DNA of 63,102 nucleotides, filler included, from Neolecta irregularis DAH-3 (Eukaryota), in assembly GCA_001929475.1 (NCBI GenBank). It is 12 parts of 12 records of this genome, joined end to end, with 100 filler letters (N's around TTAATTAATTAA, not from the genome) between each part and the next. Parts side by side here need not be neighbours in the genome. Positions count along the whole stretch, not along the records: positions 46,635 to 48,810 come from LXFE01000273.1; 11 more parts are not named here. One strand, given 5' to 3'. Of the stretch, positions 1-63,102 are shown piece after piece. Under the pieces are notes generated by a model. That model saw only the letters and a program-made list of their open reading frames with translations. It had not been told where the DNA came from and did not search any database. Position 1 is the first letter of the stretch; each line of letters begins with the position of its first letter. Both the position numbers and the translations under genes were made by a program.

Positions 1-204
1 CATACATACAAAATATACAAAATCTAGGTCCCTGTAATAATATCAATCGTGCTTCTATCAAACCGGGTTTTCACACTGCTTTCCAATAATCGAGACCGAG
101 CTATGTTGGACCTAATGTCTTTCCCGTATACTTTAGATAGCACAAATGGCACCATGTCAGTAACACATTTCCGCATATCTTCATAGGTGCGATCGTATAT
201 ATTC
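1..204 (-). repeat. Near-identical copy of the 3' end of the secreted PAN/NLS family gene (about 12850-13051); paralog fragment or haplotig
   Basis: Matches about 12850-13051 with a few substitutions (VKTRFDRS vs VKNRFDRS); cut by a 10-N gap. Confidence 0.85.
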
Positions 205-1318
205 NNNNNNNNNNAATAGACACGATCGAAATGTTGACAGGTTACCAGAGCGGTGATCATCCTCTCATTATTGAACGGCCATCGTCACTCGTGACCAGTG
301 GGGAATCGATATGTTCCTTGCCTATGCAACCAAATATTGCTGATGGAGCTACCAACGCACCTGTACAATTAGATGGTCCAGAGCGTCCTAGAAAGAAGGT
401 ATCCGACTCGAATATACATTATCCTGAATGTATGCGTAGAACCGAAAGGTAAAGTTGCCTCCCGATGAGTATGTTTGCGCAAGTTGCGGTACCACTGATT
501 CCCCCGAATGGAGAAAAGGTCCCATGGGACCAAAAACGTATCATGTTCCATTTCGCTTTAAAATGTAATTTATAGTCTCTGCAACGCCTGTGGCCTACGT
601 TGGGCCAAAAGAGAAAAGAAGCATTCAAGATTATCGGACACAAATCTCCAAGTACCCAACACTTAACCCAAGCCATCACGCTCGAATAGAAATACCCATT
701 CGGTCAGTCCTCTGTGTTTCCTAGAACCTTAATTGTGTGGGCTTCTCATTCGTCGGATTTCTTTCAAATATGATTTGCATTTCGGTAAATCGAGCATGAT
801 TTTACTTGTTCCCATTATTTTCCGGAATATTAATGGTCTGTACTTTTCCCAGTCAAGGTCATTTTGTGGAGTCTTTTCCCTGTGTGATCTGCATTTCTGG
901 CGTTTTGTGTGTTTGCACGTTGTAACCCGAAAGACAGTTAGATTGTAAAACACTACAAACAGATAATTTTGACCAAAACTAATCCCGTGTCTTCGCGTAC
1001 ATCCTAATATTGGTGTCCAGTTTTGCTATTCGAGTACTAATGTAGCTCTGGTTATGAATCATGCAACTAACTAACGGACTAATTCTATAACAACGCTTGT
1101 TGATTAATTAGTGGAAAATGACGAGGTACATCTCTGCGGTCAGAAATTGCCGACTTGGTCTCCTGCAATCTCTGGCAAACATTTGTGGAGACAACATGTT
1201 GATGAGGTTTGAATGATTTAACCCCGTTCGATTGAGATCACTAGTGAACTACATTCAAATCTCCATAAACGAATAAAAGACTGCGCAACCCTCCTTAAAC
1301 AGCATGACTGATGACTAC

Positions 1319-2611
1319 TCAAATTTTGGCAGCCGGCGCCTTCATTAGTGGTGGTCTTTCTGGGCATCTCCGGTCCCAAGCAGTATGACTTCCCCCACAA
1401 GTAACACAAACATACTCTTTCGGTCCCATTCCACAGGCACTCCTCTCATGCACCCCTGCACACATCGGACAAGTAGGCCATTTCGCTTTACACAGACTTA
1501 CCCCGTGGCCCCAACGATAACAACGACTGCACTGAATTGATTTTGGTTTAAATTTATTGCAAAGTATGATTTGACCGTTGATAATAATACCGTTCACGAC
1601 AAGATATTTCATTGTGGCGCTACTTGTCACACGGATTAATAGCGCGGAAGTTACTGGATGGTGACCTTTTCTCGTCAACCATGCAAGTTCGGTGATATCC
1701 AGACCGGGAACATTACTATTCTCAGTCGAGATTTTATCGATTGTTGCGTAGACGACGGGAAAGGAGAGGTTGATTGAATCTACGGGAACTCGATGACCGA
1801 CAACAGCGTAATTTTGCGATACAAATGGACTCGGTGAACCTTGTGAATGACCTTTAAACACTCGAGGGCTTTTACTGCCACTTAATTCAATAGACGCTGG
1901 ACGTTCTGGGCCGTCTTGGTTTGCAAGATCGAAAGATAAAGATGTTTGTTGCTTTCCTGAAGCAACTGGATAAATATCAGACCGGGCTCTCGACGATGGA
2001 AAGGCCAGTTGAGCATCACCATTTACAAGTTTCTCCAACCGTGGACTCTCCCGAGTCCAACAAGATCTCCATGGGCCACCTGAGCCATAATTTACAGATC
2101 CACATGTCGTCAATTCAATTGGACGATCATCTGGAATATGTTTGTCGAGTTGGTGGTAATTCGTGGTATGAAGCGATAATGCCAAACTTTTCGGCGAGCC
2201 CACTTCCGCAGTCCCACCTTCCACATTCATTTTTGAAGACGAAGGTCGAGATTCATTCGTACACGACCAATCAAAAGCGCTCATCGTCCTTCCATGTTCA
2301 TCGATTTCATCGGGATACGTAGAGGCGTGCGAGTGGTCAGATTCGGGTAGCGGCATTTCTATTGATTCTCTCTCAGACTGGCTATTGTCTGCACAGTTTG
2401 ATCGGGCTATACGGTCGCTTCTCGATAGAAAGCCGAGATCATTTACGATTTTGACGATCGAATTATAGATTCTGTTGTAGCCTCCTAATGTGCAAGTTCT
2501 TTGCTTTGTGTCGGTGCCCAGGGGCATATGCACGACATCGTCCAGCAATGATAAACTCTCAAACAGAACAGTGTCGATTGATCGGCCTCGGAAAGAAATT
2601 GATGAAGCCAT
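1319..2611 (-). CDS. LINE ORF1/Gag-like protein with three C-terminal CCHC zinc knuckles (paralog A)
   Basis: Motifs CSRCYRWGHGVSLC, CPMCAGVHERSAC and CVTCGGSHTAWDRRCP. Start placed at MASSIS (2611) because it aligns with the N-terminus of 4412. Confidence 0.8.
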   Translation of the reverse strand: MASSISFRGRSIDTVLFESLSLLDDVVHMPLGTDTKQRTCTLGGYNRIYNSIVKIVNDLGFLSRSDRIARSNCADNSQSERESIEMPLPESDHSHASTYPDEIDEHGRTMSAFDWSCTNESRPSSSKMNVEGGTAEVGSPKSLALSLHTTNYHQLDKHIPDDRPIELTTCGSVNYGSGGPWRSCWTRESPRLEKLVNGDAQLAFPSSRARSDIYPVASGKQQTSLSFDLANQDGPERPASIELSGSKSPRVFKGHSQGSPSPFVSQNYAVVGHRVPVDSINLSFPVVYATIDKISTENSNVPGLDITELAWLTRKGHHPVTSALLIRVTSSATMKYLVVNGIIINGQIILCNKFKPKSIQCSRCYRWGHGVSLCKAKWPTCPMCAGVHERSACGMGPKEYVCVTCGGSHTAWDRRCPERPPLMKAPAAKI

Positions 2612-2872
2612 CGGTATTGTTTGGTAGAGCTGAAGGGTTACGTGGAAATGGTGCAGTTTAGGGCGATGGCCAGCCAATCAGTCCCAACAGATCTTTGACT
2701 ACGTCATCCTTGAGATACCGAAATCAAAATTCCAAGAATGATTGGCGAGTGATATTGAAGACTATGTTCTCGTCCACAAAGACAACGTGTAACGCCAAAA
2801 CCCAGAGAGTTCCCCTCGCCAGTCATACATACACCCAACCAAATAATGCTATGCATCTTGTATTTTTGGAAT

Positions 2873-3840
2873 CTATCCGTGGACCTGATTGGTCGCAGCC
2901 GACCATCGTCGTCCTTCTTCCCAGACATTGTAGTTTCGTTCATTTTTGGCTACACGGCCATTGGCAGAGATGATCTCGTCGCCTTCACCCAAGTCAGTCG
3001 CTCGCGAGGAGGACACGTGTTGAGGGCCGCGGGAGGATGCAGAGCCGGATCGAACGGAAGAAAATGGACTGGAGCTTTGGCTATATGCAAGAGAGGGGAT
3101 GGTTGTTCCGTCGACTTGAGCAAGGGTCTCTTCTGTCAAAAGAGCAATGACGGGGGTGGGGAGGTTCATCTTCTTGAGCTCTAGGGTGTGAGTGGGATGG
3201 GTGGGGTGCATATACCCTTGCGAGTCATTTCAAAGTGAAGTCGAACCACGCTCTCTATTTCCCCAAACTGGTTGTCAAAGGCATCCATCCCGAAGCCTAA
3301 ACAGATGAGAGGGCGTGGGATGGAACGATGGCATACAGTTGTCTCGGTGGTTTGAGAGTTTTGTGGCGGCGATGTATGCGCTGAAGGCCTCGCTCAGCGA
3401 ACGGTGGTCCTCTTCGAGGATTGTGAGAAAGCTGTGCCTACCGCGTGAGATGGAGTGTATGCGCATACATGCCTGATTGTCGCGAGAATCATCTCGAGCG
3501 TCTCGACGTGGGCAAACAGCACGGCGGTTCTGGGCTTGTCGTCCTCGGAAAACATCCAGGTTGCGGGCACGCGCAGGACCTGGCGGAAGCGGGCGAGCAG
3601 ATAGAGGATGTTGTCGAGCATCGTCAGCGTGCCGAGCGGGTGGCCGAGCACAAAGTCGTAGATGTGGGCGCGGATGTTTTCTGCCTCGGACGGCAGGCGG
3701 CAGTATGCGGGATAGCCGACGGCACAGGCGGCCATGACGAGGCTGGCGGTGGTGGAGTGCAGGCTCGCAATCAGCTTGGACAGCAGCGGCATCGCAGGGC
3801 AGCGGCGGGCAGCGGTAGTAGGCGGCGGGGACATGGCCAT
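2873..3840 (-). CDS. Putative multi-exon hypothetical protein, GC-rich 5' part
   Basis: ORF pieces 3394-3870, 3275-3466 and 2873-3211 can be joined in frame through short G(T/C)..AG introns; no family recognised; ends uncertain. Confidence 0.4.
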
Positions 3841-3981
3841 CGGCGGCAGGGAAAAAAAGGGTGCGGGCAAGGAGAGTCGCCGTGGCCTGCGTGCCGCCTC
3901 TCCACCCGCACCCTTAACCCGCAGTCTTAACTGTCTGTCTGTGTCGCTGCAGTGCCGTCTACGTGCCTGTCTGCTGATGGC

Positions 3982-4143
3982 TATGGTATTCAGTGCTGTG
4001 GGGTGACTGCTGGTATCTATGGTATTCGGTGCTGTGGGGTGATTGCTGGTACCTATGATATTCAGTGCTGTTGGATGGATGTTTGATGATATCTAGATAC
4101 TCGGTGCTGTGGGATGATTGCTGATATCTATGATATTCAGTGC
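3982..4143. repeat. Degenerate tandem repeat of about 36 bp (about 4.5 copies)
   Basis: Unit like CTATGGTATTCAGTGCTGTGGGGTGACTGCTGGTAT; reads as STEYHRYQQSPH repeats on the minus strand. Confidence 0.85.
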
Positions 4144-4411
4144 GTGACGGCTTCGGGATGATGGATGATATTCCAGATGATTCTAATGCTAATCCTGAAT
4201 CAATACCCGGATATCCTGGTTCGTGCCTGGATACGGGGCAGTGCCGCATGTTTGCTGCAGGCGCGCTATACTGGCTGTATGCTGCAAGGCCAGACACCCA
4301 CCCTACTAGCGCACTCGCCACATTCATCTCATAAGCGATGGGCTCATTCAATAGCTCTTCGCCCCTGCGTCGTCCCTCCAGCATCCCCATACACGTCTGC
4401 AACATCCCCGC

Positions 4412-5394
4412 ATGCCTCCCAGCTCCTCTGCAACCCTCCCGGGCCTAGAGGGAGTCCTATCCACCAGCTTGGACTTGATGAACATGCTCCTCAATCTTTC
4501 CCAATCCCCCCTGACCCCTTCTTGCAAACGCACACCCACAGTTTACACTGACATTCAGCAAAAAGTCATAGACATTGTCGATGACTTGACCGCTCTATCA
4601 AACCGTATGCGGGCTTCGGATTCCGTCAGCTCCATCATTGGCTCTCACAAGGCTTCAAGTACGCCTTCCCAAAGTACCTCTGCTTGCTATAGCAGCGACA
4701 GCAGTCATGAATCGTTTGAAATGCATTCGCCTAGGTCTTCCAGTCCAGTCTACCAGGCCTGTACTCCAGCGCGCTTTCGGGTCACATACATCGCCCAACC
4801 CCCGAAACCGTCCCAGAGATTCTTTGCTGTCGTAGCAAAAAACCTTTTCGTTGCAGACTACCCAATCTCGCAAGGTGCTACCGAGAGCATCATTGAAAAG
4901 TTCGAGCTAGACAACTCCAATATCCCGGGATTTTGCATCCTCAACTTGCGATGGCTGACGAAGCCAAATTCCTCACCGCAACTCGGCCCCATGTTATTGC
5001 AACTATCTTCTCTCGCTTCTACCCATGCTGCAATCCAGAGCGGATTGAATATTGATGGAGTTGTCCATCCTTTGACTCGTTTCCATCCAGATCTCATTCT
5101 CTGCGGGCGATGCTATGAGTGGGGACACTTTATACGTGGTTGCAAGGCCCGAAACCCGACATGCGGCTATTGTTCAAAGCCGCATATGGCTCGTTCCTGT
5201 AAAGTATGTTGCATTTCCATCCCTCGATCACAGACACATAGTGTGCGTCTTGTTCTTCCGGATACGTGACCCAGCACTGCAGCCATATACAATTAAAGTG
5301 TCCAAACTGCTTTGGTAACCACGCTGCATGGGATCCTACATGTCCTGAGATACCTGAGTACCGACCTCGAGGACGGAATAATAGTCGCAAATAG
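4412..5394 (+). CDS. LINE ORF1/Gag-like zinc-knuckle protein (paralog B); probable intron 5204-5241
   Basis: CGRCYEWGHFIRGC and CGYCSKPHMARSC in exon 1. A 38-nt GTATGT..CATAG intron joins in frame to ...KCPNCFGNHAAWDPTCP...RK*. Confidence 0.75.
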
Positions 5395-5491
5395 GTATTT
5401 TGTTTGAGTTTGTAATTTTTGGGTCAAATATGAAACAAAACATTGGGAAACAAATACAAATTTATGCACATTGACCTGTAAACATACATTA

Positions 5492-7934
5492 CTAATGTAA
5501 ATAACACAAATCAGGATCTTTCGCATTATTACCCCACCAATGTGGAATTGCCACTCTGGGAAATGAAATGAACAGAAATACCATAATAACTGCCATGTTT
5601 GCTCCGCCTTCTAATGCAACATCCATAAGAAAATCGTATTTACGGAACCATCGTTCGTGATATCGTCGTAGCCAAAACATACTCAACACACTGAATATAA
5701 AACTCGTCGTGAGACCAGTAGCAGGTTCTGCAGGACAATACATAGCTCCGATGAAGATAATTGGAATGGAAATGAGATCCCATTTAAGATTTCGAGATTT
5801 GAAAATTCGAGAGAGTGTGTAAAGAATCAAGGGCAGAGTTGCCCCAAGAACCAAACCGTAAGGGATAATTCGAAATTGAGGAGAAGATAGGCTCCGCTTT
5901 GATCCAAGCAGTCCCCAAACCAAACTTGAAGAGTAGAAAAGACGTTCTCGCCGGGCTTCCCAGATGCCACCTACCGACGTACTGGTCAAGTCCTTTCGAT
6001 GCTCCGAAACAAGACTATTTGCAACTTGCCAATTTACGAATAATCCTAGAGCTGTACCGTAAAGCATCGATATCAGCATTGGCCGTTCTGGAATTTTCCT
6101 AAAGAGTTAGCCATTTGAACATGACACAAAAGCTACATGTAATAACCAAATTTGAAGAAACCAGCGAGGTGAAGGGCTTGGGTAACAGCATTTGAACAGA
6201 AGACGCGAAAGGTCATGTTGGCAAATGGCCGCCCTGGAATCACATACCCACCGATGATCTCAGAAACGATAGCAACATCGATTTTCTGTCCAGAGATTCC
6301 AAAAAGAATACCATCTGGAACAACAAAGATAGCCGCAATCGCTAGAGCCAATAAGACAGCCCACCAAGGAAGTTTGAATTCATAGAGATATCCAATAAGA
6401 GTGATGCCGGTGAGAGATAATAGGACAAACGAGTAGTATAACCAAATAGAGACGGGTGGGCTATGTTTTGTCAATGCGAGATATGGATCATCTGATTTGT
6501 GCCCAGGATGGAGAATCGCGCGTTTGATTTGAGGTCCATAAAACAGAGCCGTGAAGACAATTAATGAAGATGCAGCTCCAAATTGCCAAAAATATGACAA
6601 CGTAAGACTAGAGAGTTAATGTTACCGTAATCAGTAGAATGTAAACCTTGTACTAACATCAAGATCATCACTTCCTAACAAAGTCTCATTAAGTAGATGT
6701 TCAGGGGTGAGATAATCATAGACGATAAACTCGGTTCCATTTTTGAACGCCACCTCAAGACTATTTGGCGGAATAATGTGACTTGTTCCAAAAGCATTAC
6801 TAAAATAGATTGCTGGTGCAACAATCCATGTAGCAATCATAGCCCCTGCGAAGAAATTCATGCTGGACCAGAATGGAATCGTCAGAGGTTGAAGTTTGTT
6901 GATAATTTCCCAGTCAAGGGTCAATGAGCCAAGTGCGAATTCCTTGGAGCTGCCGAGGTAGTAACTTGCAAATGACCCGCCTCCAACCCAACAAATCCAT
7001 GGCAGCGCACTGAGGAGTGGAAAGATGGTGGTTGGGAAAAGTTGCCAAAGAAAGATCCCCCCAAAAATGAGAAAGAAGAATTTTTGTCGTTTCTTAGAGC
7101 TTCCTCCTTCTGTGTGTAAAGCATTGAAAAACGAGATATTGGGCAAATTGCCCTGAAAGTATTAGTCAATCGTATTTGAAAAGACGTACTGGGTAATAAA
7201 GAGCTCTTGGTTTGATCAAAACTGCTCGAAAGATACCAACAAAACCAAATCCAATGAGCTGGGAAGATGCGAGAAGGATCACAGCTCCGAGCGATGCCAT
7301 CCTGCCAGATTCCTCCCTAGTGGGACCGAAATAGAGGTCCATAGAGACCAAGATATCGATCGCGGGCCTATTACATCAGAATTTCCAAAAGCATGGAGCT
7401 ATACGCAACGGTCAAAGTAGCCCAATAGCACATAACAATCAGTGAATGTTCTTTGGAATTAAAGTGCCCAGGATTCATAGTGAAGGAATGGCCAATTACA
7501 GTCCATTGTCGAGTTGGTAGGCACCATGCCATGAAGAGACCCATGACGTAGCTACCCAGAGCAACAACTGAGGAGGGAAATCCCTCCCCATTTGGTAAAA
7601 GGTATTGCAAGGTGGATACGGCAGTTCCTCCCAGTACCCAGAATGTGGACAATATCCAGAAACGAAAGGTAAGTATTGGCAACGTTGCATCGTCATCAAA
7701 AGTTACCGTCATACTTAGAAGGTCTGGTATATTCTGTCTCTATCAGCTTCCTGGTTCAATATAATGTTCACCAACCTTATCCGACAATATATTCACGGAC
7801 ATTTCGGTACCAGCCGAATCAGTTCTCTCAAGAACCCCATGTTTGATAACATTCGGCTCTTCTGGAACAAGCTTCTCGTTGGACAAAGTGTAATCAAGAT
7901 AATCGGGGGCAGCAAGAGGCGGTGTGTTGGACAT
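5492..7934 (-). CDS. OPT-family oligopeptide transporter (multi-exon)
   Basis: Motifs DDATLPILTFRFW, NPGHFNSKEH, LASSQLIGFG, PGRPFANMTF, FKFGYYM, WWGN; many TM segments. Confidence 0.93.
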
Positions 7935-8424
7935 TCTGCATATGTTTGTGGAGGTAAAGGACCAAAGACAAGAGTGAATCTGAGAGTCTGCGTTGCCATC
8001 TGTTCCCGGAAATGTCCCGGAAATGTCCCGGAAGCGGGAGCGGATGTCGAAGTCTGGGGCTGGTTGACCAACCACCTGATTTCGCAGATGGAACTTTTCT
8101 TCTCATAACCCTCAAAGGCGCTCGTGTTAACATTTCAATACCCGTCTACATACAAAACTCCCAATTCAAACCAATTGAGATTATCCAATAAATAAGCAGT
8201 GCAATCTTTGGTTATAAAATAACTCGATATTCATTTACAGGTGTGATTAAAATACAGTGGATGTTTTGGTTGAGAGTTTTTATGAGACCGATCGCATTGA
8301 GAATATGTTGTAATTATTGAATATACCAAATTGTATGATATTTGGGCGAAAAGGGTGGCTCGTGAGCGCACGCTAAAATTTAGGGGGGAAAATTCGTTTC
8401 GCAACCTCGTCTACTCATAATGCA

Positions 8425-9960
8425 ATGGGTGTATCAGGTTTGGTACCGTTTCTCACCAAAACCGTTCCGGAGACGGTAAAAAAAGTTTTATTGGAAGACT
8501 TGAAAAATTTTACAATTGCCATTGATGGTACGATCATCTTGTTTGAAAGTAAACTTGATTAGGCACTCTATTTATCCGAAAGTTTTATGCCTCTCCAAGA
8601 TATACCGTTAATCACCCTAAAAAAGCCCTGGCTTTTGCTTTTCATTTAGCGAGGGCATGTCGCCAAATGAATATTTTCCCAGTAGTCCTTTTCGATGGCA
8701 AAGATTGTACGCCGGCCAAGCTTAAAGAACGGGCTCGAAGAAAATTGATCTTTGAACAGCATCTAGTTCGTGTTTCCGAGGAAAAAGCTAGAAATTCGCG
8801 TTTAACGAACTTGAAGACACTGCTGAAGAAAGTTGGAAAGCTTCCAGCAGAGGAGCAGAAGAAGATTATTCTTGCGGCAAAACCTCTACTTGAAACAAGC
8901 GCTGTTCCTAAACCTGGATTAGTCGTCACTGGTAAAGAAACTATCAAACCCAAAGAAAAACCTGTCAAACTTGACTCATCAACTCAAGCCTTGGCAAACA
9001 AATTCACAAAACTTGTTGCAGATGTTCTCTCACGACATGACACCCTGTCTAAAAATGAAGTCACTCTTGTCCGAACAATAGTTGCACAAGATGGCGAGGT
9101 GGTAATATCTAAAATGGTTGAAAATACATACTATCTCGAAGAAGAAACTCAAAAAACGCTAGTCAATTTCCAACGCAGAGTCGAAAAACCTAAAGGGGCC
9201 GACCTCAAAATAGCCAAAAAAGCCTTATCGGCTTTAGGAATTTCAGTAATCACTACAAATTTATTCGAGGCGGAATGTCATGCGGCAGCTCTAGTCAAAA
9301 ACGGATGCGCTGAATTGACTGCTTCTGAAGTATACTACGATTTACAATGCCAAGCTGATAAACAGGATACTGATGTCTTGCTTTACGGTTCGCCAATGTT
9401 GCGGGGCTTCATGACGAGTCAGGCACATGACAACATGTTTCTTGTTAAACCCCACATCGTTCAAGAAACAATGGGCTTGAGTGAATCCGAATTCCTAGAT
9501 TTCGCTATTTTATGTGGCAGTATGATACCAGTACGTTACATGCTAACTTGTAGCTGATTTCTCTGATAGGATACCAAAAGTTGGACCATCTAAAGCGATT
9601 GAATTGATTAAACAGTATCACACGATTGAAGATATTGTAAACCACTTGTCACAACATAAAAATAAAGGCGGAAACTGCAAATTTTCTGTGCCCGAGTCAT
9701 ACCTTCAAGAAGTCGCTGAAGCAAGGACAGTATTTACTTCACTTCCTGGACTTGAAAAGCCTCATACAAATCTTGGAAATTTAAAGGAGACTTGGTTTTC
9801 CATGTCTCTAGATGCTTATCAAGCGCGAGAGGATAAAGTATTGGAACAATGTGAAACTACTTGGAAAGATCTCCGAGGGTTGTCTACAGAAAAGTATACA
9901 TTTTCAATCCACAACCCATTTGGAGAAAATATTTTTCAAGACCAGCCAAACCATTTGTAA
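8425..9960 (+). CDS. XPG/Rad2/FEN1-family PIN-domain nuclease (multi-exon)
   Basis: N-terminus MGVSGL...IAIDG (35-nt intron 8528-8562), VLFDG, EAECHAA, SEDTDVLLYG, FAILCG.DF...IPKVGP H3TH motif. Confidence 0.88.
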
Positions 9961-10131
9961 TTATCATAGGGCTAAAGCGGACATTTTTACTACAGAAAAA
10001 GAAGAATGTCCTGTCTATAAGCCACGCTACCAGTATATCACAAAATAACAAGAATCTATTGTCTTTGAACTCGATTATAGAGTTGCTACAATGGCATTCA
10101 GTTGAAAAAAACACAAACGCTTGAACGAATG

Positions 10132-11272
10132 TTATAGCCTCTTCCCTGGCACCAGGGTAAAAAGAAGAGTTAACGCGGTGGTAGAAATAAGAGTGAGGAA
10201 TAACACCCACAAAGAACGACTAATTAAAAGCTTGCGCACAGGTTTGATTAGAAAAAATAATTGTAAAAGAAATACCATAAGGCTCGCGTATGCGTATAAA
10301 AGACATAAATGTACTTTCACTGAAACCGGCGAGAGCAAGAATAGGATCCAAGTTGAAATGATGTGCCAGTAAACAGTACATTGCAACAGTAAAAGGAAAC
10401 AACAACTTGGTATTAGCGAAAAAGAATAAACAAAAAGGTACCCAAACACGAGTTGTCTTGGGCTTTATATCCAGAAATATCAAAGAAAACGAAGTCCATA
10501 AAGAACCCAAAAGAGCGAATAAACCGATAACCAGTCGTAATACGGAAGACGAAGGGACTAGATTTCCCAAGGCTTTAGCTGCGAGGAATCCTGGAGCCGC
10601 ATCTCTTTCCATTGCCTGGAAAATATATTCTTGAGCTTCATCAAAGACTTCTGGGTCGTCTCGTCCTTCGACTTCAATTGCAGTGGATATACTACGGACG
10701 ATATGCGCGGGTAATGGAACTTCTCTTTCTGCGCCTTGAATGAGATAGGTGTACAAGATTCTCTCAGCTGAAGCTCGAAGGTCTGCTCGACCGACTGTAT
10801 TTGTAGCAAGCCCTATTGAAACATCTGCACTTGGACGACGATTCACAGGCGGAGAAGGCGAGCGACGGTCTACGTACTCGAACGTTGGTGATTCCGAGGG
10901 TGGCTGGCCTCGTAATGTAGAAACAACACGCAAGTTGTCTTTGTATGTATCGGGATTCAACGCTGACATGCTCTCTGCCTTTTCAAGGTCAGGTGTAGAG
11001 CTGAGTAGGGATCTTCGTAATTCTCTGACGTACAAACGACATAAACTCGTGTGTTGAGAAATATCCAACCATAAATCCAAGTCTAAAACCGTCAACGGTG
11101 ATACCAGGCATGTAATACAGTCCACACTACGCTGCTGGTCCCGCATGTAGATGTAGAAACTAAACAGATCGACGGGGGGAAGAGACTTTCTGTCGAGAAT
11201 CTCGGTCAGAGTAGGCTACGAATAAGCAATCGCCAGTATAATCAATACGAGTCTTTTCCTAGACATCCCCAT
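10132..11272 (-). CDS. RAX1: Rax1-like RGS-domain bud-site/polarity protein
   Basis: LPPVDLFSFYIYMRDQQRSVD, ASAERILYTYL..GAERE, EGRDDPEVFD, C-terminal TMs ending VPGKRL. Confidence 0.9.
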
Positions 11273-11509
11273 GACGGTCGATCAAGACACAAGCAATCAA
11301 ATGGTAAAGAGCGACAGGCGGGGCTGAATGGTAGAGAAAGAGACAGGGGAGGCGGACTAGAAGGATACAAGTTGGAGTTTAGTGCAAGAAATCGCGTGCT
11401 TTGCGCGCGCACCACCAAGAAAACCCAATAGGATACTACGTCAAACCCATTGTTGGCAATGGGCCAAAGTCCGACCCACTTGACTCAAACCTGGCTATAG
11501 GGAACCTCC

Positions 11510-12440
11510 CTATAACGAATCCGACTGGCTTCCAAAATTGATTTATATGGGGTATAAAGACATCCTCAAACATGGCCGTTTATTCGTTTGAAACTTACAT
11601 CACTACAGAAGATCTCCAATACGAATTTGGGAAGTTTGGGCCTGTTGAAGAGGTATTTCTTTTTGTCATTTCGCGCTATTCACAGGCGTACGAGACAAAT
11701 CGCATATTTTATTCTTTCAAGAGTGTGTTTTATATTGAGAATTAGATAGTGGAATTTCTGGCAACTTTTCCCTATCCTACATGTTATTGTACTACCAGGT
11801 TCAGATGCCAATTGATTCTGTGAGTTTAACCCTAAGGTTTGGCAGAATTTTATTTGCGAAGCTGTCCTCGATAAGCAACTTGTTACACATCTTGCCATCC
11901 TATCCAAAGAAATCAAATGAAGTCGATGAATTCTCAATACGAAAACTACAGCTGAAGAAACAAAAAGAAGTTTGCTGAAAACTAGAAAGTGGGAAGGAGG
12001 TTTGGAATTGGAATAAACGCTCACTCGCTTATTCTCTGGTTGTGAAGGGTTTGTATCGGCAAAAGTTAACGTCAAACCGGACTCAAAAAACATTCGCAAA
12101 ACGCCAAGTGTAGGGTTCGCATTAACGAACAAGTTGTGAAAGCTATGATTGAGAAGCAACAGATCGCTGTTGACGGGCATGCTTTGCAATTAAGCATGTC
12201 AAAGAAGGAAAGCAAAAAGGCTGTTGAAGGAAAAGGAACTAAAGTTCAGTTTATTATTCGAACTTGATCTTCGAGCTCTTCTTAGGTATTGTATGACGCG
12301 GAGTATGACAATAGTTGAGTCCCAAGGTCATTCGACTTCCCATAGTTAATTCAAGTAGAGGGTCTACTATTGCAGAGTTGTCACGGAGCGAGAAGCCAAA
12401 AATGCTATTGATTGACTTTGAACAATCTGTAAAGTTACTG
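11510..12440 (+). pseudogene. Degraded MRD1-like multiple-RRM pseudogene
   Basis: HGRLFV*NL, then a frameshift to YITTEDLQYEFGKFGPVEE; later GFVSAKVNVKPDSK..SVGF, VDGHALQL and VIRLP..NSSRG resemble Mrd1 RRMs, broken by stops and frameshifts. Confidence 0.6.
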
Positions 12441-25446: not shown

Positions 25447-27041
25447 TCACCGATCTACTTCCCCGAACACGAGCTAAAAATCAGCGACCATGACGTTTGG
25501 AGAAAGATATACATCCATCGTTCCAATGATGGCAACCATATCAGGTAAGTAGTGACCTCTTGCCATATGATCAGCACCCGCCAAATGAGCAAAACCAGGA
25601 GCCCGAATTTTGCATCGGTAAGGTCTTGGACATTAGTATCCATGAGTTCGATCAAATGACATACCGCTCACTTCCATCGGACACCAGGAAAACTCCCATT
25701 TCTCCTTTTGGCGCTTCAATCGCAGAGTATGTTTCACCAGGAGGAACAGCATATCCTTTAGTGAATAATAAGAAATGATGAATCAATGCCCTAGCCATCA
25801 GCAAAACCCTCTCAAACAATGATGAATGCATACTCCATATTCTCCTTCATGGCAGAGCGAGGCGGGGGAGAAATTTTCCAGTCATCAACCTTGACCGGCC
25901 CAGCAGGAATTTTGTTTAGACACTGGTGAATGATCCTAAGACTCTGTCGAAATTCTTCCATTCTGCATAGATATCGATCGTAGCAATCGCCCTTAGTCCC
26001 TACAGGGACATTGAATTCAACTTCTCCGTAGGATTCATAAGGTTGGACCTTACGGATGTCCCAAGGGATGCCGCTGCCACGTAACATCACCCCTGAAAAC
26101 CCATAATTTTGGGCGTCTTCAGCTGTTACTATTCCTATATCCACCGTTCGAATTTTCCATATCCTGTTGTCGGTTAATAGCTCTTCAGTTTCGTCTATGC
26201 GATCTCCAAATTGGGTTGCCCATTGGTAGATATCGTCGAGAAGTCCATAGGGAATATCCTGGGCTACACCTCCTGGCCGAACATATGCAGCATGAAGACG
26301 GGCTCCAGAAACCCGTTCGTAAAACTCCATTAACTTCTCGCCTAACTTTCAGAATTGATTCGCAGACCAACTATACGTTCCTCAAAGCCCCAGAGAAAAG
26401 GTGTCAATGCGCCAACATCCATTGCGTGCGTCAACACCGCCATAAGATGATTTAAAATTCGAGTGATTTCTGCAAACATGGTACGAATCCACTTGGCCCG
26501 AGGGGGAATATCGATATTCAGTAACTTTTCGACAGCGAGGGAAAAGCATTGCTCGTTCGTCATCATCGAGACATAATCTAATCGGTCAAAGTATGGCAGT
26601 GCTTGAAGATATGTCTACTATGTTAATCTCTATACGAAGTTTTGCCGTACTTTATATTCAATCAGTTTTTCTGTCCCACGATGTAGCAGGCCAATATGAG
26701 GGTCAGCTCTCAGGATCTCCTCTCCTTCTAGCTCCAAGATAAGTCTCAACACCCCATGCGCAGCAGGATGCTGAGGACCCTTCGGGATCAGTTTACATAT
26801 AAAGGTTAACGCATACAAAGTTGATGGTGAAATGTTTCATTTTAAAATCTTCTCCTGCAGGATAATCCTGATCATTTTGCTCTTCTTCCCGTAATTGCAT
26901 AGGCTGATAGTCCTTTATTGAAGATTCAAGCGAAGTGGTAGTGGTAAATATACTCGAAGTATTTGAAAAGCTTCTCGAGAAAGCCAAACATTTTTGGGCC
27001 GGCGCTTTGAAAATCCGGCGGCCCAGAAAACGAGAGAACAT
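25447..27041 (-). CDS. NDUFS2: NADH:ubiquinone oxidoreductase 49 kDa subunit
   Basis: [53 protein letters not shown]-terminal VFGEVDR. Confidence 0.97.
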
Positions 27042-27289
27042 GACGGCCTGATGTTGCTGATATGTGCTGGGTTTATGCCATTCACTAGGATACAAGATGC
27101 AACCATCATGGTAGGAACCACCGCTGGTATTCACAAACTTCATCTGGTACATAGCCCCAATGCAATCATGCTAAGAAATACGATTAAGAGACAAAAGCAT
27201 ATGGATATGTATTTGCTAAGAGAGGTAAATATTGGCGCGATAAAGTAGAAAAATGTTTTGATGGCTGCAGCACCCCATCCAAGACAAAC

Positions 27290-28558
27290 ATGAGTAAATC
27301 GAAGCTGGAACGTTCTCGTACAGAAATAGGCATTGAAATAGACAGAGTCACAGATGTATGACTTTCACTTTGACAAGAAAGCTAATTTTAAGGTAACTAG
27401 TACGGATTTTCCTGGTCACTGGCCCGGCGAAGATAATTCATGGGATCTTGAGAAGTTTAAATCGGTTTACAAAGACCATCCTACTATTAGCTAATATATT
27501 AGGTTTTCAAAATTCAGCCCAAGAAATTGGATGGTGATGATTTGGAATTTGATTTGATTCATGTTGATGCCTCAATAGCCAATGCCTTTAGAAGAATTTT
27601 AATCGCAGAGATACCCACCATGGCTATCGAGTACGTTTACGTGGGCAACAACACATCTGTAATTCAGGATGAAGTCCTCGCCCAGAGATTAGGCTTAATT
27701 CCTATTAAAGCCCATCCGGATTTATTTGAATGGTATATCTGTACGTTTTCCTAATTGAAACCAAATTAACAAAATAGCGGCCCCGGAAGGAGAAGACACA
27801 AATCCTACTGATCAGGATACCATTGTCTTGTCGCTGCGTGCTCTCTGTGAACGGAATCCGAATGCAAAGAAGGACGAAACCGATCCACTGAAACTTTACA
27901 GTAACGCGCATAGTAAGTTTGTCCATATCGTTGTAACTCACACAAGTTCTTGCTGGAGATATCAAATGGGAAAGCCAGGGGAGACAAAGTGAATGGTTTG
28001 CCGGAAATCCAATCGATGTCGTCAACAAAGACATCTTGATCGCAAAACTTCGACCTGGCCAGGAGATTGATATCACCATGCATGCGATCAAGGGAATCGG
28101 CAAAGATCACGCCAAATTTTCGCCAGTGTGTACGTTTTTCAACGGCGATTGACTCTGACATCGAAGCAACTGCTTCCTACCGATTATTACCGACAATTCA
28201 TATAACAAGTCCGATCACCGGAGCAGATGCCCGCAAGTTTCAAAAATGTTTCCCCAAAGGTGTGATCGACCTCATAGAAAGAAATGGTGAAAAGGTTGCG
28301 GTCGTTAGAGATACTCGCAAAGACACAGTATCAAGAGAATGTCTTCGCTATGACGAATTCAAAGATAAAGTCAAGCTGGGAAGGATACGGGACCATTTCA
28401 TCTGTATACTCTACTCAAAAAATGACAAATGCTAATTGTTCCAAGTTTCGATAGAGAGCACTGGGATTATGGCACCTGACGAGCTATTTATCAAGAGCGT
28501 GCAGATCTTGCGGGAAAAGTGTCTGAGATTGAAGAGGGATATCGCAGGCGGTATATAA
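27290..28558 (+). CDS. RPC40: RNA polymerase I/III subunit AC40
   Basis: [62 protein letters not shown]. Confidence 0.96.
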
Positions 28559-29231
28559 ATATTATGATAGAGTTTGTAATTAATCTATAATTCCGCCTAA
28601 ACTGGGACACTGCTTCAGTCAACCCCTTGATCATGCACACGAGCTCTCCTTCCCGAAATTTTACCCTGTTTTCCTACCTAATTGGTCATTAGTATTTTAT
28701 TAGAGTAATTTCATACCTCAACGACCAGCCTGTCAACTTCATACATTTTACTAATCGCGCTCTGTCTCTGCATGACTCTTAGGTTATGGATTGCATCCTT
28801 CATAAACTCCTCAATTTTTTCAGGATTTGATTCCTTTTGATGCTGGCGAAATGTATCGCGGGTTTTCCTGATTGCATATTCACGAAAATTATATCCTAGT
28901 GACCCTCAACACATCGCTTAATATTAGAGATCCGTACCTGAAAAATTATTTGCAGAGCGTAAGAGAGACCGGTATATTTGGATCGGGGTTGTCATGTAGG
29001 GCAGTGGTGAAGATTGTTACACCTCGGAATTTTACCCGAATCGAACGGGGCTTGCCCATTAGTGACATCGAGAAAAAATAAAAGGTGTCGCCTGGAGGAT
29101 AAACAACGTTTCATATTACCTGGCAATTAAATTGAGCTAACTTGTGCGTGGCAATTCTAGAAAGAAATCCAGTATATGATCCAACGAAGAACCTTTTTCG
29201 CAGATCCGAACGCTTATGAGAAGACCTATGG

Positions 29232-29310
29232 CCAGACTTGCTAACAAGTAACAAGTCAGACTTGCTTGCTTACTTGTTTATAAGCAAGTAAGCAAGCAAG
29301 TCTGACTTGT
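29232..29310. mobile_element. MITE-like terminus with a 60-bp palindrome
   Basis: 29251-29310 is palindromic with one mismatch; the end CCAGACTTGCTAACAAG recurs inverted at about 45888-45905; fragment also at about 31031-31054. Confidence 0.75.
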
Positions 29311-29522
29311 CGAATCACACCGGTTGTAGCGAGATATTGCAAGGGATTATTGGTCAATAGATTGTCAATTGGTGAGCTTGGTCGTATGACGTCTTAGGTC
29401 ATCGAGACTTATACAAAGAAAATTTGATTATACAGTTGGCTAACTACGAATAGAAAAGAAAGCTCGCGGCTATAAGATAGACGACATGGTCATTGAATGG
29501 CACTAGAACATCAGACGGATTT

Positions 29523-29891
29523 TTAAATCTCAACTTCATACTCATAGGCCGCGATCACAGAACACTTCTGAAAAAAGACAGGATGTTCCGGGGCAAGTTT
29601 GATGTTCTCCAGTTCTTCTTGAAGCCCGATGCATCGGAGTGCAGTACGATCAACTGCCAAAATGAAAGACAAGCAACCTGGCTTTGTGAAGCACTGTTGA
29701 GCACAAATTTCCTGTGGACTTTGTTCCAAGGTAATCCAATCCTGGGGGAATGTAACCCTAGCAAAATGAGGAAAGAAATAGCAGTCTATTTCCTGGGTGA
29801 AAGGTATAGGAACAGATTTGAACCGGTCCATAAACCGGCTTGCAAAGCAAAGCTTTCCGCAAAGGGCGATGAAAAATAAAATCAGTAACAT
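29523..29891 (-). CDS. Small secreted Cys-rich PAN/Apple-like protein (122 aa)
   Basis: Hydrophobic signal MLLILFFIALCG; CAQQCFTKPGCLSF...C pattern shared with the 14210/16503 genes. Confidence 0.7.
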   Translation of the reverse strand: MLLILFFIALCGKLCFASRFMDRFKSVPIPFTQEIDCYFFPHFARVTFPQDWITLEQSPQEICAQQCFTKPGCLSFILAVDRTALRCIGLQEELENIKLAPEHPVFFQKCSVIAAYEYEVEI

Positions 29892-30139
29892 AGTTTGTGA
29901 TAACTAGAGTTGGAAATCTGGCTGTTAGACAGTTTTTTAAAAAGACCAACACTGTTTGTAACACGCAGGTTGTAGCTTAAGGTTTGGGTTCGTAGTTGTA
30001 GTATAGTTGTAATAGATTGGTTAATTATTGGGGAGCAAGGTAGTATTGGACTTCTGGATCTTTGGAGATCAGTATCAGAAGAATTGTAATATGACTGGCT
30101 ATTTAGCAAGAGAGCAAAACGGGCCTCCTTTTATAGCCA

Positions 30140-30880
30140 TTGCTGGCAAGGTAGGTCTACGTGGGGAGAAACAAGAAAAGACAATACCGAGACAGTGCTA
30201 CTGTCTCAGTATTGTCTTTCCTTAAGGTGGTCTTACAGGTCTATGTGGGGAGAAACAAAGAAATACAATACTGAGACAGGGTGGTGGGTCAGAGAGTGCA
30301 TTGCTGGGAGCAGTAGTGTGGGTGTTCTTGTGCCTTGTGGGCTAGAACTCCTATACCAGAATTTAGGTTGACTTTCTGGATAGGCTGCTAGTCACTTAGG
30401 AAGTAAAAAGTCTATTCAAATTGTCGGTTAAAAGCCTGCCCTCCTAGTGAGGTAAAAGCCTGCTATTTATAGTGAAAGAAAAGCCTTTTTTTCTCCTTCT
30501 AAATATCTGTCTAAGACTCTCAAATATTTTTCCTTGAGACAGCGTGGTGTTCTTGACGTTCTGGTCTCAGGGATATTTTCCCTGCTCAATTTGAGTCAGT
30601 GGTCGCCGAGATATAGCCATTAGCATTGCTGTGTCTTGTGTTGGTTGAGCGGCGGAGTCGGAGTGCTTATGGCGCAGATCACATGACGGGTGTCTTGCCA
30701 AAAATGCCGTGGAACCATATTTGGACCAAACTGTCAATAACTCAAGCTGTAGATGCTTGTTTCCGAATTTGGTTGAAGATTTGAGTTACTATTGGGTTCC
30801 TCTACCTTTGGGAGTATGTTGGTGAGCTTGGTGGAAAATATTGTGAGTAGTTTGGAAGATAGTTTGAAGGTTTACCATCT
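30140..30880 (-). mobile_element. Probable solo LTR / LTR-derived repeat
   Basis: About 30530-30830 resembles 39275-39565; part of it is the reverse complement of about 18320-18410, downstream of the Gypsy integrase; boundaries approximate. Confidence 0.65.
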
Positions 30881-31431
30881 TGTGTCTAGTCATTCAATTG
30901 ACTATCCTACAAGGAACCCGTAGCTGCTTTTACGTAGGACTCTGCGGATCATGCTTGTGGGGACCACAAAGCTCCACAGCGCCCAGACGGAAGTAATGGC
31001 TGGATTAGGCCTGTCAGCAGCAGAGGACGGAAGCAAGTAAGCAAGCAAGTCTGGGGATCTCATGCAGGTTCAAATCCTGTTGTCGCTATTGCAACAGGCA
31101 GGCTGCGGTTGTGGAGTTTTAGTAACTTGTCCTGGCATAGCTTTGATAAAATATGATTCTTGTCTTGAACGGATAGATAATTTTCCAGTGTCTTTCAAGT
31201 TTGAATAATAAGTGCACCGCACATTTTAGCATTAGAAAACAGTTGTTCAGATTCCTGTTCAAGCTCTTCATCCGCTTCTTTTAGAGAATATCTTTCAGGT
31301 TTGTATCAGATTCTTCAATTCATCTCGGAATCCAAAAAGGAAACATCTCTGAATGCATCAATCAAAGAAAACTCCATTCTTCATTCCCAATAATTTACAA
31401 AACTCAATTCGCTAGACTCGACGTATATATC

Positions 31432-32132
31432 TCACCTCTCGATATTCTTCAAAACAGCACGAAAAATATCCTCCGTTTGCGTATTTTTGAAGATTTTTAG
31501 TTTCGAATCACCGGCTACGAATCCAGCACATCCAATTCGAACAAGTTGAATTTGATTTAAATCGATCGCAGTATGATACTTTACATACCCCGTCAAACAT
31601 TCCACTAGAGAACCTCTACCTTTTAAGCAACCCTTTTTAAGAAGCAGAATGTTTACCGTTTTTTAAATTCTTCAATGTCGTGTGGTTCTATACTTAGTGT
31701 GATTTTCTTCAAATTTGCGTCAAGAGGTGAATAAGTTAATTCCAAAGGCTTGATAATCGGATTTGCCGACGCCGACGATAAAAAGATATCAAATAGTGAA
31801 ATCAAGATATTTTGCGTAAACTTGAATTCACTTGTTCGACAGTCAAAGTGTGTTGACAGATACTCTAGAATCGTATTTATTACATGTGATGGAGACCGAA
31901 TTAATAGAGTATGCGGGGGAAATAGGTATGACGAGTACGTTGAACTTGGAGTTTGAATGTCTATTTGAATTGCTTTAATCGAGGAAATCTCAATTGGGGA
32001 AAAGACTGCATTATATGAATCGCGGTCAATCAGTACCGATAACTCATTCGCGTAAAACTCGAGCCGAGTTTCGGAAAAGTTGTGCAGAGGGGATATTTTG
32101 TATACCGAGAACGTGGTGTTGTGAATGGTCAT
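31432..32132 (-). CDS. CENP-L/Fta1-like kinetochore subunit
   Basis: N-terminus NTTFSVYKISPLHNF; LEYLSTHFDC; C-terminal exon HTAIDLNQIQLVRIGCAGF..KLKIF; 3' end approximate. Confidence 0.75.
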
Positions 32133-32402
32133 TGATAAATCCTACTCAATCACGCGCCAATACTTTCTTTCTCCCCTTTGGTATATTGCATGAAATTTGG
32201 GGTTTATCAAGGGAACGTATTTGCAAATAATTTTGTAAAAATTTTGTACACAAATTCTTTTACACTCATTTCATGCAAGGGGAGCATTGGAACTTTATTC
32301 GAGGGGGGGGATGGTAAAAACCTCGGCGTTCAGGGTTATCATTCCAAAGACACGAAGCGCCTCGATCGGCATGAGAACACTCCTTTGATCAATTATATAG
32401 AA

Positions 32403-33115
32403 ATGCGCTTTACATACCCGTCTCCTTCAACCATGAAATCTACCCCTCAAAATGTCTTTTCTCGTATTTTTACCGTTTTGCTAGGAGTCGTCATATTATC
32501 GCCGGTATATGGCATTCTGCTGACTTTAATCCTCACGGACCCCGTTACTCGATCGCAAGCGCAGGTTTCATATTTACTGGGTAAAGGCGCCGCGGTAGCC
32601 TTTTTGTATTGCTTAGGTATCACGGGGCTGTATTCTTTCTGGCTTGCTTATTCGCCGTTTAAACTCGAAAAAGAATACCATAAGGTTGTAAATTTTATCC
32701 TTGCTAGTTTTATTGTTTATGCCGGCTTGGCAGAGACTATTTCTTTTATATTATCGGGATACTCGATTCCAGGGACATTTTGGGGCGCAATTGGAATTTG
32801 TACATTCAAACTATCACTCTTTGCGTTTCAAGAATGTATCCATGTCTTTTTCGATGAGGCTGATATCTAGGGGTGGACTTTGATTCGTTTGAATATTGGA
32901 TTTCTATAAATATTCTGGGTGGATTGGCCGGTGCTACTTTTCTTGCACTTGTCGTTGCGTTACATGGAATACAGCTGACGAGTGTGACCAACCTCTATCT
33001 CATTGGTATTCACGAGGGGACTATCTCGGGTATATTCTCAGAGATGGCAAGGAGACGTCTGTCGGATAGAGATGTGACCGAGGGGTACGTACTGTTATCT
33101 GAGAAAGGGGTATGA
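32403..33115 (+). CDS. Hypothetical multi-pass membrane protein
   Basis: Several TM-like segments; short intron near 32837-32870. Confidence 0.6.
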
Positions 33116-33134
33116 TTGCATAAAATGAATAAAA

Positions 33135-33989
33135 TCATTCAGGTAAATCTGGTGAAGCAAACGCCAATGTGACTGTACTATCGACTCGTCTGTCGTAGAA
33201 GCCAAAGGTCCAGAGGATTAGCTTGACAAACCGGTAAACAAAAACGCCGCATATCCTCCAAAAGATCCTTCTGATGAGGATATAAGCGCAGACGCAGCAA
33301 AAGAAGGCAAGAGAGAGATAAACCATCCATCTGTCCCACCAATCCTGTTTTTCTAGTTCTCTAATGAGTTTTTTGGAGCCGAGGAGTAGGGTATGAAAGT
33401 GGGAGTAGGAGTGCTGGAGATGCTCGAGTGTTTTTGAAGAAGATTCAAGGACCTGGGAGGTAAATGCGGATTTTTCGAGTTCTGTAGTCATGAGGGCATG
33501 TGTGCGTCTGAGCGATGTTGTTACGTCAGAGGCTGCAGACAGGGCGGTGTCGTGGCTTGTTGTCAGCGCAAAAGGAGTCGAGCGATACGTTCTGTGGCGG
33601 AGGGAGGAGCCGAGGAGGGAGTCGCGGCTAGCTTTTAGGGTGGAGTGCTCAGACTGGAGAAGGGCGCGGCGGTAGTTGCGGCGGGCGCTGCAAGTGAGAA
33701 GCGCGGCCAGGACGGCATACATGCGGACATCGTCAGCCAGGGCAGCGAGCTGGAGGGGCGTGGCAGAAAGGAAGACATGGGTGTTGAGTGCCTGTAATTC
33801 CTGCGGGTTAATTACCCATCTGATGACGTGAAATACGGCGAGCTGCGAGTCGAGCATTCCGAGGGCATCGCGGATGGAGGCAACAAGAGCAGAGCGCGAG
33901 TGCTGGCTCGATTGCAAGCGGGCAAGTTTTGCGATTTGGTTCTGGATGTCGCGCAGGGCATTGCAGAGGGCGGTGTATGCAGGTGCCAT
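33135..33989 (-). CDS. SEC20: ER SNARE Sec20
   Basis: DVTTSLRRTHALMTTELEKS..LESSS..L..LEKQDWWDR followed by a C-terminal TM. Confidence 0.9.
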   Translation of the reverse strand: MAPAYTALCNALRDIQNQIAKLARLQSSQHSRSALVASIRDALGMLDSQLAVFHVIRWVINPQELQALNTHVFLSATPLQLAALADDVRMYAVLAALLTCSARRNYRRALLQSEHSTLKASRDSLLGSSLRHRTYRSTPFALTTSHDTALSAASDVTTSLRRTHALMTTELEKSAFTSQVLESSSKTLEHLQHSYSHFHTLLLGSKKLIRELEKQDWWDRWMVYLSLAFFCCVCAYILIRRIFWRICGVFVYRFVKLILWTFGFYDRRVDSTVTLAFASPDLPE

Positions 33990-34150
33990 TCGGTGGGGTC
34001 ACTTTTGCGGTATGTGGGTCTGGTGGAGTCAATTTTGCGGGTATGATGGAGTCAATTGCGAGTATGGGGGACTGGTGGAGTCAAATTCGCGGGCATGGGG
34101 GTGCCATTTGGTGGTCACTTTTGTGGGCTCATTTTGTGGAGTCAGTTTTA
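33990..34150. repeat. Degenerate short direct repeats (GGAGTCAATTTTGCGG-like) in the SEC20 upstream region
   Basis: About 6 variants of G(G/T)AGTCA(A/C)TTTTG. Confidence 0.65.
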
Positions 34151-34167
34151 TGTACCAACTAGATTTA

Positions 34168-35424
<1,257 letters not shown>

Positions 35425-35577
35425 TGTGCGTGAGGGCAGCGCAAGAGCCGTGCTAGGGCAGAGGCGAGGGGGGAGCAGAGGCGACGGTGGGACCAGAGGC
35501 GACAGCGGGACCAGATGCGACGGTGCTGGGAGCAGGTAGTGCGCGCCGGGTTATTGCCCTTGCCGCACCCCGGAATT

Positions 35578-35821
35578 AATCGCCATGTCTTGACCTGAAC
35601 GTGCCGCCGCCCCAGCCAATCGCCATGTTCTGACTGCCTTCACCGCCATGTTCTGACTGCCTTCACCGCCATGTTCTACTGCCCTTCAGCCGCAACCTGC
35701 CCTTCAACCGCGATATTCTGACTGCCCTTCAACTTCTGACTGGTCAACCGCGATATTCTGACTGCCCCCAACCGCTATCCCCTACCCGCTATATTCCCTC
35801 ACCGCCCTGTTCCTCACCGCC
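35578..35821 (+). repeat. Degenerate tandem copies of the RPP1 start context (CGCCATGTTCTGACTGCC)
   Basis: Repeated CGCCATGTTCT / CCGCGATATTCTGACTGCC units directly upstream of ATG 35822. Confidence 0.75.
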
Positions 35822-36687
35822 ATGTTCTATGACCTGAACGTGCCGCACTCGCCGCACCCGGCCGTACTCGGGCACACGCTCGCCCTGCTGGCACACTGCA
35901 CCGCCCGCCGCTGCCGCTCTGCGCTGACTGCCAGTGCGCTACTCGGTCGTCGCCCTCAACCACACGCACTGCGGCCCCCTGCCGGCCCTTCTCGTACGCG
36001 CCCGGCCGGCCCTGCTAAGCGTAGCCTGCCCCGCCGCCGCCGCTACCGCCGCCGCCGCCCACCGTCACCGTGCTCTCCAGGCTCACCGTCGTGCTGCAGG
36101 AGCCCGGCGACACGCTCAACCTCGCCGCCGCCGCCCGCGCCTTCGACATCCTCGCCGCGCGCCCGCTGACGGAAAAGCTGCTGCACACCGCGTGCACGGC
36201 GCTCGACATCGACCTTGTCTCGCTCGACCTGTCGCAGCGGCTGCCCTTCGTCCTGCGCCACAGCACGCTCGCCGCCGCCCTCGCCCGCGGCGTCTGCTTC
36301 GAAATCTGCTACGCCGCCGCCCTCGACGACCCCGCCGCCCGCAGGCAGCTCGTCAGCAACGCCGCCGCCCTCGTCAGAGCGACACGCGGCCGCGGCATCG
36401 TCGTCTCCTCGCAGGCCAGGCGCGTCTTGGACTGCAGAGGCCCCTACGACGTCATCAATCTCGCCTGTCTGTGGGGGCTGAAGCAGGACCGCGCCAGGCA
36501 CGCCATCGGCCTCGCTGCACGAGCGGTCGTGCTCCACGCAGAAACCCGGAGAAATACCTTCAAGGGCGTCATAAAAGTCGTAGAGCAGGGCACAGCCCTC
36601 AAAAGAAAGGCCGTGGAATCAAATGCCTCGGCAAACACAAAAAAGTCAAAGGTCCGTCAAATGCCCTATTATTCTACAAACTCTTAA
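35822..36687 (+). CDS. RPP1: RNase P/MRP subunit p30 (Rpp1)
   Basis: MFYDLNV..L|RYSVVALNH; FDILAARP; DIDLVSLD; GVCFEICY; RGPYDVINL; introns 35898-35934 and 35994-36024. Confidence 0.93.
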
Positions 36688-38278
36688 CTCTAGGCCCGTA
36701 AGGTATTGTAAAGCATTTGATCCCAAGGAATTCCGTAATATTAGAAATTACTAGCGTCGCCCATCGAAAATATCCACTTGCTGCAAAAAGGAAATAACAC
36801 CGTAAATACGCAACCTCTTGGCCTTGCAAAATGGTTCTTTTTGTAAAAAATATGTCTCCTGGGGCGGCCATACATTCCAATGAGCGGTGTATTAACAAGT
36901 AGAGCCCCAATGACCAAAGGTATCATTAGTACGGTATAGTAAGGAAACTTTTGTCTGGTTAAATGTGCCTTTTGTCAGCCGGTGTAACATTGAAATTAAT
37001 CTACCAAAATAATCTTTGTCGTCATTCTGCCAAAGCAGAATGCCTGTGTGCATATAAACAGTAAAAGATGATTGTTTGCTAGCAATATCGAGTATGGACT
37101 GAATAACCATCCCATGCACGAGCTGCAAAATATAACAAGCGGTAATGTTTGTTTCATCACTCGACAGAGCGATTTGTTGCGATCCATCCGAGCTCGATAT
37201 ACGTTGAATATACTCAGCCGTCAACATTGCAATCCGAGACGGATACCATGTAGGAATAGCCACTCCAAACAGCATAAACAGTGTGGCATACAAGAAAAGG
37301 TCATGCAATGTCGCCCTTGGAAATAAACCATCCCCACCGAAAATCATATGAGCCGGCGTTCTCCAAATCTCTGGGCCTGATTGTTAACAACGATAAACTG
37401 GGAGCAATACCCCATACAGCGGAAACCAGCATACACAAGCATGCAATAATGATTCCTTCACACGGACCATTCAGGTACCCAAGATAAAGCACACTGAAAA
37501 GAATGAGCAAGCGTTACCTAGTATTTGAATACCCAGTGTGGTATTGCTCCCAGCTGGACAGATACATGGGCACACAGGATACTATACACACAAAAGCACC
37601 AGATTTAGTTGACCCGAAACCAAGAGCAGCACATTGAAGAAATCCAGCTATACATAAGCCGAGCCAAACGAGACAATACCAAACAGACAATTCAGAGAAT
37701 CTATTCCGTGATCAAACAACTTGAAGTCAAATATATCGAATATGAAACGTACCTCTCCCAACGGTGAACTGCTTTTCGTCCGCCTAGCTTGTTTCCCGTC
37801 GACATTATCTACCCTTAAAAATCTTTTTCAAATAGAAACACCATACCAAAAGTACTATAAAGCCATAACCCAGCTGGAAAAGCCCAGTATAACCACCTGG
37901 GCCCAGGTCCAACTAAATCAGGAATCCAAATAAACGCAAACAATAAATCCAACAGGACAAATCCTAATCCACATAATGTAATTAAATTAGGTCTTGAGAA
38001 TCACTTCCGCGGAGGGAAAAAGGAGGGAGATACGCTACCCATAGAGGGAATAGTTGAGTTACTGCGTTCCAGTATGGTCGAAGGATATAATTCGATATAG
38101 GACTTTTATCGACGCCTCTATATTGATACGATCTTTAGAATTTAGTCATGCGATTATGGTAGGTATACTTTAAATGTTCAAGAGCCTCGAGACTAACACA
38201 CTCTGCGCGCGCCTCATCTGGATTTTTCCTATTAGCTTTCGATAGTAAAACTGGGGTCGTATCTGTGGAAAGTTTCAT
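36674..38278 (-). CDS. EPT1: Choline/ethanolamine phosphotransferase (CDP-alcohol phosphatidyltransferase)
   Basis: [60 protein letters not shown]. Confidence 0.9.
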
Positions 38279-38899
38279 GGCTGGGTGGGTGACTGAGTGG
38301 CTGTATTTTGATTTTTGAGGTTGAATCAAACCCCGATTTTAATGGAATATAACACAGGAATCGCAAGTCAATACAATACAATACTACTATTTAAGAAGAT
38401 GAAAAAGATACATGTTGAATATGAAACTAAAAATTTATATCAATTATCGACAACCGACTTCCTTAGCTGCTTCTCTGTTCCCCTAGTTCACTGTGAAGGT
38501 AAGTCAAGGCGCTCGGTGTTCCGATATCATCTAAAATGATCAAAAACTATTCACTCTACTTGCAAGGCTGGCTTACCAACAGTCCGACGTCGAGTTCTCT
38601 GAGAAGGAACAACAGAATATATTCTCAAAGCATAATCCTGATGAACAGGTGCTCCATGCAGTGGCATTCCTACAAATCTAAAGAATATAAATTATCTGTT
38701 CAATTGTAGTTTAAACACACAGAGTGCACAAAAATAGGAACTCCGTCGATTGAATGGAATAATGGTCGCATTCCAGGAGCTTGGCACACTGTTGAAGACA
38801 ATATTTTTCCGGGTTTGTTACATCATCAGGTACCTCTATGCTCGATATAGAATTAGTCTTACCAATAGAATCTTGTCCATCATATATAAGAAGACCCTA

Positions 38900-39600
38900 T
38901 ATTGGAAGGGCGAAAAGGAACATTTGAAGAGCAACCATTTGTTTTAGGAAGGCAGTCGTTAGTTGTGAGGACAAGTAGACCTGTGCGAAGGCTATTTTAT
39001 AAGATGGACAGAACACCTGACACCCTGTCTCAGATAAAGACCACTGATTCGCCAGAACTAGAGCAGCGCGTCCAACCGCGCGTCCGTCGAAGAAATCTGA
39101 ACTGTCCGTCCCTCGGAGAGTTGTCCGGCGGCAGGCCATTGGGCAGATTATTAAGCCACACCCCCGCCGAAGAGATATTAAACACCCACCCTGAGAGTGC
39201 TAGGGCAGCTGTCGAGCTGTTGAGTGGTTAGGGTTATTCTTTCTCCCTTAAATTATTGTCTGAGACACACGAGATTTTCCCTGAGACAGTATGTAGGCCT
39301 TGGCATCCCGGTTTGGGAGACATTAGAGCCTTTCTCCACTTGATTTGAGTCAGTGTTGGCGGAGATTAGCCGTTTGCATCGCTGTGTCATGTTGTGGTTG
39401 ATTGGCGTAGTTGGAGTTTTTATGTCACGTGTTACATGGAATGCGCCCCGCCAAAACCTTTGAGCGATATACTGTTAACAACTCCAGCTGTAGCAGCTTG
39501 TTTCTGAATCTGTTTGATGTTTTGAGTTGCTGCTGGGTTCCTGTACCTTTAGAAATGTGTTGCTAAGTCTCTTTGAAATTGTGAGTAGCCTTTAGGTACT
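38900..39600 (-). mobile_element. Probable solo LTR / LTR-derived repeat (second copy)
   Basis: Similar to about 30530-30830 and to the reverse complement of about 18320-18410; left boundary uncertain. Confidence 0.6.
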
Positions 39601-39606
39601 TACAGA

Positions 39607-39994
39607 CCGTGTTGGCAATGGGCCATGGGCATAACCCGATCCATTAAAAGCCCGCGGGCTTAGAGAAAAAAGCCCGTTTCGGCCGATCAGCCCAGAATTT
39701 CACGTGATATTAAATAATGCTATGTAGCCCTTCTCCCATGTCTCCTCCCTAACTTCCTACCCGCCTCGCCTACCAGCCTCGCAAGGCCGTCTCACCGGCC
39801 TCTCCCATCTCGCCCTCATTGCATGCCTCTCGCGCCTCTCCTGCCTCGCGCGCCCGTCTTCACCTCGCGCTCCACGTCACCACCCAAATTGATTGTCACA
39901 TGTTAGGCCAGGCCCGGCCAATGTGCCACTCCATGGGCTGGGCTGGACCCTCAGAAAAGCCCATGGGCCAGGCTTTGGCCCATTGCCAACATTG
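39607..39994. mobile_element. hAT-like MITE (about 390 bp) with terminal inverted repeats
   Basis: TIR consensus CAGTGTTGGCAATGGGCCA. Flanks CTTACAGA / CTTGAGGA may be a decayed 8-bp TSD. Related pieces at about 11449-11475, 40106-40171, 61953-62125 and 62740-62780. Confidence 0.75.
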
Positions 39995-40759
39995 CTTGAG
40001 GATGATACAGTTGAAGCAGAAATAGTCATGAGGAGAAATAATAGTAGTGTTGGAAGAAATGGCAAGATAGAAATCAATTTATATTAGCAATTGTCNNNNN
40101 NNNNNGTCCATGGGCTGGGCTGGACCCTCAGAAAAGCCCATGGGCCAGGCTTTGGCCCATTGCCAACACTGCTTGGGGATGATACAGTTGAAGCAGAAAT
40201 AGTCACGAGGAGAAATAATAGTAGTGTTGGAAGAAATGGCAAGATAGAAATCAATTTATATTAGCAATTGTCNNNNNNNNNNNNNNNNNNNNNNNNNNNN
40301 NNNNNNNNNNNNNNNNTTAATTAATTAANNNNNNNNNNNNNNNNNNNNNNNNNNNNNNNNNNNNNNNNNNNNCCGCAATATGATTCCACGCCTCTTGCCG
40401 TATTGGTAAGGTGTACCTGAAGGGTACATTCTTACACATTATGGACACTGTGAAACTGGTTATTTATATATTTGCAAGATTCATGCTGGGTAGGCTCTTG
40501 CCCGATATGCTATCGGATTTTAGGCGGCTAGTCAGCCTTGATTTGTTCCAGTAGTGGTTGCTTTTGGAACACCAATATACAAGAATTTGCGTTAGTTTAT
40601 GCAGTGCGAAGTCAGAATCTTGCATGCTGATCTTTGGCTGTGTATTTTCATTTTCTTCTCCCTTGCTCGAGTTTCACTTTTGCCAATCTTCATTTTTTCT
40701 GTCCCGACTCGTAATCACGATCTGTGCAATAGATTCCAGTCTTGCCGCGTTCTTCCCGC

Positions 40760-41670
40760 ATGCGCTCTGAGGAAGTCGCAACCGCAACATTTACGCGCGC
40801 AGACCAAATCGAGGAGTTGCAGCAGCAACGGTTTGCGACTGGAGTTGTGCCGTAAGTTTTTGCTGATGATATGAATGCGCGCTATTGACTACAGAGCAGC
40901 ATCGACGACTTGCTGGAGGGCGGATTTGCATCATCTTGTATTAGTGAGATTGCAGGACCAACAGGCAGCGGGAAAACGCTGTTGGCCTACAAACTGCTTG
41001 TTTCAGCTCTCAACGCTTTCCCCGATGCGAGTGCTCTGTATATAGATACCATGGGTGCCTTTTCGCCCAAAAGACTCTCTACACTCGCATCCGGAGATGT
41101 TGCGCTGCTGGAGCGCGTAAAGCTGAGCAGAACATTTGATGTCTACGGTTTAATAGAAGCCGTTGATGAGATTCGATCCATTCCAAACCTTGCGGTGGTT
41201 GTCATTGACACTATCAGCAATCCGCTGGGTATTTTCATGTCAAAGGAGCAATCGCTTGGTTCGTACCTTGTATAATAGAAAACCAATATTTCAGGGCATG
41301 CGCTTATGATGTCCTTCTCTCGCTCTCTTTCGACTCTGACTCGAGAACTAAATCTATGTACTATTGTATGTTCAGATCAATCTTTGAGCTCACCTCAGCT
41401 TATCAACGTCACAGTAAAGTCAAAGGGTTTTACAGACAGTGCATTTGCGGATTGTACTCTGAAGCCGGCTCTTGGCCCTAGCTGGACTTTTTGTACTGAT
41501 TTGTGTTTGCTTTTGCGGGGAATCTCTGTGAATTTTGCGATTGCTGAATTAATACGTGCCCGCGACCAGGAACTTGCAATATAATGTTAACTCTACTGAT
41601 GGTATAGTGCATTGGCGATTGGAGAATCTTTAGTCTCGAATGTCAATCTGATGGATATCTCATGGAATAG
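40760..41670 (+). CDS. Rad51 paralog (RAD51D/Rdl1/Rad55-like RecA fold)
   Basis: FATGVVP|IDDLLEGG..ISEIAGPTGSGKT (Walker A); LYIDT.GAFS; VVVIDT (Walker B); KPALGPSW. Confidence 0.85.
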
Positions 41671-41739
41671 ACAATGGCAGAAAAATAAATAATATTATCA
41701 CCAGCTAAATGGGTTTGCCCTTCCCTTGTTTTCCAACAT

Positions 41740-43059
41740 TTAGAAATGCTCTGTTGGTTCTTCAGGCAAAAACTCTTCATCACTGACTTCTTTTTGCCAA
41801 GGCATGCGGACGATACCGTTAAACACAAATGTTCCGTACACTAGTACGATAAAACCTAATAGTGAAGAATGTACAAATGGACTCATACCGATGACTTGTA
41901 GCCATTTGAATGTTTCCCATCCAAGATATAAGGAAAGGACCCATATCCCAAGGGTTCTGAGTGTATCAATGGTACTTCTGGCAGTTGCACTGACGGTTCG
42001 GGTAACACTTAATCCAAAGAAATTGAATGATCTGAGAGTTAGTTGTGCCGAGAGTGTGTGAGATACGAAATTGAAAACATGATCGCGATAGCTGCGCCCC
42101 AGATCTTTGGTGAAGAGGTTACTTCTGACCAACCTTGGGCAATATCAAAGTATCCCTTCGTTCCCGCTCCGTATGCAAAATGCAGAACGAGCATAGCAAT
42201 GAGGGTACACATAAGACCGAAAGTGCCTTCCCAGCAGACAACTTTAAGTGGTTCTAATGAATATTTTTCCAATATGTGTTCCTCGAAAACGAACTGTGTA
42301 GCTGTGAACAACTGACCACACAAAATTAACATGACACCAAGAAGAGTTTTGAGGGCGATATCCTTATTGACCTGAGCGTGGATAGCAGAAAAAGAGTCGA
42401 CAGAGTGGTCTGAGTATATAGCGCCAGCAAATCCTAGTCTTAGTCTCGTAAAAAGATCTCAACAAACCAACGATGCAAACGCCGAGAACCACAAGAACTA
42501 GGGATATCCAATGATATATTCGTAGATGGCTTCTCAGAAACACAACACTGAACAAACCTACAAAGAGAACCAAAGCACCACGAGTCATTTGGAATATCGA
42601 AGCCGGAGTAAATAATAGACCAGTGTTCATCAAGGTTGTACCAAAAATATCGCAAAGTGCCGGCAAGGCGAGGAGCAGGATTTGATTCCCATGCATATGT
42701 TGACGTTTGCCCCCTCTTTCCAGAAGGGTTTCTACGGCTGGAGAATCGTAATGTACTGGGATAGGCTCATATCCGACTTTATGGCTATGATGGGAAAAGA
42801 GCCGATATAGTCCGAGAATAACCCAACAAAGGCTCTCTGCGAGAAACATATTGAGAGTTTGCCATACGGGCTGTTCGAAACTACGCGCCCGACCAGGTGA
42901 ATTGCAGTTTTCGACGCACTGAAGATCCTGATATCTAATTCGTTAGAGATGGTGGTAGACCGAGGAGCTCCACTTTGACAGAATTGTGTTCATCACACCA
43001 GAGACCAGCATACCTGCGACGAGCATCTGAACCACTAATCTCGAAGAGTTTTCGGCCAT
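41740..43059 (-). CDS. SLC35F6-like DMT/nucleotide-sugar transporter family protein
   Basis: FEQPVWQTLNMF, PALCDIFGTTLMN.GL, SIFQMTRGALV, FNFFGLSVTR.VSATARSTIDTLRT. Confidence 0.88.
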
Positions 43060-43752
43060 TGTGAAAAAAATGCCAGAAGTGGTGAAGGATAAAGAAAATT
43101 CCTACTTGGGACGGCAGTGGATAACCTGTCTTTCCCGTTATCGTCCTAATATGGGGCGTTTCGCCACCAAGACACCAAATCGAAATGTAAACAAACTTGT
43201 TTATAATTATACAAAAATACTACATTAAAGTGCCCGTATCAGAGAATGGGATAAGGCTCTCCAGCAGGTAATGAAAGGTCACCGAAAATCGGATTGAGCG
43301 TGACCTGTAGCTTAATGAGGAATAGGGTCCAGACCCCAAATATGGGTAGATTGAATTTGACTTAACACTATTTTATAACTGTGTGAATACTATTATCATT
43401 TTGATGCCCATCTGGCCAGACTCGAGAATCAACAGTCAATGCATACTCTGTGAGCTACATTCATCATATAGAGTTTATAGTTTTTAATTTGATTGCATGT
43501 ATATTTCCGAGCCACAAGAAACCAGGTTTTGGTTCAAGCAAGGGTGAGATACCAAACGCCACAATGAAACATTAACGAGAAATCTGCTCTTCAAATCAAG
43601 TCTAGTGATTTTCAATATAAACAATCCTTTGCTATTACAAGTAAAGTTACGAATTTACAAGATACATTGAAGAAGTAGAAATGCAGGGTGATGAAGCATT
43701 ACATCTAACCAGAAAGGACCCATTCATCCATTCATCTGTACATTTTTCTTTC

Positions 43753-45402
43753 TCATTGACCGTTCAAATATTCATTTGTGGAAAAGTCTTCGTATTGAGT
43801 TTCGTCCCACAGTTCTGCAAGATCTTCAAAAACATTCTTTGTGCCCTTTTTGATAGGATTACCTTCAGCGTCGACAGGCGGTGGGCCAGTGGTATCTTTG
43901 TCTTCTTGAATGGTTTCGCCAAGATTGAAGAGGTCAAGAATTTGGCCAGTGTCCATTGTTGACAAGCCCGCATTTTGTTGATTGACGACTGTTGAGGCGA
44001 TGTTGAGTTTGAAACGCTGAAGGCCCATAATTTTCTCCTCGAGCGTTCCACGAGTGATTAGACGGTAAACATTAACAACCTTCTTTTGGCCAAGTCGATG
44101 CGCACGATCCATAGCTTGAAGGTCTTTCATGGGATTCCAGTCGTGTTCGACAAAGATGACGGTATCGGCTCCGGTGAGATTTAAGCCGAGACCTCCGACA
44201 TGGGTAGTCAAGAGTAAGAGATCTATAGATGGATCTGCATTGAACATTTGTACGATTTCATGGCGTTTGCGAACATCTACTCCACCGTCCAATCGCATAT
44301 ACGACACCGACGGCATTAGCGCTTTGAAAATATCCTTTTCAATCATATCCAACATTTCCTTTTGTTGGCAAAATATAAGTGCTCGATGTTGGTTGACAGC
44401 AGCTGCTAGAGTCGCGCTTTCTGAATGATCGTCAATGGCCTGTACACCAATTCCACAATCCAATAAAAGTTCCTGTAGTGCGCGGAATTTCGGCGCATGC
44501 TGTAGGTCGCGAATATTCGAGCCCAAAACTTGGAGCTGTTTAATAACTTTTTGATATTTCGGGTGATCGGGTTTAAGCACGAGTTGAGGATGATTGCATA
44601 GCTTTCGCATATACTGGAGAGCTTGAAACACATGGGTTTTCGCGGGTTTGGCATCTGAATCGAGTTGTTCGCCTAGATTTTCTGAAATGCGAGATTTTGC
44701 GAAATCTTGGTAGAGTTCTTTTTGAATATCGCTCAGTTCGCAGTAGTAGTCTTGGATGATCTTTGGGGGAAGATCTGATAATACATCTTCCTTTAATCGC
44801 CGCAAGAGGAACGGCAAAACTTGTTTATGCAACGCTTCGAGAGCCAGCGCCCCTTTTTTTGTATTAGCACGAGTAGTCGATCGGAGAAATACCGGCTTCC
44901 TGTTCCTTGGAAGAACTTTTCGAGTCGCGGCTGGCAGCAATTGGTTTTGCAAATCGTTCTTGAAAGACTTTCTCCGATCCCAAAAACCCGGGCATGAGAA
45001 AGTCAAACAAGGACCAAAGTTCAAGCACGTTATTCTGGATCGGGGTTCCAGAGAGAATTAAGCGATGTTCCGCTGGCAGGCGTTTAACCGCAAGTGTAAG
45101 TTTCGCCCGAGCGTTTTTGATGACGTGACCTTCATCAAGTACACAATAGTTCCAGTTCTGTTTGCTTAATTCATCAACGTCATTTCTACATATATCGTAT
45201 GTCGTGATGACTAGATCATGGGATGCCAAAGTGCTCCGAATTCTCTTACGCTCATTGGGATTTCCGGCATAGATCACTGCATCTATAAAAGGCGCATAGG
45301 TCTTTATCTCGAACTGCCAATGGCCGGCTAATGTAGGTGGACAAACGACGAGTGAAGGAAGCCGTCTATATTCCAACGACTGCATTTTTTCAAACCGTTG
45401 CG
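43753..45402 (-). CDS. MOT1: Mot1 SNF2-family TBP-associated ATPase, C-terminal part (5'-truncated by gap)
   Basis: VLDEGH, LSGTPIQNNVLELWSLFDFLMPG, ALEALHKQVLPF, LLTTHVGGLGLNLTGAD, QAMDRAHRLGQ. Confidence 0.96.
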
Positions 45403-45779
45403 NNNNNNNNNNNNNNNNNNNNNNNNNNNNNNNNNNNNNNNNNNNNTTAATTAATTAANNNNNNNNNNNNNNNNNNNNNNNNNNNNNNNNNNNNNNNNNN
45501 NNCCATACGATCGCGAATCCCTGGGTCGCCACAGTCACCACCAACCCGTTGGCTATCACTAATGGATTAGTAAAGGGAAACCACCAGCGTCATGGCTTCA
45601 GCCATTCAGGGTGGTCATCAGACTGACCTGATCGCTTGGATCCTTGGAGCGCTTACAGTGATATTGAAGGTGTCCGGTCCATTTGCTGTGGTAAGATTGC
45701 TGGAATGGAGATAATATTTGGTAGATATATTTAGAAAATATTCAATGTCTCATTAAAAGTCTTAACAGTCAAGTCTATT

Positions 45780-45905
45780 CAAGTCCAAACAAGCAAGTCC
45801 TTGCTTACTTGGTTATTTTTGTCCGCCGGACTTGCTTGCTTACTTGCTTATAAGCAAGTAAGCAAGCAAGTCTTACTTGAACGACTTGCTTGTTAGCAAG
45901 TCTGG
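45780..45905. mobile_element. MITE-like terminus with a perfect 44-bp palindrome (same family as 29232)
   Basis: GACTTGCTTGCTTACTTGCTTA|TAAGCAAGTAAGCAAGCAAGTC at 45829-45872. Confidence 0.75.
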
Positions 45906-46634
45906 GTGTAAGCATATACCCTTGGGTAGAGCTTACAATTACAGAAGGAAGGCTTGCAATAATATTGTGGCAATTTAATTTGTATTATATAAAGTAGATA
46001 GACGTTCATTACCTAGCCGAGTTCAGTCACTCAGGCTAGGTATGTCCACAGGGAGTTCAGTCACTCAGGCTAGTAAAAAGCAGAACCAGCAGGCACTGTG
46101 GGTATGCAGATGAGGGTGATGAAACTGCTTTTGCAAAGGGTCGCAGTGGGCAGTGGCCGACGTAATCAGGGACAGCTACGGGCAGGGGAGTATCTTCTCT
46201 ATGTGCGTGTGTCTCCCAGGCCTGAGCCCCGTAATTTCCTTCGGATCTAACAGCCGGTTCCGCGACCCTTATTTTGTTCGGCTGTCCCTATCGGGTTCGG
46301 CTCTCCCAACCCGGACGACAGCCACCAATTTCGCCCGGATCTGTTAACAAACAAATCCCGCTTCCATTATCGGGTTCTGCTATCCCAATCAGGACGCAGC
46401 CACCAGTTCTGGCCCGTTGTAGGCAGTGTTGATAGTTGTTAATGGGGTGGGGAGCCGTGGAGGGGGTTCTGAGGACAGTGTTGTGGATGGACCTAACCCT
46501 AAACCCTAATGGGTATTTAGGTAGGCCCTGGCATNNNNNNNNNNNNNNNNNNNNNNNNNNNNNNNNNNNNNNNNNNNNTTAATTAATTAANNNNNNNNNN
46601 NNNNNNNNNNNNNNNNNNNNNNNNNNNNNNNNNN

Positions 46635-48509
46635 AATCAGTTAGTCCAAAGGGATTCTCTTCTTTACCATCAAGCATGTATTATTCAAAACAAAGAAGCA
46701 AATTTGAGCAAACTTTCTAGTATTATAATAGAACCTTTTGAAAATTCAACTAGTCCAACATTAACTATTGATACTACTTCAGTTCTTTCTCCAGCAACAA
46801 CTTCTATTACTACAGCTTCTTCTTTTAGTACTATTAATGAGAAAGAGCACCAGGATTTAGTTTATAAATTTGCTAAAGCTCAGCAAGAGATTGAGGAATT
46901 GAAAAACCAATTGGCCCAAGGAGAAATAGCTCAGCATACACTTGCCCAAGCTCTTGATGACCCTGATCAAGAACAGGAAGTTATTAGTCAACTTTCATCT
47001 ACCTCCACAAAGTATCAACCCTACCAACCACTAAAGTATAAACACCCTATTCCATTACCACCACCTGCAGATTCAAAAATACTAGGGTTTCAAGAGAGAA
47101 GTAAAAGTTATATAGGTCATTCTAAATTCTATACACATTTATCTGAAAAACAAAAGGTCAAAGATACAAATACAAATACTAAATCTACTGAAATTATCTT
47201 AGGAATATCATCCTCAATACCTTCTACTAGTGGTACCCTTACTCCCTTCTCTAGAACTTTTCATCCTAAGGAACCAATTTGGGATAATGTATATTATTAT
47301 ATTCTTCCATTATGTTAAATTATTAGGCATTACCTACTATTCCCATAGGCCAAAATATCTCTAATATATTGGACTCTACTAGCTATCAAATGATTATAGA
47401 TAAACAAGAGAGTAATTGGAATGTATATTCTATTTCTTAATTCTATAAAACTGATGATTTAGAGCTATGTTGAGAGAATAATTCAGTTTAATGACCAGCA
47501 AGCTTCAATTTTCCTTCAACAAAAGCTCAAAACATGTACAATTGAACAAAAAGGATTTATTATAACTGCTGTTATTTCACAAGCATTTCCACTTATGGTT
47601 AATAAGTTTGGAAACTTTATTGTTCAAAGATGTTTTGAATATGGTACACCTTATCACCTTGCTCAGTTATCTACTATTATTGAAGGAAATGTTCTCACTC
47701 TTGCAATGGATCCATTTGGTTGTCATGTTATACAAAAATGCTTTGATTTCACTCCTGAAAGTTTCAAATTACTTATAGTTTCAGAAATGCTAAAAACAAT
47801 CCCTGAAACTGTTATTCATAAATTTGCATGTCATGTTTGGCAGAAAATGTTTGAAGTTAGATGGAACCAATCACCACCAACTATTGTGAAACATATGAAT
47901 GAAACTCTTAAAGGTAGATGGGCAGAAGTTGCAATGAGTGAGACTGGAAGTTTGGTTGTTCAAAATATTTTTGAAAATTGCACTGAAGATGAGAAGAAAG
48001 AATGTATACTAGAGGTATTATTATCTTTGGACCAAGTTATAAGAGGGAAATGGGGCAACTGGGTATGAGGCTCTATGAACTTGATCTAATATTCAAAGGT
48101 TATTCAACATATAGCTGAACATGGTGCCCCAAAATATTCAAAAAGAACACTTGCTTTAATTCTATCTAGCTCTGTAATTTATTCAGTTGATCAGTTTGCA
48201 TCTAAAGTTATTGAAAAAGTACTTAAAATATCTGGACAAAACTTTATTTCAAAGTATATTTCATGCATACTCAAGCCAGTTGAAGGAAGATCAAGAGTAC
48301 CATTAGTTGATATTGCTAGTGATCAATATGGTAATTATTTAATCAGTTGGTTGCTTTCTGCCCAACAGAGTGGGATTACTAAAGAGCAAAGAGGTCAAAT
48401 TTGCTCTACTATCAAGAAGTATCTTGTTAGTCTAAGAGGAAGTAAATTTGGGAGTAAAGTTGCATTTATGATAGATAGACCCTTTTCAACTGCAGAAAGA
48501 CAAACTTGA
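46635..48509 (+). CDS. Pumilio/PUF-family RNA-binding protein (5'-truncated, multi-exon)
   Basis: NDQQASIFLQQKLK, NKFGNFIVQRCFE, DPFGCHVIQK, HKFACHVWQK, WGNWVIQH, DQYGNYLI, SLRGSKFGSKVA. Confidence 0.93.
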
Positions 48510-48910
48510 AGGTAACTTAAAAATAGCAATTCTTTACTTTAAAATAGAACTTGTATTATAGAGTTATTATTTAGTGTAAGCATATAAGCTCACATATGCT
48601 TACTACATTTCTATTACTTTGTCCTAAATGGTGTTACATGGTACAACATGGTGTAACGTTGGTGTAACGTTGTATGACGTTAATATGACATCGCACAGCA
48701 CATGTCAATGAGGGACCTTCCTTTAGTTAAATAGCTTGCTTACCACCATACCTAACTATTCTCACTTTGTATCTATTGAGATATTAGGTATGCTGGATTC
48801 TCACTTTGTANNNNNNNNNNNNNNNNNNNNNNNNNNNNNNNNNNNNNNNNNNNNTTAATTAATTAANNNNNNNNNNNNNNNNNNNNNNNNNNNNNNNNNN
48901 NNNNNNNNNN

Positions 48911-49666
48911 TGCCAAACTGCCATACATGCAAACCGACCAAGAGCACTTAATTTTAAGAAATGGCTTTCTGGGGCTAATATTTTGGCATCTCAAAGAGAA
49001 CCTCAAGAACTCGAGAGATTTTCTCCACGAAAAATGAATGGATTTCTCAAATATTGGGCAGCAAGAACCCCCAGTGCCTCCATAGGTGATCATGAGCACG
49101 AATTTGACGCCATAGTTCTCGCTTTTCTCGCTTTATACAGCGAGAAACTTCGTCCAGACATAACAATCATTTACGATCCAGTCAAAAAGGTACTTTTTAT
49201 CGAAGGAGATAACTTGCACCTATTCATCTCCTCGATTGACTCTGGTGATTACATTATTGTACGAGACCAATCTGCTGATACCCATGTTCCTGTCATACTT
49301 TCAACGCTTGAGAAATCTAGCGAGCATTCCGAAACCGTCATTATGTTTGAACGAAGTATGGATCGTTTCCATCATGAATATCAGTATTCCGAACCCCGTT
49401 ATATCAAAATAAGATGCAATTCTTTCGATCGCCTTGAGAAAGCGCTAGTCGTCATTGGACTTGTTGAAGATTTACTCAATCGACCTCCAGAGTACGAGCC
49501 TGTACATTACTCTTTCCCAAACATGAGACTAGTCCGTGATGCAGTGACAGCTGTTCTTTTTAATGTATACGGAAATCCAACAACACTTCAACTGAATGCA
49601 TACCGAGGGCTCCGACTAGGCAACACCAACTTGGGTACCGATGATGTTGATATTATCACTCAATAG
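48911..49666 (+). CDS. Divergent member of the secreted PAN/NLS family (C-terminal domain; 5'-truncated)
   Basis: EFDAIVLAFL..IIYDPVKKVLFI..LHLFISS..GDY and ending VDIITQ align with EFLDIIALAFL..VFDPIKKSLFI..FYLFIVS..GDY and IDIITGT. Confidence 0.75.
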   Translation, partial: CQTAIHANRPRALNFKKWLSGANILASQREPQELERFSPRKMNGFLKYWAARTPSASIGDHEHEFDAIVLAFLALYSEKLRPDITIIYDPVKKVLFIEGDNLHLFISSIDSGDYIIVRDQSADTHVPVILSTLEKSSEHSETVIMFERSMDRFHHEYQYSEPRYIKIRCNSFDRLEKALVVIGLVEDLLNRPPEYEPVHYSFPNMRLVRDAVTAVLFNVYGNPTTLQLNAYRGLRLGNTNLGTDDVDIITQ

Positions 49667-50604
49667 TTGGGTTGTTATGTGTAACAGGACTACACAAAGA
49701 ATCTTTTATGTATCTATAAACAGGTCAAGAGTAGATTCCTTATTTTTCCATGTCCTCCCTGTAGAAATTGACACAGTCCACCATTTACGCAATCTTGTGA
49801 CTTGTTTGACTTTGAATGACTCAAATGAAGGTGATAAATGAAATGGCGTCATCCCCCATTAGCAATATTGATGCAATATTTAGGAGATATGCCTTAAGGG
49901 GCGGTTGAACACACTGTTTCGAATTGAATTATATTTCAAAACAATCATATATTCTTCATATCATCTCTTTTGAAATCTTGTCAACGAAAACAAATTACCA
50001 GAACAAAAACATCTATGAAATTCTTCGTCATTCATATGATTTGAAAATATTTGCAATCAAAATGAAAGATCCAATGGTCATGATGTATTTGAGGAAGTTA
50101 TAGAAGAAGATAGCTGCATTGCCCAGACGAACAGAATTGAATTGCCAAGCAGTCTATTGCACTCAATAATGCTTCAGCTTGAAAGGGGTCCCTCGACCAG
50201 CGATCGTGCAGGGTTCATTAGGACGAGATACACTTGGGAGGTGGTGTAAATGGTGTAAACTGCGAGAATGATTGCGGTGACAATGTAGAGCCTGACAAAG
50301 AGCATGGCGAAGAGCGCAGCAGTATTTATAAGGCCGAGCCCGGCCCAGCGTGGAAAGTACAAGGTTCAGTACTGCAACTGGCAAGATGGCGAATAGCGAT
50401 GAGTGGTGAGTGGTGAAAGACTGGAAGAGGGAGAGAGATAGGGAAAGGTCGAAAGGAGCAGCATCGTTAGAAACATCTTCCCGCAGCACTTTTTTATACC
50501 TTGGACGTTGATCTTTGCGTAGATAGCATAAAATACACAGCAGCCACAGAGGGACAAGGGGCGAGCACATCCTTGAAGGATGGCTATGGTTGACTGACTG
50601 CGGG

Positions 50605-50766
50605 CAGTGGTTGATTACGCAGTCAGTAGTTGATTACGCAGTCAGTAGTTGATTACGCAGTCAGTAGTTGATTACGCAGTCAGTAGTTGATTACGCAGTC
50701 AGGAGTTGATTACGCAGTCAGTAGTTGATTACGCAGTCAGTAGTTGATTACGCAGTCAGTGGTTGA
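50605..50766. repeat. 19-bp minisatellite (about 8.5 copies)
   Basis: CAGTAGTTGATTACGCAGT repeated head-to-tail with no spacers. Confidence 0.95.
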
Positions 50767-51476
50767 CTAACTGCAGGTGGTTGATGGTTGGCTACAGGCG
50801 GCCAGAGCAGCAACGCGGAGGAGATGCAGGGGGAGCCGGTCGAGTACTGGGAGGCTGAGACGAGGATGCTGGGCAGCAGGCGGAGGGCTAAAAGCAGTGT
50901 GGAACTTGGTGATCGCGAGGCAGGACTTGCTGCCGGGGGTTCGGAAGAGGCAAGGGAGTGCTGGGATACGGAGGACGTTTCATGCATGCCATTCGGACGG
51001 TGAACAGGCAGTCGATAGAGTGGGGCTTGGAAATAAAAACGACTTCATCGTTCCCCCTATTGACCTAGTTTCAAAGTTGGGTAAGACTTTCAAATGGATT
51101 CACGATTCGCACTGGCTTCAAACTTAGATGTAACACGTCCAGCGGTGTCGATATGTTGTGGTTCTTCGTTTGGTATGGGTCTCGAAGATTATCGCAAAAT
51201 TCATTCCTTATATCGCCGATACTTTCGCTGGAATGGTTACAAACGACTCTAGAAAATATAAACACATAGCCGTTGCGCTGTAGGGTCCAATAACTTTGTT
51301 CCTTGCGAGTATGGTAGTATTTGTCAGCTTCTTACCTATTATGTATGAAATCATTCGACGGTTGACATGATATTTTNNNNNNNNNNNNNNNNNNNNNNNN
51401 NNNNNNNNNNNNNNNNNNNNTTAATTAATTAANNNNNNNNNNNNNNNNNNNNNNNNNNNNNNNNNNNNNNNNNNNN

Positions 51477-51934
51477 ACTGCGGTATCATATCTGACGAAT
51501 ACACCATCGAGCTCCGTCATAAACCTTTCAAGCCGAAGCTCCTGCTTCGCGGGGCAAAACTTGACGTGAGGAATCTTGGCAACTTGCTCCTTCCCACTGG
51601 TGAAGTTTCTTTCATCAACCAGCTCGCGGTAGCTCAAGGTGGCAGTCTCAATGAGCCGGCTCCAAAGATTTGGGCTCTCTAGTTCTTGAGGGGATAATAT
51701 GGGAACCAGTATGAGATCGCACTGCATGAAGGAAGTCAACGAAATAGGCGCATCGCTTTTTAGGGTGATGTAAAAGTCCAAGGCCCAGTCTTCAGACATC
51801 ATGATCCTGCGCTGAATGAAGCCGTTGGCACGGATGAAGGATCTGTTGCCAAACAAGTCTCTCGCATCGATGACTCTACGGTAGTATGTGTTGACGGATT
51901 TGATGTGAAACTGGTTTATCTGCAGCTCAGTCAT
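51477..51934 (-). CDS. Hypothetical protein, 3'-truncated by gap
   Basis: Open frame from MTELQIN..; TATAAAA about 55 nt upstream on the minus strand. Confidence 0.5.
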
Positions 51935-52496
51935 TGTGCCGGGCGAACGAGAAGCAAAGGATGAGACACAAGGCGGGCAGGGAGGGGTTTTATAAGAAGG
52001 GCGCAAGCGACAGCGCGGAACAGACATGCGCCAGAACGACGGAGTAGACAAGGCTAACCGTCAGTGAGTACTACAACCGCGTGTTGGTCTTTCTGTGCAA
52101 CACTATTCACCTGAGTATTGGAGGGAAATGGCAAGCGTCAATATAACCTAGGTCTGGGATGAAGAACAGAGAGATCGTGTCGTGGTCGCTGTCAGGAGCC
52201 ACCTGCTCTGATCTTGCCATTGAAACTCACGAGGCCATGCCAGTAGGCTGCGGAAGACCGCGAGGAAGGACACAGTCGCGTGTCTGTCATGAATAGCCGG
52301 GCCATATATACACCTTCTGCAGAAGATCGTCTCTGCGGGCAGGGCTAGGCACGTGGAAGACCACATTGAGATCTGAGCGCATCAATGATTTTGCCGCCTT
52401 GCTGTCTGCTCTACGTCTTCCCTTGTATTTCGGTCACCGAAAAAGACAGTTGCGTGTATACCCTGCGGCTCCTCCCCATCCTTGCAGATACCGAAA

Positions 52497-52826
52497 CTAT
52501 CCCGCTGAGCTGTACTTCGCTAACAGCGCCTGCTTGCGCGTTGCCAGCAGGTGTTGCATCACCTCCTCCTGCGACGGGAGCTCCATTTGTGCAGGGAGCC
52601 CCACAAACCCCGAATCCATATTCCCTGCGTCGCTACTAGCCGTGTTTTCCCACGCAATCCTTTCTTGCTCCTGCTCATACTCCACCAATGCCCCGTCTTC
52701 CTCATCGCGATAGCCGTAATAGTCCGCGTTGATCTTTCGCCACAGCTCTTTCTGCGTCTTACGATCTCCTATGCTCGGCAGGGCCGTCTCAAAGAGCTCT
52801 TTGACACCAGGAAGGTCCCTGGCCCG
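52497..52826 (-). CDS. ISY1: Pre-mRNA splicing factor Isy1, C-terminal part
   Basis: RARDLPGVKELFE, INADYYGYRDEEDG.L, PSQEEV..LL..RKQ.LL.KY. Confidence 0.9.
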   Translation of the reverse strand, partial: RARDLPGVKELFETALPSIGDRKTQKELWRKINADYYGYRDEEDGALVEYEQEQERIAWENTASSDAGNMDSGFVGLPAQMELPSQEEVMQHLLATRKQALLAKYSSAG

Positions 52827-52936
52827 NNNNNNNNNNNNNNNNNNNNNNNNNNNNNNNNNNNNNNNNNNNNTTAATTAATTAANNNNNNNNNNNNNNNNNN
52901 NNNNNNNNNNNNNNNNNNNNNNNNNNCAAAATTTAT

Positions 52937-53600
52937 TCAATCAATCAATCCAAGGGCCTTGGATTGGGATTGATTGATTGATGGACACACTGTTTGAGAA
53001 ACAAGACTCAAAATATCCTCAATTGTCCCTCTCGTTTTAGAAATAGGCATATTAATCACCGTCTCCATAATTCTCCCAAAATATGCCCAACAATCGATTT
53101 CAAAATCCCACATTACCACTGGAGGTTTTATATCCGTGCTCGGAATACGACCTTTAGTTCGTGGCGCTAATGCCAGCTCTCCTGACCAGTCTGGTCGCCC
53201 TTTAAACACGACTAACCTTTCGTGTAAAATAATGTTGTGATATTTGAAAATTCATCGGAAATGATATCATATGCCTTAAACCCTGCTGTAAGTGACTGTG
53301 TAAAACTAGGTAATTTTTGAAGGAAACGAAAAGTAGAGGATGCGTCACGGTGGACACAGGTAATCATATTAACCAACGCTGGAAATTCATAAGGAAATTG
53401 AATTCTAGCGGAGTGCAAGAACCTCTGGGATGAGGAATTTTTCCAGAATTGAAGGGTCATGATTTGTGAATTGTAAAGTGGACAAAACATTTTGCGAGAG
53501 GATGAGAAACGGACGTATTCTAGTGGATGTCGTAAAAATTCTAATAAATTGGAAGGGATGAAAAGTGGGATATTAAAAGCCCATGGCTCGTCCACAACAC
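52937..53600 (-). pseudogene. Possible Nup188/Nup184-like fragment, frame-interrupted
   Basis: ARIQFPYEF, FLQKLPSFTQ and PPVVMW..WAYFG resemble fungal Nup188; frame break near 53210. Confidence 0.4.
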
Positions 53601-54286
53601 TGGGCATTTCCGGTGGACGTGTTTTGCGTGGAGCAGAAGGGGAAGTACTCGGCACACAGGGGCAGCGCCGCAGCGGCTGGAGATCACAGTATAGAATCTT
53701 GATATACAATTCATTCCGCCGTGTTGGCGCTTGACATGTTTGTCAGAATTATTATCAATAATATATACATAAACAGAGAGAAAGGATTGGAAAATAGCAC
53801 CATCTTGAGACGTTTAGTTAAAAAATCCTCCATTTCTGTTCCTGATTTGACATTTCCAATGTATTTAAATTACTCAAAGCAACGTTATCGAAAAGATTGG
53901 AAACATTGTGGACCAATTGACGTAGCGAATCGTCTTTTTCTGTATTCTGGATATAAAGGAGCATTCGTTTTATTTCGTTGAGGGCCAGAGATCCAGTCCA
54001 ATCAACCGTTTTTAAAATATCTGAGAGTAAAACGAGACAAGCTAGAATTATTACGGCGATAAAAGGGAATACCCCTTTTTACAGAGACTTGCGAGTCTAG
54101 GTTTAACAGGACAAGGGCAGAATGAACNNNNNNNNNNNNNNNNNNNNNNNNNNNNNNNNNNNNNNNNNNNNTTAATTAATTAANNNNNNNNNNNNNNNNN
54201 NNNNNNNNNNNNNNNNNNNNNNNNNNNAAAATAATCAAATGGATGAATGAAAACTCCTCAAGGCAGTCTATATAATATAATTCCCC

Positions 54287-55149
54287 TTAATTCAGAACAA
54301 GCTCGGTTCCAAACGTTAGTCTTTCACCAGAAGCAATCTTTGCAGTGCTTTCGATTAAATCATAATTTAACTTGCGTCCCGGAGTTTTCGCAAGTGGACT
54401 AGGCGATGCATTGAAAAAGTCTTCCAAGCAAAAATCTCTCGGCGTTTGAGGATTTCCAGACTGTATCGGGGTGAATCTACTTGGGCTCGTTAGGAGTGCG
54501 AATCGGAAGTTCGGAGTTGCTGGAGAAGGGGAGGTAGCGAGATGTAGGAGTAAATCTGCGTCGGAATCTTTAGAACGAGGTGGTGTACGTGGAGGAAGAG
54601 GACTAGATGAGAGGCAAGTGATATCTAGGAGCTTTGATTCTCGGAAAGCGGGAGGTCCAGGAAGCAAAGGTAATGGTGATGATTGAAGCCTCATAGTTGA
54701 GAATTTGCGGATAGGTGAAGATTGGTATTGCCGTTCGGGAATTCTGATCGTATCCATAGAAATGGCTTTCTTGACTTTGCTCATCCCAAGTTTTTTCTCG
54801 GTTCTCATTCTTTTAGTCTTGGTTGCAGGAGTAGGTAAGAGTGGTGGCGGGTTGAAAGCTTTAGGCGACAAATTACGAGTCTGTGGACCGGGCGAAGATT
54901 GCAAAGCAGGCGGAAGGGTAAAGTCATAAACATCTGCATAGTCCAAACTTTTCCCACGGATTTTTGTGGTAGCAGCCCAAATATTCCTTCGAAGATGGTA
55001 AGTCATCTGTTCATCAGTTATTTGGCAACCGATTGAGAACAGCTTACTTTTGCTATTTCTTCTCTTCGCGAAACTTTCCTGGAAATCTCCAGACATCTCT
55101 CATCGGTCCAGGAGGTTGTGACAGACGCAAATGAGGGACAAGCAGCCAT
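54287..55149 (-). CDS. Stb1/Whi5-like G1/S transcription regulator (one intron)
   Basis: ADLLLHLATSPSP motif as in Stb1-type proteins; many S/T-P CDK sites; GTAAGC..ACAG intron joins MAACPS.. to MTYHLRRN. Confidence 0.6.
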
Positions 55150-55280
55150 ATTGTCGGGCGAAAACTATTTAGGGCAGAGGAAAGGGGGTGGTAAAATTGG
55201 GGGCGCAGTGCGACTTAGCGACGCCGCTGCAGCTCAAACAGGAAGACGGTAATAGTCGTGTCAGTCTCGTGTTTCGTGTA

Positions 55281-55585
55281 AAGGTTAACGAATATCCATC
55301 CACCTCCCGGGATTTAGAGATGGTAAAAGAAGAACCCGTCCAACCAGAAAGCATCTCCCACATGAATCAAATCCATACGAAAGCCGCTAGGTAGTCTTTT
55401 CGATGATGATGGAGAGAAAATGGATATAGATATGCCTGAATCTTCTGCGCCGGATTTTTTATATTTATTAAATTGTTGACAAATAAAGTAACAAATAGTT
55501 ATTCCGACGACAAGGTTATGGTGCAATTCTACCAGCGTCTCTATCCTTTTCGTCATATATTCCACTAGTCAAATCATTCCCGGTT
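55281..55585 (+). pseudogene. Truncated duplicate of the PRI1 5' end
   Basis: Closely similar to about 57316-57617 (MVKEEPVQPE..FYQRLYPFRHIF), followed by a stop. Confidence 0.85.
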
Positions 55586-55986
55586 GATAGGAGCAAAGAC
55601 ATTGGGCTGCGCAGGTATTTAGGATGTCCTGCCCCTCTTTCTTTTTTTAATACAGAAGAATAAGAAACAGTAAATAATCGTCAGTAAGGAACTATTGCCA
55701 TCCTCATAACCAGCCCAAGCTCCCATTCCCCCCTTGTTCCTCCTTTTCGAGTTCCAAATCCTAGGACGGATTCAGCGCGACACGTTCATGTTTGATTCTT
55801 TGACATCGTGAAACAACCGCTCAATTTCAGTCCCTTTTATAACCGAATGGCCGCTCCCCTTTTCATCCAGAGGTCGGCATGTGGTTCAAGATAAACGATC
55901 CAAAAATTTCTACATAATGCGGTTCAAGAGGCGTTCTGACACATACCGATCCCGCATGCACTATAAACCTCGGCCCTTCCGTATCG

Positions 55987-57245
55987 TCACCTTCGTCTCC
56001 CAAATCGACCCCCATTCTTTGCACCGCGATTCCTCAACTTCAGACTCCGAAAATTTTTACTCACTTGGGCAGTCAAATTCAAACCACCTTTAACTTTTGC
56101 TTTCCGAACAGCTTTTTTCTGCTTCACAGTATCCAGAACATACTTGGGTTTTTCTTGGTCATCACTTACGGCCTCTAAATCGGACGGTGGTTGCATTTCC
56201 TTATCTTGCTGTCGTTCAACGTCTTCTTTGACAACACTTTTGCCGATTTTGGCTGTTGAAGAAGCGGCAGGAACTGGTCGCACTGTAGAGTCAATTTGGT
56301 ACAACAAAATTAATTCACGCTTTGCACGACGTTTTGTCTTTTGAGTCGCTTTCTTCCTCCATTGCGGAGCAAATGTCTTATCAATTCCGTCTACTCCCTG
56401 CTTATTTCCACCATCTTCCTCGTGAGGTTCGATGGCAGTAAGATTGCCTTGCTCTAATTCTCGAAGGACCCCTTCACCTTCATCCTCTGCTTCGTCTTCT
56501 AATTGACGGATTTCCGCTATAAGCGTACTGAATCCTTTCCCTCGGGGCTTTTGAAAGAGTTTAAGTGGAGATTCAGAGGCTCGATAGATCCGGAATATAG
56601 CAGGAGACGAAGGTATGGGTGATCTTGTGGGAGTTTTGCAGGGACTAGATAGGTCATAACGTCGTAAACTGCGAAATATTACGTCTGACAAGGAATCATT
56701 TTCTGAACTTTGCTTGGTGTGTTTGGATCACCAAACATGTTTTTCCTTTTCAAGGGCGATAATCCATCGAACAATCCTAAAGCACGTCCATTAACCTGTG
56801 GTGTTGGTCCCACAGAATTGATAAACGGGCTCCCTTTCAAAGGTGTTGTTTCGAGGAATGGAGACCGACTGGGTGTCATTGTCTGTAAAATCTGCTCAAG
56901 TTTCTGAGGATCGTCGAACTTAATCTGGGGTGTTTTTGTGGGAGTTGATAATTTCCTTGGAGAGGGACTTTCAACAATGAATGGAGTGATGCGTGTAACT
57001 TTCTTCCTTGACGGAGTTTGAGGAGATTTCGGTAGAGCGGGAGGCCGTGACTTGGATTTAGACTTTCTTAGCTTCTCGTATCTTTTGTAGAGAGTCGCTG
57101 GGTGGATAAGAAAGAATATGACAGAATGATTGTTACAGATCTCAAGATTGGCTTTAATGTCATTGCGATCGGGTTTTCTTGAATGCTCCTTGGCAAAAGA
57201 GTACTCAAACTCTTTCAATTTTAAGCGGATAGAATCAGCGTCCAT
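55987..57245 (-). CDS. SLD2: DNA replication regulator Sld2/Drc1
   Basis: LKLKEFEYSF..RKPDRNDIK..I|ATLYKRY; GPTPQVNGRALGLFD; WRKKATQKTKRR; SKNFRSLKLR; many TP/SP sites. Confidence 0.9.
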
Positions 57246-57295
57246 TCGAAGGATCAGAAGGATATATTATCCTTGTGGAAACAGCATGGGGGAAA

Positions 57296-57312
57296 CCGCG
57301 AAGTCAACGCGT
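57296..57312. promoter_or_regulatory. MCB cell-cycle boxes in the SLD2/PRI1 bidirectional promoter
   Basis: CGCGAA near 57297 and ACGCGT at 57307-57312 within a 105-bp gap between two S-phase genes. Confidence 0.75.
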
Positions 57313-57350
57313 GTGGTTAACTAATATCCATCCACCTCACCGGTTTAGAG

Positions 57351-58950
57351 ATGGTAAAAGAAGAACCGGTCCAGCCAGAAATCATCTCTCAGATGGACCA
57401 AATCCATACGAAGCCGCTAGATAATCTTTTCGATGATGATGACGGAGAGAAGATGGACATAGACATGACTGAATCTTCGGCGCCGTACTTTGGACATTTA
57501 TTAAATTGTTTACAAATAGAGTAACCTTTAGTCATTCCGATGAAAAGGTTATGATGCAATTCTACCAGCGTCTTTATCCTTTTCGCCATATATTCCTCTG
57601 GTTAAATCATTCCCAGTTATCCTCAAAAGACTTTTCAAATAGAGAATTTGCATTTACCCTGCAAAACGATGCTTATTTACGCTATCAATCGTTCAATTCA
57701 TTCGAAGCATTAAAAAAAGATGTCTTGCAGAAGAACCCGTCCCGGTTTGAAATTGGGCCGGTATATTCAGCAAATCCACGAGATCGTAAAACGCTAAGAA
57801 AGGCAATGTTCAAACCTCTTGAAAAAGAGTTAGTATTCGATATCGATATGACTGACTATGACGATGTTCGAACATGCTGTTCGAAAACAAATATCTGCGA
57901 AAAATGCTGGAAGTGGATAATCATTGCAATCAGAATCATTGACACCGCCCTTCGGGAAGATTTCGGGTTTAAGCATATCCTGTGGGTATATAGTGGTAGG
58001 AGAGGTGCTCATGCTTGGGTTTGTGATAAAAGAGCGCGAATCATGGATGATCAGAGACGGCGAACTGTAGCCAATTATCTTGAAGTTGTACGAGGGACGC
58101 CGCAAGGGAAAAAAGTAGACTTGAAGAGGCCCCTACATCCTCACATTTCGTACGATATATGCGACGCAGGCACTGAAGGTGTAGACGGAGTTTGGATATG
58201 CTGAGGACAGAATTTAAAAGTCACATTCTTGAAGATCAAGATCCATGGAGGAATTCTCAGGGCACGGAAAAATTGTTAAACCTTCTTCCAGATCGGGGTA
58301 GTTCGCTATTCAGTTATGGTGAACTTGATGTATAGAACTGAACGAAGCACTGAGGAAAAAATGGACGGCCCATCCTCAACGTCCTAGCGAAAACAAATGG
58401 GCAGATATCGATGCATTGGCTGAAAGCGGTGTCTCGCAGGTATTCTTTTATTCTCTTTGGAAAATTTACGAGGTCTAGGCACTAAATACGAAAGCGCTAG
58501 TAGCTGCTAAACAGGACATCCTTCTCGAATACATGTACCCTCGTCTTGATGTCGAAGTGTCAAAACATCTCAACCATTTGCTTAAAGCTCCGTTTTGCGT
58601 ACATCCTGGCACCGGTGCGAAGTTTAGTATTGTGTTGCTGATAGAAAACTAGGTCGAATATGTGTACCCATCGATCCAAATCATCTGGAATCGTTCAATC
58701 CGATGGCTGTTCCAACTGTAACTCAACTTCTTACGGAAATTGATGAATTTGAAACTGGGCGAGGTGAGGAGGACAAGAAAGTTGAAGGTGCAAACAGCAA
58801 TTTTTCAAAAATAACTTATTCGTAGATTATGAGAAGACCAACCTTAAATCTTATGTGGAGTTCTTCAGCAATTTCGTGGTGGGTATCCTGGCTGACGAGA
58901 AGCGACTAAAACGGGAGAGGGAAGAAGGTATTGTTCGACTGGACTTTTGA
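57351..58950 (+). CDS. PRI1: DNA primase small subunit
   Basis: NREFAFTL, PSRFEIGPVY, KELVFDIDMTDYD, VYSGRRGAH, YPRLDVEVSKHLNHLLKAPFCVHPGTG. Confidence 0.97.
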
Positions 58951-59352
58951 ACATATTATTCCCATCTCCACAAATCATAATTTTGATGTCTCATTGACTA
59001 CCAACTAGATCGCCTAGTACTGACAGTCTGAGGTAAACTTATTGGAACTATTTGATTTCCTTATCATATGAAGTTAAGTTATTCTCACGGCCTGTTCCCA
59101 AATCCAAAATTAGTTTTACATCTAGGTTAATCTGGTTAAATCTATGCAGGTTGAGTAATGCCGAGTTGACAATTCCAAGCGACCGAACTCTCCTTTTACA
59201 CTTCATAAGGTAAAAACACCTACATATCTTAACCCACTTTCTGATATATCTACACCTTTGTGGAGTCGCATATTTCGTATATATATGTGCTGATCGACAA
59301 TGACTCTGACATCAAATTATTCCAGTTACTTACCCACCTTCCAAACTATAAA

Positions 59353-59938
59353 ATGTCTTACGTAACCAATGCTACCTGTCTATTCTGCAAAATTGTCAAG
59401 GGTAAACCAGTGAAAAATCTTTGATTCTGATTGATTGTAGGCGATATCCCATCGCTAAAACTTGCAGAGACTGCGACTGCGTAAGGACCCTTTTAATCAG
59501 AATAGATTTCACAAATTCCAGTTATGCTTTTATGGACATTCAACCTTTGAGCAAGGGACATGCCGTATTCTCTTTCCTAATAAAATTGATTGTTTGATGT
59601 TTTACAGCTTATTATTCCAAAATATCATGCAGAGAAATTACACGAGTTACCCCACGACACACTCTCAGATATCCTTCCCATGGCCGTTCAAATTGCGAAA
59701 GCCATAGGATGCGAGAACTACAATATTCTCCAAGTATAACCTTCTCTTAGTTATTAATACTGATTTGTGGAACAATGGAGCCTTGGCTCATCAAGTTGTT
59801 CATCATGTTCATTTCCACTTAATCCCAAAGACTCAGTTTAAAGATGGATTGACCCTGGAATGGGATCCATTAGATCTTGATAAGCAAACTTCTCAAAATT
59901 ATTATCAAGCAATCATGGAAAAGATGAACAAATTATGA
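59353..59938 (+). CDS. HNT1: HIT-family nucleotide hydrolase (Hnt1)
   Basis: CLFCKIVKGDIPS, FMDIQPLS.GH.LIIPKYH, YNILQNNG..AHQVVHHVHFHLIPK. Confidence 0.9.
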
Positions 59939-60066
59939 AGAGCTGGTGCAAAGCTAAGGAAATATTATGTCTTGAGCTGTAGAGAAAGCGTATACGAATA
60001 TTCCCGATCTCCTGGGATAGCGTGACTCTTCTTCGTTTTGTAATGTGAAAGAGAACGGTATTTATG

Positions 60067-60666
60067 TTATGTTCCACGTCCCCTCGTACCCCTTTTGGCA
60101 GCACGTGCTGTTCCTCTCCCTCGCCCTCTGCCAATATTTTCCGGTACTCTCTTGGCTTGAGGAGCATTGGGTTCTTTGACGAATGAAGTATTGTTGGTGA
60201 CAAATGTCTGCTCCGTCATATCATCTCGTTCCCACTGATGGGGCGTCGGAACTTGAAGATCTCTCGCTGCACGTTCTGCAGCTATTCCATTAGCAAAAGT
60301 TCTATTCCAGGTTCTAGATGCCATCTTTTTCTTTTTCGCGACTAAAGCTCTCGGCCATGGGTGCCTAAGGCCGTTATGGTTTCAGCTATGAATGGACGAA
60401 AGTACCTCTGGGAAATCAACACAAAAAGCATTCATATTAAGACCGTAAAGAAAGCTCGCAAAGCTCTCGCCGAATTTCGCAATGCTCTCATTTAATATAC
60501 TTAATTGTTCGAAATTAGTATTGAGATCGGTCAAAGAGTCTGAGAGTTCCGCAAAAGCCGGTTCAAGCGAATATAGCGGAAATGTTGCCTCGGAAGGATG
60601 AGATTTGGAGAACGAGCCTTTTGATATTCGGCGGAGCGGAGTCGTTGGGCGGGATCGCTTGGACAT
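60067..60666 (-). CDS. DAM1: DASH complex subunit Dam1
   Basis: RPTTPLRR; LEPAFAELSDS; F.ESFASFLYGLNMNAFCVDFPE|AP. Confidence 0.92.
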
Positions 60667-60902
60667 GTGTGTTTAGGTTAAAATGATCGCTGTTGATGAT
60701 GATCACGTTAATGACTTGCCAGGGATTCTTAAAAATCCCAATCATCCGTTCCCTGTTCGACATACTTCTCCATTAAAAACTCTGGTTTTTTCCAGAAGGG
60801 AAGAATTTGCCAAGTTTTTGGGTGGGCGACGTGTCCCGTCCCACCTCGCCCATCTTGCGCATCCTGTCCCCGCCTCGCCTATCCCGCGCGTCCGTCCCGC
60901 GC

Positions 60903-60970
60903 GTCCTGCCAGTCCTATGGGTCCTGCCAGTCCTGTGGGTCCTGCCAGTCCTGTGGGTCCTGCCAGTCCC
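60903..60970. repeat. 18-bp tandem repeat in a C-rich, MITE-interior-like region
   Basis: GTCCTGCCAGTCCT(A/G)TGG about 3.5 times; nearby CCCGCCTCGCCTA also occurs inside the 39607 MITE. Confidence 0.75.
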
Positions 60971-62087
60971 GCCCGCCTGTCTCTCCCGTCTTGCCCGCCC
61001 ATCTCTCTCAGCTCACCCATCATTCCTGTCTCCCACACCCATTTGGCCTATTTTGGCCTATTTTGGCCACCCACCTTGCCTGCCTGCTTGTCAGTTCCTT
61101 CTTGCCAATATTTAAATAAATATAAAGAATTATATACATAATATAATAATTTAAACTCACTTTTTAACATATCCCTGCTATGCCCATCTCTGCCCTGATA
61201 CATGGATGAATTTGAGCCATCAGATGGTTTATACTTTTCTTATAGGGTCATTCTTTCCATCAAACAGGAGTGTAAAAACAAACAAGAAATTAAATGATTG
61301 CAATCAGTGTCCAACTATAAGTGATACACTTGGGGTACAAATATGACTAGGTTTTGTCTAACATATATTATATGAATGAAACCCCAATGGACATACCTAA
61401 CCTATGTTATATGAATGTAACCCAGGTTAGGTATATGTGGTTCCCTTCCTTTTATACCCTCTTCCTTAATGCCGTCACTTTAAGCCACTTGCTGTATTGG
61501 TAAGAATATTCTATTAATGGTGCACGTCAAGTTTTGACCAAGGGATAACCTTGAGCCCTTTGGCCGATTGTTTTGCCCAATATCCACGAGGTCGCAGTGC
61601 GTCTAAAAGTTTCGTTTTTGCCAAATCTATTGAACAACCCTCTGCAGCTGCAAGTTTTGCGATAATATTGATTGCGTCCAGTTGATACTTTGAAGGAGAT
61701 TGAATTGAGTACTAGCAATTACTTAAACTCTGCTAAAATGCATTCACCAATTCATCCAATGAAGATCTCATCCTGTATCGATGTGCGTTATAGGTTGACG
61801 GAATTGCCCGCCATGCCGTTCGCATTGGTTCACATCCGTCAAGGATGCATGCNNNNNNNNNNNNNNNNNNNNNNNNNNNNNNNNNNNNNNNNNNNNTTAA
61901 TTAATTAANNNNNNNNNNNNNNNNNNNNNNNNNNNNNNNNNNNNNNNNNNNNGGGCCGAAGCCCATGGGCTTTTTAAAAAGCCTGGCCCATGGCCTTTTT
62001 TGAGGGTCAGGCCCGGCCCATGGGGCTTTTTTGAGGGTCCGGCCTGGCCCATTGCCTTTTTCATGTACAGGCCCATGGGCCAGGCCG

Positions 62088-63042
62088 GGCCTAACATGTG
62101 ACAACCTATTTGGGTGGTGGCGGACATGTGTATTGGATGGATGGCAAGTGTAAGTTGTTGAGCCTAAAGCACAGAGGGTGAACCTAGATGTTGCAAATGC
62201 TTATAGGATTATAGATTGTTAAGCATGGTTTTATTGGATTTTAGTCTCAGGTTGTCAAGACTTAGAAACAGAAATAAGTTAATACAATTGGCTAGCTCAC
62301 AATACAGAAGACCAGCCTTTTAATAGCCACCAGCAACAGGCTGGTATCAAATGGAAACAGTACAAAGAGGAAGAAGGAGAAGTAACGGGAACAGAAAACA
62401 ACAGAGATACAAAACCCAGAGTAGCAGAAGGCTCAAGGCTGCACAGCAGTTCACCAGCCACCCTGGAAACAGAGATAAACAAACAAAAAGGAAAAGAAAA
62501 AGGGTATGCCAGTATCTTTCTAGGCCCACCAGAATGGTGTAGGATGATGAAGGGAGGGGGAGGAAGGTTGGGTAGTTTCTGGCCTTGACAGCTTAGGATC
62601 TTTGGGCGGCTGTAAGCACATAAACTCCTATCTGCTTACTACATTTCCTTTACTTTGTCCTATGTCGTACTACGTTGTGTAACGTTGTACAACATTGTGC
62701 GACGTTGGTGTAACGTCGCACAACGTACGNNNNNNNNNNTAGGCCTAACATGTGACAACCTATTTGGGTGGTGGCGGACATGTGTATTGGATGGATGGCA
62801 AGAGTAAGTTGTTGAGCCTAAAGCACAGAGGGTGAACCTAGATGTTGCAAATGCTTATAGGATTATAGATTGTTAAGCACGGTTTTATTGGATTTTAGTC
62901 TCGGGTTGTCAAGACTTAGAAACAGAAATAAGTTAATACAATTGGCTAGCTAACAATACAGAAGACCAGCCTTTTAATAGCCACCAGCAGCAGGCTGGTA
63001 TCAAACGGAAACAGTACAAAGAGGAAGAAGGAGAAGTAACGG
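62088..63042. repeat. Two copies of an about 300-bp repeat (about 62088-62388 and 62742-63042)
   Basis: Near-identical copies separated by a 10-N gap; each begins with hAT-MITE-related sequence. Confidence 0.85.
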
Positions 63043-63102
63043 TGTCGACGAAATACCTCTTGGGTGTTTCGCTGAACCAGGTTATGTGAAGTTAACCAAA
63101 CT

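Follow-up and report, generated by a model that had tools for sequence, protein, structure and literature searches.

A pair of knuckle-bearing genes in the genome of Neolecta irregularis DAH-3 raises the question of whether they are LINE ORF1 sequences that the host has kept or leftovers of transposition. The two genes, A and B, lie in a stretch of 63,102 nt that joins 12 parts of this genome with filler (the window), and an earlier note had put them forward, from the sequence alone, as a divergent pair of candidate domesticated retroelement proteins. The best reading of the results presented here is that A and B are LINE ORF1-derived genes kept by the host (exaptation), a reading that is unproven and to which we assign a probability of about 0.55.

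The A/B pair and its neighbours

Gene A (positions 1319–2611, minus strand) is a single-exon coding sequence of 430 amino acids plus stop, one ATG-to-stop frame in the ORF list; an identical predicted protein is on record. Gene B, on the plus strand, is read as exon 1 (4412–5203; 264 residues with an N-terminal helix, a Ser-rich linker, one RRM and knuckles 1 and 2), a putative 71-nt intron (5204–5274) and a putative exon 2 (5275–5394; 39 residues plus stop, with knuckle 3 at 5299–5346 by translation). The two genes are 1.8 kb apart and divergently oriented as first described, but a minus-strand gene with four introns, gene C, sits between them as a neighbour outside the pair (coding sequence 2873–3840; 285 codons, 4 exons). 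Because this spliced gene intervenes, A and B share no promoter. The coding sequence of C is interrupted at 3438–3472 (GC..AG), 3297–3336 and 3181–3215, and a further intron of 48 nt with GT..AG ends (4053–4100) lies in its 5' UTR, placing the transcript start at most about 300 nt from the ATG of B. The spliced sequence is a single open frame, for which searches returned neither Pfam families nor homologs, and its composition (GC 58%, GC3 0.85) stands apart from that of the other genes (GC3 0.36–0.61).

One contig (X2), running from 1222, 97 nt past the A stop, to beyond 5500 and covering all of A and B, skips the three coding-sequence introns of C exactly and skips the 5' UTR intron as well. 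No run is recorded as RNA; we take this contig to be RNA-derived because it lacks these four GT-AG or GC-AG introns. It merges several genes and gives neither strand nor level; its coverage of A and B may thus reflect read-through or antisense RNA.

The flanks are occupied by host genes (a GATA finger, an OPT transporter and housekeeping genes). A GATA zinc-finger exon (440–568, plus strand; Pfam GATA, E 6.8e-7, 29.2 bits vs a cut-off of 26.8) lies about 750 nt past the stop of A, and hence leaves no space there for an ORF2. On the other side lies an OPT oligopeptide transporter gene convergent with B: its last exon spans 5492–6079 (minus strand; Pfam OPT, E 2.7e-18), and more OPT exons reach 7739; the distance from the B stop to the stop of this terminal exon at 5492 is 97 nt, matching the roughly 100 bp noted earlier.

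In the 63-kb window, tblastn found no copies other than A and B, whose products share 34% identity over 128 gapless residues (BLASTP, E 4e-24). As read beforehand, both contain an NxNxPG..L.WLT block ahead of the knuckles, in the form NSN[VI]PG..L.WLT. Knuckle 3 is the best-conserved A/B block (11 of 19 residues identical, tblastn E 1.9e-4, dN 0.28). The proposed common helical N-terminus was likewise borne out: the N-termini align without gaps from Met1, with 20 of 72 residues identical and a local score of 49, vs a mean of 22.6 (sd 4.2) for shuffled sequences and reached by none of 500 shuffles. BLASTP did not report this similarity, and by phmmer it is weak (E 0.015); B is nevertheless the only match of the A N-terminal region among 177 fetched proteins, and the other 175 fetched relatives show no such region. 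The branches of A and B are long (1.49 and 2.29, the latter the longest in the tree, vs a median of 0.6), and this quick tree gives little support (SH-aLRT 78) to their grouping as sisters. Judged by their sequences, A and B are real paralogs.

RRM folds, knuckles and the frame of gene B

In the AF2 model of A, residues 1–85 (2357–2611, minus strand) form an N-terminal helical region (helices 12–27 and 39–85), predicted with block pLDDT values of mostly 54–79 over residues 11–80. Residues 266–357 (1541–1816, minus strand) are modeled as an RRM with the order β-α-β-β-α-β (block pLDDT 80–98), directly upstream of the knuckles. The best VIA match of this domain is the central domain of human LINE-1 ORF1p (2w7a_A; Z 7.6, rmsd 3.3, 86 residues), all 50 VIA matches listed are RRM-containing chains by title, and the top Foldseek matches are tandem RRMs (best E 5.6e-4). 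The RRM of B (residues 135–229, nt 4814–5098; block pLDDT 77–97) is modeled with the same topology, and 49 of its 50 VIA matches are of RRM type by title, the best being 3p5t_N (Z 7.4, rmsd 3.0, 78 residues). As VIA Z scores under 8 are middling, the fold assignment leans on the uniformity of the matches and on topology.

The earlier note had described Ser-rich linkers of different length behind the N-termini. In A, this stretch probably holds a degenerate first RRM (residues ~137–245; 1877–2203, minus strand), as suggested by strands and helices in the AF2 model, which is of middling confidence here (block pLDDT 51–85); B is without this RRM. Residues 135–358 of A align with tandem-RRM chains such as 9gpj_A (149 residues, rmsd 7.4), and an LVNGD stretch of A is aligned to LxSGD of the family. 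By sequence, comparison of the first-RRM region with relatives gave nothing significant (E at least 0.96).

The three CCHC knuckles of A (residues 361–416; 1364–1531, minus strand) fit CxxCxxxGHxxxxC, CxxCxxxHxxxxC and CxxCxGxHxAWDxxCP, as had been claimed, and their Cys/His columns show little or no variation across 44 family members. Pfam zf-CCHC (PF00098) matches neither A nor B even at E ≤ 1, and matches 7 of the 44 relatives weakly (best E 0.001); the Cys/His pattern itself is present. The family profile matches HIV-1 nucleocapsid (1aaf_A, E 2.6e-6) over knuckles 1 and 2, a likeness to NCp7 and Lin28-type knuckles that holds at the motif level only.

Whereas the 430-codon frame of A is intact, the claims of an intact frame and of triple knuckles hold for B only in part. 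Knuckles 1 and 2 (nt 5102–5200) lie in exon 1; knuckle 3 (CPNCFGNHAAWDPTCP, in frame within 5275–5394), which fits the family consensus CxxCxGxHxAWxxxCP, is reached only upon removal of 5204–5274. With this segment excised, exon 1 continues in frame into knuckle 3, and knuckles 2 and 3 are 9 residues apart, vs 8 in A. The segment starts with GTATGT, ends with CAG and has a branch-like GTGAC 9 nt from its end, a form similar to that of the gene C introns, which are 35–48 nt long. Its sequence features suggest that it is probably a spliceosomal intron. The RNA-derived contig retains the segment, and the unspliced frame stops at 5267–5269 after 21 unrelated residues; contigs keep the majority path only, however, and antisense or unspliced RNA may dominate. 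The public model OLL22716.1 (275 residues), of which exon 1 is a part, instead drops 30 nt (5204–5233), ends at 5269 and lacks knuckle 3.

LINE kinship and the missing ORF2

A full-library search yielded 2570 relatives at E ≤ 1e-3, and in all of the best 150 of these 2570 the matched stretch lies within residues 203–428 of A, i.e. in the C-terminal module alone. Pfam searches on 27 relatives found RVT_1 and Exo_endo_phos in two (P0007 and P0040) and PRE_C2HC only in a third. The former two, concatenated gene models that also carry PRE_C2HC, match A with E 4e-15 and 3e-12, so that A is significantly similar to ORF1 proteins that come joined with LINE ORF2 domains. In a relative on a fungal metagenome contig, an ORF1 remnant frameshifted across three frames abuts an RNase H tail; the RNase_H match (E 2.8e-4) is below cut-off, making the fungal link weaker. 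This remnant is how a dead LINE piece looks, in contrast to A and B.

Passages of PMC4120745 define type I ORF1p by at least one RRM immediately upstream of one or more CCHC knuckles, name I, Jockey, R1, Tad1, plant L1 and L2 as its clades and, extending the scheme of Khazina and Weichenrieder, distinguish subtypes IA (one RRM) and IB (two RRMs), each with three CCHC knuckles. A and B have this arrangement, with an RRM directly before gag-like CCHC knuckles, three of them in B if 5204–5274 is excised; A is like IB and B like IA. Fold and homology thus support the view that A and B go back to a LINE ORF1 that had an RRM and three CCHC knuckles, in agreement with the origin proposed before. Unlike type I ORF1p, A and B lie between host genes, single-copy by DNA contigs and cluster size, and without ORF2, B has a probable spliceosomal intron, and the N-terminal region is common to A and B only.

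Neither gene is the first ORF of an element with an endonuclease and RT ORF2 downstream, as judged from scans of the 63-kb window. RT/APE-bearing relatives used as tblastn queries matched the window at the knuckles only, and Pfam scans covered 23 flanking ORFs, 18 ORFs from across the window, of which 5 come from the flanks and the A/B interval, and, past position 6000, 61 out of 83 ORFs with at least 110 residues; none of these showed an RT, APE or RNase H family. Downstream of A and B, the space is filled by the GATA exon and the OPT gene, which abut the two 3' ends. Neither stop is followed by poly(A) or a simple 3' repeat, and the flanks of A and B are linked neither by terminal repeats nor by an inverted repeat at the DNA level. 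The absence of a downstream endonuclease/RT ORF and of poly(A), noted earlier from the sequence, is upheld by these searches, and mobility functions and termini have been lost (no ORF2, poly(A) or terminal repeats).

Two DNA contigs (X1; 3123 and 1881 nt) cross A and B into unique flanks at similar depth (462–589), with no second placement. Because they run into unique flanks, A and B are single-copy in this one DNA run, whose contigs hold no near-identical copy of either gene; in 90% clusters, each has one member on one contig. Intact LINEs with a similar ORF1 may nonetheless lie elsewhere in the genome. The genes had also been said to retain CpGs, unlike a Gypsy remnant. Their CpG observed/expected ratios (A 1.09, B 0.81, window 0.86) agree with the first part; the Gypsy remnant was not located, and the ORFs scanned contain no RT or integrase family.

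Probable exaptation and its alternatives

Selection on the pair was approached through sequence divergence. When A was left to decay neutrally by substitutions alone until domain identity reached 34%, the simulated frames gathered 15 stops on average, and none of 200 runs stayed open. Between runs, A shows two differences, one synonymous and one M395V. The synonymous divergence of A and B is near saturation (pS 0.65–0.69), making the apparent dN/dS of ~0.55 unreliable and host and transposon selection inseparable by it. Protein searches found no orthologs or close homologs of A or B.

A and B might be inert remnants of two LINE insertions that lost ORF2 by deletion, with frames still open through youth and RNA stemming from neighbour read-through. 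The family is indeed transposon-like, with RT/APE-bearing relatives and multi-member clusters on several contigs (the two largest listed have 9 members each, one of these on 10 contigs), and in another fungus a solo decayed relative sits among host genes. The lack of orthologs, an RNA contig that does not show removal of the 71 nt, and the fact that a contig spanning several genes is no proof of an A or B mRNA would also fit. However, according to PMC4120745 it is the 5' end that LINE insertions lose, while two copies truncated at the 3' end and 1.8 kb from each other would require two separate deletions just past the stops. In addition, the N-terminal region is private to A and B, yet 66% of domain residues differ, which argues for an old local pair rather than two fresh insertions. 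With no near-identical copy in the DNA contigs and no simulated frame surviving decay to the A/B divergence, we regard this explanation as unlikely. A more serious contender, although we would still bet against it, is that only A works, B being either a pseudogene, perhaps a young one, or a truncated variant with two knuckles, disrupted by 71 inserted nt between its second and third knuckles. In its favor, the RNA-derived contig splices the four gene C introns and keeps 5204–5274, the unspliced frame soon ends, the public model also lacks knuckle 3, and B, on the longest branch, no longer has the first RRM. Against this stand the intron-like form of the segment, the frame and family knuckle spacing that its excision restores, the majority-path nature of contigs and the conservation of knuckle 3, whose low dN and fully kept Cys/His residues would be unexpected for long-untranslated DNA.

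Drosophila HeT-A, a telomeric Jockey-clade element, has a Gag-like, CCHC-bearing ORF1 as its only coding sequence and borrows its RT; it is multi-copy, forms terminal arrays and still transposes. A and/or B might likewise be a still-mobile, ORF1-only non-autonomous retroelement, or A, C and B one unrecognised composite element. A and B resemble HeT-A in bearing a knuckle-containing ORF1 without an RT of their own, have RNA cover and, in A, an intact frame, and are inverted around the compositionally odd gene C. No multi-copy arrays of A or B were seen, though; DNA contig depth, unique flanks and missing second placements, the lack of terminal or inverted repeats and of poly(A) or simple 3' repeats, and the four spliceosomal introns of C render either version highly improbable.

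On the exaptation reading, the type I ORF1p of a non-LTR retrotransposon gave rise to A and B as two old paralogs. An ORF1-only copy may have arisen in the lineage and then been duplicated locally in inverted orientation; B would have lost the first RRM and probably gained the 71-nt intron, and selection would since have kept both as cellular genes. By analogy with ORF1p and nucleocapsid, RRM(s) and knuckles may bind single-stranded RNA or DNA, as expected of a chaperone or RNP-forming protein, and the N-terminal helices specific to A and B would serve for self-association or pairing. Control of LINE RNPs and a role on host mRNAs are candidate functions, as are the nucleic-acid chaperone and TE-restriction roles put forward in the earlier note. 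A bolder version, which we consider quite unlikely, envisages a lineage-specific pair of ORF1 decoys, captured from a Tad/I/Jockey-type LINE, that a very compact fungal genome has retained because their N-terminal helices co-assemble with or compete for LINE RNPs and thereby suppress retrotransposition. If so, the B intron, acquired post-capture, would be a clean host-gene marker, and the orphan, GC3-rich gene C might join the same functional cluster.

Host capture of LINE ORF1 is a known kind of event, although captures as cellular genes are rare in print. L1TD1 (PMC4161310, PMC11925450 and PMC11014241) is an RNA-binding, ORF2-less mammalian host gene domesticated from LINE-1 ORF1p, and the A RRM model aligns with the L1 ORF1p RRM (see above). 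The source of L1TD1 is a type II ORF1p (coiled coil, RRM and CTD, no knuckles), and the gene has orthologs and selection tests across mammals, whereas the source of A and B is type I, the host is fungal, and there are two paralogs, for which orthologs were not found. In Blumeria graminis, the EKA family (AVRk1, AVRa10) evolved from LINE ORF1, likewise a fungal co-option of LINE ORF1 sequence into host-beneficial genes; according to PMC4641428, it has more than 1350 homologues, stems from truncated degenerate copies and stays linked to its TE family, in contrast to the single-copy, full-architecture ORF1 proteins A and B in their gene-dense region. In the literature searched, nothing was found on these genes or on Neolecta retroelements. 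As exapted genes, A and B would add a new source protein (type I, RRM plus CCHC) and a new host lineage, an early-diverging ascomycete, and would make a compact test case for the function of an ORF1 protein that lacks its reverse transcriptase. A practical, if modest, yield is a corrected model of B that regains the third knuckle missing from the public one; another is the recognition of a spliced gene between A and B.

Architecture and kinship of genes A and B

Gene A, a LINE-ORF1-like gene on the minus strand, is an uninterrupted reading frame of 430 codons from ATG to stop (1319–2611). An earlier note on this DNA had described the frames of A and of its plus-strand paralog, gene B, as both intact; this holds for A, whereas the third zinc knuckle quoted for B lies in another frame (5275–5394, plus strand) than the first frame, which, as read from the sequence, runs from 4412 to a stop at 5267–5269. 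Taking out a putative 71-nt intron (5204–5274, plus strand; GTATGT start, CAG end, GTGAC branch-like site 9 nt before the end) joins the two frames; knuckles 2 and 3 then stand 9 residues apart, compared with 8 in A. We treat this intron as putative only, because a contig from X2, a public run that we judge to be RNA-derived (see below), retains the 71 nt. The public model of B (OLL22716.1, 275 aa, Neolecta irregularis DAH-3) removes only 30 in-frame nt (5204–5233), leaving a protein without knuckle 3, and probably needs revision at 5204–5269. B's likeness to jockey ORF1 is already known from the name of this model, 'Nucleic-acid-binding protein from mobile element jockey'.

A and B align in BLASTP over 128 residues without gaps (34% identity, E 4e-24), and their third knuckles agree at 11 of 19 residues. 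Their N-termini can be aligned gaplessly from Met1 with 20 of 72 residues identical, and the local score of 49 was not reached in any of 500 shuffles (22.6 ± 4.2). These values bear out the common N-terminus proposed before; by HMMER the match is collinear (12–69 to 12–69) and weak (E 0.015 among 177 proteins), and the remaining 175 proteins fetched show no convincing match in this region. Judged by their sequences, A and B are thus related beyond chance; tblastn over the 63-kb window found these two copies and no other.

Pfam recognized no family in A, and its one match for B was no better than chance (E 0.12). In an AlphaFold model of A (mean pLDDT 70.5; ranges refer to 10-residue blocks), the helical N-terminus described in the earlier note reappears as predicted helices at residues 12–27 and 39–85 (mostly 54–79). 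They are followed by a disordered stretch (residues 90–136; 35–49), a mixed α/β domain (142–243; 51–85), a β-α-β-β-α-β domain (268–353; 80–98) and the three knuckles (361–416; 74–89). The top Foldseek matches of this model in the PDB are tandem-RRM proteins (best E 5.6e-4, about 220 columns). A VIA search with the model listed first the central domain of human LINE-1 ORF1p (2w7a_A; Z 7.6, rmsd 3.3, 86 aa), aligned with model residues 266–354. Numerous other RRMs scored equally well, and each of the 50 rows has the title of an RRM chain. The model of B exon 1 contains a single confident RRM (135–229) and no confident first RRM; its top VIA row had Z 7.4 and rmsd 3.0 over 78 aa, with 49 of 50 rows being RRM-type. 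In addition, the family profile matched HIV-1 nucleocapsid over knuckles 1–2 (E 2.6e-6). Excerpts of PMC4120745 define type I ORF1p by one or more RRMs directly preceding the CCHC knuckles and place it in the I, Jockey, R1, Tad1, plant L1 and L2 clades. The predicted architecture of A and B is of this type. B's model resembles the one-RRM form and A's the two-RRM form, with a putative first RRM for which the model and the alignment of A's 'LVNGD' with the family's 'LxSGD' are the sole basis, as the region shows no sequence match to relatives.

A full HMMER pass with A against 1.84 billion representatives returned 2570 proteins at E ≤ 1e-3, of which 95 reached ≤ 1e-10; at ≤ 1e-30, A was the sole hit. 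B was the nearest relative (E 4.9e-18), and the best matched stretch fell within A residues 203–428 in all 150 relatives listed. Among 27 relatives subjected to Pfam, two (P0007 and P0040) carry both RVT_1 and Exo_endo_phos, and these two and P0018 carry PRE_C2HC. Together with the RRM and knuckle architecture, these relatives make the proposed descent of A and B from a LINE ORF1 well supported. The Atlas label of the nearest clusters, 'Gag-like protein' (Ascomycota, scores 0.90–0.91), serves as a lead only. A word-index protein search with A found nothing beyond A itself, and one with a 44-row alignment found three proteins, one of them a Botrytis 'CCHC-type domain-containing protein'. The clusters of 18 relatives bear a source name in four cases, all generic and none that of a transposon; the other 14 are nameless. 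A quick tree was built from 85 domain sequences, after 73 of the 156 matching proteins had been set aside for partial domain coverage, along with the window's own records. In it, A and B are weakly supported sisters (SH-aLRT 78) and group with the relative P0115 at 90, both on long branches.

A spliced gene between A and B

X2 yielded one contig of 4395 nt, from 1222 to beyond 5500, that skips 4053–4100, 3438–3472, 3297–3336 and 3181–3215, each with GT..AG or GC..AG ends on the minus strand. Because the contig skips four introns, we infer that X2 is RNA-derived, although its record does not state so. Removal of the three skips in the coding region (all but 4053–4100) gives a single 285-codon frame from 3840 to 2873. 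This minus-strand gene, gene C (2873–4100), thus has three coding introns of 35–40 nt and a 48-nt 5′-UTR intron, each of which the X2 contig confirms. One of them (3438–3472, 35 nt, minus strand) has GC..AG ends (GCATGT...TAG) and is skipped exactly, with a placement ambiguity of 5 nt. The 30-nt 'intron' of B's public model (5204–5233) is shorter than every intron confirmed here (35–48 nt). B's putative intron, over its first 23 nt (5204–5226), agrees at 16 positions with the start of C's 40-nt intron (3314–3336, minus strand; GTATG...TTCCATCCC.CG), which may be chance or a common 5′ motif of introns.

A and B had been described as a divergent pair. Their orientation stands and their adjacency does not, since the coding region of C (2873–3840) intervenes; A and B therefore share no promoter, and the true divergent neighbours are C and B. 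Both A and B lie entirely within the X2 contig, which stops 97 nt beyond A's stop codon; as a contig, it carries no information on the strand, ends or level of the RNA. We rejected A as the last exon of C, because the contig has no intron-like gap from 3180 to 2611 and A's start codon has a stop ahead of it.

For gene C, neither a Pfam family nor a homolog nor a usable Atlas hit was found, and a word-index search with exon 1 was empty. This exon has a GC content of 58% and a GC3 of 0.85, compared with a GC3 of 0.36–0.61 in six other window genes. A 36-nt tandem array (3972–4143, 4.7 copies, 79% matches) lies in C's 5′ UTR, partly within the 5′-UTR intron; translated in one minus-strand frame, it would give a 12-residue peptide repeat, although it is located upstream of C's start codon.

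Copy number, selection and origin of the pair

Two public runs contain the stretch, X2 and the DNA run X1. Contigs from X1 extend through A and B into their surroundings: one of 3123 nt covers 1200–3407 and continues beyond 1200, and one of 1881 nt covers 3893–5500 and continues into the OPT transporter gene. Their depths are alike (462 and 589), and no second placement fits. Since further copies that were nearly identical would interrupt contigs like these, each gene is single-copy at this level of resolution. The 90% protein clusters of A and B have one member on one contig each; the largest relative clusters among those listed are two with 9 members each. X1 splits into small alternative pieces at 3378–3438 and 3822–3891, inside gene C, which suggests allelic variation. 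Within A, X2 departs from the window sequence at 1429 T>C (M395V) and 1616 G>A (synonymous); it also does so at 3862 (T>C) in C's 5′ UTR, 22 nt upstream of the start codon, a minority variant also in X1 DNA. Most simply, these are alleles or strain differences; RNA editing at 1429 was rejected, since the other difference in A is no A-to-G change and the two runs are labelled with different organisms.

No ORF2 was found with either gene. RT/APE-bearing relatives match the window at the knuckles only, and no poly(A) tract was seen after either stop, in agreement with the earlier note on both counts. No RT, endonuclease or RNase H family was found by Pfam in 23 stop-to-stop frames from the flanks of A and B and the stretch between them, nor in 18 further ORFs, nor in 61 of the 83 ORFs of at least 110 aa beyond position 6000. 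Across 216–6000, DNA repeats comprised just the 36-nt array and a chance 23-nt pair, with no inverted repeat linking the flanks of A and B. The last exon of the OPT gene lies 97 nt past B's stop, close to the 100 bp estimated before. On A's side, a GATA zinc-finger exon (440–568, plus strand; Pfam GATA, E 6.8e-7) lies about 750 nt past the stop, convergent with A.

We suggest, with a probability of about 0.55, that A and B were captured as host genes. Two ORF1-only copies lie only 1.8 kb apart, have a private N-terminus in common despite deep divergence, each end against a host gene, and are each single-copy and RNA-covered, all of which favours capture. So does the tendency of LINE insertions to lose the 5′ end rather than the 3′ end (PMC4120745, excerpts). 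The frames themselves speak less specifically: substitution-only decay of A to 34% domain identity produced a mean of 15 stops and left none of 200 runs open, so something kept them, and selection on a host gene or within a transposon lineage would fit alike. Nei-Gojobori comparison of the N-terminal and RRM blocks gave pS 0.65–0.69 and pN 0.51–0.56, a ratio of about 0.55 that is not reliable because pS is near saturation. There are two main alternatives: that B alone is broken or truncated, a sub-case overlapping with capture, is a tentative possibility, and that A and B are inert relics appears unlikely. A search with the relative P0009 led to four metagenome loci, none with an intact ORF1 followed by ORF2; two of them, L003 and L004, hold the same decayed ORF1 copy. 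In L004, a 205-kb fungal contig, the frameshifted ORF1 relative (7001–8101) has its knuckles spread over three frames. An RNase H C-terminal remnant (E 2.8e-4, below the cut-off) directly follows it, and the genes around are of MFS transporter, squalene/phytoene synthase and Rad5-like type. This piece is an internally deleted dead LINE and, in contrast to A and B, shows what such a remnant looks like.

HeT-A Gag belongs to an ORF1-only element that is still mobile; a mobile element of this kind is a very improbable explanation for A and B. The closest known cases to capture, as far as excerpts of their descriptions go, differ from A and B: mammalian L1TD1 derives from a type II ORF1p, whereas A and B have type I architecture, and the Blumeria EKA family is multi-copy and TE-linked. 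In the literature searched, the genome paper's supplements excluded, we found neither a capture of these genes, nor the third knuckle and intron of B, nor the position of gene C. By analogy with the family, the RRM(s) and knuckles of captured proteins would bind and chaperone single-stranded nucleic acids, and the N-terminal helices might mediate self-association; a complex prediction for residues 1–90 of A and B scored 0.02, which gives no verdict either way.

Other features of the window

The 'EYVC..CG' stretch of the GATA exon resembles A's knuckle 3 weakly, a spurious match (tblastn E 0.85; 23-nt inverted repeat). Rfam had no match in window positions 1–8000. A Gypsy remnant mentioned in the earlier note was not located among the ORFs of at least 110 aa scanned (61 of 83 beyond 6000, plus 18 others). 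Elsewhere, the window contains housekeeping genes, including ERO1, Sec20, an RNase P subunit, an SNF2 helicase, primase and Sld2. Pairs of 44-nt N runs exactly 12 bases apart occur 13 times (for example, at 16994–17093, 18457–18556, 19869–19968 and 40273–40372), alongside four 10-nt N runs; the pairs look like masking or scaffolding, not biology.

Follow-up and report, generated by a model that had tools for sequence, protein, structure and literature searches.

How can a conserved gene lose every CpG dinucleotide over about 2 kb and keep its reading frame? The question is raised by a Pumilio-family (PUF) gene in a stretch of 63,102 nucleotides from Neolecta irregularis DAH-3 (GenBank assembly GCA_001929475.1), here called the window, which is made of 12 parts of 12 records. 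The 11 linkers that join the window contigs are artificial, each consisting of 100 bp (44 N, TTAATTAATTAA, and another 44 N). One of them (46535-46634) separates the PUF contig from a different contig on its left (45503-46534). The PUF contig (LXFE01000273.1; 46635-48810, plus strand) is a stand-alone piece of 2,176 bp with a GC content of 0.325, compared to about 0.43 in the other contigs, and it contains 4 CpGs where 57.4 would be expected (observed-to-expected ratio [o/e] of 0.07). It differs from the bulk contigs of the host in GC content, third-position GC content (GC3), and dinucleotides, and its dinucleotide signature departs from the bulk beyond CpG; similar patches are found inside host contigs. 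The initial annotation had contrasted the gene with CpG-normal genes around it. The window contigs of at least 2.4 kb indeed have a CpG o/e of 0.87 to 0.97, but these genes lie on other, linker-joined contigs and, because the joins are artificial, give the PUF gene no local context. Within one Neolecta contig, composition can swing at the scale of a gene: the RNase P p30 open reading frame (ORF) has a GC3 of 0.83, compared to about 0.4 in its neighbors on the same contig. An Rfam scan of the whole window at gathering thresholds gave no matches.

From position 46635 to 48650, we counted no CG, compared to 51.7 expected from the base composition (334 C and 312 G; Poisson P[0 | 51.7] = 3.5e-23). 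The first CG is at position 48657, in agreement with the earlier reading that dozens of CpGs were missing. GC dinucleotides occur at a normal number in the same interval (53), and the CpG o/e of 0.00 (gene) to 0.07 (contig) stands beside a GpC o/e of 1.01. The resulting CpG-free gap is the longest of the window (2,201 bp, from 46456 to 48657, including the 100-bp linker), with runners-up of 534 and 477 bp. Random reassignment of synonymous codons, with the codon usage of the gene kept fixed, predicted 10.75 ± 2.6 CpGs, and none of the 5,000 shuffles reached zero. C|G junctions between codons were likewise absent (12.3 expected from 52 codons ending in C and 139 starting with G), and the protein back-translated with the codon usage of 23 other window ORFs would carry 58.8 ± 6.4 CpGs. 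All 15 arginine codons are AGR (14 AGA and 1 AGG), just as first described. Nor does any CpG occur in the three introns or in 147 nt of downstream sequence, but the expectation there is only 4.3. What is depleted is the CpG dinucleotide itself, and codon usage does not account for the loss.

CpG loss is not the whole of the bias. The GC3 of the gene is 0.16 to 0.21 (about 0.18), whereas values elsewhere in the window range from 0.30 to 0.83. By an arithmetic estimate, about 130 third-position G or C bases are missing, compared to about 59 CpGs expected under bulk codon usage. CpG decay therefore covers less than half of the missing bases, and a general GC-to-AT bias is also required. TpG plus CpA, the products of CpG decay, is only marginally higher in the PUF contig (1.17 versus 1.01 to 1.16 in bulk contigs), AG/CT is 1.21 versus 0.95 in the bulk, and TA is 0.88 versus 0.72.

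Despite being described as intact, the gene lacks its 5' end. Exon 1 (46635-47288; GC3, 0.18), which codes for a Ser/Thr-rich and coiled-coil N-terminal part, is truncated at the contig end. It is followed on the plus strand by intron 1 (47289-47326; 38 nt; GC, 0.16), exon 2 (47327-47422; 96 nt), intron 2 (47423-47462; 40 nt; GC, 0.20), exon 3 (47463-48061; GC3, 0.21) with the core of the PUF repeat domain (PF00806; E = 2.9e-37), intron 3 (48062-48097; 36 nt), and exon 4 (48098-48509; GC3, 0.16), which carries the C-terminal PUF repeats and a TGA stop. The introns all run from GT to AG, and they are free of CpG, as are exons 1, 3, and 4 and the unique 3' flank (48510-48574, plus strand), a probable 3' untranslated region. 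Starting at its very first base, the contig has an open frame of 586 codons but no start codon (Met), and the matching NCBI protein entry is flagged as partial. The absent start codon is a consequence of assembly truncation and not a sign of decay.

The gene had also been proposed to be silenced by methylation. This proposal finds no support: a 1,488-nt spliced contig of the gene occurs at a word depth of 358 in one sequencing run (X2), which is the sole sign of transcription in a set where no run is listed as RNA. The same spliced contig defined intron 1. The intron lengths resemble those of an oligopeptide transporter gene on the 17-kb bulk contig (42, 37, 37, and 38 nt), where four introns up to residue 390 of this one annotated gene were located by exact protein-to-DNA mapping. 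A heuristic intron finder run over ORF pairs gave five unique candidates, two of them plausible, and an intron motif-length histogram was not clearly above that of shuffled sequence.

NCBI annotates the product, on a 2,176-bp contig, as "Meiotic coiled-coil protein 2" of N. irregularis DAH-3. The protein matches PF00806 with 143 bits (E = 1.4e-42; cutoff, 26.3), and its best 120 named matches (E = 1e-87 to 8e-85) all belong to a single set of orthologues. No sequence in the top 150 of 1.84 billion representatives exceeds 66% identity, and the best identity over most of the PUF domain is 49 to 56%; PUF-domain identity to Taphrinomycotina and Pezizomycotina orthologues is 51 to 57%. A second Neolecta Mcp2 was found neither among the 120 named matches nor among 20 looked-up representatives (17 of them named). 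The contig is best explained as carrying the 5'-truncated, single-copy orthologue of fission yeast Mcp2, an RNA-binding protein of the Pumilio family. Its role is presumably meiotic, an assumption that we carry over from fission yeast protein names. With Schizosaccharomyces Mcp2/Mpf2 and the other ascomycete orthologues it shares the PUF repeat domain, the N-terminal coiled coil, and 93 of the 103 columns that show no variation across 13 orthologues; unlike them, it has a long branch, deviant amino acid usage, and a missing 5' end.

In a 64-row tree, built without other PUF classes as an outgroup, the Pezizomycotina clade (SH-aLRT, 99) excludes the Neolecta protein, as does the clade with both named Saccharomycotina rows (98). 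The protein sits in the Taphrinomycotina grade, in an order left open among Saitoella, Schizosaccharomyces Mcp2, Pneumocystis, and Savitreella, and the placement rests on a long and compositionally deviant branch (1.78 versus a median of 0.59). The share of FYMINK residues is 0.320 and that of GARP residues is 0.162 (0.24 to 0.33 and 0.17 to 0.245, respectively, in orthologues), and arginine is scarcer (0.033 versus about 0.06) and lysine more abundant (0.078 versus about 0.05). At the 12 columns where at least 10 of 13 orthologues have arginine, Neolecta has AGA six times, lysine five times, and a CAA-encoded glutamine once. This mixed fate of conserved arginines points to a gradual process rather than a single burst. 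Judged from its sequence, the protein looks functional and is under purifying selection with AT-driven drift. The purifying selection assumed at the outset is supported by the conserved columns and by the spliced form in run X2.

The contig closes with a high-copy repeat (48575-48810), recognized by a rise in word depth and by a related copy elsewhere in the window (62611-62716; 75.5% identity over 106 nt; E = 2.5e-16). In the DNA-type run, the unique part has a word depth of about 350, single repeat variants have depths of 285 to 472, and the summed depth climbs from about 350 to between 2,640 and 44,774 at the repeat. By index, run X1 has a 0.87 share of the words; its placed pieces cover 48414-48810 alone, but records are dropped by a filter and the gap carries no meaning. 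Its contig over 48414-48623 has a depth of 351.6. Our reference for these depths is the 199-fold coverage given in the genome paper. An ACGT-rich minisatellite inside the repeat (approximately 48630-48700) holds all four CpGs of the contig (48657, 48668, 48678, and 48692). Each of the four varies to TG or CA among the repeat copies in run X1, and two more sites alternate between TG and CA; a change of CG to TG or CA fits 9 of the 11 listed variant places, and the other pattern noted, G to A in a TpG context, fits 2 of the 11. The gene's setting fits that of a repeat-rich, CpG-hypermutable region. We also considered a tie between this repeat and a 48-bp palindrome (29255-29305 and 45826-45875) and rejected it, as the one shared 10-mer is within chance.

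Other CpG-poor sequence occurs in the window. A degenerate Ty3/gypsy-type integrase relic (17094-18456, plus strand; Integrase_H2C2, E = 1e-10) makes up its own contig of 1,363 bp, with a CpG o/e of 0.16 (8 of 50 kept) and a signature that matches the PUF contig (mean absolute dinucleotide difference, 0.070). Its homologues comprise four matches at 49 to 58% identity. The relic is interrupted by in-frame stops, including TAA stops, one of which stands where the H2C2 finger consensus expects glutamine; on our own reading, this is a probable CAA-to-TAA change. Patches with a PUF-like signature also sit within bulk contigs bearing ordinary genes: a noncoding one at 29201-31200 in a 20-kb bulk contig (49 CpGs versus 89.2 expected) and an AT-rich one (GC, 0.33) at 61081-61473 in the 7.6-kb bulk contig 54228-61852 (no CpG versus 10.6 expected).

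The explanation that we favor, with about even confidence, is that this is a genuine Neolecta gene located in repeat-rich, CpG-hypermutable, and probably CG-methylated chromatin, where it is held together by purifying selection. The contig itself is very probably Neolecta's own DNA. Adjoining high-copy repeats, the gene would belong to a compartment in which CpGs undergo strong C-to-T mutation and composition in general shifts from GC to AT. CG methylation of repeat-rich chromatin, putatively by a DNMT5-type methyltransferase, followed by deamination of 5-methylcytosine (5mC), would be the likeliest origin of the mutation at CpG; the gene's location would then be heterochromatic. Over what was presumably a long time, every CpG would have decayed within codons, at codon boundaries, in the introns, and in the 3' flank. 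Selection would have preserved the frame, the splice sites, and the PUF fold and let through only tolerable routes (arginine as AGA or replaced by lysine or glutamine, leucine to isoleucine, and histidine to tyrosine), leaving a gene that is apparently still transcribed and correctly spliced. Without a single CpG, the gene would now offer CG methylation no target. More tentatively, and with less than even confidence, we propose that Neolecta, in contrast to the model fission yeasts, kept CG-specific DNMT5-type methylation and that this, over a long period, scrubbed all CpGs from at least one essential, expressed, repeat-embedded gene.

The usual picture of 5mC in fungi is of a repeat mark that spares genes, and Taphrinomycotina are commonly regarded as lacking methylation. 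Against our explanation, Bewick et al. are said to have found, in 2019, that 5mC in fungi generally marks repeats rather than active genes. The Methods of a preprint (bioRxiv 10.1101/2023.05.12.540427, v2) mention PF00145 proteins in N. irregularis and S. complicata and state that BLAST searches with them drew SNF2 ATPases and helicases from Pneumocystis. Version 1 of the same preprint (PMC10327204) states that there are no DNA methylases in any sequenced Taphrinomycotina, so the two versions conflict on Neolecta. The PF00145 proteins reported in v2 make 5mC possible in the lineage, and the SNF2 matches from Pneumocystis fit the architecture of DNMT5, which combines a methylase with SNF2. In the literature that we searched on Neolecta, Taphrinomycotina, and Saitoella, we found no report of CpG depletion or 5mC in Neolecta.

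The composition could also be that of a foreign genome, AT-rich and CpG-poor, if the PUF contig, possibly together with that of the integrase relic, came from another fungus in or on the fruiting bodies. The assembly was made from field-collected fruiting bodies according to the genome paper, the contig is small and unlinked, and its GC content, GC3, arginine codon choice, and dinucleotides are unlike the bulk and like those of another small contig. A single cause would cover every difference in composition, and the look is that of a classic contaminant. However, the same signature recurs in patches inside bulk contigs, the introns are as short as Neolecta's, and the contig is present in both study runs (spliced at a word depth of 358 in one, with a unique part at about 350 in the other). 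No close relative emerged among the 150 best database representatives. Metagenome scans were empty as well: an exact 30-mer search of metagenome contigs gave no matches, and a scan with the PUF protein gave 122 pattern matches and no confirmed relative. The protein branches in the Taphrinomycotina grade, Neolecta's own, so a donor would need to be another deep ascomycete that is yet to be sampled, and no second Neolecta Mcp2 turned up beside the one on this contig. Contamination had been named as the finding that would overturn the initial annotation, but relatives from another sampled lineage were not found, and we consider a foreign origin unlikely.

If the DNA is Neolecta's own, the mutational process may still differ from the one that we favor. 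A duplication-triggered, premeiotic, CpG-preferring C-to-T mutator resembling repeat-induced point mutation (RIP) could have acted on the repeat and spilled into the single-copy gene. The gene abuts a high-copy repeat, total CpG removal suits an enzymatic mutator, and both the TAA stops of the integrase relic (one at the H2C2 glutamine site) and the two G-to-A repeat variants in a TpG context are in line with it. Canonical RIP depletes CpA/TpG, with thresholds of (CpA+TpG)/(ApC+GpT) below about 1.03 and TpA/ApT above about 0.89. TpA/ApT in the AT-rich PUF contig is on the RIP side at 0.95 to 0.99 (bulk, 0.68 to 0.73; at its highest, 0.99 versus about 0.70), which AT-richness in general also predicts. 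The substrate index is not: at 1.26 to 1.32, it equals that of the bulk contigs (1.27 to 1.31). Moreover, a burst would turn CGN arginine codons into Cys, His, Trp, Gln, or stop, whereas 6 of the 12 conserved arginines are still encoded, as AGA, which needs C-to-A transversions and time, and the 586-codon frame is fully open. The literature searched yielded no report of RIP in Neolecta, and such a mutator seems improbable to the same degree as a foreign origin. Still less probable is that selection itself removed the CpGs because an active gene in CG-methylated chromatin is favored without methylatable sites. Depletion is total here (0 of about 52), compared to 8 of 50 kept in the nonfunctional relic, the gene is expressed, and CpGs return exactly where the repeat starts. 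Yet mutation pressure, if strong, can by itself clear 2 kb of CpGs, and the introns and 3' flank are too short to discriminate. We know of no precedent for adaptive CpG avoidance by a gene in methylated chromatin, and because the idea requires the same methylation system, it is more a refinement of our favored explanation than a competitor. The least probable of these, by our estimate, is plain AT drift in a recombination-cold region, with neither GC-biased gene conversion nor methylation. It would draw on the strong gene-scale GC swings in this genome, such as that at RNase P p30, and on the more than half of the GC3 deficit that is unrelated to CpG. Drift of this kind, however, lowers C and G without removing CpG relative to base composition, and here the CpG o/e is 0 at a normal GpC.

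Parallels to the favored explanation, hypermutable and probably methylated chromatin, exist in other fungi. CpG depletion of CG-methylated, repeat-rich chromatin under DNMT5- or DNMT1-type maintenance methylation is known from the centromeric retroelements of Cryptococcus neoformans. The PUF contig resembles such chromatin in its CpG-specific loss with normal GpC, its repeats, the retroelement relic, and the CG/TG/CA variation among copies. It differs in that the target is a conserved, spliced, single-copy coding gene, the loss is total, and both methylation and enzyme are putative. RIP leaks into single-copy effector genes of AT-rich isochores in Leptosphaeria maculans, and in Neurospora it spreads beyond duplications. 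Neolecta likewise has a functional, AT-rich gene of low GC3 beside repeats, but the target is CpG and not CpA, the RIP substrate index is unchanged, and the lineage is Taphrinomycotina. Basidiomycete transposable elements undergo CpG-biased hypermutation (TCG to TTG), which is similarly a C-to-T change centered on CpG in repeats; it has been described in transposable elements of another phylum, whereas here a conserved host gene is affected.

If our explanation is correct, a CpG-directed mutator can change which codons a working gene uses, and even its conserved arginines, without loss of the fold that selection maintains. Under the more tentative proposal, Mcp2 would be the first known example of CpG-free escapee genes that reside in heterochromatin. 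It would also offer the first evidence of 5mC shaping protein-coding evolution in Taphrinomycotina, including the lysines and glutamine at 6 of 12 conserved arginine positions. CpG o/e and GC3 per gene could then serve as a cheap signature of heterochromatin-embedded genes in draft genomes of unculturable fungi, and Neolecta would lend itself to work on DNMT5-type methylation near the base of Ascomycota. Should the contig be foreign after all, the result would be worth flagging in curation of the LXFE01 assembly. Finally, the window contains an SNF2 ORF (43753-45054, minus strand), which we considered as a DNMT5 candidate and rejected. Its best solved relatives are four "Helicase-like protein" chains of 1,847 to 1,897 residues, which we take to be Mot1.

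The window contains 11 linkers of 100 bp (44 N, TTAATTAATTAA, 44 N) and four 10-N gaps, and is therefore a set of separate assembly contigs in series. The linkers lie at 16994-17093, 18457-18556, 19869-19968, 40273-40372, 45403-45502, 46535-46634, 48811-48910, 51377-51476, 52827-52926, 54128-54227 and 61853-61952, and window findings that rely on adjacency across them are unsafe. The Pumilio-repeat (PUF) gene occupies a separate contig (46635-48810; 2,176 bp; GC, 0.325; CpG observed/expected [o/e], 0.07), with N44-TTAATTAATTAA-N44 blocks on its two sides (46535-46634 and 48811-48910). A protein database entry, [quoted passage not shown] (P0001, 553 amino acids), matches exon 3 with 100% identity, and its record gives a contig of 2176 bases, in agreement with this arrangement. 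The initial annotation described an intact gene among CpG-normal neighbors, a framing that is not confirmed. The other genes are indeed CpG-normal (o/e of 0.87-0.97 in window contigs of at least 2.4 kb), but they lie on different contigs and so are not neighbors of the PUF gene. The gene itself is incomplete, with a frame that is open from the first base of the contig and lacks a start codon.

The four exons (46635-47288, 47327-47422, 47463-48061 and 48098-48509; plus strand) join into 586 codons plus TGA and contain P0001 exactly. The three introns (38, 40 and 36 nt) are all GT..AG. The Pfam PUF repeat family matched the whole of P0001 with an E value of 1.4e-42 and exon 3 with 2.9e-37. In the public sequencing run X2, a 1,488-nt contig (word depth, 358) omits precisely these three introns and otherwise has four single-base differences from the window, none of which makes a CpG. 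This spliced form shows that in at least one sample the gene is transcribed and its introns are removed correctly (the library type of X2 being an automated guess), and the idea that it is methylation silenced is therefore unsupported.

The count of zero CpG over about 2 kb held up. Between 46635 and 48650 we found no CG dinucleotide, against 51.7 predicted from base composition (334 C, 312 G); the GC dinucleotide occurred 53 times. The first CG after 46635 is at 48657, and the four CpGs of the contig all lie within 48657-48693, outside the gene. The resulting CpG-free gap (46456 to 48657; 2201 bp, including a linker and the end of the preceding contig) exceeds the next longest in the window (534 bp, followed by 477 bp) fourfold. 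When synonymous codons were permuted among positions of the gene, keeping its own very AT-rich usage, 10.75 ± 2.6 CpGs arose at codon junctions, and none of 5,000 shuffles reached zero. C-ending codons (n = 52) never preceded G-starting codons (n = 139), against 12.3 expected cases, and recoding the protein according to codon usage in 23 other window ORFs gave 58.8 ± 6.4 CpGs. Arginine was encoded by AGR in all 15 codons, as initially annotated. Together, the shuffle, junction, recoding and arginine-codon results establish that the count is correct and far beyond chance, and that codon choice does not explain it.

The protein is clearly under purifying selection, which agrees with the initial annotation: Neolecta keeps 93 of the 103 PUF-domain columns that are invariant in 13 ascomycete orthologues. 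The 10 changes are conservative (L>I and L>M twice each, R>K, Q>K, H>Y, I>V, M>V and A>C). Composition is pushed toward AT-rich codons, with FYMINK at 0.320 (0.24-0.33 in orthologues), GARP at 0.162 (0.17-0.245), arginine at 0.033 (~0.06) and lysine at 0.078 (~0.05). GARP in Mcp2 of Pneumocystis, whose genome is AT-rich, is 0.23-0.245. At the 12 columns with arginine in at least 10 of the 13 orthologues, Neolecta has AGA six times, lysine five times and CAA-encoded glutamine once. CGN becomes AGA only by a C>A transversion, which CpG transitions cannot give; the other fates are glutamine directly (CGA to CAA) or lysine after AGA (AGA to AAA). This pattern indicates that mutation pressure acted gradually over a long time and that selection filtered it. 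One burst of hypermutation does not fit, as it would be expected to have put Cys, His, Trp, Gln or stop codons where arginine is conserved. CpG loss is also insufficient by itself: the third-position deficit is about 130 G/C (GC3 of 0.18 versus ~0.40 over 587 codons), against ~59 CpGs expected under bulk usage, so a general GC-to-AT bias acts too. Elsewhere, this genome does show composition swings on the scale of single genes. The RNase P subunit p30 ORF (36025-36684, plus strand; PF01876, E = 3.6e-54) forms a gene-sized GC-rich island in a 20-kb contig (GC, 0.67; GC3, 0.83, versus ~0.4 in other genes of the contig; CpG o/e, 1.27). Another GC-rich stretch, at 3275-4444, had no Pfam match.

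According to the Neolecta genome paper, its authors collected the fruiting bodies that yielded the DNA and RNA, and the assembly spans 14.5 Mb with an N50 of 16 kb, 44% GC and 199-fold coverage (PMC5309816). Contamination is with such a source a real possibility, and by composition the PUF contig looks foreign. GC3 of the gene is 0.16-0.21, versus 0.30-0.83 in 42 other tabulated ORFs, and the departure from the bulk contigs (the larger, CpG-normal ones) extends beyond CpG: AG/CT is 1.21 versus ~0.95, AT 0.89 versus ~1.03 and TA 0.88 versus ~0.72. The mean absolute signature difference from bulk contigs is 0.163 (0.121 without CG), compared with 0.084 among bulk contigs. Even so, we consider it unlikely that the contig came from another organism in the fruiting bodies, and its assignment to Neolecta is well favored. 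Several independent lines of evidence point this way. No close relative of P0001 was found: it forms its own cluster among 1.84 billion cluster representatives. In the best 150 matches, those over most of the PUF domain have 49-56% identity, and the highest value listed (66%) is in a 140-residue fragment. Metagenome contigs gave no match in an exact-30-mer scan and no relative in a protein-guided scan with P0001.

The phylogeny also speaks against a foreign source. The 64 rows of the tree comprised P0001, 15 named orthologues chosen by hand out of the 120 listed, and 48 of 62 representatives (P0005 and P0121-P0181; 14 short-match rows and P0182-P0268 were left out). P0001 fell outside a 34-row clade to which every named Pezizomycotina row belonged (SH-aLRT, 99), and it was also excluded from the clade containing the two named Saccharomycotina rows (SH-aLRT, 98). 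The unresolved group in which it was placed also held Saitoella, Schizosaccharomyces Mcp2, Pneumocystis and Savitreella, and Mucoromycota and one chytrid branched beyond it. This position is where Neolecta belongs, the exact place being unsure because of a long branch (1.78; median, 0.59) and a deviant amino acid makeup. The PUF introns resemble in size those of an oligopeptide transporter gene on the 16,993-bp contig (P0272, 749 amino acids; 5495-7934, minus strand), whose very short annotated introns measured 42, 37, 37 and 38 nt in a protein-to-DNA mapping that resolved four introns and was exact up to about residue 390. Word depth is only suggestive of Neolecta ownership: in the DNA-type run X1 it was ~350 on the unique part and 285-472 for single variants of the flanking repeat, alongside the 358 of the spliced form in X2. 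No second Neolecta Mcp2 was present among the 120 named matches listed or the 20 representatives looked up (17 named).

The same CpG-poor signature also occurs inside bona fide bulk contigs, which further argues against foreign DNA. An ORF-free patch at 29201-31200 holds 49 CpGs where 89.2 are expected; when CG is excluded, it lies 0.046-0.057 in signature distance from the low-CpG class and 0.10-0.12 from bulk. The 20-kb contig around it also bears genes for ERO1, the NADH dehydrogenase 49-kDa subunit, CENP-L, Sec20 and RNase P p30. Another ORF-free patch, at 61081-61473 in an otherwise CpG-normal contig, has no CpG against 10.6 expected.

At its 3' end (~48575-48810) the PUF contig runs into a high-copy repeat, where summed word depth in X1 rises from ~350 to 2,640-44,774 and where the assembler perhaps stopped. 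A related copy lies on another small contig (62611-62716; 75.5% over 106 nt, E = 2.5e-16). Evidence of a CpG-directed process comes from this repeat and from an integrase contig. All four CpGs of the PUF contig vary among repeat copies in X1: C>T at 48657, C>T at 48668 with G>A at 48669, and G>A at each of the sites 48679 and 48693. TG/CA alternation at 48675/48676 and 48689/48690 is as expected if an ancestral CG had decayed on one strand in some copies and on the other strand in others. Of the 11 variant places listed, 9 are CpG-type changes and 2 are G>A in a TG context. A further small contig (17094-18456; 1,363 bp; CpG o/e, 0.16) carries a degenerate Ty3/gypsy-type integrase with an H2C2 zinc finger (Integrase_H2C2, E = 1e-10), an rve core and in-frame TAA stops, whose best protein relatives have 49-58% identity. 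The dinucleotide signature of this contig nearly equals that of the PUF contig (difference of 0.070; 0.065 without CG, CA and TG).

We give about even chances to a reading in which this Mcp2-type Neolecta gene adjoins repeats in CpG-hypermutable, probably CG-methylated chromatin, where every CpG would have been stripped over a long period, with the protein maintained by selection and the gene still expressed. The evidence base is a single contig of 2 kb in a draft assembly. Leakage from the flanking repeat of a RIP-like mutator that prefers CpG is a doubtful alternative; canonical RIP is opposed by a (CpA+TpG)/(ApC+GpT) ratio of 1.26-1.32, as in bulk. Adaptive CpG avoidance in the gene seems improbable, and plain AT drift, which leaves the dinucleotide specificity unexplained, marginally more so. 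Although the class of mechanism is known, a total effect on a conserved, working Taphrinomycotina gene would be a new form of it; our literature search gave no Neolecta paper dealing with CpG depletion, 5mC or RIP.

DNMT5, a CG-specific maintenance enzyme, is a fusion of a methylase with an SNF2 ATPase. In its first version, a preprint states that DNA methylases are absent in all sequenced Taphrinomycotina, Neolecta included (PMC10327204). Version 2 reports PF00145 proteins in Neolecta irregularis as well as Saitoella complicata; in BLAST on Pneumocystis these proteins retrieved SNF2 ATPases and helicases (bioRxiv 10.1101/2023.05.12.540427). From these SNF2 matches and the DNMT5 architecture, we infer that the Neolecta proteins are of the DNMT5 class. 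An SNF2/Helicase_C ORF in the window (43753-45054, minus strand; the gene runs past the contig end at 45402) was rejected as DNMT5. It is Mot1-like, its best solved relatives being four "Helicase-like protein" chains of 1,847-1,897 residues (E = 1e-144 to 4e-140), which we take to be Mot1.

Several short repeats were also seen. A ~48-bp palindrome (GACTTGCTTGCTTACTTG.TTATAAGCAAGTAAGCAAGCAAGTC) at 29255-29305 in the 20-kb contig and at 45826-45875 in contig 45503-46534, with a half copy near 31037-31060 (minus strand), could represent a short, dispersed hairpin element. Contig 45503-46534, intermediate in dinucleotide signature (CpG o/e, 0.61), carries a CCCTAA-like telomere-repeat fragment near its end (cctaaccctaaaccctaa, 46487-46510). 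The repeat family beside the PUF gene includes an ACGT-rich minisatellite (units like GGTGTAACGTT) at 48630-48700 and 62660-62729. The PUF-contig copy contains ATGACGT, the core of the fission yeast M26/CRE site, a match that is probably a coincidence. On the window's final scaffold, GGCCCATGGGC-type short repeats (61953-62090) precede a ~310-bp unit that occurs twice (62090-62400 and 62745-63050) across a 10-N gap.
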